Source of the DNA: a virus
Taxonomy: Duplodnaviria > Caudoviricetes
Reading direction: 5' to 3' (one strand)
Virus record (IMG/VR): IMGVR_UViG_3300037507_002397
Location: 1 to 53,288 of that record
DNA: 53,288 nucleotides
Part shown: positions 1-53,288 of the stretch, piece after piece
Layout of the letters: each line of letters starts with the position of its first letter
Position numbering within the stretch: position 1 is the first letter of the stretch
Position numbers and translations under genes: made by a program
The notes under the pieces: generated by a model
What the model saw: only the letters and a program-made list of their open reading frames with translations
What the model was told of the DNA's origin: nothing
Database searches by the model: none

Positions 1-804
1 CCGTGTCTCCAAAGCTCACCTTGAAGCTGCCCTCGACGATATTTCCCATCGTCACCATAGCCACAGGGCTGCGGGGCCGCTCGTATCGCACGCGAACGAT
101 ACCGCCCTCGATCATGGGCATCGCGCGCGCGGTCTGGCAGACGGACACCAGTGCGTCCCATGCGTTCGTGAACGTGTCGAAAACGCCGTTATAGGTGAAG
201 CGCGGCTCGACTAGGTACGCGGTTCCACTAAGGGCAGGCGTGACGACAGTATCCCAGAACTGGTTATCGGCCCACGGCGCCGTTCCGTAGGTATAGTTCA
301 GCAGAACCTTCCAGCCCGCTCCCGTGTTTGTTTTGGACACGATCTCGAAGCCCGAGATGTTAGCGTCGCTGATGTCAACCGAGAGGCCGGTGCCGGACTG
401 AGGAATGCCAGAAAATGCGATCCAGCGGCCTGGAGTCCAGTATGCAGGCGGCTCGGTGGCGGCCGCAGTTGATGCGTTATACCTGAAGTGAACCTCCAGT
501 CCGGGTGAACCGTCGTTGATCGCGCTTCCGTAAGAAAGATTGGCAATCGGATCTGGGTCCCCCAGAGTTTCGTCCATCGCCTGATCGTCGAAGCTGCGGC
601 CTGCCGGGACAAGTTCATCGCAGTAGTCGGCCCACGCCTTGAAGTCCTCGAGGTTGCAGCGCGAAAGCGGGAAGTCAATACCGCGGCCGTAGCGAGGATT
701 CGAGATCACGTCGAGCGCGATCCAAGCCGGGTTCTGCGACCACTGGTAGGTCACGCTGGTTCCGTCGTACACGGGCACGGGCACTCCCTTGACCAGCGCG
801 GTGA
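1..804. repeat. Imperfect terminal direct repeat, copy 1 (matches 52485-53288)
   Basis: Ungapped alignment at offset 52484; 41 mismatches counted by hand in 23-614; 615-804 identical. Indicates a circular or permuted genome of about 52,484 bp. Confidence 0.97.
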
Positions 805-2920
805 TCGTCGGCGCGCTCGTATTGAGCTGCTCCGTTGCCTTGATCTTCATGCCCAGGATGGGCGTGTACGGGTACGCCAGCAGCGCGCTGTCCTTGGAGA
901 TAAGCTGCGAGAATACCGACTCGTCGGAGACGAAGTTGCTCGTGCTCTTGACGTTTCGCCGAAGCATCTCCACTCGATACTTGCCACGCTTTATTGTGTT
1001 GGATGATGTGGCGTAAACCTTGCCCGTCAGAACACCAACGCTAGAGCCGGAGACTCCCAATGAGTTGTTGCGTCCACTTGAGTCTGTCAATCCTGCACCG
1101 ATTGCAGAGTCAAAGTGATACAGGCAATACTGATCTACAGCGGGCTGAATAAAGAGACCATATCCTCCGCCATAGTGCTGAGCTATTTCAGACGAAGGAA
1201 GCAAGCGTGCAAGATAGACAAATTCATCCACAGTAAATTCGTCCATGTTGTTATTGTTGCCAAACTGGATGCGAGCCGCAGGGACAACAATGTTTACTGA
1301 TCCTTCGGTGAATCCATTAGATTTTACTTGGATGCCGTTTCTGTAAAACCTGATTCTGCTCTTGTTATCGAAATCTGTTCTCACGTAGCTGACGGCCACG
1401 TGCATCCATTCATCATAGACTCCAGAGGTAGGTGAAGTCGTAATGCCTAGAATGTAGGTCCCAATTTGTGTAGACAGAGTGACGCTCTCGCTCCAAGCAC
1501 CTCCCCCGTTGTATCCGCGAAAAACAAACTGGAGGCGATCGTAATAGCCAGTTCCTTGAATCTCTAGGCTGCGGTTCATCTCCAATATCCAGCCTGCACC
1601 CGTGGTCTGGTGCATGATACGGCGCGGGTTTGTGCCGTCGTTTGCCCACGGGATCTTTAGCCAGAATGAAACCGTCAGTTCAGTAGTGTTTGTTCCGGCG
1701 ACAATAGACCCGGGGAGGTTGGCGGGATTGGTTGTTGATCTCACATAAACCGTAGTAGCGGCTGTGTCCGGACTATTCAGAGCTTGTCCTAGAGTCGGAG
1801 CTACATAGGTTTGTGGATCTAAGAATAGACCGCTTGCTTGGTAGTTGTAGCTTTCCTGAATGGCGACGCTAACGTCATTTGTTGCAGTAAGCGGCCAGTA
1901 GACATAGCCATCGTTGTTGTCCCCGCCGCTTGTTATGGGAGATCCACCTGAGTCAAGCTCGATGTAACGAATTTGCGGCTTGAAGGCTGCGGTGACTACA
2001 GATCCGCTGTTGGTTATTGTGTAGAGGCCGGATGGAAAGTCTACAAGGCAGGACCAAGCATCCGCTTCTGCGGTCATGTCGATTGCTTTGCCGTAGCTAC
2101 TCCATACCGCAGCATTAGCCGTAGAATTGTATGGGTTTGCCGCAAGAGTAGCATTTATCTGGCTGTTGTCCGGAGAAGCAGTCTCAACTTGACCAAGTGT
2201 TAGGCCGACAGCGTATTCAGTGGATATCTGCTGAAAGCCAGGAATCGGTAGCTGCTCACTCGTCCCCATCCTAACCCATGCTTCGACGCCTCCGAAGTTG
2301 TCCGCGGTATTGCCTTCAATCTGAATACCAGTCGGAAGAGCGTTGGACGGATCATCAGACGAATGCGGAGAGCCGCTGTCCGTATCTTCGGTCTTGTCAC
2401 CGATGGCTGAAATCGGACCCTCTCCAAAGCCAAGAAGCGTATAGAGATCGTTCTCCCCTGTGTTTGTGCTGCTGGTTATGTACTCGTCTAGGACTTGCGG
2501 AGCGACGCGGATCTTGCCGTAGATTACCTGCTTAGGTTGACCCTCGAAGCGGTCATTACGCAATCCTGCCCATGCGTAAGTTCCCGAGCCTTCGTTTTCG
2601 TTTCGATTTTTGGGCTTGAGAAACTTTGCCAGCAGCTTGCCAATGACGAAGGATACAAGCGCGCCAGCAGCGACGGTCAACACAAAGTTTAGCACCGCGA
2701 CGGCAGGACCTTGAGGCCGCGTTGTCTCAAGGATCTCGTCACCATCCTCAAGGATTCTTTCCCAGTCATGAGTCGGCTCGCGGTTGACCGCAACCCATAG
2801 ACCGACGCGCTCCGTGTCGGTGATGCAATCACGCAGCCGCAGCCCGTCGACGTACTCGCGGTACTCGCGCTGCTCGTTTTGTGTACTGAACCAGATCGGA
2901 GTCCTGCGGATTGTAATCAT
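1..2920 (-). CDS. N-terminal part of tail tip/host-specificity protein (lambda gpI-like N-terminus fused to gpJ-like); continues across the contig end into 50452-53268; about 1650 aa in total
   Basis: ATG at 2920 overlaps the stop of the NlpC/P60 gene (MITIRRTPIWFSTQNE...GTYAWAGLRNDRFEGQPKQVIYGKIRVAP). In frame with ORF 50452..53268 through the terminal repeat (2920-784=2136 nt). Missing from the ORF track because it runs off the window; frame only spot-checked for stops. Contains LamG-like motifs (EWMHVAVSY, FYRNG, VDEFVYLARLLPSSEIAQHY). Confidence 0.88.
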   Translation of the reverse strand, partial: MITIRRTPIWFSTQNEQREYREYVDGLRLRDCITDTERVGLWVAVNREPTHDWERILEDGDEILETTRPQGPAVAVLNFVLTVAAGALVSFVIGKLLAKFLKPKNRNENEGSGTYAWAGLRNDRFEGQPKQVIYGKIRVAPQVLDEYITSSTNTGENDLYTLLGFGEGPISAIGDKTEDTDSGSPHSSDDPSNALPTGIQIEGNTADNFGGVEAWVRMGTSEQLPIPGFQQISTEYAVGLTLGQVETASPDNSQINATLAANPYNSTANAAVWSSYGKAIDMTAEADAWSCLVDFPSGLYTITNSGSVVTAAFKPQIRYIELDSGGSPITSGGDNNDGYVYWPLTATNDVSVAIQESYNYQASGLFLDPQTYVAPTLGQALNSPDTAATTVYVRSTTNPANLPGSIVAGTNTTELTVSFWLKIPWANDGTNPRRIMHQTTGAGWILEMNRSLEIQGTGYYDRLQFVFRGYNGGGAWSESVTLSTQIGTYILGITTSPTSGVYDEWMHVAVSYVRTDFDNKSRIRFYRNGIQVKSNGFTEGSVNIVVPAARIQFGNNNNMDEFTVDEFVYLARLLPSSEIAQHYGGGYGLFIQPAVDQYCLYHFDSAIGAGLTDSSGRNNSLGVSGSSVGVLTGKVYATSSNTIKRGKYRVEMLRRNVKSTSNFVSDESVFSQLISKDSALLAYPYTPILGMKIKATEQLNTSAPTITALVKGVPVPVYDGTSVTYQWSQNPAWIALDVISNPRYGRGIDFPLSRCNLEDFKAWADYCDELVPAGRSFDDQAMDETLGDPDPIANLSYGSAINDGSPGLEVHFRYNASTAAATEPPAYWTPGRWIAFSGIPQSGTGLSVDISDANISGFEIVSKTNTGAGWKVLLNYTYGTAPWADNQFWDTVVTPALSGTAYLVEPRFTYNGVFDTFTNAWDALVSVCQTARAMPMIEGGIVRVRYERPRSPVAMVTMGNIVEGSFKVSFGDT

Positions 2921-3297
2921 GCGCCCTTGTACCTAAAGCAATAGGCTACACGACCGATGTTGCCTTGAAAGACGAGGTGGGTTCCGCGCAGACGGTTCGC
3001 CGTGAAAAAGTACCTGCCCACCGGATCGACCAGCACGGCGACCCACGGCTCAGGCTGATCGCCCACCACTACATCGCCCAGTCGGCTGGCGTTCTCGATC
3101 GGCTGCCAGTGACCATCCTTAGCGTCCAGAAGATAAAGGGCTGCGGCCTTGTCGAGCGGGAAAGCGGAATCCGGCATCTCGAGGAAGACTCGTGAGAGTG
3201 CCTGCCGAGCAGCCCAGAGGCAATCCACGCCGCTGTACGGATCCACGCCGCCGGCGCGATAGGGGAGACCGACTAGATCGAGCATCGACACCCTCAC
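2917..3297 (-). CDS. NlpC/P60-family tail assembly protein (lambda gpK-like)
   Basis: DLVGLPYRAGG..GVDC motif; lies between L-like and I/J-like genes. Confidence 0.8.
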   Translation of the reverse strand: MRVSMLDLVGLPYRAGGVDPYSGVDCLWAARQALSRVFLEMPDSAFPLDKAAALYLLDAKDGHWQPIENASRLGDVVVGDQPEPWVAVLVDPVGRYFFTANRLRGTHLVFQGNIGRVAYCFRYKGA

Positions 3298-3986
3298 TGG
3301 TTTCCCCTTTGAATTCCCGGGTAACCGCCGAAGCGCAAAGGATGTTGCGAGGTCAGGCTGCGGGCGGTTTCATCATCGCCGCGTTCTTCGCAGGCGGTAA
3401 GCGTGCGCGGGCAGAAAGTGAAGCCGCCGCCGACCGTGTTCGTGCCGCCGGTCACGATCTTGTATCCGCACTCGGCCGTGCCGAAGCGCCACTGGCAGTG
3501 GTTCGCTACCCAGCGGTTCCTCGGGAACGGTGCTTGCTGAAGATTGCGCGTGCCAAAAGTGAACGACGCTACGCGGTCATCCACCACGCAGCTCGTGATC
3601 TGGCCGACGAATTTGTACTCCGCGCCCGGATCCTCGAGCGCGTCCGCGCGCACCCAGCGCACCACAATCTCCTGGCCGACGAGACCCTTATAGGTATGCA
3701 GGGTAGTCATCAGCTCAAGGCTGACGTTGGCGACGTTGATGGTGCTTGTGGGCAGGTCGCCGCTCTGGCTTTGCCGATGGTCTCCAAACGCGATCGGGAA
3801 CGGATAGTAGACGAGAGGGTCGCCGGCCGTGCTTGTGCCCCGCTCGACCTGCGCGTGGTAGTTCGTCGCGCGAAAACGTGTCGGAGGGTCGGATGGTATT
3901 TTCACCGACACTAGCCAGATAAAAGGCGCGGAGTTTTCGAGCTGGTTCTTCGCTGAGTCAATGATTGTCGTCTGAAAGTTCTTCAT
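3294..3986 (-). CDS. Tail tip protein, lambda gpL-like
   Basis: Four C-terminal Cys (NHCQW...ECGY...CPRTLTAC) and terminal RFGGYPGI; gene order. Confidence 0.88.
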   Translation of the reverse strand: MKNFQTTIIDSAKNQLENSAPFIWLVSVKIPSDPPTRFRATNYHAQVERGTSTAGDPLVYYPFPIAFGDHRQSQSGDLPTSTINVANVSLELMTTLHTYKGLVGQEIVVRWVRADALEDPGAEYKFVGQITSCVVDDRVASFTFGTRNLQQAPFPRNRWVANHCQWRFGTAECGYKIVTGGTNTVGGGFTFCPRTLTACEERGDDETARSLTSQHPLRFGGYPGIQRGNQ

Positions 3987-6268
3987 CAGCAGAAGACCTC
4001 CTCAAGGTCGAAGCTGAACTGGCGCACGCTCGGGTTGGCAAGCACGACACCAAGCTCGTCCGTGGCAAAGCGCACTGAGACTGTCTCGCCCGTTTCCGGG
4101 TCGGCCCAGTCAAACGGGATCTCGGCCCCCTTGCGCGATGTCCAGAAAGCAAGCAGTGTCGTGCGCTCCGCATCCGTGCAGGCGTTCGCCGAGATACTCC
4201 AGCGCCGGCGCGGGCGCGTATGCCGCGCGCTCCTAGCGACGTACGCAGCCTCGTAGCGGTGCTCGAGTGCCGACCACTGCGATGACTCTCGAACGCCCCA
4301 GTCATAGGGAACGGTTAGAGTGCCCGTCTTTCCAGTGCATTCGGACGTCAGAGCGATAGAAGGCATATCCTCTTCAAGAATTGCCGGGTTTGTCGGATCG
4401 GTTGGATCTCCCGGGTCGGGCGCTACCCATAGGTCATTCCAGTAGTCAAGCAGTATTCGTTTACCGCTAGCACCCGTGCTTGCTTGGGGTATGTATCCTT
4501 CAACGACGCCAGATAGTGTCCTGGTAGACCTCGTATCAAGCAGATCAAGACCGTCGAATATGACGCCCTCTGGCACCGTAAACCCTGATGTCGCTGGAGT
4601 AAAATCTAGCTGGGTCGCGTTTTGATAGCCTCGTATCCTTACGTTTCCAGTTGCCGGCGTCTGTCCGATATTTTCTATGGCAAGCCGTGGTATCAGTGAC
4701 GTTGTGTTTCCGAAGGTAACGCCCCAACTTGCCAAAGACTGAAGCACTGTCCGAGCTAAGACCGTTGGAGAGGTTGGCGAGGCATAGTGCAAAATCTCAA
4801 AGCGATAATTTCCGCTGCTCTCAATAAACCGCAAAGCATATGCCTTGTTGAAGTGGTAGAGCGGAAGATTGGCACCTGCCGAGACGGGGTTGCCCCTAGC
4901 AAAAATAGCGATGTATCCGTTACTCGGCCATGTTCCGGTCGTCGTTACGACAAGACCCATGCTGCGATCGGATCCGTAGGGACTTTCGGACGGCTTGTTG
5001 TAAGCCATGCCATAAGTGTATGCGTAGACAGACACGTTCTCCGTGTACGGTGGACCACCTACGCTGCTTTTGAGGTCTCGCAGAGTTGCGTCAGGAGTTG
5101 TTGTTTGACCTCCATATAATGAGTTGTCACCAATCCAAAGAGACTGGAGTGATCGCCCGTTGACTTCATTGATGTCTTCCCAGCGCGACGACGGACTTCC
5201 GCCTGTATATAGGAGTCCTGGCACAGCACGCTCAAACTCATCTCTGAAAAGTATGTTTGAGCTAGTGTCCAAAATTTCGAAAGCGTGGCATATGTGAACG
5301 CTTCGGCTGGTCACATAGCCAGTGGGCGGATTGTTTCCAGTGGTATCGGGACCACCCATCAGAAACCCACAATACCCTTGGGTTGCGAGCTTCAGCGAAG
5401 GTGCACTGTCGGTATAGGTGAGAACAGTTGTATCTCCACTCCATGATCCGGCTGTGCCTCCAGCTCCCGGAATCCATCGCGCTACCTTGCACGTCAAGAC
5501 TGGATTCAGGCCAGAGTTCACTGCGGATATTGAAAGCCTTATGGGTCGCTGGAATCCTTGCGGGTCAAAGATAGAGCTGCTACCGGATGTCCAGTCGTTG
5601 ATCGTTTGCGCTGTCCCTGTTGCTAGAACGGCAACCGAACCTGGAAAGCCAGGACCCTGTGATACTTGGTTCCATCTGACCAAGAAGTAATTTACGACTT
5701 GACATGTAGTATCTGCTGATAGGAGAAAAGCATAGGCATCACATTGCTCCATGCCATCAGTACCAGCTGTCCACTGGTTCGACAACTGAGGAGATGCCAC
5801 GTTGTTCCGTATGACAACTCCAAATGTTTTGAAGCTCTGAGGGTTGATACCACCGCTCAGAGCTTTGATGCTAAAGACCGCTCTGGCTGTCCCATCAAGG
5901 ACAACTTGTTTGCCCCAGACGGCCATGAAGGCTTCCCAGTTACAGGATGCAAGCGGAGCAAAATTGTCTTGATTGGATCCAGAAAACGCTGCGACTCTTT
6001 TTCTTTTGGCGATCGGATTGTCCGCACTTACGGGTGTTAGCTGCGAATATCCGTCATGTAGCTCTCCAAATCCTCTTGATAGTTTGTATGTGTAACCTCC
6101 GAGAGAATATGGAGTACCTGTATCGGTTAGTGTTCCAGACCGCACACGTCCATAGCCGCTGTGTACGGAAAAAACTCCCGAGGTCAAAAAAGAATACGGG
6201 ATGTAGACAAACCCAAGCCCGCCTGAACCCCAGTTGAAATCGTCACTGCGCGGAAAGACCTGCACCAC
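3986..6268 (-). CDS. Distal tail protein (gpM/DUF2460-like C-terminal domain) with an N-terminal extension of about 640 aa
   Basis: Last ~110 aa (RPRRRWSIS...LLAFWTSRKGAEIPFDWADP...VRF...FDLEEVF) match the gpM pattern; directly after the tape measure gene. Confidence 0.75.
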   Translation of the reverse strand: MVQVFPRSDDFNWGSGGLGFVYIPYSFLTSGVFSVHSGYGRVRSGTLTDTGTPYSLGGYTYKLSRGFGELHDGYSQLTPVSADNPIAKRKRVAAFSGSNQDNFAPLASCNWEAFMAVWGKQVVLDGTARAVFSIKALSGGINPQSFKTFGVVIRNNVASPQLSNQWTAGTDGMEQCDAYAFLLSADTTCQVVNYFLVRWNQVSQGPGFPGSVAVLATGTAQTINDWTSGSSSIFDPQGFQRPIRLSISAVNSGLNPVLTCKVARWIPGAGGTAGSWSGDTTVLTYTDSAPSLKLATQGYCGFLMGGPDTTGNNPPTGYVTSRSVHICHAFEILDTSSNILFRDEFERAVPGLLYTGGSPSSRWEDINEVNGRSLQSLWIGDNSLYGGQTTTPDATLRDLKSSVGGPPYTENVSVYAYTYGMAYNKPSESPYGSDRSMGLVVTTTGTWPSNGYIAIFARGNPVSAGANLPLYHFNKAYALRFIESSGNYRFEILHYASPTSPTVLARTVLQSLASWGVTFGNTTSLIPRLAIENIGQTPATGNVRIRGYQNATQLDFTPATSGFTVPEGVIFDGLDLLDTRSTRTLSGVVEGYIPQASTGASGKRILLDYWNDLWVAPDPGDPTDPTNPAILEEDMPSIALTSECTGKTGTLTVPYDWGVRESSQWSALEHRYEAAYVARSARHTRPRRRWSISANACTDAERTTLLAFWTSRKGAEIPFDWADPETGETVSVRFATDELGVVLANPSVRQFSFDLEEVFC

Positions 6269-9200
6269 TACCTAACCGCTCCTCTCACGGCGCCGAGTAG
6301 TGCGCGATCCCTCCCGGCGCTGATAGCCTGAGTGATCGCCGCCTGAATCTGCGGCATCTGTGCAAGCACGACATCGGCGGCCGTGCGCGGATCGAGGCTC
6401 CCGACGTTGAGGGTCAGGTTGACCGACTGCTGGACGGTTGTGCCGGCCTCCTGCGCGGGACGCTGTCCGCGCTTGAACTCCACTGGGATGCCGCGGTTGG
6501 GACCAGGCAGAGGAACGAATGCCTCGGCCCCCCCGCCCTCACCAAACACAGCGACCTGCGGCCGAGTGGCGACTCCGCCCATAGCGTACGAACGTACAGG
6601 AGATCCAGCCTTGAGAGCTGATCCCACTTGACGCCAGCGGCTCGCTTCCTCATTTCCCATCACTTGAGCCGCTTTCATCCGACCGGGAACGACGCCGCCC
6701 ATAGCCAGACCAAGTGGCGCGCCGTCAACACCGGGACCAATACCACCGCCACCACCTGAAGCAGCTCCACCGCTGAAGATGTTTAGAAATGCGCTCGCGG
6801 CTTTGAGTGCAAAAAGCCTGGCGATAGCCTGCTGGATCACTTGAACAATGGTTTGTCCAAAGTCACGAAGGCTTGCTTTTCCTTCTGCGATGTTATTGAA
6901 GAGACCTTCGAAAGCGTTTGAGAGCCCACTTGTTAGATCCTGTGCAAAGCTCTGTGCTTGCTTTTGTACGTCACTAAGCTCTGCTCTCAGATCGTCAATG
7001 CTAGAGCTGAATGCCTCGGCAAAAGTTATCTGGCTCTCAAAGTCTTGACGGATAGCAAGAGCCGAATCCCTCAAGACAGCCAGTTGCCGGTTGTATTCAG
7101 CGACTGAAATTTCGCCAGAGCTAAATGCCTGCTCTAGCACCCGGAGCTGTTCTGAGAGTGGACCGAGGGCACCAGTTACAAGCCGCTGGATGTCCTCTTG
7201 TGCGATCGTTATCGCTGGCGTATAGGCCAGCCGGAGCAGATTCTGGCGAGCAGCGGATCGCTCATCGGCCAGCCTTTGCGCGTCGGCTAATAGCTGATCT
7301 TGCGCCTCTTGAAAGGCCCTCGCATCTAGCTTGAGTTGCGCCTCTGCATCCGCTTGGATTTTGAGGACTGCTGCACGCTCTGATCTGAGAGCTTCGGCCG
7401 CAAGCTGTTGCGAGATTTCCGAAAAGATTGCACGTTCAGCAGTTCCACGCTGTCCACCAGAAAGCTCCTCTCGCTTCTGCGTAAGGTTGTCCAAGGCGCG
7501 CGTGAGGTTTTCAATCGCAAGACCCTCGGCAGCATAGGTGGCGATCAGCGCCTCGACGTTTGCGATCTGCCGGTCAAGCGCGAGAGCTTCGCGGTCCTTG
7601 GCTGGCAAAGTACTCTCGAGTATTGCCTGCGCGTTTTGGGCAGCGGCCGCTGCCTTGCCAAGCTCGACTGCGTAGAGCGCAAGAGCCGGTATGACTACCT
7701 GCTGCGCCGCTGCCTGCCGATTTGCAGACCGTTCCGATGCGGCCGCGATGTCTTCAAAGACAAGGGCGATTCGGTCACCTTGCACCTTGAGCTGGCCGAC
7801 CTGTCCATCGAAAACGCCGCCGAGCTGCGCGAGCCTCTCATTTGCCTTAGCAACGGCCGCTCCGACTGACTCAGGCAGCTTGTTGATGGCTGGTAGGGCG
7901 CGCTCGATTGCGCTAGACAAGGCAGACGACAGCGCCGCCGTGTCGATCTTCTGCCCGGCGCGACTAGCTGAATCGCGGAAGTTCTCGAAGATCGTGCCGA
8001 GCTGACCCTCGAGCAGCTTGATATCCGCCTCGTTAAGCTGAAGCAGCTTAGCCAGCGGAGACCCGGCAAGTCCGACTTTGACATCTTCACCAAGTCCGAG
8101 TCTGCCGACCTGCGCCGTGATGCCTTGGACAACTGATCCAACGGCTGAGTCTACTGACTGCGCGAAGCTAGATAGGTCGGCAACGACACGGACAACGGCC
8201 TCGGGATCTTCAGCAGCGATCGCGGCTTCGACTTCGCGCACGAAAGTGGCGGCCTGCTGTGAAACGCCGCGCGCCTTGAAGAACTCTACCTCGATGCCGC
8301 TCTGGCTGACGCTTTGTAGGAGGGCCGCATATTCACCGCGCGCTTTGCTGATATCACCTGTTAGGCCAGCGAAGACAAGCGCCCATGCGTTCGAAGCCTC
8401 GTTGAATACGCTGACCGCGCTATTGCTGATCTCGTTGAACGTCTTTTTCCAGTACCCTGCGGTGTTCTCTGCCGCGCGCTGGTTTTGAGTGGCGAAGTCC
8501 TGCGCGGCCTGAGATGTCCGCTCGATCTCCTTGCGGAAGTCCGCGGCCGATCCTTGCACCGCAGCAAAGACACCTTGAAGCGTGCGAGCTCCGCCGGGGA
8601 AAAGCTGCGCGAGAAGTTCGGGCTGGTTCCGCGTCTTGTCTGCAATGTCGGCAAGGATCTGTGCGAAGCCTTCGCCGTCGCGGCTTGCCGTCTGGAAGTT
8701 GACCCCGATACCCTCGAGGGCTTTCCGGGTAGCGTTGCCCTGCTCGCTGAAAATCTGGAGCAGCCCACCAATGGCTCGAGTCGCATCGTTGAGGCCGACG
8801 CCTTGGTTTTTGATGCTGACAATCAGCGCCGAGACATCGGACAGGCTAAGTCCAAACTGCCGCGCGAGAGGGCCAGCCGCTTGCAGAGCGTTGGCAAACT
8901 GGTCAATCGGAACACCGGCCCTGTCCGCGCTGGTCGCAAGGATCGCCGTGACCTTGGACGCCTCCTGGATGCGGAGCTGGAAAGCTCCGAGCACCCCGTC
9001 GAGTGCTTGAACGGCGCTCGCCACCGGGCCGAAGCCAACCTTGGAAAGCAGGGTCGCCTGCTTCAATAGATCGTTGACCGCCTCCCGGCTGCGCGCGGTC
9101 GTGTTTTGGAATATCGACGACAAGCCTGCCGCGATTTCCTCGGCCGCCACATTGGTCTCGCTCGACAGCCGCAGCAGATCCTCACGGAAGCCCTGCAACG

Positions 9201-9678
9201 CGCCCGCGCCAACGCGCCCCAGCGCCGGCTTGAGTGCTTGGTCAATCTGCTTGCTCTTCTCGACGACAGCGCCGAGGGCTTCTGAAAGCCCCACAACGGC
9301 AGCCACCGTAGCTGCCAGCGGGCCGGCGGCGGTTGCGATGGCTTGCAGCGGGCCGACATTCAAGCCGAGATTTCTTGCGACATCGCCTGCCGCGCCGGCA
9401 AGCTCGCGCTGGTCTACGGATGCTTGTTTGGTGGCCTTGCTGAATCGTTCCGTTTCCTCGCGCGCCTTGCGCTGTGCCTGTGCTTCTCCAACAAGGGCGG
9501 CCGTAGTTTCTTTGAGTGCTCCGGAAACAGCCTGCTGCGATTCCTCGAGCGTTCTTGTGCGAGCGTTCGTTGCCTCGATTTCCCGGGCGAGCTTATCGAC
9601 CTGCACCTCGATGGCCTTGAGCGGCCCGGTCATCAGGTCTTGCAGCCGTGCGATGATTTCAAGGTTCTGGTCAGCCAT
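6268..9678 (-). CDS. Tail tape measure protein (TP901-like core)
   Basis: 1136 aa, Ala/Gln-rich and helical; C-terminal AMGG...FGEGG.AEAFVPL motif; follows the chaperone pair. Confidence 0.93.
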   Translation of the reverse strand: MADQNLEIIARLQDLMTGPLKAIEVQVDKLAREIEATNARTRTLEESQQAVSGALKETTAALVGEAQAQRKAREETERFSKATKQASVDQRELAGAAGDVARNLGLNVGPLQAIATAAGPLAATVAAVVGLSEALGAVVEKSKQIDQALKPALGRVGAGALQGFREDLLRLSSETNVAAEEIAAGLSSIFQNTTARSREAVNDLLKQATLLSKVGFGPVASAVQALDGVLGAFQLRIQEASKVTAILATSADRAGVPIDQFANALQAAGPLARQFGLSLSDVSALIVSIKNQGVGLNDATRAIGGLLQIFSEQGNATRKALEGIGVNFQTASRDGEGFAQILADIADKTRNQPELLAQLFPGGARTLQGVFAAVQGSAADFRKEIERTSQAAQDFATQNQRAAENTAGYWKKTFNEISNSAVSVFNEASNAWALVFAGLTGDISKARGEYAALLQSVSQSGIEVEFFKARGVSQQAATFVREVEAAIAAEDPEAVVRVVADLSSFAQSVDSAVGSVVQGITAQVGRLGLGEDVKVGLAGSPLAKLLQLNEADIKLLEGQLGTIFENFRDSASRAGQKIDTAALSSALSSAIERALPAINKLPESVGAAVAKANERLAQLGGVFDGQVGQLKVQGDRIALVFEDIAAASERSANRQAAAQQVVIPALALYAVELGKAAAAAQNAQAILESTLPAKDREALALDRQIANVEALIATYAAEGLAIENLTRALDNLTQKREELSGGQRGTAERAIFSEISQQLAAEALRSERAAVLKIQADAEAQLKLDARAFQEAQDQLLADAQRLADERSAARQNLLRLAYTPAITIAQEDIQRLVTGALGPLSEQLRVLEQAFSSGEISVAEYNRQLAVLRDSALAIRQDFESQITFAEAFSSSIDDLRAELSDVQKQAQSFAQDLTSGLSNAFEGLFNNIAEGKASLRDFGQTIVQVIQQAIARLFALKAASAFLNIFSGGAASGGGGGIGPGVDGAPLGLAMGGVVPGRMKAAQVMGNEEASRWRQVGSALKAGSPVRSYAMGGVATRPQVAVFGEGGGAEAFVPLPGPNRGIPVEFKRGQRPAQEAGTTVQQSVNLTLNVGSLDPRTAADVVLAQMPQIQAAITQAISAGRDRALLGAVRGAVR

Positions 9679-10061
9679 TAGCTCTTGCCCGCTTTCTCCG
9701 CGTTCGCACGCTCAATTTCAGCGCGCTCATGCAGCGCGATCTCGATCAGTCGCATGATACGCGATGGCTGGTCACCGTAGCCCCCTGCCGTGGGAAGGAA
9801 GCCAGCATCGACGGCGCAGGCAAGCCGTAGGATCTCGCTCGCAGCCGTACTGCTTTGGGACTTTGGGCAGCGGTAGTGCTGAACCTGTCCGCGGTTCTTG
9901 CATTCCTCGCAGCCGGAACCCATGCACTGCGAGCAGGTCGAGGTGAAGATCGGCCACCGCGTCGGCGCATCGCACCCCCACTGCTCGCGTAGCTTAGGCT
10001 CGCGGCATCGTGGGCATTTGGCGCTTTGCGTGCCCCAAGTCGCGTGCGCGGCGGCGATCAC
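9678..10061 (-). CDS. Tail assembly chaperone, T segment (probably made as a G-T fusion by -1 frameshift), with Cys-rich insert
   Basis: In the -1 frame relative to the upstream chaperone; LPTAGGYGDQP motif; CxxC motifs. Confidence 0.7.
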   Translation of the reverse strand: MIAAAHATWGTQSAKCPRCREPKLREQWGCDAPTRWPIFTSTCSQCMGSGCEECKNRGQVQHYRCPKSQSSTAASEILRLACAVDAGFLPTAGGYGDQPSRIMRLIEIALHERAEIERANAEKAGKS

Positions 10062-10420
10062 TCCCCCGCGGTTTTGCGAGTGACAGCCTCGAACCGATGC
10101 ACCTCGCTGACGATTTCGAGGATCACGGCGAACGGGATCAGTCGGAGGTCTTCATCCGTAGCCCGACCATTGAGGCCGGCGAACTTGACCTCATTACCCT
10201 CGCTGTCCTTGAAATTGCGCCATCCGACGAGCGACAGGCGCGCCATCTGGATGGCCTTTTTCGCCCAGCCTGAATCCTCTGCCGAGTAGGTATCGGCGAG
10301 CTCTGCCGCGTCGAAGACATCGAGAGGCCGGAGCAGCCATGTAGTCTGCTGCTCCGGCGGTTGGGCCGCGTCGCTGGGCGCGATGAACTCGCGTACAGCG
10401 GAGCGAAATGCGATTGCCAT
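10058..10420 (-). CDS. Tail assembly chaperone (gpG-like)
   Basis: Lies between tail tube and TMP; SLVGWRNFKD.EGNEVKF motif; AGAAAGG RBS; ends in G GGG GAG TGA. Confidence 0.82.
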   Translation of the reverse strand: MAIAFRSAVREFIAPSDAAQPPEQQTTWLLRPLDVFDAAELADTYSAEDSGWAKKAIQMARLSLVGWRNFKDSEGNEVKFAGLNGRATDEDLRLIPFAVILEIVSEVHRFEAVTRKTAGE

Positions 10421-10448
10421 AGGGAGCCTTTCTGTTGCCTAGAGTGAA

Positions 10449-11993
10449 TCAGAGAATCGTATAGATCAGCACAAGCTCATTGTCAGACGAGCTTGCGCCA
10501 CCGCTCTGAGAGCCGCCGTGAAGCACGCCGGAGAGCTGGCGAGTAGCGATGCCGTTTCGATCTCCCGTGGTCGCGCCAGTCCACGAAATTCCGGGCATCC
10601 GGAACTCGAACGAGTTTTGCGCGGCCGATCCGACAAAGAAGTTTGCACGGCTCGGCGTGTTGTCCGTGAACTGCTCCAGGTAGTCCCAAGTGCCCTCAGT
10701 AACCAGCTCCGGGTCAATCGAGATAGTCGGAGTGCGACCGCTCAAGACCGTCTCTTGAATTCCGGCGGCATCGGCCATGCATTCGCGAAACCCGATCTCG
10801 TTAGCCATCGCAATATCAATAGAAGCGATGCAGGGACCGTAGCGGTTCGCCCACGACGTGCCAGACTTCATATGAACCAAGTCAGCATCTAGGAGCACCG
10901 GAGGAACTTGAGACGTATAGGTGATACCTGTGACGTTGCCCGCATCCTGAGACGATGCGCCGGAGTTTTCCGACAGGCCGCCTTGGAACTCAAAGGTCAT
11001 AATCATCGGCTCGCCGATACGACCGCTGAAGCTGACCGTCCCGCGCGCGGCCTTGATCGCTTCGCGCACTGCGTCCTTGCTCATGCCGATCGAAAGCGTG
11101 GGGATCTGAAATTGAGCAGCTCCGCCAGTAGTCCCGATACCCGCGTATTGAGTGCCCGTTCCGCCTACGCCGCTCCAGATCGCTTCGCTATTTTGGAAGC
11201 TGCCAGAGATGCGGCGATAGTAGATAAGCGTTGCAGCCGTCGGGCCGCTGCTGTCGGCATAATAGAACTGACCGACAGCATTCGAGGTTGCACCGTAAAA
11301 CACGCCGCCTGCTGTGATGTTCGCCAGGAGACCACTGGCGTCCGTACGAATGACCGAAAGCGGATAGGACCACGGGAACCAAGCCACGCCTGCGGGAGTT
11401 GAGTAGGCAGTGCCAGTAATGCCGCCAGCTACGGCGCTAGGAGCTGCTGCGGTACTTGCGCCGCTAGTCCCACCGCTGAGAGTATGTCCAGCGGTAGTGG
11501 TGAAAGCTGTGATAGTCGTAGCACCGGGATCGAATCCGAGGTGATTTTCCTGCGCGACCCACAGGGTAGTCTGCCCGTCATATGTCGTGCCGACGACCAT
11601 GCCCTTGGCACCGCTAGTCGCCTGAGTGACGATCTCCCCATGCTGGAAAGGACCGGCGGTGATCGCGCCGATGGTCAGCTTGGCGAGCTTCTCTTGACGA
11701 AAACCGCAAGCTCGCAGCGGAAGTCCCCAGGCGGGGACGTTGGTCGCACCGGTGTCCCCAGTCAACTCCATCGAGAACCTGACGGTGCCCGTCTTAGTTC
11801 CGGTCAGGGATTGAAGCGGCGTGAGCGTCTCGCGCTTGATGTTGCGCTCAAAGACATTGACCGAAAAATCTAGTGAAGGGTCAATGACCAGATACTTGGA
11901 GTTGTTGGCAGTAAAAAGATTTGCGAAGGATGTAGCCGTCGCCTCGGTCGCTTCCTGGGCGATGCTGATTTGCTGAAGTCGTGAGAGGGCCAT
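10449..11993 (-). CDS. Major tail tube protein with a large central insertion
   Basis: Tube-like N- and C-terminal parts (FSMELTG..P.WGLPLRACG; RTPTISIDPE; GDRNGI); position. Confidence 0.8.
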   Translation of the reverse strand: MALSRLQQISIAQEATEATATSFANLFTANNSKYLVIDPSLDFSVNVFERNIKRETLTPLQSLTGTKTGTVRFSMELTGDTGATNVPAWGLPLRACGFRQEKLAKLTIGAITAGPFQHGEIVTQATSGAKGMVVGTTYDGQTTLWVAQENHLGFDPGATTITAFTTTAGHTLSGGTSGASTAAAPSAVAGGITGTAYSTPAGVAWFPWSYPLSVIRTDASGLLANITAGGVFYGATSNAVGQFYYADSSGPTAATLIYYRRISGSFQNSEAIWSGVGGTGTQYAGIGTTGGAAQFQIPTLSIGMSKDAVREAIKAARGTVSFSGRIGEPMIMTFEFQGGLSENSGASSQDAGNVTGITYTSQVPPVLLDADLVHMKSGTSWANRYGPCIASIDIAMANEIGFRECMADAAGIQETVLSGRTPTISIDPELVTEGTWDYLEQFTDNTPSRANFFVGSAAQNSFEFRMPGISWTGATTGDRNGIATRQLSGVLHGGSQSGGASSSDNELVLIYTIL

Positions 11994-12002
11994 AGAAGGT
12001 TC

Positions 12003-12467
12003 CTAAAAGGCGGTGGTTGGGTCTTCGTATAGGGTTCGGTAAAGCACTCGAACCTCCACGATCGCCGAGCAGATCGGGTCTGCCGTCTTCGACACATCGT
12101 AGATTTGATCCGAGAGTATCTGCGTGGTCACGGCCTTGCCGCCGCGGGTTACGTCCGCGGTAAGTGCTACTCGAGCATCGGCAAGGAGCTTGTGCATTTC
12201 GGTTGACCAGTCCGCGCTACGCATGACCAGATGGAGCGCGATGTCCATCGTACTTGTGATGAGGTGCAGCCTGCCGTCCTCGTGGGATTCTCCAGACGGT
12301 ACAACCACGGCCGCGGGAAACTCGTTGATGTCAAAGTCGTTGCCGTTCCATCGGCGCGCAAGATTGACCTTCATTGAGTACGTAGGGGCGTTGATTGCAC
12401 CTAAAGTGCTGACTATGTTCGAGATGATGGATTCCCGGACCGGCGTGCTTGTCGGGTTGTAGGGCAC
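12003..12467 (-). CDS. Tail terminator (gpU-like)
   Basis: VRESIISNIVSTL...FPAAVV...ALTADVTRGG.A...YRT pattern; upstream of the tube gene. Confidence 0.8.
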   Translation of the reverse strand: MPYNPTSTPVRESIISNIVSTLGAINAPTYSMKVNLARRWNGNDFDINEFPAAVVVPSGESHEDGRLHLITSTMDIALHLVMRSADWSTEMHKLLADARVALTADVTRGGKAVTTQILSDQIYDVSKTADPICSAIVEVRVLYRTLYEDPTTAF

Positions 12468-12802
12468 TACAGAACCTCCTCCAGCTCGATGGTCAATGAG
12501 CCCGTAGCAGTGGAGTCAAAGATACGCTCCATCGTGTCACGCGCGAAGCGAACTAGGATCGCGCTCTCGCCCTCTGGAGTATAGTTCATCGACATCACAG
12601 GTCCGTATGTCGCCGAAAATAGTGCCTTGATTCTTCGCAGAAGCGCCGACGGGGCACGATCCCAAACAAGGGTGTACACGCGCAGCTCGCGCTGGTTGAT
12701 CTGGCGCACCTGCATCATGCCGCCAAGATCAGAGAACGCGGCTCTTCGCTTGCTAATACGCGTGTATGGAAACTCCGCGCAGATGTCGAAGGTCTCCGCC
12801 AT
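12467..12802 (-). CDS. Second, stand-alone gpM/Dit-like protein in the neck cluster
   Basis: R.YTLVW...ALF...GP....YTP.GE....VRF......IELEEVL parallels the C-terminal domain of 3986..6268. Confidence 0.6.
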   Translation of the reverse strand: MAETFDICAEFPYTRISKRRAAFSDLGGMMQVRQINQRELRVYTLVWDRAPSALLRRIKALFSATYGPVMSMNYTPEGESAILVRFARDTMERIFDSTATGSLTIELEEVL

Positions 12803-13488
12803 CAGGTAATGCCCTCAAAGGCGCGATTGAATCCGCGCTTGACGGCGTTGCCGACGCGCAGCACGCGATTGGGACCGAGCCTATCCCATGTGCTGCTGAA
12901 CCCCAGCCGCGGTGGCACGTAAACACTTGTGCGAAGCAAGTACAGAGGCTCGATACGCTGCCGCTTCCCACGGCCGGACCGCACGCCGAACAAAAGGTTT
13001 CCGCGCTTGGACGTGAAGAAAAACCCATCCGGGTATTCACGCGGACCTTTCTTTCGGGGAATGCCACGCGGCCCGAGTGCCTTACCAATTGGCAGGGCGA
13101 GATACTTGCCGTTCTTCGGCTTGATCGTCCCGCCGTACTCCTGCAAGTTCGCGTAGCTTGTTCCGGCAGAATATACGCGCACTTGAAGGTCGGAAATCGA
13201 GCCGCCCTGCACCTCGTAGTTGAAGGACTTGTTTAGAAGTCCCGTTCTGCTTTGCAGGATGTCCTTGTCATTTTTCCAGCTTGTGTAGCGCCGGAATCGC
13301 GTGAGCTTCATCTCACGCTGGAACTCCTGCCCAGACTGCTGAAGAGCCTTCTTGGCCTCGGCAAAGACAAGTCCAGGCACACGCTTGAGCGCGCGCTTGA
13401 ATTTGTCCAGATTGCCCTCGAGTCCCAAGGGATCAGCCCCCCCACACCATGCGGCGATGTCGACGTGCTGCCTCGCGGACGAGTGCAA
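12802..13488 (-). CDS. Tail completion/neck protein (HK97 gp10 or virion-morphogenesis-like); true start probably near TTG 13428
   Basis: RTGLL..S, YA..QEYGGTI.PK.GKYL.LP and V.VPPR motifs. Confidence 0.75.
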   Translation of the reverse strand: MHSSARQHVDIAAWCGGADPLGLEGNLDKFKRALKRVPGLVFAEAKKALQQSGQEFQREMKLTRFRRYTSWKNDKDILQSRTGLLNKSFNYEVQGGSISDLQVRVYSAGTSYANLQEYGGTIKPKNGKYLALPIGKALGPRGIPRKKGPREYPDGFFFTSKRGNLLFGVRSGRGKRQRIEPLYLLRTSVYVPPRLGFSSTWDRLGPNRVLRVGNAVKRGFNRAFEGIT

Positions 13489-14056
13489 TCAGAGCAAGCT
13501 CTCCGGTATACTGCGCCGAGCTGTCTCCCATGTCGGTAGCCGTTTGCCCCGGCATGGATCGACGTTTGAACTCGTGAACGCACTGCATATCGCAGGCCTG
13601 TGCAAGCTCTGGATATGCTGTGATGAAATTGGCTGTGCTCGTAGCCATCCCGCTTGTGTATGTGACTTGCACGTAAATTGGAGCGATCGGCCGGCCGCTG
13701 TCTGCATCACGCAGCGGCTCAAAAGATCCAAGGAATCGAAGCTCGCCGCGCTGGGGATCTAAGATGTAGTCCTCGTTCGCTGTCAACGTGTCGGCCGTAG
13801 TGAAGTCTGCCGTGGTGCTGACCTTGACCGTGACCGCGGATCCGGTGTCGACCGGGTAGCCCTTGAGCAGGACTAGCCGCTTGACTGCGCGCATCTGATA
13901 AAGCTCGGTGCGCGCGCTAGTGTGCGCGTGCCGATCCATCAGCCGCTCAATCTCGTAGCCCACAGATTTGATGAGCTGATTGATAAGCACGTCCGATGCC
14001 GAGCCGTTAATGCCCAGACATTCCTTGACGCGTTGTGTAGTCGTGAGATCCATCAA
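13433..14056 (-). CDS. Head-tail connector/adaptor (gp6-like)
   Basis: LTT..RVKE.LGI...SD.LI..LI, VTYTSG and P.L.QAC motifs. Confidence 0.8.
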   Translation of the reverse strand: MMDLTTTQRVKECLGINGSASDVLINQLIKSVGYEIERLMDRHAHTSARTELYQMRAVKRLVLLKGYPVDTGSAVTVKVSTTADFTTADTLTANEDYILDPQRGELRFLGSFEPLRDADSGRPIAPIYVQVTYTSGMATSTANFITAYPELAQACDMQCVHEFKRRSMPGQTATDMGDSSAQYTGELALIALVREAARRHRRMVWGG

Positions 14057-14262
14057 TCCTCAGAAGCTGATGCGTCTTCCGGCTTTTCAGTTTTTGTTTT
14101 GGATTGGAATTCTGGCTCAGATACTTCGATAACCGCAAATCTTCGGTGCATCCCGCTAGGAACATCGTCCAGCGTGTCGATGCGGTCCCCTTTGACCAGA
14201 TAGCGGGTTCCGTCTTTTGTCCAGACTCCATGGGGACCGATGCAGATGTACGCGTATGCCAT
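14053..14262 (-). CDS. Small hypothetical protein in head cluster
   Basis: ORF tightly packed in the operon. Confidence 0.6.
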   Translation of the reverse strand: MAYAYICIGPHGVWTKDGTRYLVKGDRIDTLDDVPSGMHRRFAVIEVSEPEFQSKTKTEKPEDASASED

Positions 14263-14264
14263 TT

Positions 14265-14648
14265 TTAGAGTGTGACGCTAGGGGGAGTTGCCAGGGATTG
14301 CGCGTTGTTCATCAGCCAGCATGCAGCGCCAAAAACGGTAGCGGGCGAGTTGCCAGCGGTCACGAGTCTGATGTAGCGGCGCACGTTGATCGTGTCTAGG
14401 TGGAATGTTTGAACGACTAGCCCGCTGGACGCTCCAACAGAAATCGACGGAACGGCAGTCGCGGCAAAAGATGAGCCATCATCGCTGTCCTCGATAGATG
14501 CCGTGAGGTCTTCGCCCGCACCGGAATCGAGAACAAGCGTAATTATCGAGTGGCTGTAGTTTGAAACGTCAATCGCTGCTCCAGTGAATGCCCCGGAGTT
14601 GACCGCGATGACGGTTGCCGTGTTTTTTGTCGCGTCGTCAAAGCGCAT
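14265..14648 (-). CDS. Capsid cement/decoration-like protein (Bbp16-like), paralog 3
   Basis: MRFDDATKN...AIDVSNYSH...EDSDDGSSF...RRYIRL. Confidence 0.65.
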   Translation of the reverse strand: MRFDDATKNTATVIAVNSGAFTGAAIDVSNYSHSIITLVLDSGAGEDLTASIEDSDDGSSFAATAVPSISVGASSGLVVQTFHLDTINVRRYIRLVTAGNSPATVFGAACWLMNNAQSLATPPSVTL

Positions 14649-15040
14649 TAGAAAATAACCTGCGGCGCTGGGGCCAAGCTGTTCTTCTCGTTCTGCTGAA
14701 TGCAGTACGCTGCATACAGTGTTGGAGTTCCGAGAACGTGGTTCGATAGAATCCGCAAGTATCTCTGATACTTCTTGTGATCGATCAAAAGCGTCCTGAG
14801 AGCATTGCTTGTGTTCGCGTTGATAACCGTGATTGCTCCGCTGATATCCGTGAAGCTAACGTTGTCTGCGCTTTCCTGTACTTTCACGGATAGACGCTGA
14901 CCAGCTCCTGTGCTGCTCATGATAAAAAACTGCACGTGGCTGTAGTTGGCACCATCAATGCTGGCCGATACCGCATCATTGGCCGTAACGTTTGCCATCA
15001 GCGCCGTGATATTGTTCTTTGTTTTGTCGTCGTAGCGCAT
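14648..15040 (-). CDS. Capsid cement/decoration-like protein, paralog 2
   Basis: MRYDDKTKN...SIDGANYSH...VQESADNVSFTDI...RYLRI. Confidence 0.65.
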   Translation of the reverse strand: MRYDDKTKNNITALMANVTANDAVSASIDGANYSHVQFFIMSSTGAGQRLSVKVQESADNVSFTDISGAITVINANTSNALRTLLIDHKKYQRYLRILSNHVLGTPTLYAAYCIQQNEKNSLAPAPQVIF

Positions 15041-15043
15041 CGC

Positions 15044-15385
15044 CTACTTCTTTTTCCCGCCGATAGACGGTGCTTCGATGCCAGATGTCGAACCAGTCGC
15101 CGCAGCAGCACGCATCGCTTCGACTTTCTTGATCTCGGCCTTGGGAGTGGCCGGTGTGCTGTTGTTCCATAACTCTCGTTCCTTCAAAAGAACAGGCGGA
15201 ATCGGAGAGACCACTGAGTCGGCCGGAGCTTCTTTTAGTTTGTGCTCCTGACCTTTGACTGCGTGCTTGATGTACGGGTCGGACAGATCCAGAACACCGC
15301 CTGGCTCAAGCCAGACGCGCTCATGTGGATTTCCAATTCCGTGCGGCATCTGCAAAAACCAGCCGCTTGAGACCTGATGAAGCAT
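15044..15385 (-). CDS. Hypothetical protein in head cluster
   Basis: ORF with AGAAAGG RBS. Confidence 0.65.
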   Translation of the reverse strand: MLHQVSSGWFLQMPHGIGNPHERVWLEPGGVLDLSDPYIKHAVKGQEHKLKEAPADSVVSPIPPVLLKERELWNNSTPATPKAEIKKVEAMRAAAATGSTSGIEAPSIGGKKK

Positions 15386-15427
15386 GGATGGGTAAGCCTT
15401 TCTTGCGAACTACTTGGACAAGGCAGA

Positions 15428-15460
15428 GACCCCAAGCGCCGTTCGCAGACGCTCGGGGTC
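15428..15460 (-). terminator. Hairpin after capsid and first cement gene (terminator or mRNA stabiliser)
   Basis: GACCCCGAGCG...CGCTTGGGGTC on minus; weak U-tract. Confidence 0.5.
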
Positions 15461-15474
15461 GCTTTGCGTTTGTA

Positions 15475-15936
15475 CTACACGCTGAAAGCGTAGGACAACA
15501 CGTTGGCATCAGCAGCCGTGCTCGTTGAGCCAGAAGCGTATGCCGCTTGCACAGTGGACTGGTCGCTATCTTCGGGATTGAAGAGCACGATGGTCACACT
15601 AAAGCTAGACGCCGTGCTTCCAGCGAACGCCGCATTCGCACGAATGTAGCGAGCCTGCGGAGGAAGATAAACGACACCAGCATATACCTTGTCGTCATTG
15701 GTTGACGTCACAGCCGTGAAGGCTGCTCCGGTAATGCCGGTATAGTTCGTCTCCACTGACGAAGAGGATTGGACCGTAACCGTGACGGTATCGCCAACCG
15801 TCGCGGTATCCAGAATTACCAGCGCGTGAGTATAGCCGATAACATCTACGCCGCGGCCGGCAGTCGTCGCAGTCTTAGAACCGGGAGCGATGCTGCTGCA
15901 AACCTTGACGTGGGTTTGGGGATTGAATGCAACCAT
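15475..15936 (-). CDS. Capsid cement/decoration-like protein, paralog 1
   Basis: TAGRGVDVIGYTHA...VQSSS....YTGITGAAF...RYIRA; immediately after the capsid gene. Confidence 0.7.
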   Translation of the reverse strand: MVAFNPQTHVKVCSSIAPGSKTATTAGRGVDVIGYTHALVILDTATVGDTVTVTVQSSSSVETNYTGITGAAFTAVTSTNDDKVYAGVVYLPPQARYIRANAAFAGSTASSFSVTIVLFNPEDSDQSTVQAAYASGSTSTAADANVLSYAFSV

Positions 15937-15957
15937 GTGTAATAGTTCCTTTCTAAA

Positions 15958-17178
15958 TCAGGCCTGGATGCCGGTTGCGGTACAGAACGCGCTGGGTTGA
16001 GCGACACCAATGTCGACTTCCATTGCAGCCATAATCTGCGTTTGCATCTTGGCGAAGCTATCGCCGGCCACGTCGCTAGAGCGCAGCACCATCGTGCCCC
16101 ACTCGCCGAGATAGCACTGCGAGAAGTCGCCGAAAAGAATGGCGTTAGCCACGGTGCCAGAAATCGCGGTCAGTTGGTTGCTGATCGCGTACTTGTAGCC
16201 CATCAATTGAGGCGCACCGTTGAATTGACCAGCGCCGAACAGGCGACGCTCCATGTTGTAGCCGCTCGCGGAGTCAACCATCTTCGACAGGCCGGAGAAG
16301 GCAGACGAGTGCATAGCCCAACCGCAGTTGGCCAGATCCACATTGTCCGCGGACAGCTCCTGGATCATGTCGATCAGCTTTCCGTATGCAGCGTTCGCTG
16401 CGACCGAGCCGAAGCTCGTAACCGTATTGATGCCACTGGTCTGGAGGATGCCAGTCGGCTGACCAGACGCGCCGGTGCCAGCGTAGATCGCCGCGTCGAT
16501 AGCGATGCCAAGATCCTTGGCGATCTGCGCGCGCGTGATCTGCTCGGCAGCCGGGCTGCTGAGGTTGATAAGGCGGTTGGACAGGATGACGCGCGACGCA
16601 ACCGCGTGCGGAGTCATGTTCAGTTGACCGAAGGACAGATCCGAAGCGGTCACGCTGACATTTTCAGCGACCCAGTAGGCCGTCGAAGCGCCGGTGATCT
16701 TAGGAATCTGGACGGGCGAGCCCGACAGCGGCAGACGCTGGACACCGAGCGAGAGCGCGGTGATCCGCTTCTGGAGCAGCGGAATAATCATGTTTTCCAT
16801 GATCTGCACGGGGACGATGAAGCCGCCGGCCGAGTCGGTCGTGGTGCTCATGTCCTTGCCGATGGTCTTAGCCGCTTCCTTGCAGAGGTCGGCCTCGTAC
16901 TGGCAATCGCTGAAGTCGCGCGACACCAAACCCTTGGCGAGCTTGGCAAAGCTGAACTTGGACACGTCCTTTTCATCGAGACCCTTCACGACCGGAAGGG
17001 CCGCACGCTTGGCCTCGAAGGCGGCGATGGCGGCATCCGCTTCTTCCTTCGCCTTCTTTTCCAGCTTGGAGATCAGGTCGGTGTCACGCTTATCAAACTG
17101 CTTATTGATCTCGGCAAGCAGGCGCTCGGCGAGTTCTTGACCCTTGAGGGTCTCGGGGGTGTTGTTATCGGTCGGCAT
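15958..17178 (-). CDS. Major capsid protein, HK97 fold (406 aa from ATG 17178)
   Basis: TTTDSAGGFIVP, AYWVAE, GTGASGQPTGIL and LFGDFSQ motifs; start MPTDNN chosen just after the protease stop. Confidence 0.95.
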   Translation of the reverse strand: MPTDNNTPETLKGQELAERLLAEINKQFDKRDTDLISKLEKKAKEEADAAIAAFEAKRAALPVVKGLDEKDVSKFSFAKLAKGLVSRDFSDCQYEADLCKEAAKTIGKDMSTTTDSAGGFIVPVQIMENMIIPLLQKRITALSLGVQRLPLSGSPVQIPKITGASTAYWVAENVSVTASDLSFGQLNMTPHAVASRVILSNRLINLSSPAAEQITRAQIAKDLGIAIDAAIYAGTGASGQPTGILQTSGINTVTSFGSVAANAAYGKLIDMIQELSADNVDLANCGWAMHSSAFSGLSKMVDSASGYNMERRLFGAGQFNGAPQLMGYKYAISNQLTAISGTVANAILFGDFSQCYLGEWGTMVLRSSDVAGDSFAKMQTQIMAAMEVDIGVAQPSAFCTATGIQA

Positions 17179-17182
17179 GGTT

Positions 17183-18250
17183 TTAGTTTTTGTTGCCCCC
17201 CGCAACTTCCCCACGCTCAAGAGCCGCGCGCAACCGGGACTCGAAGGACTCGCTGAAGAGTTCGTCGTAGCTCTTGGGTTGCGTATGGCACTCGGCGTGT
17301 TGGTCGAGCGTGGCGGAAGGGGCTTCTGGCACGCTCGACCTGTTCTTATTGACTGCCTGCGAGGCGAGCTTGCGGCGCATGATCTTGACGCTCTTTTCCA
17401 GCGCCTCAATCTTTTGCGTTTGCAAGCGCACCTCGGCGAGCAGTTCTGATTTCATCTCACCAAAGAGCGCGGCAACATCCAGAGTGGTGGGATGCTGCGC
17501 GACTTCCTCTGTCTTGTCTTCCTTCGGCAGTTCGGGCACAACGATCTGCGTCTTAGCCGGCAGACCGAGCGCATCGAACAGCCGCGAAACTGTCTTTTCG
17601 CTCACCGCGCCAGACTGCGCGAAGCTCTTAGCCGCGCTCATCAGCGCATTAGGGTTGGCAGGAATGGAGCACTGGGAGAGCTCGATCTGCTCCTGCTTTT
17701 CGTAAAGGACACCATACGCACCAAGCCCCGCGGCTTCGCGCTTCTCCGGCGTGTCCGGGTAGCTGGACTTCGTAGGAATGAATCCGACCGAGACGGCCTT
17801 GATGAAGCCGCCGTCCACCAGTCGATAGATCAGGTCGGCTTCGGGGTTCATCTCCGCAGTCGCGTACTCGATGGACTCGAAGAGCGCCGGCGTGTTGTCG
17901 CGCTTCGCGCCCTTCTCAAAGTCGAACACGCGGCCGATGGGCAGCGAGGATGCATCGTGGCCCCACAGCGCAACCGGGTTCTTCTTGAAGTTTTTGAAGT
18001 CCCAGCCGCTCACGCGAATGATGTCGCCGGCCCTATCGGCGGTCTCGTCGCTGGCGATAAAGCGGAAGCTGCGGCCACGCTCGCCCTTCTCAGGATCGTT
18101 TATAGCGGCGGTGCGCCAGTGCGGCACACTGTCACGCTTGATTGCGATGACGTTCTCAATCTTCTCGGCTGCAAGTTCTTCTACGCTGGCGATGCCGCGC
18201 AAGATCCGCTCGGAGAGTTCCTTCAGGTTATTTGTGATGATCTCGGTCAT
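17183..18250 (-). CDS. HK97-family prohead protease with C-terminal coiled-coil/scaffold-like tail
   Basis: ASDET.DR.GDII, NPVALWGHD, AVSVGFIP and ELS....PANPNA motifs. Confidence 0.93.
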   Translation of the reverse strand: MTEIITNNLKELSERILRGIASVEELAAEKIENVIAIKRDSVPHWRTAAINDPEKGERGRSFRFIASDETADRAGDIIRVSGWDFKNFKKNPVALWGHDASSLPIGRVFDFEKGAKRDNTPALFESIEYATAEMNPEADLIYRLVDGGFIKAVSVGFIPTKSSYPDTPEKREAAGLGAYGVLYEKQEQIELSQCSIPANPNALMSAAKSFAQSGAVSEKTVSRLFDALGLPAKTQIVVPELPKEDKTEEVAQHPTTLDVAALFGEMKSELLAEVRLQTQKIEALEKSVKIMRRKLASQAVNKNRSSVPEAPSATLDQHAECHTQPKSYDELFSESFESRLRAALERGEVAGGNKN

Positions 18251-18254
18251 ATCT

Positions 18255-21071
18255 CTAGGGTTCCGGGACGATCGCCATCAGGAGACAGCGGCAGTTGATA
18301 ACTTCCTCGGCCGGCGCTCGATCGTCGCCGGGGTAGGCAAGCTGGGGCTTGAAGTCTTCGCCGAGAGGGCGGATCTGGCCGTCGAGTTCCTGATGGGTCT
18401 CGCGCACGTCGTCGTCACGCTCGCTGATCCATTGAACCTGCTCCACGCCTTCCTCGCGCATCTGTAGCTCGCGCGCGGTGTTCGTGGCCTTGGTAATCTC
18501 CGTGCGTGCGATCACGCCAGCGCGGCCTGTCTTGTCCGCGAAGACTTGCTTCAGCGATCCCTCAAGCTCCGGCAGAACTTCCTCGATGCGCTGGCGCATT
18601 TCGACAAAGCTCGACGGCTGGCCGAGCTCTTTGTCCAGGGTATTCTTGACGCGCTTGGCAACGGTCGAATGCACACCCTCGACGACCTTGATCTTCTGGG
18701 TCTCGAGCGCGCGCACGATTCGCGGATCGGACATCGGCAGGCTGATCCCGCCCAGCTCTAGCGCCTGATCTTTCAGAGCGGCCTTGAACGCTTGGCTCAA
18801 AACATCGTCAAGAGCCTTGTTTAGGTTTTCCAGCCATTCTTTCGGGTCGGGTACAAGTGCCGAAACAAACGGGTTCGGCGTTGCCTCGTCGGCCTTGGTG
18901 ACTAGCTCACTGAAGTCCTTGCCAGTTTCTGCGAATCGCCGGAGCTTGCGGAGCAATTCGCGCTCATAGCCGGCCAGCCACTTGCCGACGTTCTTCTGCG
19001 CCCTCTTTTCAAAAGGCAGCGAGACATCGCGCAAGAAACGACGGAAGTATTCCGCGCGGGCTTCGCGGGTTTCGAGCGGGCCCAGCTTGATCGACGGCTC
19101 CATGCCGGCAGCAGACTTCTCGCGCTCCGCATCAATGCGGGCGACAAGATCCTCTGCGTAGGCTTGAGCGCGGGACGCGCTGGTAGAGCTTGATCCTCCG
19201 CCCCAGAGCAGCATCGAGACCAAGCCGGGTGTGATTTCGTCACCCTGCACGGCCTCCAGATCAACCTTATGCCGCGCAATCCAGGGGCCGATCTTCCGCC
19301 ACTTAGCCTCGGTGACCTCACCGGCCGCCATCTTGCGAGCGTCCTCCACCGTCTGAGGCTTGAGTCCTTGGCCGCTTTCGCCAGCTTCGTGTAGCTTGAT
19401 GCCGCGGCGCGCGCTCGCGCGCATATAGGCCGGTGGTGCAAGGTCGATAGCCTTGACCTCATGCGCTGCAATATCCCGGCGCCGCATAATGAGGAAGGCT
19501 GGATCGACGGCCGCGGCCACCGGTGCTGGCGCAGGCGCTGGCGCTTCGTTTACGCCGCCCACAATGCGCCGAGCTTCCTCCTCGTCGATAAACGGGAAGG
19601 CAGCGAGGATCGTAGTCACCGCACCTTCGACGGTCAGCAGACCCTCGGAGACTGCGCGGAGGATGTCGAGTAGGCTGGAGACTTGCGCCCCGTTCAGGGC
19701 TTGATCGGCAACAACGGCCGTCTGATCCTCGGCCGGATCGGGCTCATCCTCGGTCTCTATTTCCTCGGACTCGTTCTCCTCTTCGTCCTCGTCCATTTCC
19801 TCGGACGCGAACACGGAGCCGTCGATGTCCAGCTTCAGCGCCTTGACCAGCTCGCCCAGATCCACGCCGGTAGCCAGCGAAATCTCGGCGGCCACCTTGA
19901 GGCGCGCGCTCTGATCGTTCCGCAGAGCCTCGATGCCAGCGAAGTCGAACCCGAAGACATACTGCCGGAAGCGCGGGTCAGCCATCCGCGGGATAAGCTG
20001 CGCGTTGATCTGCGCCTCGACGGTCTTCAGGTAGCCGACGACCGCGATCCAGAACTGCCGCCACGCCTCCTGGAGGTTGGAGTAAGTCGAAGCGTCCGGA
20101 GAAATTAGATGCACCGGGACTTCAAAGGTCGACGCCACGACATCGCGCGACCAAGTGAGTAGGTCGATGTACTGCATCCGATCCGGCGTGGCCGGGTTCG
20201 GCACAATCTTCGGGCCGCCGCCTAGGATCTTCAGTCCACCCGCGGTCTCCGCGTCCTGCGTCGCAGCATCGAGGTCGGACTGGAAGGACTCGAGCGCGTC
20301 GCGCTGGATGTCGTGGTCGTAGGTCACAAACGCGCCCGGGCCGCCGGAGCGCATCTGCGCTTCCTGTTGGCGCTCGGCTTGGAAGGCGATCTGAAGCTGC
20401 CGGTTGGCGACCTCTGCCGCGCCAAGGCCGCGGATCGGGTCGGCCGGATCGTAGTCCCGGAACTGAACAACGCTTGACCAAGGTGCGCGCAGCCGCTGAT
20501 TTCCTGCGGTCTGGAAGTACCAAAACGCGGGACGGCCCATGTCGTCTGGGTCATACTCAACCGCATCGCCGTTGACCGGCATGATCGAAAAAGGCAGCGT
20601 GATCGGCCCGTCAAATGGCGCCCAATTGCCATCGGTAGACTTGGGCCCGAACAAGAACCAGAAGCTCTCTCCTGATAGCTTGCGGTGGACAACATCAGCC
20701 TCGGCCAGTTGTGCCCAAGTCATATCCCGGTTCGGTCTCAGCAACTGCTGGAGAAAAGGATCGGACTCTGGGACTTCTTCGGCGTTTGCGCCCGGGCCGT
20801 TCCACATCATAGGGCGCACGCTTGCCGATGCGCGCGACCATAGCCGGCAGCAGAGATTGACAATCCATGACTGCTCGAACGGCTGCGATAGTTCAAAAGC
20901 TCCGGCCATCGACGGCCGAACTGCGAATCCGTTAGATTGAAAAAGAGTTTCTAGGCTTTTGGCTTTCCCATTGAATCTAGAAGCTCCGGCCATAGTGCCA
21001 AGATGCTCAAGATGATAGGATCCCTCACGGGCTGAAAAGGGCTTGACGCGGTTACGCCTAGACAGACTCAC
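18255..21071 (-). CDS. Portal protein fused to a C-terminal Mu gpF-like minor head domain
   Basis: Portal motifs (PN.DMT, GESFW, DPIRGLG, FEVP.HLI...TYSN) then IARTE...W....DDDVRETH..LDGQ...YPGD....EEVINCRC. Confidence 0.92.
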   Translation of the reverse strand: MSLSRRNRVKPFSAREGSYHLEHLGTMAGASRFNGKAKSLETLFQSNGFAVRPSMAGAFELSQPFEQSWIVNLCCRLWSRASASVRPMMWNGPGANAEEVPESDPFLQQLLRPNRDMTWAQLAEADVVHRKLSGESFWFLFGPKSTDGNWAPFDGPITLPFSIMPVNGDAVEYDPDDMGRPAFWYFQTAGNQRLRAPWSSVVQFRDYDPADPIRGLGAAEVANRQLQIAFQAERQQEAQMRSGGPGAFVTYDHDIQRDALESFQSDLDAATQDAETAGGLKILGGGPKIVPNPATPDRMQYIDLLTWSRDVVASTFEVPVHLISPDASTYSNLQEAWRQFWIAVVGYLKTVEAQINAQLIPRMADPRFRQYVFGFDFAGIEALRNDQSARLKVAAEISLATGVDLGELVKALKLDIDGSVFASEEMDEDEEENESEEIETEDEPDPAEDQTAVVADQALNGAQVSSLLDILRAVSEGLLTVEGAVTTILAAFPFIDEEEARRIVGGVNEAPAPAPAPVAAAVDPAFLIMRRRDIAAHEVKAIDLAPPAYMRASARRGIKLHEAGESGQGLKPQTVEDARKMAAGEVTEAKWRKIGPWIARHKVDLEAVQGDEITPGLVSMLLWGGGSSSTSASRAQAYAEDLVARIDAEREKSAAGMEPSIKLGPLETREARAEYFRRFLRDVSLPFEKRAQKNVGKWLAGYERELLRKLRRFAETGKDFSELVTKADEATPNPFVSALVPDPKEWLENLNKALDDVLSQAFKAALKDQALELGGISLPMSDPRIVRALETQKIKVVEGVHSTVAKRVKNTLDKELGQPSSFVEMRQRIEEVLPELEGSLKQVFADKTGRAGVIARTEITKATNTARELQMREEGVEQVQWISERDDDVRETHQELDGQIRPLGEDFKPQLAYPGDDRAPAEEVINCRCLLMAIVPEP

Positions 21072-21084
21072 GCTTGTGAGTCTA
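21064..21084. promoter_or_regulatory. Perfect inverted repeat AGACTCAC-GCTT-GTGAGTCT over the portal start codon and a putative -10 (TAGACT, minus)
   Basis: Seen directly at 21064-21083; the -10-like hexamer lies 7 nt before the GTG start (leaderless geometry). Confidence 0.55.
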
Positions 21085-21130
21085 TAAGCAAAATGAACAG
21101 CGTCGATTGGCCGTGGGATAGGGTGAACGA

Positions 21131-21340
21131 ATGCCGAAAAAAGAGCAGGCTCTTCTAGGAGCCTCTAAGGGTCGGGTCTACATGACCGTTGTGATGCCCT
21201 CGCATTTGCGCGACGCTGTGCGCGAAGCGGCAAAGATGGAGGATCTTCCTCCTGCTGCTTTCATGCGGATGGTGGTTGTGCAATGGATCAGCGCGCAGCG
21301 TCAAACACAGTCGAAGAAAATGCGAAACCCGATTCGCTAG
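21131..21340 (+). CDS. Ribbon-helix-helix (CopG/Arc-like) DNA-binding protein
   Basis: VYMTVVMPSHLRDAVREAAKMEDLPPAAFMRMVV fits strand-helix-helix; fills the portal-terL gap exactly. Confidence 0.75.
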   Translation: MPKKEQALLGASKGRVYMTVVMPSHLRDAVREAAKMEDLPPAAFMRMVVVQWISAQRQTQSKKMRNPIR

Positions 21341-22935
21341 ATACGCATGACGCGAATCGTGGGCCGCGATGCGCTCTTGCGCGCGAGTCCTAGGATGCAA
21401 GCGTCCAAGTCATCCGGCGATCGGCCGTAGCGTTCGCGTATCTCGTCTTTCGATTCTCCAAGCTCGGCCATGCTGCCACGCGCAGCTTCTCGGAAGTTGT
21501 ACGAGTACCAGCACGCCTGCCGCCAGAGTTCCGCGTATTTGCGCGGAATGGCAGCGCGCTGCTCCTCGAGCAGTCGGCGAAGCGTCCAGTGCATCTCGCC
21601 GCGCATGTTTCGGAAGAGCGTTTGCCCGGTCAGCTGCTTCCAGCCGTACCGAGGACTTGCGCCGAAGTCTACCGCATCGACTTGGTGGCCTGTCTGCTTT
21701 AGCCGGTCGGCAACTCCCTTGCCTAAGCCGGTCGCGTCTACATGGACATGGGCCGCAGGAACCGGCCCGGAAGCATCACCCCATGCAGACATAAGTTCTA
21801 GGATGACACCAACCGTCGCCATCGTGTCTGGAGAACGCCACTCATGCCGCGCCGCGATTGTGTTTCCAATCCAAAGATAGGCCACGCTCGGGTCGCTTCC
21901 ACCGCCGCCGATGTCTACGCCGATGTGCCGATCCTCGCCTTCCTGCGGGAGATCGGCGCAGGACTCGAGCAGTGCCCGCGGGATCAGCGCGCGATCCAGA
22001 TCGACCGTAGCAGGAAGGCCATAGACGAATACACGCGTGAACGCTGAGTCGATGCCGTGACTCTTGACCATCGCGCGCCGCCAGTCGGCAGGCTGTATTT
22101 CCTCTGGGATCCCGTGAAAGCACTTGTCCGCGGCGTGCGGCTCCCAGTTCGGATTCGGCAGCTCTTCGCCGGCGACATGGATCCGATGCCAGCTCGATCC
22201 GCGCCGCCACCAGCGCGCGGTCGGGTGGTCGCTGTTCTCGTCGAATGTCGGGTTACACTGCGCGAGGACATACACATTCTTGCCAGCCATCGAGCCCTCG
22301 AGGCGCTCAAGGATTTCCTTGTCGATCTCCGCGGCTTCGTCCAGCACGATCAGCAGGCGGTGGGCCGTGCGCTCGATCTTGTACAGCGCCTCGCTCGCGG
22401 TCGCCAGCTTGAGCTCGCCGGTGTCCTCCGCATCACGCGCAAGGTCTACGCCGGCGTGGAATCCTTGAACCGTGCCGGCATCGCCGGCCGAGAAGCCAAG
22501 CGCGTACCACTCTGGCGCAATCTCCCATTTGAACCCATGCGGTTTGCCTGGAAGCGACTGCCGCGCATTGGCATGGAACGCGCGGATCTTCTGCCATAGA
22601 CCGTACTCGACCTGGCGCTGACTGCCCGATGTCGTCAGCACCGTGGTCGGGCCGGTACACATCATCGCCACCACGATCTCCGCGGCCGTGTGCGTCTTCG
22701 AGTTCTTCCGCGGGCCGCAGACCATCACGAAGCGATGCTGCATGAGCGCGCGCTGGAGATACTTCTGGAACTCCCATTGCTTGTGGCCCAGCACCTCGGT
22801 GCAGAAGCGCGGCAGGTCGCCGTCGTACTTCGCGTGCTGGGCAGCCGAAGATTCTGGGAAGGCCGCGCGCTTCGCGTCCTGCCAGATCGAGCGGACAAGC
22901 TCTAGCTCGTCATCACCGAGGCTCGGTCTCTGCAT
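21337..22935 (-). CDS. terL: Terminase large subunit
   Basis: Walker A-like GPRKNSKT, Walker B LIVLDEAAEI, nuclease motifs IGVDIG, VDATGLG and SPDDLDA. Confidence 0.95.
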   Translation of the reverse strand: MQRPSLGDDELELVRSIWQDAKRAAFPESSAAQHAKYDGDLPRFCTEVLGHKQWEFQKYLQRALMQHRFVMVCGPRKNSKTHTAAEIVVAMMCTGPTTVLTTSGSQRQVEYGLWQKIRAFHANARQSLPGKPHGFKWEIAPEWYALGFSAGDAGTVQGFHAGVDLARDAEDTGELKLATASEALYKIERTAHRLLIVLDEAAEIDKEILERLEGSMAGKNVYVLAQCNPTFDENSDHPTARWWRRGSSWHRIHVAGEELPNPNWEPHAADKCFHGIPEEIQPADWRRAMVKSHGIDSAFTRVFVYGLPATVDLDRALIPRALLESCADLPQEGEDRHIGVDIGGGGSDPSVAYLWIGNTIAARHEWRSPDTMATVGVILELMSAWGDASGPVPAAHVHVDATGLGKGVADRLKQTGHQVDAVDFGASPRYGWKQLTGQTLFRNMRGEMHWTLRRLLEEQRAAIPRKYAELWRQACWYSYNFREAARGSMAELGESKDEIRERYGRSPDDLDACILGLARKSASRPTIRVMRI

Positions 22936-23605
22936 CCTCGACTACCTCTGCCGGCTCAACATCGTGACCCTGCGCGCTGAGTTTCAGCACCTGCACCTCC
23001 ATGCGGTTGACCACATTCTGCGCGATGGCCGGCGGGCATTCTTCCTTGACGATCTCGAGCACGCGTGCGATCAGCACCCCGACTTGCTGCATATTCAGGT
23101 TCTGCCGGCGCTGCATCCTGATCTGCCAGACGGCCTCGACACGCTTGGCGAGCCGTTCAGCTTGGATCGATAGCTCGGAGATCGCGCGATCCTCTAAAGC
23201 CCCATCGCGGAGCAGGATGCCGAGATCGCGCATGGCAATATTCTGTGCTTCGGCATCACCAGAAGCGTTAGCCTCCGACAGCGCCTCCCACATGTCCTTG
23301 GCGCGCTTGCGGAAGTCCGGCGTGTCGGCCTGCGCGACGCGCTCACCAGTCCGCTGCAAGCAAGCCTCGAGCAGCGCGATCGGCTCCTGCAAGTCAAGCA
23401 ATGATGCGTCTTGAATCGCTTGTTGGTATGCCTCCGACAGCGCGGTTGCCTTGAGCGCCTTAGCGTAGCGGCCGTGCTTGAGCCTTCCGCCTGATCCTCG
23501 CGCCCCTCCGTGCATATAACAGACCTTTTTTCCGATGCAGGGCGGCCGACCGCAACGAACGCCAGCGCGATTGGTCGCGTGGCACGTAACTTTGAAATGA
23601 CTCAC
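22913..23605 (-). CDS. Terminase small subunit-like protein with HGGxSTG-type N-terminus (start GTG 23605)
   Basis: C.A...G..C.......C.MHGG...KHGRY; directly upstream of terL; GTGA overlap with the previous stop. Confidence 0.8.
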   Translation of the reverse strand: MSHFKVTCHATNRAGVRCGRPPCIGKKVCYMHGGARGSGGRLKHGRYAKALKATALSEAYQQAIQDASLLDLQEPIALLEACLQRTGERVAQADTPDFRKRAKDMWEALSEANASGDAEAQNIAMRDLGILLRDGALEDRAISELSIQAERLAKRVEAVWQIRMQRRQNLNMQQVGVLIARVLEIVKEECPPAIAQNVVNRMEVQVLKLSAQGHDVEPAEVVEDAETEPR

Positions 23606-23829
23606 GCCTTTGCTTCCTGTGTTTTGATCTCTGCCCTTGCCAGCTTGTAGTGCATTGCCCACTCCGGCTCGCGCCAGCTTGGGTGCGCTAGTAAAACATC
23701 CCGCATCCGTCCGGGTGCGACCTGAACGACCCGGCATAGCAGCGGCAGCCGGCCGTATTTGTGCGGATTGTTTGGACGGTAGTAGACACGTTCGCCGGGT
23801 CGAACCCAGTCGGGAATGGACGCATTCAT
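23602..23829 (-). CDS. Hypothetical protein
   Basis: Translationally coupled on both sides. Confidence 0.6.
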   Translation of the reverse strand: MNASIPDWVRPGERVYYRPNNPHKYGRLPLLCRVVQVAPGRMRDVLLAHPSWREPEWAMHYKLARAEIKTQEAKA

Positions 23830-24116
23830 GCCTTAGCGTCTGCGCGTTCTTTTACGCGCTCATGATGATAGTTCAGATACAGGACGCGCGCGCCGTTGCG
23901 CTTGGACAGATAAACAACCCTGCGCCGATACACATGGATCATGGGAGCTATGGCAATACCCATTTGTTTGTCTTGCTTCTCGATCGTATATGCGGACAGC
24001 TCCAGCTCTGCGCCGCATGAATGCGACTGAAACTCTACGCCGTCACGCGGCCCACCGATCAGCCGGATCCAGTGAGGCATCGGCAGCGGACTCTTGATGC
24101 TAGGAGTCTCAGACAC
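23826..24116 (-). CDS. Hypothetical protein (LIGGPRDG motif)
   Basis: Coupled ORF; GGPxDG motif common in small phage proteins. Confidence 0.6.
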   Translation of the reverse strand: MSETPSIKSPLPMPHWIRLIGGPRDGVEFQSHSCGAELELSAYTIEKQDKQMGIAIAPMIHVYRRRVVYLSKRNGARVLYLNYHHERVKERADAKA

Positions 24117-25923
24117 ACTCTCGCTCCATGACTGCTTCCAGTTCTGCGGTCCAGCTTTTATCCTTGCAGGACTTCAACCAGGAAAGCCGTTCCATCCTCG
24201 AGGAGTGCGGCACATTCATCTTCAGCGCGCGGTCAATCCAGAAATCCTTGCGCGTCCCACGGGCCATCAGCGCGCACAGCATCAGGACGTGCGCGGGATC
24301 ACCCTCGCCAAAGAATGCGAGCTGCGGAAGGACCGCGCCGTCCTGCTTGACTTGGATCCAGTGTGCAGGCCCGTACTGATAGCCTGCGCCGTACGCGAGC
24401 GGCTCGTGGGAATTCAGCAGAGCGTCTGCCATCTTTTCGATTGAGGGCGGCGGTGCTGTGGTCCCCTTGCCGATTTGAAGTTGCAGCGAATAGGCCCCAA
24501 TTGCAAGGAGAACGCTGTGAAATGTCTTGGTTCCTTGTCCGCCGGCCGGAAACGCTCCACCTGTGTTTTCGTCACAATGCGAGATGCCTGATTTCGTTTG
24601 GTGTATCAGTATCGCGCGCAGCATATTCTCCGACCACTCCTGCCAGACTTTCGGGCGCTGAAAGTATTTCATCACGCACGCGCCGAGGTATGCCATCCAT
24701 GCGGCCTGTCGGTCGAGACGATGATGACCTTGACCCGGTGGATCTTGCAGCACGCGCGCGAGCGAGTTTGCAACCCACTCGCCAGGATAAGATGGCTTGA
24801 CGAGCTCATCCGTACGGTCGCTCCACTGCTGATATCGAGCGTCCTCGGCCATCATCAGCAGATCGAAGCGCGCGCACATGGCCGCGGGATGCCGGCCGCC
24901 GTATTCGATCACGGGGATCGTATGCCGCAAAACACGGATGATGTGCGCGAGATCGTTGGGACGGTAGGACCAGAGGAGATCCTCGTATTCCGGCCGGCGC
25001 GATGGAGCGTTGAAGACAGGATATCGACGCTTTTCGTAGCTGCCCTCGAGGAAGCACATCAACTCGACTTCCGAAGAGCGATCCGGCTGTCCTTTCATAA
25101 GGTCACGGCCGGGAGGCTTGTTCCATGCGTACAGACTGATCGGCTCTCCGGTTTCTGCGTCGATGGCGTCGCAAAATTGTCGGTGCATATTCGCTCGATG
25201 CAAGAGCGAGTGCATCCAGACCGCCTCTGGCACCCGATCGTATCCATGGCACGGGTCGATGCCAAAGCCGCCGTGCGCGTAGCCGTTAGGGTAGCCCTCG
25301 ACTGAGTACGGGCCGGCCAGCTTGTACTCGTGCGCGATGTTTTCCGCCGAGTTTTGGTACTTCTCGCCCATGCCGCTGTCCACGATTCGAATCCCAGCGA
25401 CGATGTTACCGTAGCGGATCGCGGCGTCCCGCTTGTCCAAATCGGGTTGGAGTGAGTTCGTTGGGCCGTAGCCGTTTTTGATCAAGATGGGATCTATCTT
25501 GAGGTGCAGCGCTTTGATGATTTCCTGCGGCGGGTCAAGGTCCCTAGTCTTTGAGTGAAAATAGAACGGAACTTGCAGCGTGCCGCGCGGACGAAACAAA
25601 AACGGAGTCCGCTTGAACTTTGGCGGCAACAACAATTTGACCGCCAGAGGCTTGGCCCGTGAGTCAAACGGTTGAGCTGTGACTTCCAGCTTTTCTGCAT
25701 ACACCGTCCCGCAGAAGCCCGAGCCGTCACGATTTATCACTCCATTAGTGAACCGCAGGATGCCATATGTCCACTCGCCGTATTTCGCCGCGAAGACATG
25801 TACTCCGATCGTGCCGCGATCGCCGCTTTTTAGTCGTGTCCAATGACGCGCAGGTCTCGTGAGATCGACACGGCCGATGCTGCTGGGCTTGTCGTGATGC
25901 GTGAGAGTTATCACAAGGATCAT
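24109..25923 (-). CDS. Large hypothetical protein (604 aa)
   Basis: Long ORF; no family recognised with confidence. Confidence 0.8.
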   Translation of the reverse strand: MILVITLTHHDKPSSIGRVDLTRPARHWTRLKSGDRGTIGVHVFAAKYGEWTYGILRFTNGVINRDGSGFCGTVYAEKLEVTAQPFDSRAKPLAVKLLLPPKFKRTPFLFRPRGTLQVPFYFHSKTRDLDPPQEIIKALHLKIDPILIKNGYGPTNSLQPDLDKRDAAIRYGNIVAGIRIVDSGMGEKYQNSAENIAHEYKLAGPYSVEGYPNGYAHGGFGIDPCHGYDRVPEAVWMHSLLHRANMHRQFCDAIDAETGEPISLYAWNKPPGRDLMKGQPDRSSEVELMCFLEGSYEKRRYPVFNAPSRRPEYEDLLWSYRPNDLAHIIRVLRHTIPVIEYGGRHPAAMCARFDLLMMAEDARYQQWSDRTDELVKPSYPGEWVANSLARVLQDPPGQGHHRLDRQAAWMAYLGACVMKYFQRPKVWQEWSENMLRAILIHQTKSGISHCDENTGGAFPAGGQGTKTFHSVLLAIGAYSLQLQIGKGTTAPPPSIEKMADALLNSHEPLAYGAGYQYGPAHWIQVKQDGAVLPQLAFFGEGDPAHVLMLCALMARGTRKDFWIDRALKMNVPHSSRMERLSWLKSCKDKSWTAELEAVMERECV

Positions 25924-25942
25924 GTTTCACCTTGCGCTCATC

Positions 25943-26458
25943 CTATCTTCGTCCTGTGATTCTTCGTCCGTATTCGGCCAAAAGAATTGCATCAGAAATC
26001 CCGTCGTCATCTTTTCGGCTGCGCTCGGTTCGGCGAAGGCTGACCTCCGGAAAGAGCCGCTTGGCAGCTATTATGCTTCGCTGCTTGGTGTCATCACCCT
26101 GCGTCCCCTCGAGCATCTGGGCTTGCCAGACGCGTGGAAGAACTAGCTGGTATGGTATGGCTAAGGCTACCGCCATCGACTCGAAGACGGCGAGTGAGCG
26201 GCCGCGGTTGTAGTTGGCGATCGTTCCGCCCTTCTCCAAGGGCATGGGCTGTTGGCGTTCAATAGTCAGCAGCAGCCTCCCCGTGCCAGCCTGTTCCTTC
26301 CACCTGCTAAGGTGGTTGGCAATCAGGTGCAGGTCATATTGGTCCCGCCCTTTTGGCGCAGTCAAGATCGGCGTGGGCACGATCTCGGCCCGATTTCCAT
26401 GAGCTCGCAATGCCACCATCGCCCCGTGCAGTCCCGGATCAACGCCCAGAAAGATCAT
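25943..26458 (-). CDS. RuvC-like Holliday junction resolvase
   Basis: IFLGVDPG..GA, TIE.QQPMP, P..WQ and DDGISDAILLAEYG motifs. Confidence 0.9.
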   Translation of the reverse strand: MIFLGVDPGLHGAMVALRAHGNRAEIVPTPILTAPKGRDQYDLHLIANHLSRWKEQAGTGRLLLTIERQQPMPLEKGGTIANYNRGRSLAVFESMAVALAIPYQLVLPRVWQAQMLEGTQGDDTKQRSIIAAKRLFPEVSLRRTERSRKDDDGISDAILLAEYGRRITGRR

Positions 26459-26985
26459 CGTCCTGCCTTTTCAGCGATCAGCGGCCTAGGCTCTCCGCCG
26501 CGCTGATCGCCGCCGGCAAGCTCGAGCAGGTGCTGAGCCTGAAGCTGGATCTGCTGCTGGCCCGCTTTAGCGACCGCGGCTAGGTAGTACCGCTCGAACT
26601 GGGCGCGGATCGTTGGCATTTGTTCCGTCAACCAGTTTGGGTCTTGCCACCCGACAGCCTCGGCCGCGCGTTTAACGGCGGGAGAAGACCAGCGGGGATC
26701 GTGCCGCCGGTCGTGCCTGTTGCGGTACATCTCTGCCCATGCCTCCGCGGCGGTCATCTGCTCGTCGTCGCCAGCTTGCTGCGCCAGCTTGCGGAGCCTC
26801 GCCGGCACGGGCCAGGCGGTCTCGCTCGCCAAATAGGCAATCGTAGCTTTCTCCAATTCAGCGCGCGGGAGGTCTTTAAGCACGTCCCAATAAACTTGGA
26901 CGGTTGCGGCGCTGACCTGAAATCCGGGGAAACCTGCGGAGAGCCTGCCCATGACGGAAGATGCGAACCAGGGGGGAGCTTTCAT
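26455..26985 (-). CDS. Replicative helicase loader/inhibitor-like protein
   Basis: Follows the initiator; W..VL.DLP, WP.PA.LR, TAAEAW and RAQFERYY motifs. Confidence 0.7.
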   Translation of the reverse strand: MKAPPWFASSVMGRLSAGFPGFQVSAATVQVYWDVLKDLPRAELEKATIAYLASETAWPVPARLRKLAQQAGDDEQMTAAEAWAEMYRNRHDRRHDPRWSSPAVKRAAEAVGWQDPNWLTEQMPTIRAQFERYYLAAVAKAGQQQIQLQAQHLLELAGGDQRGGEPRPLIAEKAGR

Positions 26986-27995
26986 TGGTCTGTATTTTCC
27001 TTGGATTTTGTAGCAATTGCTTCCTCAGCCGCGAATCGGTCGAGGTCTTCCTGAGTGTATGTCCCGTAATATTCCCGGATGCCCGCAAAGCCTTTCGGCT
27101 CGTTAGCGATTTGAGAGGTCGCTGGCATAGGGGCGAGCTGGTTCCACCGACTTCGCAGGAAGGGCAGGCTTGCATTCTGTTGCAGGAAGGTATCCCTGCT
27201 CAAGAGCAACCGTCTGGCGCGATCCAGCGTCAAGGCAGGCGTGTTTCCGGGGAAGCCAAGAATCGTGGAGACCGCGGCGCCGTCTTTTGGCTCAATTTGG
27301 TAGGGGGTTCCCCGGATTTCCAGCCAGAGCTTGCACCAGCCGTCGATGACCTCGGCGTGTGGACCCGTGGCGGGCTTTCGTTTTCGCGTGCCCCCCCTGG
27401 GGGGTAGGGGGGTACTTTCTTCACCTAGCGTGGCTTGTGGTTGTGGCTTGTGGTCTGTGGTTGTGGTTGTGGTGTGCCCTATGATAGGTCTATGATAGAG
27501 CGTTTCAGGATCTATGATAGACCTATCATAGGCCTGTGATAGGTCTATCATAGAGCTATCAATAGAGCCTTTGGGGCTGTCTTGTTTCGGTGGATTTTGT
27601 CCGCTGGCAGGATGTTCCTTTTCCTTTTCCTGCTGCTTCTTTGCCCTCGCTGCGGCCAGGATCTCGGCGCGCTCGGCCGACCGTTCAGTCATGTATTGCC
27701 GCTCGCGCTCAAGCCTTTGGTTGGCAAGTTGGCCCGGAGTATCCGTAGCGCGGAACTTTTCTCCGACGATGCGCCAGATGCGCTCGAAGTCTTCACGCGG
27801 CATATGGCAGATGCGCGAGAGTCTGTCTAGATCATCTGGTATGCCGCGCTCGATCCATTGGTGGCACAGCAGCGTGATGTACACGCCACGCTCCTCCATT
27901 GACATCATCACAACCGCGGAGTCCGCCAGGAAGTCCGCCGGATAAAACTGGAATGCCGGCACATGATGATCGGCTCGGCCGTTGCGCTTTTTCAT
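26982..27995 (-). CDS. Replication initiator with N-terminal DUF1376/YdaU domain
   Basis: PAFQFYPADFLAD..V..MS.EERGVYITLLC.QW; internal iterons. Confidence 0.88.
   Translation of the reverse strand: MKKRNGRADHHVPAFQFYPADFLADSAVVMMSMEERGVYITLLCHQWIERGIPDDLDRLSRICHMPREDFERIWRIVGEKFRATDTPGQLANQRLERERQYMTERSAERAEILAAARAKKQQEKEKEHPASGQNPPKQDSPKGSIDSSMIDLSQAYDRSIIDPETLYHRPIIGHTTTTTTDHKPQPQATLGEESTPLPPRGGTRKRKPATGPHAEVIDGWCKLWLEIRGTPYQIEPKDGAAVSTILGFPGNTPALTLDRARRLLLSRDTFLQQNASLPFLRSRWNQLAPMPATSQIANEPKGFAGIREYYGTYTQEDLDRFAAEEAIATKSKENTDQ
27479..27565. repeat. Iteron array (putative replication origin): seven CTATSATAG-like boxes on an 11-bp grid
   Basis: Boxes start at 27479, 27490, 27512, 27523, 27534, 27545 and 27556; inside the initiator gene, as in lambdoid origins. 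Confidence 0.8.
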
Positions 27996-28044
27996 GTCCT
28001 CCCCTTCAAAATTGCGGGTCTCTCCCCGCCGTCAAGCCTGCTCC

Positions 28045-28067
28045 AAAATCCGCCGGGCTTTCGGCGG
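28045..28067 (-). terminator. Putative intrinsic terminator after the XRE gene
   Basis: CCGCCG-AAAGCC-CGGCGG followed by ATTTT on minus. Confidence 0.5.
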
Positions 28068-28093
28068 TGGCGACGCACCCGAGGAGGTGGCCT

Positions 28094-28534
28094 CTAGGTT
28101 TGATCCGAGGGGAGCGAATCAGCGTTGCCAGAGTCCGAAAGAATAGCCGCGCCGCCCCCAGCCAGCAGCGCGGTCTCGGTAATTTCAAGTGCCTGTGCCA
28201 GTTGTGGGAGCAGCGCGGCCGGCACTCCGCCTCCCTCGTCGTAGCCGTACAGAGTCGTCCGCTTGATGGTCACGCCGCGCTCGGCTAGGTACTCACGGAG
28301 TCCGATGACGGACAAGCCGAGTTCCTGTCGGCGCACGCGTATCCCGGGCATCCTCACGCTGTCTTTGTTTATCGCGCCCGGAGGTCGTCCGCGGCGTTTT
28401 GGTTTGTCTACATTGTCAATTCCCTGTTCCATCTTATTCAGCGCTTGTGAGATTGCCTCTATTATCTTCTGTTTGGATGATTCTGTTTTTTCACTCGTCA
28501 TAGTGTCTAGTCTTTTGTCGCCATTGGCGCTCAA
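28094..28534 (-). CDS. XRE-family HTH regulator with AT-hook-like motif
   Basis: IRVRRQELGLS...TLYGYDEG...P....L..LAQALEI; KRRGRPPG. Confidence 0.75.
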   Translation of the reverse strand: MSANGDKRLDTMTSEKTESSKQKIIEAISQALNKMEQGIDNVDKPKRRGRPPGAINKDSVRMPGIRVRRQELGLSVIGLREYLAERGVTIKRTTLYGYDEGGGVPAALLPQLAQALEITETALLAGGGAAILSDSGNADSLPSDQT

Positions 28535-28549
28535 GGTAGTCGTCGTAGC

Positions 28550-29245
28550 TCATCGCCAGAACCTCCTCCAAAATCCAAGCCTACGGTTCTGCTGGAATTC
28601 ATTGAACAATTGTTCGTGCTGGGCAAGCCTATTTTCGAACTGGGCAAGCCTATTTTTGAACAATTGTTCTTGCTGAACAAGCATCTCTTCAAACTGCTGC
28701 TTGTACTTGTCCAACTCGGCCCGCAAGTCATCATGCTGCGCGGACAGCTTTTTGGATTGGGCCAGTGAGGCCGATGTTTCTTGCACAATCTGCTCGGTGC
28801 GCTTTTCTTCCTGCCTTGCATTGCCGGATTTGCCAAGAGTATCAAACCCCAGTTCTGGGGCCACTCGAATAACCCTGCCTTCGCTGCGGATTGCCACTCC
28901 ATCGCCGTCGACCTTGATAGAGAAAGCGTTGCGCCTGATGCGATCAGCGACGCCCTCGTTGTTTTGGTTGTCAATGAAGGCCATGCCGACCAAGTTCTTC
29001 TTAGATCTTGAATCCATCAGTTCTTCAAGGTCAATCACTTTCTCCTGGTTCCAGTTGAGTAACTCGCTTACAGAGCCGTCTGGACGACGTTTTCTGTTTA
29101 GTAAAAGCGTTTTGGGAAAGTGCTCCCTTTTACGATCGGAAATGTATTCCCAGCTATTGGCATCCCTGAGCTGATTGTTGCGGGACTGATATGCACTCCT
29201 TTCGCTGTTTAGGTATGCGAGTGTGACAACTGTTGCGGTTTTCAT
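28550..29245 (-). CDS. Hypothetical protein with C-terminal coiled coil ending GFWRRFWR
   Basis: ORF with AGAAAGG RBS; visibly lower GC than flanks. Confidence 0.75.
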   Translation of the reverse strand: MKTATVVTLAYLNSERSAYQSRNNQLRDANSWEYISDRKREHFPKTLLLNRKRRPDGSVSELLNWNQEKVIDLEELMDSRSKKNLVGMAFIDNQNNEGVADRIRRNAFSIKVDGDGVAIRSEGRVIRVAPELGFDTLGKSGNARQEEKRTEQIVQETSASLAQSKKLSAQHDDLRAELDKYKQQFEEMLVQQEQLFKNRLAQFENRLAQHEQLFNEFQQNRRLGFWRRFWR

Positions 29246-29289
29246 GGCTTGCCTTTCTTGTTCTAAGTTTTGCGGGATCTGTTGTTGTT

Positions 29290-29991
29290 TTAAAACGTGC
29301 GCGCAATGCGCTCGTTGATCTTTTGAAAATCTTGTGAAACCCAGGGAGCGCCCGTGCGCTTGGGATAGGTTGCCCGGTTGCTGTTGAAACGAACAGCCAA
29401 CGCCGTCGCCCCGTTCGCGAGCTTGCGCGCGGTCAAGACGCGGCGGCGCTTCTTGAGAGCCGTGATGCGCGTGCGGATCTCATCGCGGATCGCGCGGTGC
29501 TCCTCGGCAGCGTTGCGAATCGCGGCTTGAATGTCGGGGTAATGCTTGATCCAGTATTCCTGGAGCCAATGCTCCGCGTATACGGCGGCGGGCGGCGGGC
29601 CGTCCTCCAGCGCACCACTCAGGTCGCCTGACATCCGGCTAGTTAGGTTTTGCGCGTCATGCATATCCCGCCCCAGAACCGCGCAAGCGAGGAAGGCATT
29701 CTTGAACTCCACTTCGATCCGCTTGCGCTCTTCCTCGAGAAGAGCGTCTACGGCCTGTTGTTCTTCGCAGGCGGCGTTCCACTCGGCAAAAGCCGCCCTG
29801 ATCTCGCAGAAGACGGGTTGCTCGATAGGGCACTCCTCGAGGTGCTTTCCGTCCGCGGCGAGGCGCCAGCCGTAAGGAACGCGCCCCGTCCGCAAACCTT
29901 GCTTGCGCTTATGCGCGAGCGCCGCTTTCGTGCGCGTCGAGATGTACTCTCGATATTCTCGCCGTGCGCTTTCCGATAGTTGATGACTCAT
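29290..29991 (-). CDS. Serine-recombinase-derived protein lacking the catalytic domain (start ATG 29991)
   Basis: REYISTRTKAAL.HKR.QG..TGRVPYGW...DGK.L....EQ is the helix-E/recombinase-domain entry; no Y.RVS catalytic motif. Confidence 0.72.
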   Translation of the reverse strand: MSHQLSESARREYREYISTRTKAALAHKRKQGLRTGRVPYGWRLAADGKHLEECPIEQPVFCEIRAAFAEWNAACEEQQAVDALLEEERKRIEVEFKNAFLACAVLGRDMHDAQNLTSRMSGDLSGALEDGPPPAAVYAEHWLQEYWIKHYPDIQAAIRNAAEEHRAIRDEIRTRITALKKRRRVLTARKLANGATALAVRFNSNRATYPKRTGAPWVSQDFQKINERIARTF

Positions 29992-30386
29992 CGCCGCGCT
30001 CCATTCGTGCGCCGGATCTCTCCTAGTTTTTCTTCGACGGCAAGACACTGCGCGAGTCGCTCACGATTGACGGCCGCGCGCCGTTGCTGGATCCAGTTTT
30101 CGTAGGTTGCCTCGCCGCCGAAGCACGCGCCGGGCGCGTGATCCCAGAGGAACGCGAGCAGCAGCCGAACGCTTGCAAGTCCGTCGAGTCCCATCGTTTC
30201 GACGCAAGCTGACAAATCGTTCCGCAGGATGGCACGCACGCATGGGTGGCTGGGCTCGATGCCGTTGGCAATGTACTCCAAGACCTGCTGCCTCCAGTCG
30301 GCATCTGCATCGCTGTACGGCTCGGCCTCGATCAGCGAGCGCACGCGCAGGAAGTCAACCGATCGGCCTTTGTCGAAATTATTCAC
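29988..30386 (-). CDS. Hypothetical early protein
   Basis: Coupled ORF (AILRNDL...AP.ACFGG...W). Confidence 0.7.
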   Translation of the reverse strand: MNNFDKGRSVDFLRVRSLIEAEPYSDADADWRQQVLEYIANGIEPSHPCVRAILRNDLSACVETMGLDGLASVRLLLAFLWDHAPGACFGGEATYENWIQQRRAAVNRERLAQCLAVEEKLGEIRRTNGARR

Positions 30387-30763
30387 GACGCGGCCTCCAT
30401 CTTGTAGCGGAGGAGCTCGACTCCGGGCCAGCCGTGCATCGGGATGCCGCGCGAGTCGAGGCCGAGCAGATCATTTCGCAAGTCGCGCGCATCGACGATG
30501 TAAGTTGCGTGCATGTCGTAGGCGAGCCAGCGGAGGATGTCGACCGAGTCTAGGATATCGGGGCCGTCGACGTGTTTAGTCGGCGAATTTTGATCTGCGG
30601 AGGCCATACTTTGTGCGAGCATGACCAGCTCATGCTGGTCGGCAGCCGGGAGGATGTAGGCCGGGCCGCTGTGCGGCGTCAGGACGACGAGCACCGGATA
30701 TTGCAGGCCGCTAATATCGACCGGGCGGCTACGTCGAGAGTGTGTGTTGTGAATTGTGATCAT
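30383..30763 (-). CDS. Hypothetical early protein, directly downstream of the hammerhead ribozyme
   Basis: ATG preceded by AGAAAGACAC-N5. Confidence 0.7.
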   Translation of the reverse strand: MITIHNTHSRRSRPVDISGLQYPVLVVLTPHSGPAYILPAADQHELVMLAQSMASADQNSPTKHVDGPDILDSVDILRWLAYDMHATYIVDARDLRNDLLGLDSRGIPMHGWPGVELLRYKMEAAS

Positions 30764-30785
30764 GGCTTGTGTCTTTCTCTGGTTT

Positions 30786-30839
30786 CCCGTTTCGGCCGTC
30801 CGTCGGCCTCATCAGCGGCGCGGGTCAGCGCCGGACGGG
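30786..30839 (-). ncRNA. Type III hammerhead ribozyme
   Basis: Minus strand reads CCCGUC^CGGCGC-UGACCC-GCGCCG-CUGAUGA-GGCCG-ACGGA-CGGCC-GAAA-CGGG: complete core, GUC triplet and three fully paired stems; predicted cut between 30834 and 30833. Confidence 0.93.
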
Positions 30840-30855
30840 GCGGCCCGAAGGCCGC
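30840..30855 (-). other. C(UUCG)G tetraloop hairpin immediately 5' of the ribozyme
   Basis: GCGGCC-TTCG-GGCCGC on minus, no U-tract. Confidence 0.7.
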
Positions 30856-30861
30856 TAGGCT

Positions 30862-31143
30862 TTATGCTGCGTGGATCTCGGCTGCGGTCTGGATCATCTC
30901 GCGGACGGCTGCGGTCTTGTATGCGGCGAGCGATTCGCTAACGCTTCTGAATTTGCGGCCCATACCCCGCCAAGCCTTCCAGCTAGAGTTTTTGACCACG
31001 ACTCGCACTTCGTTTTGCCAGCTTTCGGGGCCAGAAGAGATCTGCACATACGCGGAGTGATTGCCGCAGGCCAGATCCGCGTAGAGGATGCGGCGGCCTT
31101 CTTCGGGGGTCTGGGTGATCGTGTGGATAATCTGGACTTGCAT
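30862..31143 (-). CDS. Hypothetical early protein, first gene of the leftward operon
   Basis: ATG preceded by AGAAAGACGC-N5; downstream of TATAAT. Confidence 0.75.
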   Translation of the reverse strand: MQVQIIHTITQTPEEGRRILYADLACGNHSAYVQISSGPESWQNEVRVVVKNSSWKAWRGMGRKFRSVSESLAAYKTAAVREMIQTAAEIHAA

Positions 31144-31424
31144 GGCTCGCGTCTTTCTGTCTGGGTTTGTCTCGGCCGCCCTGCGCGGCCTGTCCCCTAT
31201 TATACGCGGACCCGAGCATGGGGTATACCCGGAAAATGCTTTTCCCCGTCACCTTTTCCCTAAGTGTGGGAAAACGAAGGACTTGCGCTGTTCTGTCCCT
31301 GAAATGGGAAGGGGGTGGGCGAATTTTCCCGGAATCCCTCTAGCCTTTTCCCGGGACTGCCGTAGTATGGGTAGACCGCAGCGCGAGGTGCGCCGCGGGC
31401 AACCCCAAAAGAAAGACACGACAG
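31144..31424. promoter_or_regulatory. Divergent early promoter region
   Basis: Leftward -10 TATAAT (31199-31204, minus); rightward TAGCCT-N16-TAGTAT (31341-31368); GGGTATACCC palindrome; several TTTTCCC/GGGAAAA boxes; GC hairpins at both predicted 5' ends. Confidence 0.7.
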
Positions 31425-31706
31425 ATGAACACGAACACGCTCACCCTCCCCAGAATCAGCCTCGGCGGGACTAACGGCGACGACCTGCTGGAAAGCTACG
31501 GCGTGGCCTATCGTGCGGCGCTTGAGGCCCTTGGCAAGCTGGCGCAAAACGCCTGCCCCAACGGGCGCGACTATGCGTCATGGGACGACTTCCTGGCGGC
31601 AAAGGAACAGCACGAAGAGCGCATGAAGCGCATCGAGTCCGTTGTTCTTGAGCTGGACCAAATCCGCGATTCGATCTGCACCCAAACCTTGGAGCGCAAG
31701 CTGTGA
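31425..31706 (+). CDS. Hypothetical early protein, first gene of the rightward operon
   Basis: ATG preceded by AGAAAGACAC-N5; PNGRDY motif. Confidence 0.8.
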   Translation: MNTNTLTLPRISLGGTNGDDLLESYGVAYRAALEALGKLAQNACPNGRDYASWDDFLAAKEQHEERMKRIESVVLELDQIRDSICTQTLERKL

Positions 31707-31772
31707 CCGCCGATCAAACCCCCTGCGTCTGAAATTTCCCAACCCCAACCTCACGAAAGAAAGACACGAACC

Positions 31773-32228
31773 ATGAAACTCTCTTCCGCCACTATCCGTA
31801 CTCTGACCCTGCACCGCGCGGCGGACAGCAACCAGCCGTGCAAGGCCCAGATCGCCGGCATCCTCGCCGAGCCGACGGCCGACCTGCTCGCGCAGTCCCC
31901 GGATGCGATCCTACACCTCGGGATACTCGCGCATCTTGCATCAGCTCAGGATCATCACGACGCGGAGGACATCTACGCCGACTTCCGGGCTGCTTGCTCG
32001 ACCTGCTTCGCCGACCTGCGCGTCACGCTGGAGGATGCGGAGGACGGCCCCGACCTGAGCGACTACAGCGGCAGCGCGCTGGATCTGCTGGTCGACAACG
32101 GCTATGACCTTGAGGTCCTCGAGGCCGTTGTCGAGATTCGCACCGAGCGGACTCGCGCAGTACGCATCGGTGGCGGTGCTGGTGCGGCCTACATTCTGCG
32201 CGGCGCCGGCGCGGAGGTGCGGTCGTGA
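31773..32228 (+). CDS. Hypothetical acidic early protein
   Basis: ATG preceded by AGAAAGACAC-N5. Confidence 0.75.
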   Translation: MKLSSATIRTLTLHRAADSNQPCKAQIAGILAEPTADLLAQSPDAILHLGILAHLASAQDHHDAEDIYADFRAACSTCFADLRVTLEDAEDGPDLSDYSGSALDLLVDNGYDLEVLEAVVEIRTERTRAVRIGGGAGAAYILRGAGAEVRS

Positions 32229-32629
32229 TCCGCTCCATCCTCGCTCTAGCCTTGCTCGCGGCTCCGGTCATCGCCGGCGAAAAGGAGATGCGCCGCTTCC
32301 TCGATGCGATCCGCCGAGTCGAGACTGGAGGGCTACCCGCCGCCGGCGTCGGCGCGGTCGGAGACAAGGGCGCGAGCATCGGCCCCTACCAAATCCAGCG
32401 CGCCTACTGGCTGGACTCGCGCATCCCCGGCGAGTACCGATCCTGCCTGACGGACGCCGCATACTCCGAGCGCGTGATGCGTGCCTACTGGGCGCGCTAC
32501 TGCCCGGATGCGCTGCGGTCCGAAAATTGGGAAGTTCTCGCGCGCGTCCACAATGGCGGGCCAAAAGGTGCGAAGAAAACCGCGACTGTGAAGTACTGGG
32601 ACAAAGTGAAAAAGGAGATGAGCAAGTGA
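32225..32629 (+). CDS. Secreted i-type (destabilase-like) lysozyme
   Basis: Signal peptide MIRSILALALLAAPVIA; FLDAIRRVETGG, GPYQIQRAYWLD, ARVHNGGPKG and T.KYWDKV motifs. Confidence 0.85.
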   Translation: MIRSILALALLAAPVIAGEKEMRRFLDAIRRVETGGLPAAGVGAVGDKGASIGPYQIQRAYWLDSRIPGEYRSCLTDAAYSERVMRAYWARYCPDALRSENWEVLARVHNGGPKGAKKTATVKYWDKVKKEMSK

Positions 32630-33408
32630 ACCTAGAGAAAAGGCTGGAAGAGTCCGACATCAAGGGTCTGGTGGTCGAGTCGATCTACCTTGACGGCGGC
32701 GGTGTCGTGCGCATCAATGGAAAAATCCGCATCGAGGCTGTGGGCGATTGCTGCTCTCGCGGATGGATCGAGTATCTGAAGCACCCGCCGTTGCCGTTCA
32801 CGATCCTTTCGGGCCGTGGAGACTTTGGAGACGAATGGGTCACTGACCATAGCGACCCTGGACACCGCGCAGGATGCGATGTGCTCACGGTGTACCGCGC
32901 ATCGTACCCCACAGACCGCGACGATCTTTCCATGACCGTCCTGAACGATTCCAACGGGTACTACGGATCGCAGGTTGAGTGGATCGGGCACGTGGAAGCC
33001 AGCGATCTGGACAAGCTCGGCATGATGGGGTTTGGAAGCCACGAGATGTCCAGTCATGTGGCTAAGCATGGCTCGCTCGCTGGCGCATGGAACGACCTGC
33101 GACCTCAGTGGATCATCGGTCTGTGCGCGGCCATGAAGTACCGGGTTGGCGAGCACGATTCCGCATGGGATATCGCGCATCCTGGCTCTCCTGTGGACCA
33201 GACCGCCAAAATGCTGTCCGCAATCATGAAGCACGAGCGCTACATAACTGGGCGAACCGTGACCGAAACCCTGATCGGAGAGGCGATGAACATCACCCGC
33301 CAGCGGATCGACGCTTGGCTTCTTGACTACCGAGCAAGTCGCCTCGCATGGTGTGTGGCGAACAAGTCCAAGATCCTGGAAGCATTTGCCAAATGGGGGC
33401 ACCAATGA
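32626..33408 (+). CDS. Hypothetical protein with DCCS...SNGYYG motifs (start GTG 32626)
   Basis: GTGA overlap with the lysozyme stop; the upstream extension of ORF 32104 overlaps real genes. Confidence 0.7.
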   Translation: MNLEKRLEESDIKGLVVESIYLDGGGVVRINGKIRIEAVGDCCSRGWIEYLKHPPLPFTILSGRGDFGDEWVTDHSDPGHRAGCDVLTVYRASYPTDRDDLSMTVLNDSNGYYGSQVEWIGHVEASDLDKLGMMGFGSHEMSSHVAKHGSLAGAWNDLRPQWIIGLCAAMKYRVGEHDSAWDIAHPGSPVDQTAKMLSAIMKHERYITGRTVTETLIGEAMNITRQRIDAWLLDYRASRLAWCVANKSKILEAFAKWGHQ

Positions 33409-34382
33409 CACTCAAAACCCTGACCCGCGATGACTGGCTTTATCTCCGCCGGCACTCCATCGGAGCAAGCGAGGCCGCTGCTGCTTGCGGCGAGTCGCCC
33501 TACCTGTCCGAACTCGAACTGTATGCGCGCAAGCTGGGCATGATGCCTGACCCGGATCTAGGCTCGATCGAACACGTCCGATGGGGCAATCTGCTGGAAC
33601 CGGCCATCGTCGAGGAGACCTGCCGGCGGCTGGATCTGCGACCGCTTGGCATCGAGGAGTCTGCCGAGCGGCTCGGCGGATCCCCCGATGTCGAGATCGT
33701 TGGCGCACTGGAAGGGCGGCAGCTTTTCCTGCGCTCGATTCCACACCCGTACATGACCGCGACTCTCGACGGAATCGCGATCGACGGTGACGGCGCGCTG
33801 GTGAGCATCGAGGCGAAGAATACGAGCGCATGGCGGCTCGAGGACTGGCAGGACGGCGGCTCTCCGGGGCACTACCAGATTCAAGTCGTGCACCAGCTTG
33901 CGGTCGCCGCGCCGATCTCGCGCGGGATCCTCGCCGGACTTGTGGGCGGGAACGCGCTCAAGATCGCGCCGGCAATGCGCCGGGAGGATGCGCCCATTGC
34001 GGCCCTTATCGAGGTCGAGCGTGCATTTTGGAAGCGCGTGCAGTCCGCACAGCCGCCAAAGGCCGACGGGTCGGCGAGCAGCGCGAGTGCGCTCAAGGCA
34101 CTACACCCGGATGACAACGGCGAGAGCATCACGCTGCCGCTGGAGATGATCGCGCTGCACGAGGAGCTGTCCCAACTTGAGGACGAGGCCAAGCAACGAT
34201 CAAAAAAGATCGAGTCGCTGCGCGTCTTGCTCCGAGAGGCACTAGGATCCAACACCTACGGCATTCTGCCCAACGGGCAGGGCCGCTACAGCTACAAAAC
34301 GCAGACACGGGTAGAGCGCACCCAGCCGGCGTCGAAGTCCCGCGTGCTCAGGTTTTCAAAGGCAAAAGGAAAGACACAATGA
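33405..34382 (+). CDS. YqaJ/lambda-exonuclease-family recombination nuclease
   Basis: WL..RR.SIGASE, WGNLLEP, ATLDG, IEAKNT and Y.IQV.HQL motifs. Confidence 0.93.
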   Translation: MTLKTLTRDDWLYLRRHSIGASEAAAACGESPYLSELELYARKLGMMPDPDLGSIEHVRWGNLLEPAIVEETCRRLDLRPLGIEESAERLGGSPDVEIVGALEGRQLFLRSIPHPYMTATLDGIAIDGDGALVSIEAKNTSAWRLEDWQDGGSPGHYQIQVVHQLAVAAPISRGILAGLVGGNALKIAPAMRREDAPIAALIEVERAFWKRVQSAQPPKADGSASSASALKALHPDDNGESITLPLEMIALHEELSQLEDEAKQRSKKIESLRVLLREALGSNTYGILPNGQGRYSYKTQTRVERTQPASKSRVLRFSKAKGKTQ

Positions 34383-35296
34383 CAAACACAATCACCACCC
34401 AACCCACTCAGTCCGTGCAGCGCGCAGCGCCGCGAACCGTAGCCGACATGCTGACCGGAGATCAGCGGCTCTTGCAGTCAATGGCGAATGCGCTTCCACG
34501 GCACATTCCGTCTGACCGCTTCGCGCGCGTCTGCCTGACCGCACTTCGGCGCACTCCCAAGTTGCAGCAGACGAAGCCGGAAAGTCTGCTCGCGGCCCTG
34601 ATGACTTGCGCGCAGCTTGGACTCGAGCCGAACGACCCGCGGCAGCTTGCCTACCTGATCCCCTACGGTCAGGAGTGCCAGCTCATCATCGGCTGGCGTG
34701 GATACATCGAGCTGGCGATGCGTTCCGGGATGGTCAGCAACATCCAGGCACAGGTCGTGTATGAGCGCGATGGCTTCGAATACGAGCAGGGTCTGGAATT
34801 GAAACTCAAGCACACGCCCTACCTTGGCAGCGATCCCCGCGGCAAGGTCATCGCCAGCTACGCCGTCGCCACGATGTCGAACGGTCACAAGGCATTCGTC
34901 GTGCTGCCGCGCTGCGATATCGAGCGCGCACGCGCGGCGAGCAGCGGCGTGAAGTCCGGCCGCGCGACTCCTTGGGATGATTGGTTCCCGGAGATGGCGA
35001 TGAAGACCGCGGTGCGCCGGTTGGCGAAATTCATGCCGCAAAGCCCGGAGTTCGCGCGCGCGCTCGAGGCCGATGATGCCAAGGGCTTGACGATCGACCC
35101 GGTAACGATGTCTCCGGAGAGCATCGAGATCGAACCGGCGATGAGTCTCGCCGAGGTGGCGGATGAGGGCGAGCCTACACCGACAAGTCAGGCGCAGGCT
35201 CAAGACCTGGGCGCACGCTTGGAGCAAAAGGCCGCGACGGTTGCCACGCCCGCCAAGGGGCAAAGCCGCTTCGCGGATGAAGGCGGTGCGGAGTGA
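34379..35296 (+). CDS. recT: RecT-family single-strand annealing protein
   Basis: AQLGLEP....AYLIPY...CQLIIGWRG.IELA.RSG; PW...FPEMA.KT.VRRL.K.MP. Confidence 0.95.
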   Translation: MTNTITTQPTQSVQRAAPRTVADMLTGDQRLLQSMANALPRHIPSDRFARVCLTALRRTPKLQQTKPESLLAALMTCAQLGLEPNDPRQLAYLIPYGQECQLIIGWRGYIELAMRSGMVSNIQAQVVYERDGFEYEQGLELKLKHTPYLGSDPRGKVIASYAVATMSNGHKAFVVLPRCDIERARAASSGVKSGRATPWDDWFPEMAMKTAVRRLAKFMPQSPEFARALEADDAKGLTIDPVTMSPESIEIEPAMSLAEVADEGEPTPTSQAQAQDLGARLEQKAATVATPAKGQSRFADEGGAE

Positions 35297-35538
35297 GTTC
35301 TAAAATTGAAGCGGCTGATGTTCTCATTGTTGTCCGCATGACAGCCGAGGTGGCGCAGACCCACCAAACGCTATACCAGCTTGACGCGCTGCTGAATTGT
35401 ATTGGCGACGATGGCGCAAACCGCGCAGAGATCAAAGCTCTGCATGATGCGCTTGACGAGCGATTCTCAAGGCTTCTCAGATCGTATGAGCGTCTGGTTT
35501 ACAAGTACACGGAATCCACCGAAGGTGGTGCAGAGTGA
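35293..35538 (+). CDS. Hypothetical protein
   Basis: Coupled ORF. Confidence 0.6.
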   Translation: MSSKIEAADVLIVVRMTAEVAQTHQTLYQLDALLNCIGDDGANRAEIKALHDALDERFSRLLRSYERLVYKYTESTEGGAE

Positions 35539-37052
35539 GCCAGACTATCGAGATCAAAGACGCTGGCCCGATCGAATCGCTCACCATCCCCGTTCCCGAA
35601 GGCGGCGGCGTGGTCGTGCTGCGCGGTCCCAACGGCGGCGGCAAGTCCACGGCGCTCAACGCTGTGACGGCGCTGGTGTCTGGCGCTGGAACGGTGCCCA
35701 CTCGTGACGGTGCCCTGGGCGCCATCGTCGAGGGACTGGGCGCACGCTTGACGGTTGGTCGGCGCACTGGGCGCAGCGGCGAGCTTGAGCTTCACCACTT
35801 GGAAGGCCCGGATCCCTCGCTACTCGTCGACCCCGGCATCAAGGATCGCGGTGCGGCCCACGCGGAGCGCATTCGTGCGCTTGCGCGGCTGGCTAACGCC
35901 ACGCTGGACCGGGAGCGGATCGTGTCGCTTGTCGGTGGGCCTGATGCCTTCGCGGCGCTGGTGCGCGCTGAGTCGCTGGAGAAGGGCGATGTGCCGTCAA
36001 TCTGCGCGGCGGTGAAGCGTGACCTCGAAACTGCGGCGCGTGCGGCTGAAACCGAAGCCGACAACCTGCAAACCGAGGCTCGCGGGATCTCTGCATCGGT
36101 CGATGCGGTGCCCGAGGCTGAGATGCTGGACGAGGCCGCGCTCCAGCAAGAGCTCGAACTGGCGTCCGGCCAACTTGGCGAACTGCGCGGGCGGCAATCG
36201 CAAGCCGACAAGCTGCGCGCCGCTGCTGAGGCTGCCCGGCAAACGCTGGCAGGCATGGGTGAGCGTGGCACTGTCGACGCTGGCCGTGCAGCCGAAGCGC
36301 AACTGGCGCAAGCTGAAGCCGCCACCAAGGCGATGCGCGGCGCACTGGAAGCCAAGAGCGAAGCGGTGCAAGCCGCTAAGGTTGCGCTAGCTAAGGCGAT
36401 CGCCGAGGCCGACCTGGCTAACGCGGCGGTGCAGACCGCGCTCGCGCAGGAGGATATGGCGCGGGCTACCTTGCTCCAGGCCGAGAAGGACTACAAAGCC
36501 CGGAACCAGCTTGGCGCGGCGATGAAAGCCGCCGATGCAGCCGCGTTTGTGGACCCGTCCGAAGTTACGGCCTGGGAAGAGCGGCAGACCGCCGCACGGC
36601 TCGCGCTCCAGCGTGCCGAGGTCGTGCGCTTTGCGATGGACCAGCGCGAACGCGCCAAGGTCAAGTCTGACGAAAGCGGCGCGGCTCGCTCTCGCGCTCT
36701 TGGTTTGCGCCGTGCCGCGAGCGGCTGCGAGGCGATCATCAGCGAAGCCCTGGCGAAAGTCTGCCCCGCTGGGATGTTGGTTCACGAGGGAATGCTGGTC
36801 GTGAAAACCGATCGCGGGCTCGAACCCTTCGACGAGCTTAGCCACGGCGAACGCTGGCGCTGGGCTATCGAGATTGCAGCGCGCACGGTGAAGGCGCCGG
36901 GCTTGCTGGTGTGCCGTCAGGAAGGCTGGGAATCGTTGCAGCCCTCCGTGCAGCGTGAAGTTGACGCGATGGCCCGCGAGCATGGGCTGGTGATCTTGGC
37001 GGCGAAGGCCGACGATGGAGAGTTGCGCGCTGAGGTGTTTGGAGGCGCGTGA
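35535..37052 (+). CDS. Rad50/SMC-like ABC ATPase with long coiled coil
   Basis: Walker A GPNGGGKST, Ala-rich coiled coil, signature LSHGE, variant Walker B LLVCRQE. Confidence 0.85.
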   Translation: MSQTIEIKDAGPIESLTIPVPEGGGVVVLRGPNGGGKSTALNAVTALVSGAGTVPTRDGALGAIVEGLGARLTVGRRTGRSGELELHHLEGPDPSLLVDPGIKDRGAAHAERIRALARLANATLDRERIVSLVGGPDAFAALVRAESLEKGDVPSICAAVKRDLETAARAAETEADNLQTEARGISASVDAVPEAEMLDEAALQQELELASGQLGELRGRQSQADKLRAAAEAARQTLAGMGERGTVDAGRAAEAQLAQAEAATKAMRGALEAKSEAVQAAKVALAKAIAEADLANAAVQTALAQEDMARATLLQAEKDYKARNQLGAAMKAADAAAFVDPSEVTAWEERQTAARLALQRAEVVRFAMDQRERAKVKSDESGAARSRALGLRRAASGCEAIISEALAKVCPAGMLVHEGMLVVKTDRGLEPFDELSHGERWRWAIEIAARTVKAPGLLVCRQEGWESLQPSVQREVDAMAREHGLVILAAKADDGELRAEVFGGA

Positions 37053-37387
37053 TGTTCGACCAGATCAAGCTGCCCGTGTGCCCGGTGTGTGGGGCGTGGT
37101 GCGTGTCGGCTGTGAGTCAAAAAGCCTTAGGTATGGGCTTTGATGTGTCCTTTAGTTGCGGGTCTAAGTTTTCGGTCAACCAAGACCGCGAGCCGCTGAT
37201 TGTTGATGGCTGCAAAGATGCGGAGGAGGTGGTGCAGATGCTCAAGTCTCAAGCAAAATTCCTCCGCGCTGAACTTGCCCGCCTTCAAGCTGACCCCGAC
37301 ATTCGCGCCTTGGACGCCGCCCGCCAGCGCCACGCCGAGGTCCGCGCCCATGTCGCGCAGGTGCAGGAGCAAACCGAGATCGCGTGA
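37049..37387 (+). CDS. Hypothetical Cys-containing protein
   Basis: CPVC...FSCGS...C; coupled. Confidence 0.65.
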   Translation: MMFDQIKLPVCPVCGAWCVSAVSQKALGMGFDVSFSCGSKFSVNQDREPLIVDGCKDAEEVVQMLKSQAKFLRAELARLQADPDIRALDAARQRHAEVRAHVAQVQEQTEIA

Positions 37388-37489
37388 TCTCGACCGGCCG
37401 CGCGCAGTAGTAAAGAGCGGGCTGCGCGCGGCTGGATTTTTCAAAGGGAAAAACAATGGAAACTCAAAACAGATGGAAGAGGTGACGCC

Positions 37490-37948
37490 GTGACCAAGCT
37501 CTACAGGATGAAGCCGCTGGTGTGGGTTGATAACTTCTATCCCCCCTCCTGTGATGGCCCTTGCGGGTTTAGGATCATAATCGACGAAGATATACGGGAC
37601 TCGGGCACCCTATACACCCTATACCGTGGTGACGATTTCTGCGCAGATTCCTTTTCGCTAGGTGAAGCCAAAGCCGCCGCCGAAAAGCTCGCGCTGGAAG
37701 AAGCCCTGCGCTGGGTGGAAGAAGTGACCCCAGAAGCCCCTCGCTGGATTCCTGTTGGCGAGCGGATGCCGCCGGATGATCCGTATTACCAAAACCGCAG
37801 CGCGAAAGTCCTTGTGCATCTATCGACGGGGACGGTTTGTGTTTCTTGGTTTTTCAGACCAACAGAAGCGTGGGTGGGGATTGACTACTCCAAGGAGCGC
37901 GTCACCCACTGGATGCCGCTCCCAGAACCGCCGAAAGGAGGCGCGTGA
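37490..37948 (+). CDS. DUF551-domain protein
   Basis: WIPVGERMP...VTHWMPLPEPP. Confidence 0.85.
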   Translation: MTKLYRMKPLVWVDNFYPPSCDGPCGFRIIIDEDIRDSGTLYTLYRGDDFCADSFSLGEAKAAAEKLALEEALRWVEEVTPEAPRWIPVGERMPPDDPYYQNRSAKVLVHLSTGTVCVSWFFRPTEAWVGIDYSKERVTHWMPLPEPPKGGA

Positions 37949-38280
37949 TGTGGACCGAGAGTAAGCGCGCCCAAGAAGTTACAGACCTAATCGAGTCTGC
38001 GCCCCTTCCGATTCTAGTAAAGGGTGGTGCCATTACGCGCATGTGGTGCGAGGTTGTTATGTGGACGCTGCATGTAAACGCTAGGGTCCGCGTGTGGACT
38101 GGCGAAGAGCTGCATACGCGCGTGGGTGTTTCAACGGATTTCCTGGAACGCCATGCGTCCGCTGAATCCGCACTTACACCCGTTCGGCTTAGGATGGTTG
38201 CAGACATTGAGGAAGCCATCGAGCACCGCTACACCAATTGGATAGGTGAACAGATCAGAAAGGTCGAGAAAATCAAATGA
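37945..38280 (+). CDS. Hypothetical protein
   Basis: AAAGGAGG RBS; coupled. Confidence 0.65.
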   Translation: MMWTESKRAQEVTDLIESAPLPILVKGGAITRMWCEVVMWTLHVNARVRVWTGEELHTRVGVSTDFLERHASAESALTPVRLRMVADIEEAIEHRYTNWIGEQIRKVEKIK

Positions 38281-38489
38281 GTAATAATGAAAAATCCATG
38301 CCGTCCCAACGTAAGCCCCAATCTGCCTTTACGCGGCGCACCGGCTACATCTTTGTGATGGTCGCTGGCTGCGGCATCGCGGCAGTAGCGGGTCCAATGG
38401 ACTCGTGGCTGACGAATGCTCTGCTCTTCGCGGTGCTTGTCCAGGCCGAGCGGATCGTGGACCGCATGGACAAGAGGGGTGGCGCGTGA
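38277..38489 (+). CDS. Small putative membrane protein
   Basis: Two hydrophobic stretches; coupled. Confidence 0.55.
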   Translation: MSNNEKSMPSQRKPQSAFTRRTGYIFVMVAGCGIAAVAGPMDSWLTNALLFAVLVQAERIVDRMDKRGGA

Positions 38490-38920
38490 GCACGTTTGAC
38501 TTTCAGGACGGCAACGGTCCCGTCGCTGCTCACCAACACCCCAACGGTGGCGGGTGGGTAGCCAGCACAGCGTCTGTGGCACCTACGGCGTATGTAGGTC
38601 CGTACGCTCAGGTGTACGGCAACGCTCGGGTGTTCGGTAGCGCTCAGGTGTACGGCAACGCTCGGGTGTTCGGTAGCGCTCGGGTGTACGGCAGCGCTAG
38701 GGTGTTTGGCGAGGCTCAGGTGTTTGGCGACGCTCTGGTGTCCGGCAACGCTCGGGTGTACGACACCGCTCAGGTGTACGACACCGCTTGGGTGTCCGAC
38801 ACCGCTTGGGTGTCCGACACCGCTCGGGTGTACGGCAACGCTCGGGTGTACGGCAACGCTCTGGTGTCCGGCAACGCTCGGGTGTCTGGCGAGGCTCGGG
38901 TGACGGGAGACGCACGATGA
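38486..38920 (+). CDS. Left-handed beta-helix (hexapeptide-repeat) protein (start GTG 38486)
   Basis: H.HPNGGGWVA.TA.V...AYVGP followed by AxVxG/Dx repeats. Confidence 0.85.
   Translation: MSTFDFQDGNGPVAAHQHPNGGGWVASTASVAPTAYVGPYAQVYGNARVFGSAQVYGNARVFGSARVYGSARVFGEAQVFGDALVSGNARVYDTAQVYDTAWVSDTAWVSDTARVYGNARVYGNALVSGNARVSGEARVTGDAR
38606..38911 (+). repeat. 18-bp coding tandem repeat, 17 units
   Basis: Units such as GCTCGGGTGTACGGCAAC encode the hexapeptides. Confidence 0.9.
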
Positions 38921-39204
38921 GTTCCACGCCGGATCTTGACCGCGCGCTCAAAATCGCCCGTGCAGCGGGTATGGGGTCGGCCGCTTGGGATCGAGCGTGC
39001 GACGAGCTTCGCGCCATGCGAGAGCTACTCAGCGGCCAGACGCTTTACGATGCCCGGCAAGCGACCCTCATGGAGATAGCCAGCTACTGCGAGCAGCAGG
39101 CTCAGGATCGGCCCGCAGACTCTGCCGCGCTTCATGCCGTGGCTGCCGAGTGCTTCCGCCGGCATTCCCACGCTGCCGCGCGGGCGAAGACCAGCGGGGC
39201 ATAA
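38917..39204 (+). CDS. Hypothetical protein (start ATG 38917)
   Basis: ATGA overlap with the previous stop. Confidence 0.6.
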   Translation: MSSTPDLDRALKIARAAGMGSAAWDRACDELRAMRELLSGQTLYDARQATLMEIASYCEQQAQDRPADSAALHAVAAECFRRHSHAAARAKTSGA

Positions 39205-39236
39205 TCGGCAAGCCGGGCGAAGGGGCCGGCGCGTCG

Positions 39237-39491
39237 ATGACAAAAAGCAAGAGGGCCGAGGCGATCAACCTCGAGGACTGGGTACGCGCAAACCAAAAGC
39301 GCAAGTGCCTCATATGCCGCACGGAGGGGGCATCAGATCTTGTCGAGTCCGTGTTGACCGCGAGCAAAAAGCTGGGGCTGACAGTCCCGCAAAGTAAGCT
39401 ATGCGACTTGCTGCGCGAGCGCGGCGTGCTGGAAACAACCAGCCACACGATGCGCGACCACATCAGGAGATGCCGTGGCAAAGCGCGATAA
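39237..39491 (+). CDS. Small CxxC...HxxxC Zn-finger/HTH-like protein
   Basis: CLIC...HTMRDHIRRC; precedes the phosphoesterase. Confidence 0.6.
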   Translation: MTKSKRAEAINLEDWVRANQKRKCLICRTEGASDLVESVLTASKKLGLTVPQSKLCDLLRERGVLETTSHTMRDHIRRCRGKAR

Positions 39492-40536
39492 GCCCTTCGA
39501 CGCGGAAGCATTTGCGAGACAAGCATCCCGCGAGTCGATCATCGGCGAGATCAAGCGCGCGATCTACCGCTCGAGCAGTTCGGTGCGCGAACTTGCGCGG
39601 CGCTGCGACTGCTCCGAGGATCTTGTCCGCGAGCTGCTGCATGAGATGATCCAAGCCGGCATTGCGATCCACCGCAGCGGCGACTGGTTATGGATCGAGC
39701 CGGGACATGTTCCGCCCGTCCTTCCCAACGAGGGGCACGCATGGAAGGGCGAGACCTATCGCTTCGGACTCATCAGCGATACGCACTACGGCAGCAAGTA
39801 CGCGAGGGAGGATGTCTGCCACTCTCTGTATGACTGGTTCAAGTCCGAGGGCATCGAGCGCGTGTACCATGCCGGCAACTGGGTGGAAGGCATCGCCAAA
39901 TTCAATCGTTTCGATCTGATCCCGCAGGCTCACGGGATGCAAGCCCAGCTTGACTACTTCGCCAAAAACTACCCGGCGCGAAAGGGCATCCGCACTTACA
40001 TCGTCAGCGGCGACGACCACGAAGGCTGGTGGAGTCAGCGCGAAGGCGTGAACATCGGCCAGATGATGCAGGACACCGCGGAACGTCACGGCCGCAAAGA
40101 CTTGATCGACATCGGCTACATGGAGGCATTTGTCACGCTCACGCACGCAAAATCTGGACGCTCATCCAGGATGCTAGTCGCGCATCCGGGCGGCGGGTCG
40201 GCCTATGCAGTGAGCTACACAAGCCAGAAGATCATCGAGAGCTTTCAGCCGGGAGAGAAGCCGGCTGTCGCCATTTTCGGGCACTACCACAAGATCGAGT
40301 ACCTGCTAACGCGCGGCGTTCATGCGATCCAGGCCGGATGCACCAAGGATCTTGACCCGTTCGGACGCAAAAAGCGGCTGGCATACCACATCGGCGGCGC
40401 GATCATCGAGCTGCGCCAGTCCCCGGATGGATCGATTCCCGATTGCCTGACCTGGTTCCGTCAGTTCAGCGACCGCGGCCAGCACAATGACCAGTTCGCC
40501 CACAGCCACGAACCGACGAGGACGCGCGCGCGATGA
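39475..40536 (+). CDS. Calcineurin-like metallophosphoesterase with N-terminal winged HTH
   Basis: SDTHYGS, HAGNWVEG, SGDDHE, AHPGGG and GHYHK motifs; N-terminal SVRELARRCDCS. Confidence 0.88.
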   Translation: MAKRDKPFDAEAFARQASRESIIGEIKRAIYRSSSSVRELARRCDCSEDLVRELLHEMIQAGIAIHRSGDWLWIEPGHVPPVLPNEGHAWKGETYRFGLISDTHYGSKYAREDVCHSLYDWFKSEGIERVYHAGNWVEGIAKFNRFDLIPQAHGMQAQLDYFAKNYPARKGIRTYIVSGDDHEGWWSQREGVNIGQMMQDTAERHGRKDLIDIGYMEAFVTLTHAKSGRSSRMLVAHPGGGSAYAVSYTSQKIIESFQPGEKPAVAIFGHYHKIEYLLTRGVHAIQAGCTKDLDPFGRKKRLAYHIGGAIIELRQSPDGSIPDCLTWFRQFSDRGQHNDQFAHSHEPTRTRAR

Positions 40537-40847
40537 ATCCCAAAAGGAAACTTCACGGTAAGGTCCCATACGTTCGCTTCGGATCGGTCAAGCTGCCCGT
40601 CTATCTAACCGAAGATCACGAACAGCACGGCTACTATGACTCTTGGCCGGAGCAGGCAATCCACGTCGCTAGGCAAGAGGAGTCAAGCGAGATCCGAACC
40701 ATCCTTCATGAGTCGATCCATGCAGCCGCGGATCTGTACGGGATCGAGCTTTCGGAGGCGAAGGTACGCATCCTCGAGAACGCCATCGGGCAGCTCATCT
40801 GCCAGAACCCAAAACTGATACAGCTCCTCCAGAAATACGGACGCTGA
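40533..40847 (+). CDS. Small HExxH zincin-like metallopeptidase
   Basis: TILHESIHA...E motif. Confidence 0.75.
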   Translation: MNPKRKLHGKVPYVRFGSVKLPVYLTEDHEQHGYYDSWPEQAIHVARQEESSEIRTILHESIHAAADLYGIELSEAKVRILENAIGQLICQNPKLIQLLQKYGR

Positions 40848-40884
40848 CACGCGAACACGCCGGCAGCCGTGATAAGGTTCGCTT

Positions 40885-40997
40885 GGGTTGGTCCACCGCC
40901 GACCAGCGCAGTTCAAAGGGTGTAAGCAGCCAGTGGATCTGCGACGAGCCGGGAGCAGTCTGTGTCTTTCTGTTTCGGCCAGGCGGCGGACTTTTTT
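40885..40997 (+). ncRNA. Candidate structured small RNA carrying antisense to the early-gene RBS motif
   Basis: Extended -10-like TGATAAGGT (40870-40878); closing stem GTCCACCGCC/GGCGGCGGAC followed by T6; two internal hairpins; contains TGTGTCTTTCTGT (40961-40973). Confidence 0.55.
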
Positions 40998-41017
40998 AGC
41001 CAAAGCGAGGAGCTTGC

Positions 41018-41311
41018 ATGAGAATCAACGAACGGATGATCGCCATCGACGCACTGCACCCGCTTAGGGTGCGGGTCTGGATTGCGTGCGACTGTGACTT
41101 CCTGCCGACCGAAGATGAGGCTAGAGAGACCCTGAAGCCCGTCATTCTCAAGGCCATGCGTGACTGCGTGACAGATCCGCGAGCGGTGGCCGAGCGCATC
41201 GCTGAGTACGATCGCAGAGTGAGCAGCGGACTTTCTGGCCCATTCGTCAACGCCGTCGAAGTTATTCGACCCGACGGAAACGGCGTGCTCATTTACCCGG
41301 ACTGGCCGTGA
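41018..41311 (+). CDS. Hypothetical protein
   Basis: GAGGAG RBS. Confidence 0.7.
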   Translation: MRINERMIAIDALHPLRVRVWIACDCDFLPTEDEARETLKPVILKAMRDCVTDPRAVAERIAEYDRRVSSGLSGPFVNAVEVIRPDGNGVLIYPDWP

Positions 41312-41553
41312 AGCTCAAGACAAAGCACGACGGCAAGTGCGACGCGCATGGATGCCGGGCTGTCTGGGAAGTCTTTAGCGGACCGGATGGGATGCTCGTG
41401 CGCCGATTCTCTCGGTCTGTGCGGTTTTGCCTGAAGCATGTCTCGGAAGCCAACGAAATCTACGAGACCGATGGCCGCAGGATCGGAGGATATCGGCATC
41501 CCATCAAGCCTGACGCGGACAAAGACGAGAGCGACAATGCGGACGCATTGTGA
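41308..41553 (+). CDS. Hypothetical protein
   Basis: Coupled ORF with Cys/His residues. Confidence 0.6.
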   Translation: MKLKTKHDGKCDAHGCRAVWEVFSGPDGMLVRRFSRSVRFCLKHVSEANEIYETDGRRIGGYRHPIKPDADKDESDNADAL

Positions 41554-41661
41554 CACACGGGGGAGCGGTGCGCGCCACGAGCCGTCCTGTGTAGCGAGAG
41601 TGATAGCGTGTCTTTCTGCTGCCGCGCGGCCCGGCAGGATCGGGCGAAGGCCGCACTATCC

Positions 41662-41907
41662 ATGACACGCCGCTGCCCGCATTGTCGCGGAAATCTTCCG
41701 GCGCTGACGGCGGATGATTGTCTGGACCTCGATGCGACGGAGCGCGCGCGGCTGACCGAACTCCTCCAGCCTAAACGCAATAGGACGCGATCTGCCGAGC
41801 CTGGCGAGCAGGACGAAGCCAAGCTCAAGCGCGAAGCCAAGAGCGGCGCTGTGCGCGTGGATGAGAGCGGCAAGGTACGATTCCAGGGTCCAACCGCCAG
41901 AGAATAG
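41662..41907 (+). CDS. Hypothetical CxxC protein (start ATG 41662)
   Basis: MTRRCPHC; last plus-strand gene before the convergence point. Confidence 0.55.
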   Translation: MTRRCPHCRGNLPALTADDCLDLDATERARLTELLQPKRNRTRSAEPGEQDEAKLKREAKSGAVRVDESGKVRFQGPTARE

Positions 41908-41909
41908 AA

Positions 41910-41938
41910 CAGGCCGGAGTGACGCGCACCCCGGCCTG
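41910..41938. terminator. Hairpin at the convergence of early and late arms
   Basis: CAGGCCGG...CCGGCCTG. Confidence 0.6.
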
Positions 41939-42045
41939 CCTTCTCTACACTCCCATCTTCACGGGCAGCCTATCATAAATAGGGCCGCGGGCGATCATCG
42001 ACCTCGCAAAAGGCTCAAAGCTCGGCCGATCACCTCCCGCGGCTG

Positions 42046-42315
42046 TTACAGGGGGAACTTAGGCTTTCCCTTTTTCGGCGTCGGCTTGGTCTGGTCGACG
42101 TGGATCTCGTAGTCACTTGAGCGAATCAGCTTTGCCGTCTGCATCGCCTTTGACTCGCTTGAGTATGCCTCAGAAACGGCCAGGATCTGACCGTTAGCCG
42201 CACGGAGTCGCCAGCGCCAATATCCGCTGGCATCTTCGAAGAGCTCGACCGAGATAACCTTAGATGGACGACGATCCACAAGATATTTCCACCACGAAAC
42301 AAGCCAAGAAAACAT
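42046..42315 (-). CDS. YegP/DUF1508-family protein (start ATG 42315)
   Basis: ELFEDASGYWRWRLRAANGQILAVSEAYSS. Confidence 0.85.
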   Translation of the reverse strand: MFSWLVSWWKYLVDRRPSKVISVELFEDASGYWRWRLRAANGQILAVSEAYSSESKAMQTAKLIRSSDYEIHVDQTKPTPKKGKPKFPL

Positions 42316-43019
42316 CACAGCGTCTCGTAGACAAAGCGGACTTTGAGGCTCAGGGCGCGCTCGCCGTTTAGGCTCGTGTGCGTCTGGAACCGCTTGAAGT
42401 AATGGCCAGGCGCGTTCCATTCGCTGAAGAACCCTTGAGCCGTAAGCATCGCCGCCACCGGAACAAGGCCCGATCCGTTGATTCCACCGTAATACATCGA
42501 GGGAATGTAGCTCGGGCCGTAGATTTTCTCTTGCGCCCACTCGCCGATCTGGTTGCCAGTCGTATGCCCGCTCAAACCGGCCCCGTCAACTTGACCGTCA
42601 AATGCTGAGAGAGGTTGACCTCCGCACATTCCAAGCCAAGCGCCGATGCCTCCGCACATTTCGCCTGCGGCGGACACATAGGTGATGGACCCGTAGGTGC
42701 CTTGATAGCCGGCGAGCGGCGTGTTGCCAAGCTGTTCGACGGAGTAGCGGAAGGGCGTATTCAAGCCGAACTGGAAGGTCGTTCCGTAGTTGGCTGCGAT
42801 CTGTACGCGCACTCCCACCAAGGTCCCCATGGAGGAGTCATACGCCGGCAGCGCCGCGCGATACACCTTGCGGGCGCCGTCTGAGTTGAAAGCCTCAATG
42901 ATCTCGTTCTCTGGCAGCATCTCGACCCAGTTGGTCGTGATCTGATTCTGAGCCTGAGTCACGAAGGACAGGAATGCGACCGCAAGCGTGCGGCAAGCCA
43001 ATTGAAAAAGCTGTTTCAT
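42315..43019 (-). CDS. Secreted choice-of-anchor E-like domain protein
   Basis: Signal peptide ending AQA-like (TQA); LPAYDSSMGTLVGV, LSAFDGQVDGAGLSG and terminal LKVRFVYE. Confidence 0.7.
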   Translation of the reverse strand: MKQLFQLACRTLAVAFLSFVTQAQNQITTNWVEMLPENEIIEAFNSDGARKVYRAALPAYDSSMGTLVGVRVQIAANYGTTFQFGLNTPFRYSVEQLGNTPLAGYQGTYGSITYVSAAGEMCGGIGAWLGMCGGQPLSAFDGQVDGAGLSGHTTGNQIGEWAQEKIYGPSYIPSMYYGGINGSGLVPVAAMLTAQGFFSEWNAPGHYFKRFQTHTSLNGERALSLKVRFVYETL

Positions 43020-43031
43020 TTCTTGATGATC

Positions 43032-43580
43032 CTATTTCTTGAGTGTGCCAAACAGCAAGGCCATCGCGCGCTGTAGATCGAGGAGCGAACAAGTTGCAGA
43101 CTGACCGTTTGGCATAGTCAGAAGCACGCCGTTCGAGACTCTCTCGAACAGTATTCCGCAGATGGTTACAGGACCACCGAGCTTTCCTGGGCCGCCTGCT
43201 GTTTCTTTAGGTGTAGGCTCTGGGATTTCTTTTTCACGCATTCGCTGAATCCTCCGAGCCTTTTTGTGCGAGTCTTTTCTATCTATGGCCGCAAAGTCGT
43301 CGTGAATGAGACCTAGTGAATCATCCAAGCAGTCAACCTTCGGTCTACCACCATGCTTGCCATGCAGCGCGCGTATATAGTCGATGCAAGCGTTTCGCGC
43401 TTTGACAAACAGGTATCCGTGCAAGTCCATTCCGCCGTCGCGGAAAGAAAGCAGCGCGAGCAAGATTGCCATGCGCGCTTCCTGCTGAAGGTCTTCCAAC
43501 GGCTCGACATTTCCGACGCGCTTGGAGACGCTTGCCGCAGCGCGGCAGGCGATGTTCTCCAGCTCGTCAGAGCTAATCAC
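43032..43580 (-). CDS. Sigma-70-family protein (region 2 clear, region 4 not evident)
   Basis: EDLQQEARMAILLAL.SF......GYL...ARNACIDYIR. Confidence 0.78.
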   Translation of the reverse strand: MISSDELENIACRAAASVSKRVGNVEPLEDLQQEARMAILLALLSFRDGGMDLHGYLFVKARNACIDYIRALHGKHGGRPKVDCLDDSLGLIHDDFAAIDRKDSHKKARRIQRMREKEIPEPTPKETAGGPGKLGGPVTICGILFERVSNGVLLTMPNGQSATCSLLDLQRAMALLFGTLKK

Positions 43581-44119
43581 GCGCTTCCGTCCCTGCGTTC
43601 TGCATCGGCACTATGGATCAGCCCAGAGGCCGCGAGCAGATAAGCAAAGCCAGCCTTGATCTGGCCTGACATAAAAGCCCAGACTGCATTACGGATATGC
43701 GCTCGGAAGCGAGCGCCGAAGATGAACTTGAGCAGGAACGATGCCGCGAGCGTGAGGATTATCACACCCCACCAGTATTTCGGCGAGAGATACCAAGGCG
43801 GCGCCGGAGGCGGAACTGCGCCACCCGGTATCTGAGGAGCAAACTTGATAACAGGTTCTTGAGTTCTAACAACCTCCTCGGCTGTTACGACTGAAGCGAT
43901 CACACCTGCTGCGCCAACGGCTAAGCCAGCAGGACCACCGATGGCGGCTGCGGCTAAGGTGCTGCCGGCGGTGCCGCCGACAATCACTGCATCTGCCGGC
44001 GCATTCTTCAGTGTCTTACAGCTAGGGACAAGAGTGGCAAGAAGAGCTAAAGCAATGATCCATACGGCAGCTCTGATACAAAGCTGCACACGGTGGGCTC
44101 GCTCGAGTTCAGTAATCAT
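43577..44119 (-). CDS. Putative lipoprotein with glycine zipper and C-terminal TM (spanin-like?)
   Basis: Hydrophobic signal ending LVPSC; later TM WWGVIILTLAASFLLKFIFG. Confidence 0.5.
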   Translation of the reverse strand: MITELERAHRVQLCIRAAVWIIALALLATLVPSCKTLKNAPADAVIVGGTAGSTLAAAAIGGPAGLAVGAAGVIASVVTAEEVVRTQEPVIKFAPQIPGGAVPPPAPPWYLSPKYWWGVIILTLAASFLLKFIFGARFRAHIRNAVWAFMSGQIKAGFAYLLAASGLIHSADAERRDGSA

Positions 44120-44475
44120 CGAATAACTCCCGAGTCCGATAGTGCTTGGACACCTTTGTATGCCATGACAAGTCCGCTGATGAACGCAACAACGCCACCA
44201 GAAAGGATCCAGTTTTGGACCCTCTGTGTCCTTAGGTATCTTTGCTCGATGCGGTCGAGCCTCATTCCGATGCCAGGTTTTTCGGCGTCCATGCCAAAAA
44301 CAGCTCCGTCTAGCTTTCTGATGTTCTCGAGCAGACCAGCACTGGCACGCTCTTGATTTTCTAGCTGCGTGGCAATTCGCTGAAGACTTACAGTTGCCTG
44401 CAACATCTTGTCGCTGATGTCCCGCTGTGACTCTTGAAGCTGTCCGATGAACGCGGTGAGTGCAGAGGTTTCCAT
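44116..44475 (-). CDS. Coiled-coil plus single-TM protein (holin/XhlA-like)
   Basis: Coiled coil, KPGIGMRLDRIE, C-terminal TM; follows the fibre genes. Confidence 0.5.
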   Translation of the reverse strand: METSALTAFIGQLQESQRDISDKMLQATVSLQRIATQLENQERASAGLLENIRKLDGAVFGMDAEKPGIGMRLDRIEQRYLRTQRVQNWILSGGVVAFISGLVMAYKGVQALSDSGVIR

Positions 44476-44476
44476 T

Positions 44477-45154
44477 TCAGGTGCTGCTCAAAATTTGCCA
44501 AGCTGTTCCGTCCGAAGCGATCACGACGCTCCGATTGGTAGTGGATAAAACCAAAGTCGCAGATCCATCAATAGTCTCTGCGCCGTTTCCATCTATTGTT
44601 ACATTGCCGCCAGCAACGCTTGTCGCCTTGACCGTCAAGCACTTTCCTTTAGCTGAGGCAGCGGTCGGCAGCGTGATAGTAAACGCGCCCACGGTTGCAT
44701 CCGCGAGGATGACCTCATCCTGCACCGTCGCCGTATAGGTGGTTGTCTCTGTGCGAAAATGCCGACGCACTTGACCGTCGCCAGTCTGGAAAGCCCACCA
44801 GCTTGTGCCATCGCACCAGAGCGTGACCAGCTGGTACTTGTTACGCATGACCAGCGTGAGCTCACCGTTGATCGTCTCGCTTGCGTTCGCGTCGATCGTG
44901 ATCGCGTTGGTGACATCCTTAGCCAGGAACATCAAGGTCGCGTTAGTGCTTGAGGCTGCCGCGGGCAGCGTGATTGTTACAGCTCCAGAGCTGGCATCCA
45001 CAACGGCAAGGGCATCGGTCAGCGCAGCCGTGTAGCTCGTCGTCTTATTGGCGTTGTCGAGCGTGTGCCGATACGCGATCAGGTTGTTCACCTTGGTGAT
45101 GAATGCCTCATATGTCGTATCCGTACCAAGAATACTTGAGAGAAGTGATGTCAT
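44477..45154 (-). CDS. Fibre/baseplate-associated protein with two internal repeats
   Basis: Two copies of YTA...DA..GA.TITLP.AAS....TID.N..ETI.G; ATG 45154 overlaps the upstream stop. Confidence 0.7.
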   Translation of the reverse strand: MTSLLSSILGTDTTYEAFITKVNNLIAYRHTLDNANKTTSYTAALTDALAVVDASSGAVTITLPAAASSTNATLMFLAKDVTNAITIDANASETINGELTLVMRNKYQLVTLWCDGTSWWAFQTGDGQVRRHFRTETTTYTATVQDEVILADATVGAFTITLPTAASAKGKCLTVKATSVAGGNVTIDGNGAETIDGSATLVLSTTNRSVVIASDGTAWQILSST

Positions 45155-45315
45155 CGCCAAACCCCAGACACCTTGATGTTAGGTGTCGCCGTTTTCCAAA
45201 CGCCTGAGACTTTGATCCACGTGGTAGCCTGCTTCCACGTTCCAGATATCTTGATCCAGAACGTGTTGGAGGGAGCAGGCGCTCCCTGTGAAGACAGTAG
45301 AGTCAGAAGCGTCAT
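45151..45315 (-). CDS. Small protein (54 aa) with three xIKxSGxWK/R repeats, below the ORF-track cut-off
   Basis: Translated by hand: MTLLTLLSSQGAPAPSNTFWIKISGTWKQATTWIKVSGVWKTATPNIKVSGVWR; coupled on both sides. Confidence 0.75.
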   Translation of the reverse strand: MTLLTLLSSQGAPAPSNTFWIKISGTWKQATTWIKVSGVWKTATPNIKVSGVWR

Positions 45316-45476
45316 AGCAATGTCTTCAGCTGCGCCAACGTGGCCTGAACTTCAGAAATCATCACATCGGCTGACTCTACTTGGTCGATGTCTCCAAGCG
45401 CTTCATACGATGACTTGATCTGCTCCAGGTGAGCGATCCTCTTTTCTAGCATGGCAATGAGATATTGAATGTTCAC
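45312..45476 (-). CDS. Small helical protein (54 aa), below the ORF-track cut-off
   Basis: Translated by hand: MNIQYLIAMLEKRIAHLEQ...EVQATLAQLKTLL; coupled on both sides. Confidence 0.7.
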   Translation of the reverse strand: MNIQYLIAMLEKRIAHLEQIKSSYEALGDIDQVESADVMISEVQATLAQLKTLL

Positions 45477-47341
45477 TAGATCACCATCTGTCGCATTTGG
45501 ATAGTGAGGCTGTTCAGAATCATGTGTATGTACACGATCTCAGTCCCGCCATCGGTGTAGCTAACGTCGAAAGCTGTATCGCCAACAACTCCCGTTCCGT
45601 TGGGGTACAGCATAGTTGACCACGGATCCATCTCCCCGGTCGCGATGCTGTAACGGAACCAGCGTTGGTTGTTGTCTTTGTGAATGTAGATGTAATCTTT
45701 GCTGTAAACGTATTTCGTGCCAGTTCCAAATGTTTCAGTAATAGGAGCATATCCAACCGTTGAGACCCATGTGTTCGAAGGAATGTCATAGACATCAAGG
45801 GCCGTTCCAGCTGATCCACGGAACGAATAAATGCGGCGTCCGTTGATTATGTTGTTTTCGTCAGACCAAGCGCTGTCAGTAACCGAGTGGATCCAATGAG
45901 CTCCAACTGCTGTTCCTGGGGCAGCGGCTCGTGCTACGTTGGGACTTATGGTTGTCCAAGTATTATTACTGATTGAATAACGGTATAGCGTGACTGCGTT
46001 GTTGCCCAAATAGTAGATGTTGTCGTCGTTTCCTTCGATACTGTAGACAGAAGTGCTGTCGGGGTTGGTGTTCCATCCGCTTACAGTCAGAGCTGTGGCT
46101 GTATTGCTTGCGATGGGACGTATTTGCCCAGCGCCAGTGCCGCTTACGATACGAACTTGGTAGTTCGTCCATTGGTTCGTTGCCCAGGTTTTGGCGCTGT
46201 TGACAAGTGTAGTAGATGTGCCGCTGGTCGCTGTGCCGGTTGCAAATTGCTTGTATGTGGTATCGACCCAAGAAGGGGTTGCAATGAGTCGGCTATCGGT
46301 TCCGATCGTTGCAGCCAATCCAGTGATTGTTGCCGTCGTCCAAGTGTTTGTGGCAAGGTCATACTTTCGGAAAGATCCGGCCGCCATGGTTCCACCGTTT
46401 AGCACGAACCAAGTTGGAGTCATGAGCCGGAATACACTGCTTGTCGTAAAGGCGCTTCCCTGAGTCGGAACTGTGATTGTGCTTGCGAACTGGACCGCCT
46501 GTGAGGTAGCCATAGATCCAGTTCCACCAGTACATCCAGTGAAACTACTCGCTGTGATTCCAGTGTAAGTGATGAGCTGATCCGCACCAGAAATCCGGAT
46601 TAGGATGCGACCACTTTGCGGAAAACCGGCAGTCGAAGCGACGTTGATTGTGCTTTGAGGTAAGGCCGCTCCGTTGCTTCCTGCCGCAATTGTTGTGGTT
46701 CCAACAAAAGTCGTGTTGCTGCTGATCTGGATTGTCGATCCGGCGTTCGGACCAGACATGATGTGGACCGAATAGCCACGAAGGTCACGAGCCAAAAGTT
46801 GGTTGGTAACCAGTGTCGTCGTCGACCCATCCAAAGCGAGCAATCCTGCGAATTGCACTGTCTGGTTGGTTAGCAGCGTGCCTGTGCCACCAGCGCATCC
46901 ACCGAACTGCGTTCCGCTGACAACACTTGTGTATGTGATGAGCTGCCGTCCATTAGAAGCTGTGTCAACATAGAACGCACCAGCAGCCGGAAATCCAGTT
47001 GTGCTTGCTACGTTGATGGTCGACTGCGGAAGTGCAGCGCCGTTGCTACCGGCAGCGATTGTTGTAGCTGCAACAACGGATCCCACGCTATAAGCGATAG
47101 AAGTTCCAGCAGTGCCAGCTCCAAAGGTGCCTACAAGAGCCGCACTGGGAAGCTGTACGAAGCCGTCCTCCCTTGGGTTGTACAGGAAGTGCGACGATGC
47201 ACTGACACAATACAGTTGCTGCTGACGGTAGTGCCTGCTGGATGATATGAACACTCCTGCCGCCGTCGCGCTAGGAGCGGGACACACCATCTCCCACCGC
47301 TTGAGATCCAGTATTTTTCTATTTCCGTTCGTTGTCGGCAT
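45476..47341 (-). CDS. Kelch-like beta-propeller virion/receptor-binding protein with duplicated insert
   Basis: Repeated Y.I..NTW blades; two copies of TTIAAGSNGAALPQSTINVAST.GFP..G. Confidence 0.7.
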   Translation of the reverse strand: MPTTNGNRKILDLKRWEMVCPAPSATAAGVFISSSRHYRQQQLYCVSASSHFLYNPREDGFVQLPSAALVGTFGAGTAGTSIAYSVGSVVAATTIAAGSNGAALPQSTINVASTTGFPAAGAFYVDTASNGRQLITYTSVVSGTQFGGCAGGTGTLLTNQTVQFAGLLALDGSTTTLVTNQLLARDLRGYSVHIMSGPNAGSTIQISSNTTFVGTTTIAAGSNGAALPQSTINVASTAGFPQSGRILIRISGADQLITYTGITASSFTGCTGGTGSMATSQAVQFASTITVPTQGSAFTTSSVFRLMTPTWFVLNGGTMAAGSFRKYDLATNTWTTATITGLAATIGTDSRLIATPSWVDTTYKQFATGTATSGTSTTLVNSAKTWATNQWTNYQVRIVSGTGAGQIRPIASNTATALTVSGWNTNPDSTSVYSIEGNDDNIYYLGNNAVTLYRYSISNNTWTTISPNVARAAAPGTAVGAHWIHSVTDSAWSDENNIINGRRIYSFRGSAGTALDVYDIPSNTWVSTVGYAPITETFGTGTKYVYSKDYIYIHKDNNQRWFRYSIATGEMDPWSTMLYPNGTGVVGDTAFDVSYTDGGTEIVYIHMILNSLTIQMRQMVI

Positions 47342-47787
47342 TAGGTCACCGTGATATTGCGTCGAAGGTTGTCAGCGCGAAGCGTGGTAAAAGCTGGGAT
47401 TTGATCGTTTGCATTCAAACCACCGACCTGGCTTTGATTTGTCACCGTACTAACGGTGGTTACAGTTCCGCTTGAAATCGTAGCACTCATATTCAACGAA
47501 GCGGCAGTCGCTTGCGTGACCTCGGCTCGAAGTCGACCCGAAGATGGATCAACTGTTATCAAGCCTATGCTGCGGCTCAGCGAATGAACTGCCATTCTCA
47601 ACGCCTCTATAGCGTCGACAAGCTCTCCGCTTGGAATGATCGAAGGGAGTGGGTCGGTGCTGCTCGCATCCACCGCAGATCCATCGACACCGTGCGTCAA
47701 CTTGACGCGCTGATAGAGCGCGCCTCCGATGTCGTCGGCTGCGACTGTCGCTCCCGATCCAGGTGTGTATCCTACGTTGTCTGCCAT
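47341..47787 (-). CDS. Fibre-module protein
   Basis: MADNVGYTPGSGATVAADDIGG; between collagen and propeller genes. Confidence 0.65.
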   Translation of the reverse strand: MADNVGYTPGSGATVAADDIGGALYQRVKLTHGVDGSAVDASSTDPLPSIIPSGELVDAIEALRMAVHSLSRSIGLITVDPSSGRLRAEVTQATAASLNMSATISSGTVTTVSTVTNQSQVGGLNANDQIPAFTTLRADNLRRNITVT

Positions 47788-47789
47788 GA

Positions 47790-48773
47790 TTAGACGTACT
47801 GAAGGTAGATGTCACCGTCGGACCCGCCGCTTGGTGATGCGGTCCCGCTTGTGATCGTGATGCCCCAAAAAGTATCATAATCGGTGCTGCTTGCTTTTGT
47901 AAGCAACTGGCCGAGGATGCCGCCGGTATCAAGTCCTGGGCCAGCGGCTCCGGTTGCTCCGGTCGCCCCGGTCGCCCCGGTTGCCCCGGTTGCGCCTGTT
48001 GGTCCGGCAGGTCCTGTATTCCCCGTATCTCCGCGAGGAATCGTGAAATCGACTACCTGCGATGGAGCGGTTCCCGTGATCGTGACGACTGCGGATGAAC
48101 CCGCGGCACCCGTGGTCACTGTTCCGACAGTCAGACTGTTCGCTGGACCGGTCGCTCCCGTTGCACCCGTCGCTCCGGTCGTTCCCGTCAAGCCGGTGTC
48201 TCCGCGCGGAATCGTTAGGTCTAGCGTTTGACTCGGAGCGGTGCCAGTGATTGTCGCAGACGCCGAAGATCCAGCAGCTCCAGTGGTGACCGTTCCAATT
48301 GTGAGAGAGTTTGCAGGACCAGCTGGGCCAGTAGATCCAGCTGGTCCAGTTGCACCGGTAGATCCAGTCGGGCCAACGTCACCTTGGGGAATGGTCAGGT
48401 CTAGCGTCTGATTTGGAGCAGCGCCAGTAATCGTCGCAGCGGCCGAGGAACCCGGCGCTCCTGTCGTAACTGCGCCGATCGAGAGGCTGTTAGCTGGACC
48501 CGTAGCACCCGTAGCACCCGTAGCACCAGCAGGACCAGCGGGACCGGCAGGACCGGTCGACCCGATATCTCCCTTGTCGCCTTTGCTTCCATTCGCGCCG
48601 GCAACACCTTGGATACCTTGGACACCTTGCGGTCCCGCAGGTCCAGTAGCTCCAGCGGGACCTTGAGCTCCGGCAACACCTTGCGGCCCCTGCTGTGCGG
48701 TGCTTACCGTGACAGCCAGCGTTGTCTCATTGACGACGACAGTAAACGGGAAATCGTTGAGGCTTGTAGTCAC
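47790..48773 (-). CDS. Collagen-like fibre protein
   Basis: G-X-Y runs separated by three NSL..G.VTTGA.GSSA..TITG.AP.Q..D.TIP.GD modules. Confidence 0.9.
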
Positions 48774-48848
48774 ACTACAAAGTCTCCTTTGCCTGCAAGC
48801 CGATAGCTCCAGTGGAGCCTATCACGCCGCACGGACAGGCAATGCCGT

Positions 48849-49196
48849 TCACTTTGTTACCTCCAAACTCACATTGAACGATCCTTGAAGCAAACGAGTG
48901 ACGACGCCACCACTCACAAGCTCCAAGTCATACACGTAGGACCCCCCCGAGAGAGCTGCGGTTGTCGTGGCGGATGCTTGAAGCGATATTGTCCCCGTCG
49001 CTCCACCAAGGATCAGGCCACCGTTTTCGGTCGTCAGGACCAAGATCGTAGAGGCACTGTGCGGCTCTACGCGCACGTGCATCCTAGCCGTGTAAGAGGT
49101 CAGGTCTATGGGAGATCCAGTTGAATCCGTCCATGTCACCGTGCGAGTCAAGGTTGATCCTTGCTCAGCTTGGATGTTGTAGATTCCGGCCGGCAT
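48849..49196 (-). CDS. BppU-like Ig-fold fibre anchor/adaptor
   Basis: QGST......W.D..G.PIDLT.YTARM.VR...YVYDLE.......RLL.G. Confidence 0.7.
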   Translation of the reverse strand: MPAGIYNIQAEQGSTLTRTVTWTDSTGSPIDLTSYTARMHVRVEPHSASTILVLTTENGGLILGGATGTISLQASATTTAALSGGSYVYDLELVSGGVVTRLLQGSFNVSLEVTK

Positions 49197-49245
49197 GTCG
49201 AGAAGTATGCCTTCGACATCACGACACTACGGACCCCGTGGGATA

Positions 49246-50103
49246 TCAGGAAATCCTAGTAGCCTCTACAAAAGATCCGGCCTTGATCGTCGTGGTATCC
49301 CCTGCCGTCGCAGAAGCGTAGCGCAGTTTGACGCTTCCAGAGGTTGTGGAATTTAGGACGGTTCCGACCACTTCGATATATCCGCCGGAGGTGTACGTGC
49401 CGGTCCCAAATGTCGTGCTCTGAGCATCATCAGAAGTAATGCTATCTGAAATAATGGCCGCAGCCGTCGCTCTTGATCCACGGATCACCGCTTCAATCGT
49501 CGCTCCAGTGGGTACATCAAGTCCCCACTTGTGACCATTGGCCGTGCTGCACTTTGTGAATGCCTGAAACGTGAAGGACCAAGCCTCTGATGATCCAATA
49601 GAAAATGATAGGCCGGTATCCGAGTTTGTCGCAGAGGTTGTAGTTCCGTCACTTGCAAGCCTTGAAACACTGAACCATTCTCTGCTAGTGCTGTTTATTT
49701 CGACGTCTACCCGCTCGTTTCCAGCGTCATCAGCGATCGAGAAAGTTGTGTCGGTTCCGGTCGTAAAGTTGATTTGGCGTCTTGTAGCGACAAGAGATCC
49801 CTCAAGCGCGACTTGGACTCTCGAATTTACGTCTGCAACGCCTGATGTCGCAGTCGTCAATACCTCATCAACTCCAATCGTAAACTTTCCGGTTCCTTTT
49901 GTGTCGATCCTAAGACCGATATTGGTATCAGACCCGAGAGCCTGTAGTCGAACAGCGGTTCCGGTTGATCCTGGTCTAACTCCTAGATAGTTGACCGAGT
50001 TAGACAAAGGAACTAATGAGATAACGGTAGCGCCATCGAGACCTAGGATGCTGGCAAAGCTGGCATCAATAGGAAGAGTAAACGAAGAAAATACTCTCGG
50101 CAT
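49246..50103 (-). CDS. Putative tail fibre/spike protein (start ATG 50103)
   Basis: Thr/Ser/Gly-rich beta-type composition; C-terminal TTTIKAGSF; after J. Confidence 0.6.
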   Translation of the reverse strand: MPRVFSSFTLPIDASFASILGLDGATVISLVPLSNSVNYLGVRPGSTGTAVRLQALGSDTNIGLRIDTKGTGKFTIGVDEVLTTATSGVADVNSRVQVALEGSLVATRRQINFTTGTDTTFSIADDAGNERVDVEINSTSREWFSVSRLASDGTTTSATNSDTGLSFSIGSSEAWSFTFQAFTKCSTANGHKWGLDVPTGATIEAVIRGSRATAAAIISDSITSDDAQSTTFGTGTYTSGGYIEVVGTVLNSTTSGSVKLRYASATAGDTTTIKAGSFVEATRIS

Positions 50104-50459
50104 CAGTAGGTCCACCTTTCCATAAATACTAGAACACGGATGTCAGCTCCGCTGCTCTCGTATGCGCGCACGCTTACAGTTGAAGTCAGCCGCACTTTGA
50201 AAGCGAGCTGTATCGTATGTGGACGAACTTGGACAGAAATCTCATCCGTTGCCGTTGTTCCGCCAACTTGAAAATATACTGTTCGAGTCGTGTGAGTGCT
50301 GATGTTCGAGACCCAAAGCTCCACATCCTCGACCTCGTTTGATCCAGCAGCGCAAGTGTGAATCAAGGTTCCAGGACTGGACGTGGCCGTGACTTGGATT
50401 GGACGGCCATTTGTAGAGGCCGATGCAGGACCAAACGAGATATCGCCTTTATTAGCCAC
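50103..50459 (-). CDS. Small virion protein (start GTG 50459)
   Basis: SASTNGRPIQV.AT.SPGTLIHT; overlaps the J stop. Confidence 0.6.
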   Translation of the reverse strand: MANKGDISFGPASASTNGRPIQVTATSSPGTLIHTCAAGSNEVEDVELWVSNISTHTTRTVYFQVGGTTATDEISVQVRPHTIQLAFKVRLTSTVSVRAYESSGADIRVLVFMERWTY

Positions 50460-53288
50460 GTGTGAGCATCTTTCGAAGGACGGTTTCCTGAACGGGAGCG
50501 CGCTCCCAGACACCTACAGGTTGCCGCGAGAGCTTCGAGGCGCACCTGTACATGCGAACATTATAGGTTGTAGTGGGACGCGTCAATGTGATCCGAAATT
50601 GCACGTTCACAAAGTTGTAGTATCCGGGTTCATATCTGATCCAGCTACCGAAGCTGCCGGCCGCGCTGGTAGTGAATCGCATTTCAACCGTGATCGTGCA
50701 GGGCTGGTAGTCCTTGATGAAGTCAAACTCAGGCGTCTCGGCCTTTGGGTAGGCCATAAGCCCCTCCGCCGTCATGTTGCTGGAGATTGGCGAGTCCACG
50801 GGTAGGTCGATCAAATCGGCGACCGTCCAGGGCGAGACCTGATCGACCACGGCATGGAACTGCACCCACGCCCACTCCGGCTGCGCCGTGAGCATTGTGA
50901 GCTTGCCGGCCGTGGTGTATGTCCCTGACAAGTTCGAGCCGCTGAACTCGACAACGTTGCGCCCGTTGTACGCGGTCACCTGAAGCCCGGACAGCTGCGG
51001 CTGACCAAGACCGCCGTTGATCCATTGCCCGGGGCTGCTGGCAAAGTCCTCCCACGCTTGGTCGGGATAGTTCGTGTAGTCGCTATACGGCGGCTGCAAG
51101 ACCACGGCCCCATCTGGCGAAGGGTTGAAGCCCTCGAGAACAACGGCCTCAGAATACTGGCCGCGGCCGTCTCGGCTCCTTACGTAGAGCTTAGGCGCAG
51201 ACTCGCCAAGCGCGTTTGATCCAGCCCCGACCCAGTTCGTCGTGGCAAGTGAGGTCTGGCCCTCTGGAATTACTCCGACCGGCTGGCCTAGGATCCAGCC
51301 ACCGCGCCGGATCTCGTAAGACAAACCGCGGGAGTTTTCAGGCGGTGTGATCGAGTACACGGCCAAGTCGCCTTGCATCGTCGCCGAGAAGGCCAGCGGC
51401 GGCGGCGGTGCGGCCCAGATGCCGCGGAGCGCGATGGCGACCTTGGTGCATTGTTCCGGCCGCCGATACTGACCACTGAAGCTCAAAGGCTGCACGCAGA
51501 ACTGGTACACGCGTGTGGGAGCTCCGTCAGGGACAATGAAGTCAAAGTACGTTTTTCCACCCTCGACGCTGCCAGCCGGCTGCCAGGGTTCCTCATCTCC
51601 ACGGCGCATCATGATCCGCGCACCGGCCACCGAGCGGATCGTGTCCGCGTCATGCGACCAGGAGAGGTGAATGACCTGCACGAACGCGCCGCTCGGGGTC
51701 TGCTCGATCGTGTCCGTGGCCGCGAGCAGCGTCACGTCCTTGGGGATCGTGCGCTGGTTTGCGACCGGCTCATCCTCCGGCTCCTGCGACGAGAGCGGAA
51801 GAGTCTCGAGGCTGTCCTCGACATCGTACACGGTCGCGTCGTACTTGATCGCGCGCACCGTGCGCTTGAAGTCTTCCGATAGGCTGATCTCGACGATCTG
51901 CACCAGAAGCTGCTCCGAGGTCTTGTAGAGCATCCACAGGTCGCCCTTCTTTGGGAGAGAGCTAAAGCCGGAGCTTGTGGCAATCGGGTTGCCAAGCGTG
52001 ACCGTGCCTGCACCTGTGCTTACTACTTTGATTTCAAAGGCATCTTGGACGTTTGAGCCAGAGCCCGTCTGCCCGATTTGGCTTGCAAGAATTTTCAAGC
52101 CATACACTCCAGCACCGATCGTAACGTCCCGGTCAAGATAGATTGACGTTGAGGAGCTGCTGTCCTGCAATACCCGGCCGGATGCTCCGAATGGCATGAT
52201 GTCGTGGCTGAGCTGCGCTACATCGCCAACCTCGAGAGCAAGGCCATCAATGCCCATCTCCCATTCAAAGGTCAGGTTCATCAGCCGATTGACGTTGGTT
52301 AAATAATGCAGCTGGCGCATCACTTGACTGCGCCGAGTGACTCCTGGCAGGTCGATGCTTTCCCGCTGAATGTCATAGCTCTCGGTCGTTACGTCTAGCT
52401 GCGGATCGTCAAAGCTGGCGACGCTGCGCTGGAAGTTGCGATCTTCGTCGAGGAAATCGCACGAGTAGCTGTTCGGTAGATTTACCGTGTCTCCAAAGCT
52501 CACCTTAAAGCTGCCCTCGACGATATTTCCCATCGTTACCATAGCCACAGGGCTGCGGGGACGCTCGTATCGCACGCGCACAATTCCACCCTCAATCATG
52601 GGCATCGCGCGCGCGGTCTGGCAGACGGACACCAGTGCGTCCCATGCGTTCGTGAACGTGTCGAAAACGCCGTTATAGGTGAAGCGCGGCTCGACTAGGT
52701 ACGCGGTTCCAGTGAGGGCGGGTGTGACGACAGTATCCCAAAATTGATTGTCGGCCCACGGGGCAGTTCCATAGGTATAGTTCAGCAGAACCTTCCAGCC
52801 CGCTAACGTGTTTGTTTTGGACACGATCTCGAAGCCCGAGATGTTCGCGTCGCTGATGTCAACCGAAAGGCCCGTGCCACTCTGGGGAATACCAGAGAAC
52901 GCGATCCAGCGCCCGGGAGTCCAGTATGCCGGCGGCTCGGTGGCGGCCCCAGTTGATGCGTTATACCTGAAGTGAACCTCCAGTCCGGGTGAACCGTCGT
53001 TGATCGCGCTTCCGTAAGAAAGATTGGCAATCGGATCTGGGTCTCCCAGAGTTTCGTCCATCGCCTGATCGTCAAAGCTGCGGCCCGCCGGAACTAGCTC
53101 ATCGCAGTAGTCGGCCCACGCCTTGAAGTCCTCGAGGTTGCAGCGCGAAAGCGGGAAGTCGATACCGCGGCCGTAGCGAGGATTCGAGATCACGTCGAGC
53201 GCGATCCAAGCCGGGTTCTGCGACCACTGGTAGGTCACGCTGGTTCCGTCGTACACGGGCACGGGCACTCCCTTGACCAGCGCGGTGA
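50452..53288 (-). CDS. C-terminal part of the gpJ-like central tail fibre
   Basis: WSQNPAWIALD...NPRYG.G, W...CDELV, LEVGDV..LSHD and FN3-like domains; continues from 1-2920. Confidence 0.93.
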   Translation of the reverse strand, partial: TALVKGVPVPVYDGTSVTYQWSQNPAWIALDVISNPRYGRGIDFPLSRCNLEDFKAWADYCDELVPAGRSFDDQAMDETLGDPDPIANLSYGSAINDGSPGLEVHFRYNASTGAATEPPAYWTPGRWIAFSGIPQSGTGLSVDISDANISGFEIVSKTNTLAGWKVLLNYTYGTAPWADNQFWDTVVTPALTGTAYLVEPRFTYNGVFDTFTNAWDALVSVCQTARAMPMIEGGIVRVRYERPRSPVAMVTMGNIVEGSFKVSFGDTVNLPNSYSCDFLDEDRNFQRSVASFDDPQLDVTTESYDIQRESIDLPGVTRRSQVMRQLHYLTNVNRLMNLTFEWEMGIDGLALEVGDVAQLSHDIMPFGASGRVLQDSSSSTSIYLDRDVTIGAGVYGLKILASQIGQTGSGSNVQDAFEIKVVSTGAGTVTLGNPIATSSGFSSLPKKGDLWMLYKTSEQLLVQIVEISLSEDFKRTVRAIKYDATVYDVEDSLETLPLSSQEPEDEPVANQRTIPKDVTLLAATDTIEQTPSGAFVQVIHLSWSHDADTIRSVAGARIMMRRGDEEPWQPAGSVEGGKTYFDFIVPDGAPTRVYQFCVQPLSFSGQYRRPEQCTKVAIALRGIWAAPPPPLAFSATMQGDLAVYSITPPENSRGLSYEIRRGGWILGQPVGVIPEGQTSLATTNWVGAGSNALGESAPKLYVRSRDGRGQYSEAVVLEGFNPSPDGAVVLQPPYSDYTNYPDQAWEDFASSPGQWINGGLGQPQLSGLQVTAYNGRNVVEFSGSNLSGTYTTAGKLTMLTAQPEWAWVQFHAVVDQVSPWTVADLIDLPVDSPISSNMTAEGLMAYPKAETPEFDFIKDYQPCTITVEMRFTTSAAGSFGSWIRYEPGYYNFVNVQFRITLTRPTTTYNVRMYRCASKLSRQPVGVWERAPVQETVLRKMLTRG
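52485..53288. repeat. Imperfect terminal direct repeat, copy 2
   Basis: See 1-804. Confidence 0.97.

Follow-up and report, generated by a model that had tools for sequence, protein, structure and literature searches.

The presence of a self-cleaving RNA motif between two genes of a phage operon raises the question of whether it is a genuine ribozyme and, if so, what its cleavage would bring to the flanking cistrons. Such a locus was analyzed here in a whole IMG/VR virus record of 53,288 bases (the window; completeness estimate of 94%), in which a sequence-only reading had proposed an intact type III hammerhead ribozyme on the sense strand of a leftward early operon. Our analyses favor, with a probability of about 0.8, a functional type III hammerhead embedded in a three-part intercistronic cassette, which would consist of a stop-proximal GC tetraloop hairpin, the ribozyme and a copy of the phage's standard ribosome-binding leader. 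From the sequence evidence, the cutting of the leftward polycistronic RNA by this ribozyme is the most likely role.

The hammerhead and its intergenic setting

The locus comprises the following features.

31204-31199, minus strand: TATAAT, perfect match, candidate -10 of a leftward promoter
31190-31174, minus strand: leader hairpin GGCCGC-GCAGG-GCGGCC (6-bp GC), 8 nt past the TATAAT and followed by GAGAC and the ribosome-binding site (RBS) block
30862-31143, minus strand: gene 1, ORF of 93 aa, no Pfam or PHROG match
30855-30840, minus strand: GC hairpin with a UUCG tetraloop (GCGGCC-UUCG-GGCCGC), 6 nt past the TAA stop and adjoining stem III with zero gap
30839-30786, minus strand: type III hammerhead ribozyme, complete core and three stems, read from the sequence
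30764-30785, minus strand: unstructured translation-initiation leader, carrying AGAAAGACAC at 30778-30769
30383-30763, minus strand: gene 2, ORF of 126 aa, 79% identity in other viral contigs

The hammerhead opens with a 5-bp stem III, in which 30839-30835 (CCCGU) is paired with 30790-30786 (ACGGG), and includes a 6-bp stem I (30833-30828 with 30821-30816, loop UGACCC) and a 5-bp stem II (30808-30804 with 30798-30794, loop ACGGA), the core segments CUGAUGA and GAAA being found at 30815-30809 and 30793-30790, respectively. The conserved core positions C3, U4, G5, A6, N7, G8 and A9 as well as G12, A13 and A14 are all present, the A15.1-U16.1 pair corresponds to U30835-A30790, and H17 is C30834 at the cleavage site. 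Stems I and II are closed by loops and stem III is open, i.e., the topology is that of the type III form. Because the GUC triplet occupies 30836-30834, the cut is predicted between 30834 and 30833, in agreement with the site previously put forward. The three fully paired stems and the CUGAUGA, GAAA and GUC elements that had been announced were all read directly, the 16 stem pairs being without exception Watson-Crick. The ribozyme had been placed in a 98-bp gap and this is indeed the distance between the stop codon of gene 1 (30864-30862) and the ATG of gene 2 (30763). On the sense strand between these two phage genes, the gap is divided into a stop-side hairpin region of 22 nt, the hammerhead, and 22 nt leading to the ATG. 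The hairpin expected ahead of the ribozyme was found at 30855-30840 and is unique of its kind on the minus strand of the window. Likewise, the motif-bearing RBS said to follow 8 nt later corresponds to AGAAAGACAC, which begins at 30778, the 8th base past the ribozyme, and the same motif occurs before the starts at 31143, 31425, 31773 and 34379.

A descriptor combining the hammerhead core with three stems of at least 4 bp each was run on both strands of the window. It matched one site, compared with none in 300 dinucleotide shuffles, which rules out a chance motif, and no further site appeared in the window when one core mismatch was allowed. The comparison with the Rfam hammerhead family, to which the sequence-only reading had also pointed, gave a more mixed picture: in a local scan, RF00008 matched 30784-30841(-) end to end (model positions 1-54 of 54; E-values of 1.5e-6 for a 301-base segment and 6.2e-8 per record), but with a score of 36.6 bits, below the gathering level of 48.5 bits, at which nothing is listed in the window. 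In a whole-window Rfam scan at E<=1 the hammerhead was missed, and the local scan alone recovers it. Because a sub-threshold RF00008 search also gives matches in 3 of 14 control genomes, the covariance-model score alone proves little. Besides, the gathering score was reached by none of the nine hammerhead-bearing phage or viral records scanned (range of 22-46.7 bits); hence, routine annotation at the Rfam cut-off will miss this phage class. The window hammerhead shares with RF00008 the full core, the three helices, the open stem III, the GUC triplet and the stem and loop sizes of natural type III forms, whereas its loops, UGACCC and ACGGA, depart from the CAGNA-type loop 2 that is common among the viral matches listed.

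The folding energy was not clearly better than that of shuffled sequences (z = -1.4 to -2.0). In a context of 116 nt, the centroid fold was the hammerhead three-way junction and the minimum-energy fold was a competing structure, lying 0.6 kcal/mol below the hammerhead centroid. A tertiary contact between the loops is needed for fast hammerhead cleavage at the Mg2+ concentrations of the cell. In the window hammerhead, the complement between loop 1 and loop 2 amounts to 2 nt only (CC:GG), and loop-loop complementarity was not significant among the matches listed, its mean being reached by 100 of 2000 permutations.

Homologues and placement of viral hammerheads

Viral contigs were then searched with a pattern in which only the two loops and CUGAUGA were fixed. 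Among the 57 matches, 55 resemble coding sequence and the remaining two (L136 and L159, identical to each other) are hammerheads, GUC, GAAA and each of the three stems being present. This homologous copy belongs to a complete 52.8-kb phage record (G005). Between the window and the G005 copy, two compensatory pair changes were counted in stem I and three in stem II with no disruptive change, and both loops are conserved, loop 1 being identical and loop 2 differing at one of its five positions. The DNA similarity between the window and G005 is confined to the cassette (76 nt, 77.6%), and no shared protein was detectable between them. Four hammerhead cassettes are found within the first 2.4 kb of G005, each followed by a GAGAGGA-type RBS and an ATG, and in three of the four the hammerhead comes directly after a GC hairpin with a UUCG or UACG loop. 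In the third G005 hammerhead (L203 1497-1551), core position 7 is a C and one additional U separates A9 from stem II, yet loop 2 (AUGGA) and all the stems are retained. From an unaided alignment of eight cassette hammerheads, RNAalifold recovered the three stems with 15 pairs, 13 of them with cases in which both sides had changed, although this covariation count is partly circular because most of the compared sequences had been found by structure-aware methods. The complete core, the chance control, the compensatory changes of the homologue and the RNAalifold covariation thus bear out the claim of an intact type III hammerhead on the sense strand.

Relatives of the two flanking genes were also sought. 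Those of gene 2 were limited to three viral contigs and one metagenome contig, representing one sequence type with 79% identity, and none was found in genomes. In these contigs, the equivalent junction is devoid of a hammerhead. At a distance of 1.7 kb upstream, where the gene block begins, they carry on the same strand an RF00008-like hammerhead with quite different stems, which is also adjoined by a hairpin. Only three ORFs are common to the window and these contigs. For gene 1, tblastn gave 23 relatives, and no relatives were obtained through the neighboring proteins of 337 and 132 aa. A blastn search with 30300-31250 returned no match in cultured phages. The pattern of the loop subfamily had no match in 185,579 species genomes, which therefore give no clue to the host.

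Another phage, G008 (L108 and L109, about 52.4-57.2 kb of the record), has as many as four hammerheads within 5 kb. Some of these are devoid of a hairpin and are followed by an ATG 0-2 nt past stem III, with the end of the upstream ORF located within the ribozyme, a packing that is tighter than that of the window cassette.

The placement of hammerheads was further examined with a generic type III pattern, which gave at least 120 stretches in viral contigs, and 40 loci, corresponding to 40 distinct ribozymes, passed the three-stem descriptor. Among the matches listed, an ORF of at least 50 codons started on the same strand no more than 60 nt downstream (median of 16 nt) for 34 of the 40 ribozymes, compared with 15 of 40 on the opposite strand, and a same-strand ORF ended no more than 80 nt upstream for 23 of 40, compared with 11 of 40 on the opposite strand. 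A strong hairpin (at least 6 bp with at least 4 GC pairs, ending at most 1 nt from stem III) was present at 11 of the 40 ribozymes among the matches listed, vs. 9 of 1215 same-locus control positions (p=1e-12), and a looser hairpin definition gave 15 of 40 vs. 190 of 1215. The presence of this hairpin was associated with the end of an upstream gene: among the matches listed, a same-strand ORF ended upstream of 14 of the 15 hammerheads with a hairpin vs. 9 of the 25 without (p=6e-4), the corresponding figures under the strict definition being 10 of 11 vs. 13 of 29 (p=0.012). The spacing from stop codon to hairpin is usually 4-8 nt among the matches listed, and 6 nt in the window. Because the hairpin tracks upstream gene ends and keeps this spacing, a role toward the upstream cistron is favored over a role in ribozyme folding alone.

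Proposed processing of the leftward transcript and alternative explanations

Leftward from 31143, the minus strand bears an unbroken array of genes, in which small genes are accompanied by DUF1376 primosomal-like, Holliday-junction resolvase, terminase, portal, capsid, tape measure and tail genes. In the other direction, RecE/RecT-like and lysozyme-like genes are found rightward from 31425. With the ribozyme located after the first gene of the minus-strand array, the term "leftward early operon" used by the sequence-only reading is reasonable. The names that it gave to two of the downstream cistrons are less secure. The "truncated recombinase" retains one PHROG integrase match, but a weak one (E=2e-5) covering only residues 30-83, and the label "XRE" of a 146-aa ORF is unsupported, as this ORF has no Pfam or PHROG match.

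Several other observations were made on the gene content of the window. The minus-strand ORF at 18255-21071 (938 aa) contains a portal domain (residues ~60-395) and a head-morphogenesis or minor-head domain (residues ~680-937), and is apparently a portal/minor-head fusion. In a comparison with cultured phages, the identity of the capsid protein to its best matches did not exceed 32%, the hosts of these phages being mixed, and no tRNA gene was found in the window. On the plus strand, 38405-38920 encodes a repeat-rich protein of 171 aa with many overlapping tblastn matches to two regions of the L009/L010 contigs, resembling a tail or fiber module with collagen-like or other tandem repeats, common to otherwise unrelated phages.

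Upstream of gene 1, the TATAAT at 31204-31199 is the likely -10 of the leftward promoter and the hairpin at 31190-31174 is likely a 5'-terminal stabilizing hairpin of the transcript. A consensus promoter scan returned no full sigma-70-type site upstream of gene 1, owing to a poor -35. In the predicted fold of the native gene 1 leader, the hairpin forms with -13.9 kcal/mol and the remainder is unpaired, and no ribozyme was found upstream of gene 1. When this native leader was compared with the segment made of stem II, GAAAC and the RBS block, 31 of 41 aligned columns agreed, and 5 of 2000 shuffles scored as high. A AGAAAGAC(A/G)C(G/A)A(G/C)CC-type block is located 5-8 nt before the ATG at 31143, 30763 and 29245 on the minus strand and at 31425, 31773 and 34379 on the plus strand. 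Genes on both sides of the divergent region share this AGAAAGAC-type block, and AGAAAGG variants precede several late genes. The length of the block exceeds what a Shine-Dalgarno sequence requires, and it may thus act as a signal in translation or binding that is specific to the phage.

The following course of events can be proposed. The leftward transcript would start near the TATAAT at 31204-31199, and the ribozyme would fold as the transcript is made and cut it after C30834. Hammerhead cleavage leaves a 2',3'-cyclic phosphate and a 5'-OH, the established chemistry of the class. The upstream product would be the gene 1 mRNA, ending in the UUCG hairpin and a 6-nt tail, an end that should resist 3' exonucleases, and the downstream product would run from gene 2 onward, with a 5'-OH and starting exactly at the base of stem I. 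Consistent with this scheme, the predicted fold of the upstream product ends in the UUCG hairpin and the 6-nt tail, and that of the downstream product has its first base paired, followed by two hairpins and then by 26 nt unpaired before the ATG. The layout of this post-cleavage leader is the one of the native gene 1 leader, i.e., a hairpin, GA(G/A)AC and the same RBS block. The idea of a hairpin-capped upstream mRNA and of a downstream mRNA with a structured 5'-OH end, already contained in the sequence-only reading, fits these modeled product folds as well as the association of the hairpin with upstream gene ends. The net effect would be to uncouple gene 1 from the remaining operon in both stability and translation, and to insulate gene 2 from the sequence located upstream.

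Other explanations of the locus have to be weighed against this processing role. The motif could descend from a true hammerhead and yet cleave slowly or not at all in vivo; it would then be a relic that had accompanied the insertion of a gene cassette and would hardly affect expression. The slow and inactive phage variants that have been reported (Perreault 2011, PMC3088659) provide a precedent for such a situation, and the window hammerhead shows no demonstrable loop-loop contact, scores below the Rfam cut-off and has a marginally more stable competing fold. However, its core is perfect, every stem pair is kept and, relative to the homologue, the stems change by compensation only with the loops retained, a pattern that is not expected of a decaying relic. 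To this can be added, as weak evidence, that the cassette has no listed variants in four sequencing runs where both flanking genes vary, although the divergent contigs of these runs stop outside the cassette. Decay toward a relic is thus considered quite improbable. A related possibility is a conditional switch, in which the ribosomes ending gene 1, or a protein bound to the hairpin or to the AGAAAGAC motif, would select between the active and the competing fold and thereby tune expression from gene 2 onward. With only 6 nt separating the stop codon from the hairpin, a terminating ribosome would cover the latter, the alternative fold is nearly iso-energetic, and a regulated cleavage of phage hammerheads has been raised (Perreault 2011, PMC3088659). 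Nevertheless, the ribozyme has no ligand-binding or extra domain, its stems and loops are minimal, and the same cassette recurs before unrelated genes, a recurrence that suits a generic part better than a specific switch. The chance that cleavage is conditional in this way is, in our opinion, small.

At the other extreme, the GC-rich structures could act without any ribozyme chemistry, as a terminator, an attenuator or an RNase III-type site, the hammerhead core being coincidental. A strong hairpin placed directly after a gene is what such elements would call for, but this one is not followed by a U-tract, no minus-strand terminator was predicted in this region by the terminator scan, the full motif occurred in none of the 300 shuffles, and an independent homologue keeps the core. 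A coincidental core is very improbable. As for an intrinsic terminator, it was ruled out by the hairpin being devoid of a U-tract. Co-transcriptional cutting by a functional hammerhead stays the preferred reading of the locus in what follows.

Known systems and a possible junction cassette

The arrangement proposed for the window recalls several described systems. In phage T7, polycistronic mRNA is cut between genes at intercistronic RNase III sites, and the upstream message keeps a stable hairpin as its 3' end. The window would share with T7 the intercistronic cut and this 3' hairpin, whereas in T7 a duplex is cleaved by a protein enzyme of the host and not by the RNA itself, with an end chemistry that differs from that of a hammerhead. 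RiboJ, an engineered ribozyme insulator, reportedly has its extra hairpin downstream of the ribozyme; in the window, such a hairpin precedes the ribozyme and would remain attached to the upstream product. Such a hammerhead-based 5' insulator, placed just 5' of the RBS as in the window, removes the upstream context and raises downstream expression, with an approximately 2-fold increase in transcript and a 2-10-fold increase in protein described in E. coli (PMC6206723).

That phage hammerheads are known, as the sequence-only reading had stated, is correct. Hundreds of bacterial hammerheads, many of them in prophages where they flank single genes or short blocks, have been published, including intergenic ones, and prophage hammerheads cleave in vitro and in E. 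coli (Perreault 2011, PMC3088659). The same paper explicitly proposes that long phage transcripts are turned into gene-length mRNAs by hammerhead processing; intergenic phage hammerheads and a transcript-processing role are therefore already known. As in the window, the prophage hammerheads of that study are on the sense strand between phage genes, and their multiple copies flanking small varied genes resemble G005, whereas the window holds a single copy (Perreault 2011, PMC3088659). The closest positional parallel in the same source is the hammerhead variant of haloviruses HF1/HF2, located 13 nt before the first early gene with a mapped 5' end no more than 3 nt from the cut (PMC3088659). In both cases, an early polycistronic transcript has the ribozyme at its head, with a start codon a few nt further on, but the HF1/HF2 ribozyme is a core variant of an archaeal virus that needs high salt and precedes the first gene, whereas the window ribozyme has a canonical core and comes after the first gene. 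Activity in vivo was reported by cyPhyRNA-seq for three prophage-associated type II hammerheads of D. vulgaris (PMC8782182). In a 2019 review, the purpose of hammerheads in phage genomes is, despite their abundance, called undefined (PMC6765202). Within the portions of the phage-hammerhead literature covered here, no description of an adjoining upstream hairpin or of a regenerated leader was found, and the supplementary figures of Perreault 2011 may bear on this point.

Considered alone, the window hammerhead belongs to a class of ribozymes that is common in phages, is unremarkable within it, and would not surprise specialists. What is slightly above routine is the portable hairpin-ribozyme-leader cassette, together with a possible presence/absence polymorphism. 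We tentatively propose, as a possibility that goes well beyond the processing role itself, that the small gene, the stop-proximal tetraloop hairpin, the type III hammerhead and the copy of the standard leader form a junction cassette that is portable. Phage operons would take up accessory genes together with it, and the downstream gene would be left unaffected, because the ribozyme would cut the insert off, the hairpin would cap the insert mRNA, and the regenerated leader would provide the next gene with a 5' end resembling that of a first gene. This proposal draws on the cassette being the sole DNA common to two otherwise unrelated phages of ~53 kb (the window and G005), on its tandem reuse in G005, on the way the adjoining hairpin tracks upstream gene ends, on the resemblance of the post-cleavage leader to the native one, and on a contig joint and a loose end suggesting strains without a 380-nt unit. 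It predicts effects on the half-life and translation of both flanking cistrons when the ribozyme or the hairpin is inactivated, and would make the cassette a natural counterpart to the ribozyme insulators of synthetic biology. The locus lends itself well to testing, since its canonical ribozyme is single, the upstream hairpin and the leader are both defined, and natural strains devoid of the unit may exist.

Strain variation was followed in the 24 lake-water DNA runs in which the phage is present, none of the 24 being recorded as RNA. In contigs from four slightly divergent runs, 10 variant sites were found between 30434 and 30687, in gene 2, and a 285-nt contig at 30917-31201 carried 25 differences. 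No cassette variants are listed in these four runs, but the divergent contigs stop at 30742 and 30917, so that the cassette of the divergent strain simply falls outside them. A contig joint links 30667 to 31141 (one contig, depth 12, side 49), a kind of evidence to be read with the reservation that low-likeness contig joints can come from other organisms. On the minus strand, a 23-letter loose end before 31141 continues the ATG of gene 1 as M-I-T-I-H-E, which matches the N-terminus of gene 2. Taken together, the joint and the loose end suggest, as a lead, the existence of strains in which gene 2 directly follows the gene 1 leader and which would be devoid of the 380-nt unit made of gene 1, the hairpin, the ribozyme and the leader copy. 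The leader pattern of this unit-less variant had no match in viral contigs. A further joint, from 30667 to 30753, suggests another form with a diverged N-terminus of the 126-aa gene 2 protein.

Follow-up and report, generated by a model that had tools for sequence, protein, structure and literature searches.

The genome of an uncultured lake phage carries a family of start-associated motifs before five early genes and, in the intergenic gap at 40848-41017, a reversed copy of the motif that is accessible in silico in the apical loop of a conserved three-way-junction fold. We infer, with a probability of about 0.4, that the plus strand of this gap gives rise to a discrete structured RNA, that its variable arm bears an anti-RBS seed pairing with the five start-associated leaders, and that the effect is most likely repression. 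An earlier note on this DNA had described the reversed motif and proposed a small RNA silencing the earliest genes; its observation is confirmed and extended here, and its interpretation is partly supported.

The window referred to throughout is the whole virus record of 53,288 bp (58.5% G+C, completeness estimate 94%). Near relatives were absent from the 50,697 deposited phages searched with megablast, and prophage relatives among the genome loci are spread over many phyla at no more than 45% identity, which leaves the host unassignable. The structural genes, which also include a tape-measure gene, occupy the minus strand up to 31143, and the non-structural genes follow beyond a divergent control region:

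15958-17409, minus strand: HK97-type capsid gene
18255-21071, minus strand: portal gene
31144-31424: divergent control region
31425 to about 42112, plus strand: rightward non-structural operon, including RecE-like, RecT-like and metallophosphatase genes

Leftward genes lie beyond the rightward operon, one of them encoding an ECF-like sigma factor (PF04542, E 1.3e-8), and the early region encodes several small unassigned proteins.

The start-associated motif family is real: the pattern RGAAAGACRCR has seven matches on both strands of the 53-kb record against 0.21 expected, the mean of 100 dinucleotide shuffles, none of which reaches seven. Five of the seven copies lie on the coding strand 0-4 nt 5' of an ATG, all in the early region at 30.7-34.4 kb, and the spacing is 4 nt at four of these sites and 0 nt at 34368:

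30768..30778, minus strand: motif 4 nt before the ATG of ORF 30383..30763, directly 3' of a hammerhead candidate
31148..31158, minus strand: motif 4 nt before the ATG of ORF 30862..31143, with a TATAAT-like box (31199-31204) and a 5' GC hairpin ahead of it
31410..31420, plus strand: motif 4 nt before the ATG of ORF 31425..31706, with TAGTAT (31363-31368) and a 5' GC hairpin ahead of it
31758..31768, plus strand: motif 4 nt before the ATG of ORF 31773..32228
34368..34378, plus strand: motif variant GGAAAGACACA, with no spacing to the ATG of the RecT-like gene 34379..35296

The copy at 34368 lies within the 3' end of the RecE-like gene, and allowing up to two mismatches brought no further start-associated variants. 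Three of the five leaders (31148, 31410 and 30768) share a layout in which a stable 5' structure is followed by about 10-15 A/C-rich bases, the motif, 4 nt and the ATG; this structure is a GC hairpin after the TATAAT-like or TAGTAT-like box at 31148 and 31410, where the boxes may act as promoters, and the hammerhead at 30768. The AGAAAG part of the motif looks like a Shine-Dalgarno variant, since AGAAAGG or GGAG occupies this position in other genes of the lake phage, and a Shine-Dalgarno role gives no account of the conservation of the ACACR extension. The leaders differ from one another solely by exchanges between A and G, which affect motif positions 1, 9 and 11 and always face a U in the plus-strand copy; this pattern, pointed out in the earlier note as a sign of G-U wobble, holds in all five leaders, with R at these three positions already built into the search pattern. 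Taken together, the motif is of the SAS type described in Cluster K phages, being over-conserved, asymmetric, placed as a ribosome-binding site at the starts of non-structural genes and co-oriented with them. Two promoter readings of the motif were rejected: were the motif the -10 element of an ECF-sigma promoter, transcription would begin within the ATG or beyond it, and a leaderless promoter is at odds with the different spacing at 34368.

The remaining two copies are reversed with respect to the rightward operon, and both fall within its few sizeable gaps:

40961..40971, motif on the minus strand: reads on the plus strand as the anti-motif UGUGUCUUUCU, the reverse complement of AGAAAGACACA (pattern search)
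41607..41617, minus strand: second reversed copy, AGAAAGACACG, in the 108-nt gap 41554-41661

By the count of seven matches against 0.21 expected, the reversed copy at 40961-40971 is far beyond chance; the second one had been overlooked. An ORF listed at 41608..41907 most likely starts at the ATG at 41662, because the homologous ORF of the close relative L168 starts at the matching place, and with this start the second reversed copy would also be intergenic. The expected number of reversed copies on that strand of the 11-kb operon, scaled from the shuffles, is about 0.02, and the presence of two in operon gaps is not chance. Neither serves a gene on its own strand: no ATG, GTG or TTG occurs on the minus strand within 20 nt after the copy at 40961-40971, as the first reading had it, and no minus-strand start codon follows the second, which rules out a small minus-strand ORF behind either. 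Around the second copy, no conserved structure was found in the gap 41554-41661 (z 0.58), nor does this gap have clear homology to that of L168.

The first reversed copy lies within a structured element, the parts of which are as follows:

40852..40860, plus strand: CGAACACGC box upstream of the element; the same 9-mer abuts the 5' side of P1 in both L168 copies
40870..40878, plus strand: extended -10-like box TGATAAGGT (TGnTAAGGT), about 7-12 nt before P1; a weak reading of the sequence
40890..40992, plus strand: three-way-junction RNA-like element, with the same MFE architecture in the window and in both L168 copies
40890-40900 with 40982-40992, plus strand: closing stem P1, GGUCC.CCGCC pairing with GGCGG.GGACU
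40907-40943, plus strand: P2, a long interrupted hairpin
40948..40979, plus strand: P3, a hairpin forming the variable arm; its apical loop of 11 nt is 40959-40969
40992..40997, plus strand: T6, directly 3' of the 3' arm of P1

P1 has 10-11 bp, and the junctions read ACGAG between P2 and P3 and CCAG after P3. The CGAACACGC 9-mer occurs three times on the plus strand of the window, the copy at 40852 included, as well as at L168:2743 and L168:2879. Taken as a whole, the gap does not stand out in fold energy (z 0.01 on plus, 0.36 on minus). The closing stem followed by T6 that had been reported is indeed present; P1 encloses 81 nt, as against a loop of 3-8 nt in a compact terminator hairpin, which is why the terminator scan did not place P1 with T6 among its 13 terminator-like sites, and the pair lies outside the form of a classic intrinsic (Rho-independent) terminator. 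The evidence on strand mostly favours plus: G-U pairs in P2, in P3 and in the P1 of L168 copy 2 point this way, and P3 does not form in the minus-strand fold, whereas the P1 of the window contains one A-C that speaks for minus. Covariance models of Rfam, those for C4, twister, twister-sister, pistol, hatchet and hammerhead included, gave no match at E<=10 in 40700-41800 or 40870-41010, and in L168 the single match, Ms_IGR-8, scored 13.7 bits where the gathering score is 44. For the minus strand of the gap, a hammerhead was also considered and rejected, as CGAAAC abuts the motif but CUGANGA is absent. Of the two forms of regulation raised in the earlier note, a cis switch lacks comparative support: the outer stem reaching toward the RBS of ORF 41018 is present in the centroid fold but has no counterpart in L168.

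L168, the one close relative found to contain the element, is a 5.2-kb contig in which two tandem copies of the gap-related sequence lie 3' of the homologue of a 104-aa gene. Each copy of the element is followed within 10-24 nt by an ATG (41018 in the window, 2863 and 3015 in L168), and the window and both L168 copies fold independently into the same P1/P2/P3 three-way junction. The tip of P2, GG.YG-UAAG-CR.CC, is nearly identical between the window and L168 copy 1. In an alignment of the three sequences, 83.3% of cells pair compared with 28-48% when the partners are slid, and nine of 32 pairs are altered on both sides, a number reached in five of 500 shuffles; this count rests on three sequences from two lineages and on a structure derived from these same sequences. 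The fold is thus conserved and covarying, in keeping with the structured plus-strand element first proposed, and provides moderate evidence that the structure has been kept by compensatory change. Outside the scaffold the copies diverge: the T-run 3' of P1 is T6 in the window and T4 in L168 copy 2 and is lacking in L168 copy 1, and the sequence of P3 differs in both L168 copies, whose loop reads GCGUU, without the anti-motif. No complement of the L168 loops occurs elsewhere on the contig, which contains neither the early control region nor the early leaders, and no copy of the motif core was found in L168 or in the second close relative, L169.

Wider searches added no further copy. An alignment of the 353-aa metallophosphatase, comprising the window protein and 23 of 120 homologues among the matches listed, gave profile hits to 80 viral, 80 metagenome and 32 genome loci, among which L168 (70%) and L169 (67%) alone exceed 60% identity to the 353-aa protein; L169 ends before the gap. 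The 104-aa neighbour was found in L168 and L169 alone among 272 loci, single-protein scans detected no further relatives, and a scan with the MCP yielded a single relative at 85%, which is a structural fragment of 5 kb. The conserved P2 block, used as an exact pattern, returned nothing from the viral and the genome contig collections. The covariance model built from the element (R1) finds one copy in the window; R1, nhmmer and the exact-pattern scans, applied in all to about 3 Mb of fetched loci and to the viral and the genome collection, revealed no other, R1 having been run on the loci apart from the twelve L076-L087. No motif enrichment was seen in distant relatives.

Within P3, nine of the 11 anti-motif bases lie in the apical loop and two in the 3' arm, which is the hairpin arrangement originally noticed. 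The first nine have a probability of 0.85 of being all unpaired in the isolated 111-nt RNA, so that the seed is accessible in silico. When a 15-nt loop query was compared with 71 translation-initiation windows, the five motif leaders ranked 1-5, with predicted pairing energies of -18.9 to -15.7 kcal/mol against -14.8 for the next window, a ranking that follows by construction and a margin that is small. The predicted complementarity extends over 11-15 bp and stops 4 nt, or at 34368 0 nt, short of the ATG. The expectation that the five genes would be the top targets thus holds among start windows but not across the genome, where several coding-region sites pair about equally well and three of the five leaders fall outside the top 20.

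The extended -10-like element of the earlier description is present as TGATAAGGT but was not called by the scanner: a two-hexamer promoter scan of 30000-43000 returned no site, the chance of TGnTAnnnT in a 170-nt gap is estimated at about 10%, and no such box precedes the L168 copies. Many lake-water metagenome runs carry DNA identical to the stretch, and small parts of it were found in two metatranscriptomes, whose lack of cover elsewhere carries no information; the RNA runs were picked for containing this 1.4-kb stretch, so that an overlap with the element is not significant. One RNA-library contig of 154 nt, unstranded and without end information, matches 40898-41051 at 100% identity and runs across T6 into ORF 41018, and another contig of the same run lies inside a minus-strand ORF. 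The 154-nt contig shows just the presence of the region in an RNA library.

On the reading that we favour, the gap would yield a plus-strand RNA some 105-115 nt long, folded as a three-way junction with a closing stem of 10 bp and a U-run behind it; this RNA may either start at the extended -10-like box or be excised from the rightward operon transcript. P1 and P2 would form the conserved scaffold, and P3 the variable arm that displays the exact complement of the start-associated motif. The predicted target is the Shine-Dalgarno-like core AGAAAG together with ACACR before the five early genes: the P3 loop would pair with their leaders over 11-15 bp, tolerating G-U pairs, and cover the ribosome-binding site, and translation of the five early mRNAs would be lowered once the distal rightward operon is transcribed.

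The closest parallel to the motif is found in actinobacteriophages. As described in the Cluster K paper (PMC3203893), the SAS motif is 13 bp long and lies 3-7 bp before the starts of non-structural genes only; the paper notes a single reversed SAS, leaves open an 'RNA or protein' partner and mentions the Cluster A stoperators as a contrast. A similar start-associated motif appears in the Microbacterium phages of Cluster EF (PMC7302621). Both resemble the lake-phage motif in being asymmetric, 11-13 bp long and over-conserved relative to the needs of a ribosome-binding site, with a Shine-Dalgarno-like core; in lying 0-7 bp before the starts, mostly ATG, of non-structural genes; and in having copies that are nearly all co-oriented with the genes, with a rare reversed one away from starts. 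By contrast, the lake-phage consensus AGAAAGACRCR differs from the SAS sequences GGGATAGGAGCCC and GGGAAAGGACCCC, there are only five forward copies, GC hairpins or a hammerhead lie upstream in place of the 17-bp inverted-repeat 'extended SAS', and neither the phage, uncultured, from a lake and of 58% GC, nor its host is related to those of the SAS groups. The lake-phage motif is, judged from these sequences, an analogue of SAS and not a homologue. It also shares with the Cluster A stoperators the character of short asymmetric repeats scattered in a phage genome, but those are repressor DNA sites not tied to starts, unlike the lake-phage motif with its fixed spacing to the ATG.

We found the reversed SAS of Cluster K in a similar setting. 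Anaya (Cluster K1) has 17 SAS sites, of which 16 are forward; the one reversed site falls in the noncoding gap of 385 nt that separates gp96 from gp97. Its transcribed-strand sequence, GCGCGG-CCUCCUAUCC-CCGCGC, forms a stem of 6 bp whose 10-nt apical loop holds the anti-SAS, and this stem is stacked on a lower one of 11 bp (fold z -5.6 vs shuffles). The gap lies 3' of a conserved TTGACG-N17-TAGACT box, and in 12 aligned Cluster K phages (12 of 150 matching records, spread over those listed) TAGACT is invariant, with TTG upstream, ahead of the noncoding region. Across these 12 phages 86.6% of cells are paired compared with 34-42% when slid, and 11 of 40 pairs show compensatory change, with a covariation score reached by none of 500 shuffles; indels of 1-2 nt in the region argue against coding. 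The loop itself varies, with the exact anti-SAS in six phages, CU-rich variants in two and another sequence or a deletion in four. Amgine kept the SAS consensus, its loop having drifted to a CU-rich variant, and seed-target covariation is therefore not seen there; the antisense partner appears, from these alignments, to be dispensable in some Cluster K relatives. Both phage groups thus have a reversed copy of their start-associated motif at the tip of a conserved noncoding hairpin, in its apical loop, a placement in two unrelated groups that an RNA-RNA mechanism predicts and that neither a DNA site nor a by-product does. In the literature searched, which did not extend to the ZoeJ RNA-seq paper, just three papers use the term 'start associated sequence', and an RNA is linked to it in none of them.

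Mechanistically, the nearest precedent by analogy would be the C4 antisense RNA of phage P1, which is transcribed in the same operon as its targets and blocks downstream genes by base pairing (PMC8198154). With C4 of P1 and P7, and with CI of P4, the lake-phage element shares the placement of a structured phage RNA in the same operon as its putative targets. It differs from C4 in its three-way-junction fold and in matching no Rfam family, and it would act not on one cis site but on five leaders, scattered over both strands and sharing one motif. Citron and Schuster (1990) reportedly located the complementary sequences of C4 in loops, covering the icd RBS. Small RNAs of the RNAIII and RsaE/RoxS type pair through C- or CU-rich loops with the Shine-Dalgarno sequences of several mRNAs, and P22 sar and lambda OOP are antisense RNAs of phages; the lake-phage element resembles this group in its pyrimidine-rich apical loop complementary to ribosome-binding sites, its multiple putative targets and its terminator-like 3' end. 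Unlike in these RNAs, with none of which it has sequence or Rfam similarity, its complementarity extends past the Shine-Dalgarno sequence into ACACR, which would confine pairing to a small regulon.

Use of the motif in other phages is scattered. A scan of viral contigs for the motif plus ATG gave at least 118 matches, mostly random single ones, and a second start-associated copy in L340 only; the combination of an A/C-rich leader, AGAAAGACAC and ATG recurs sporadically in unrelated viral contigs, for example L331, L307 and L340. An unrelated phage (G001, 86.7 kb, 74% G+C), whose proteins are unrelated to those of the lake phage, carries AGAAAGACACG exactly twice, in both cases immediately 3' of a GC hairpin and with an ATG following after 3-4 nt, and has no reversed copy. 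Together with Amgine and the loss of the loop in other Cluster K phages, this case indicates that the motif can work without an antisense partner.

The hammerhead next to the motif at 30768 was evaluated separately:

30784-30841, minus strand: hammerhead type III candidate, with all core nucleotides (CUGAUGA, GAAA, GUC) and three stems

It scores 36.6 bits (RF00008, E 5.5e-7) in a 111-nt search, against a higher gathering score of 48.5, and was missed by the wider Rfam searches; it is probably real. Nothing ties it to the three-way-junction element, and the suggestion in the earlier note that the two form an RNA-only timing system is speculation.

Several of these observations also suit a three-way junction that acts as an intercistronic processing, stability or attenuation element without any regulatory pairing, whether as a protective 5' structure or as a nuclease site, the anti-motif being a by-product such as an inverted leader-cassette remnant. 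The ATG close behind each copy fits such an element, the succession of structure, A/C-rich linker and start echoes the leaders at 31148, 31410 and the hammerhead, P3 would simply be its non-conserved arm, the L168 copies, with no conserved promoter before them, would belong to the operon transcript, and the RNA-library contig passes T6 into ORF 41018. We nevertheless consider it unlikely, because it leaves unexplained the two reversed 11-mers in operon gaps, against about 0.02 expected on that strand of the whole operon, the position of one of them exactly in an apical loop, and the like loop placement in Cluster K1.

The loop position is equally without reason if the 11-bp motif is a double-stranded DNA site, stoperator-like and active in either orientation, for a monomeric phage or host protein, with its position at starts reflecting the regulation of short early transcription units. 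Such a site would account for the confinement of all seven copies, in both orientations, to the non-structural region at 30.7-41.6 kb and for the two that flank the divergent early control region, and candidate proteins are at hand in the ECF-like sigma factor and the several small unassigned early proteins, but Pfam and PHROGs found no DNA-binding domain in the motif-linked small proteins. The fixed 4-nt spacing to the ATG at four of five sites points to the mRNA level, and the Shine-Dalgarno-like AGAAAG core, used by other genes of the phage as AGAAAGG, and the same spacing before two starts in the unrelated G001 likewise speak against a DNA site, which we hold to be quite improbable. That the motif is nothing other than a strong unstructured translation-initiation region, with coincidental reversed copies, would agree with the sporadic A/C-rich leaders with AGAAAGACAC and ATG in unrelated contigs and with the commonness of AGAAAGG-type Shine-Dalgarno sequences in the lake phage; given that none of the 100 shuffles reaches seven sites, that a bare Shine-Dalgarno sequence needs no conserved ACACR and that two reversed gap copies are very unlikely by chance, we give this hardly any weight.

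The lake-phage motif represents a third, unrelated example of a start-associated motif after those of two actinobacteriophage groups, and its antisense loop on a conserved structured RNA is a candidate SAS partner that can be tested cheaply, the Cluster K parallel making the idea testable in a standard laboratory system. It is possible, as a tentative proposal, that SAS regulons are controlled by a phage structured RNA with an anti-SAS apical loop that arose independently in the lake phage and, as a right-end noncoding hairpin, in Cluster K1; if so, the question of the SAS partner, open since 2011, would be answered. Antisense RNAs of phages that block ribosome binding are known, and what would be new here is the unclassified three-way-junction scaffold, the multi-gene motif as its target and the possible link to SAS. 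Should the regulatory reading be wrong, the element would remain an unclassified, conserved three-way-junction RNA. Should it be right, one small RNA, and with it a new structured RNA motif, would provide a compact means of timing the whole early-gene set.

The ATG at window position 41662 is probably the true start of the ORF listed as 41608..41907; it matches the start at position 3470 of the corresponding ORF in L168, the contig of the only close relative found to carry the putative three-way-junction RNA element. A start at 41662 leaves a 108-nt gap, window 41554-41661, that contains the second reversed copy of the start-associated motif (RGAAAGACRCR). The element itself, present once in the window (40890-40992, plus strand) and as two tandem copies in L168, is accompanied by a recurrent 9-mer, CGAACACGC, found on the plus strand of the window at 17923, 31432 and 40852 and in L168 at 2743 and 2879. 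Both L168 occurrences lie immediately 5' of an element copy; in the window, the 9-mer lies 30 nt upstream of the element and is also found where the first rightward gene begins, shortly 3' of its ATG.

Candidate control features were located elsewhere in the window and at the right end of a Cluster K mycobacteriophage genome:

30784-30841, minus strand: minimal type III hammerhead candidate (GUC, 6-bp stem I, CUGAUGAG, 5-bp stem II, CGAAAC)
31187-31420, both strands: divergent early control region with promoter-like boxes and GC hairpins
31199-31204, minus strand: TATAAT, in that region
31363-31368, plus strand: TAGTAT, in that region
43032-43580, minus strand: ECF-like sigma factor gene (PF04542 region 2, E 1.3e-8)
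L280:34700-35040 (record 59699-60039), Mycobacterium phage Anaya: structured noncoding region (alignment A4)

In the divergent region, both hexamers have a GC hairpin downstream, where the 5' end of the respective transcript is predicted; a two-hexamer promoter scan made no call within 31187-31420. On one side of the hammerhead candidate, ORF 30862..31143 ends with its stop codon and a terminator-like hairpin; on the other side lie the motif and ATG of ORF 30383..30763. It scores 36.6 bits (E 5.5e-7) against the Rfam model RF00008, below the gathering score of 48.5. Window 42095-42320 (plus strand), part of which is spanned by an RNA-library contig (42095-42258), folds more stably than its shuffles (z -2.58); this stretch is probably coding, since it is contained in the minus-strand ORF 42046..42540, which is conserved in L168.

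The motif-plus-ATG scan also retrieved G001 (L340, L411 and L412), an unrelated phage of 86,728 bp with terminal repeats and 74% G+C, whose proteins have no similarity to the window's early genes. It carries exactly two copies of AGAAAGACACG, both on the minus strand (32864-32874 and 33256-33266), each with a GC hairpin directly 5' and an ATG 3-4 nt 3', the first preceded by a TTGACA-N17-TACAAC box; the 86,728-bp record holds no reversed copy. Among the 12 sampled Cluster K phages aligned in A4, the right end of the genome combines a conserved promoter-like box with a covarying structured noncoding region, across which some records annotate a hypothetical protein. In half of these phages (6/12), the exact reverse complement of the Cluster K start-associated sequence forms the apical loop of the third hairpin.
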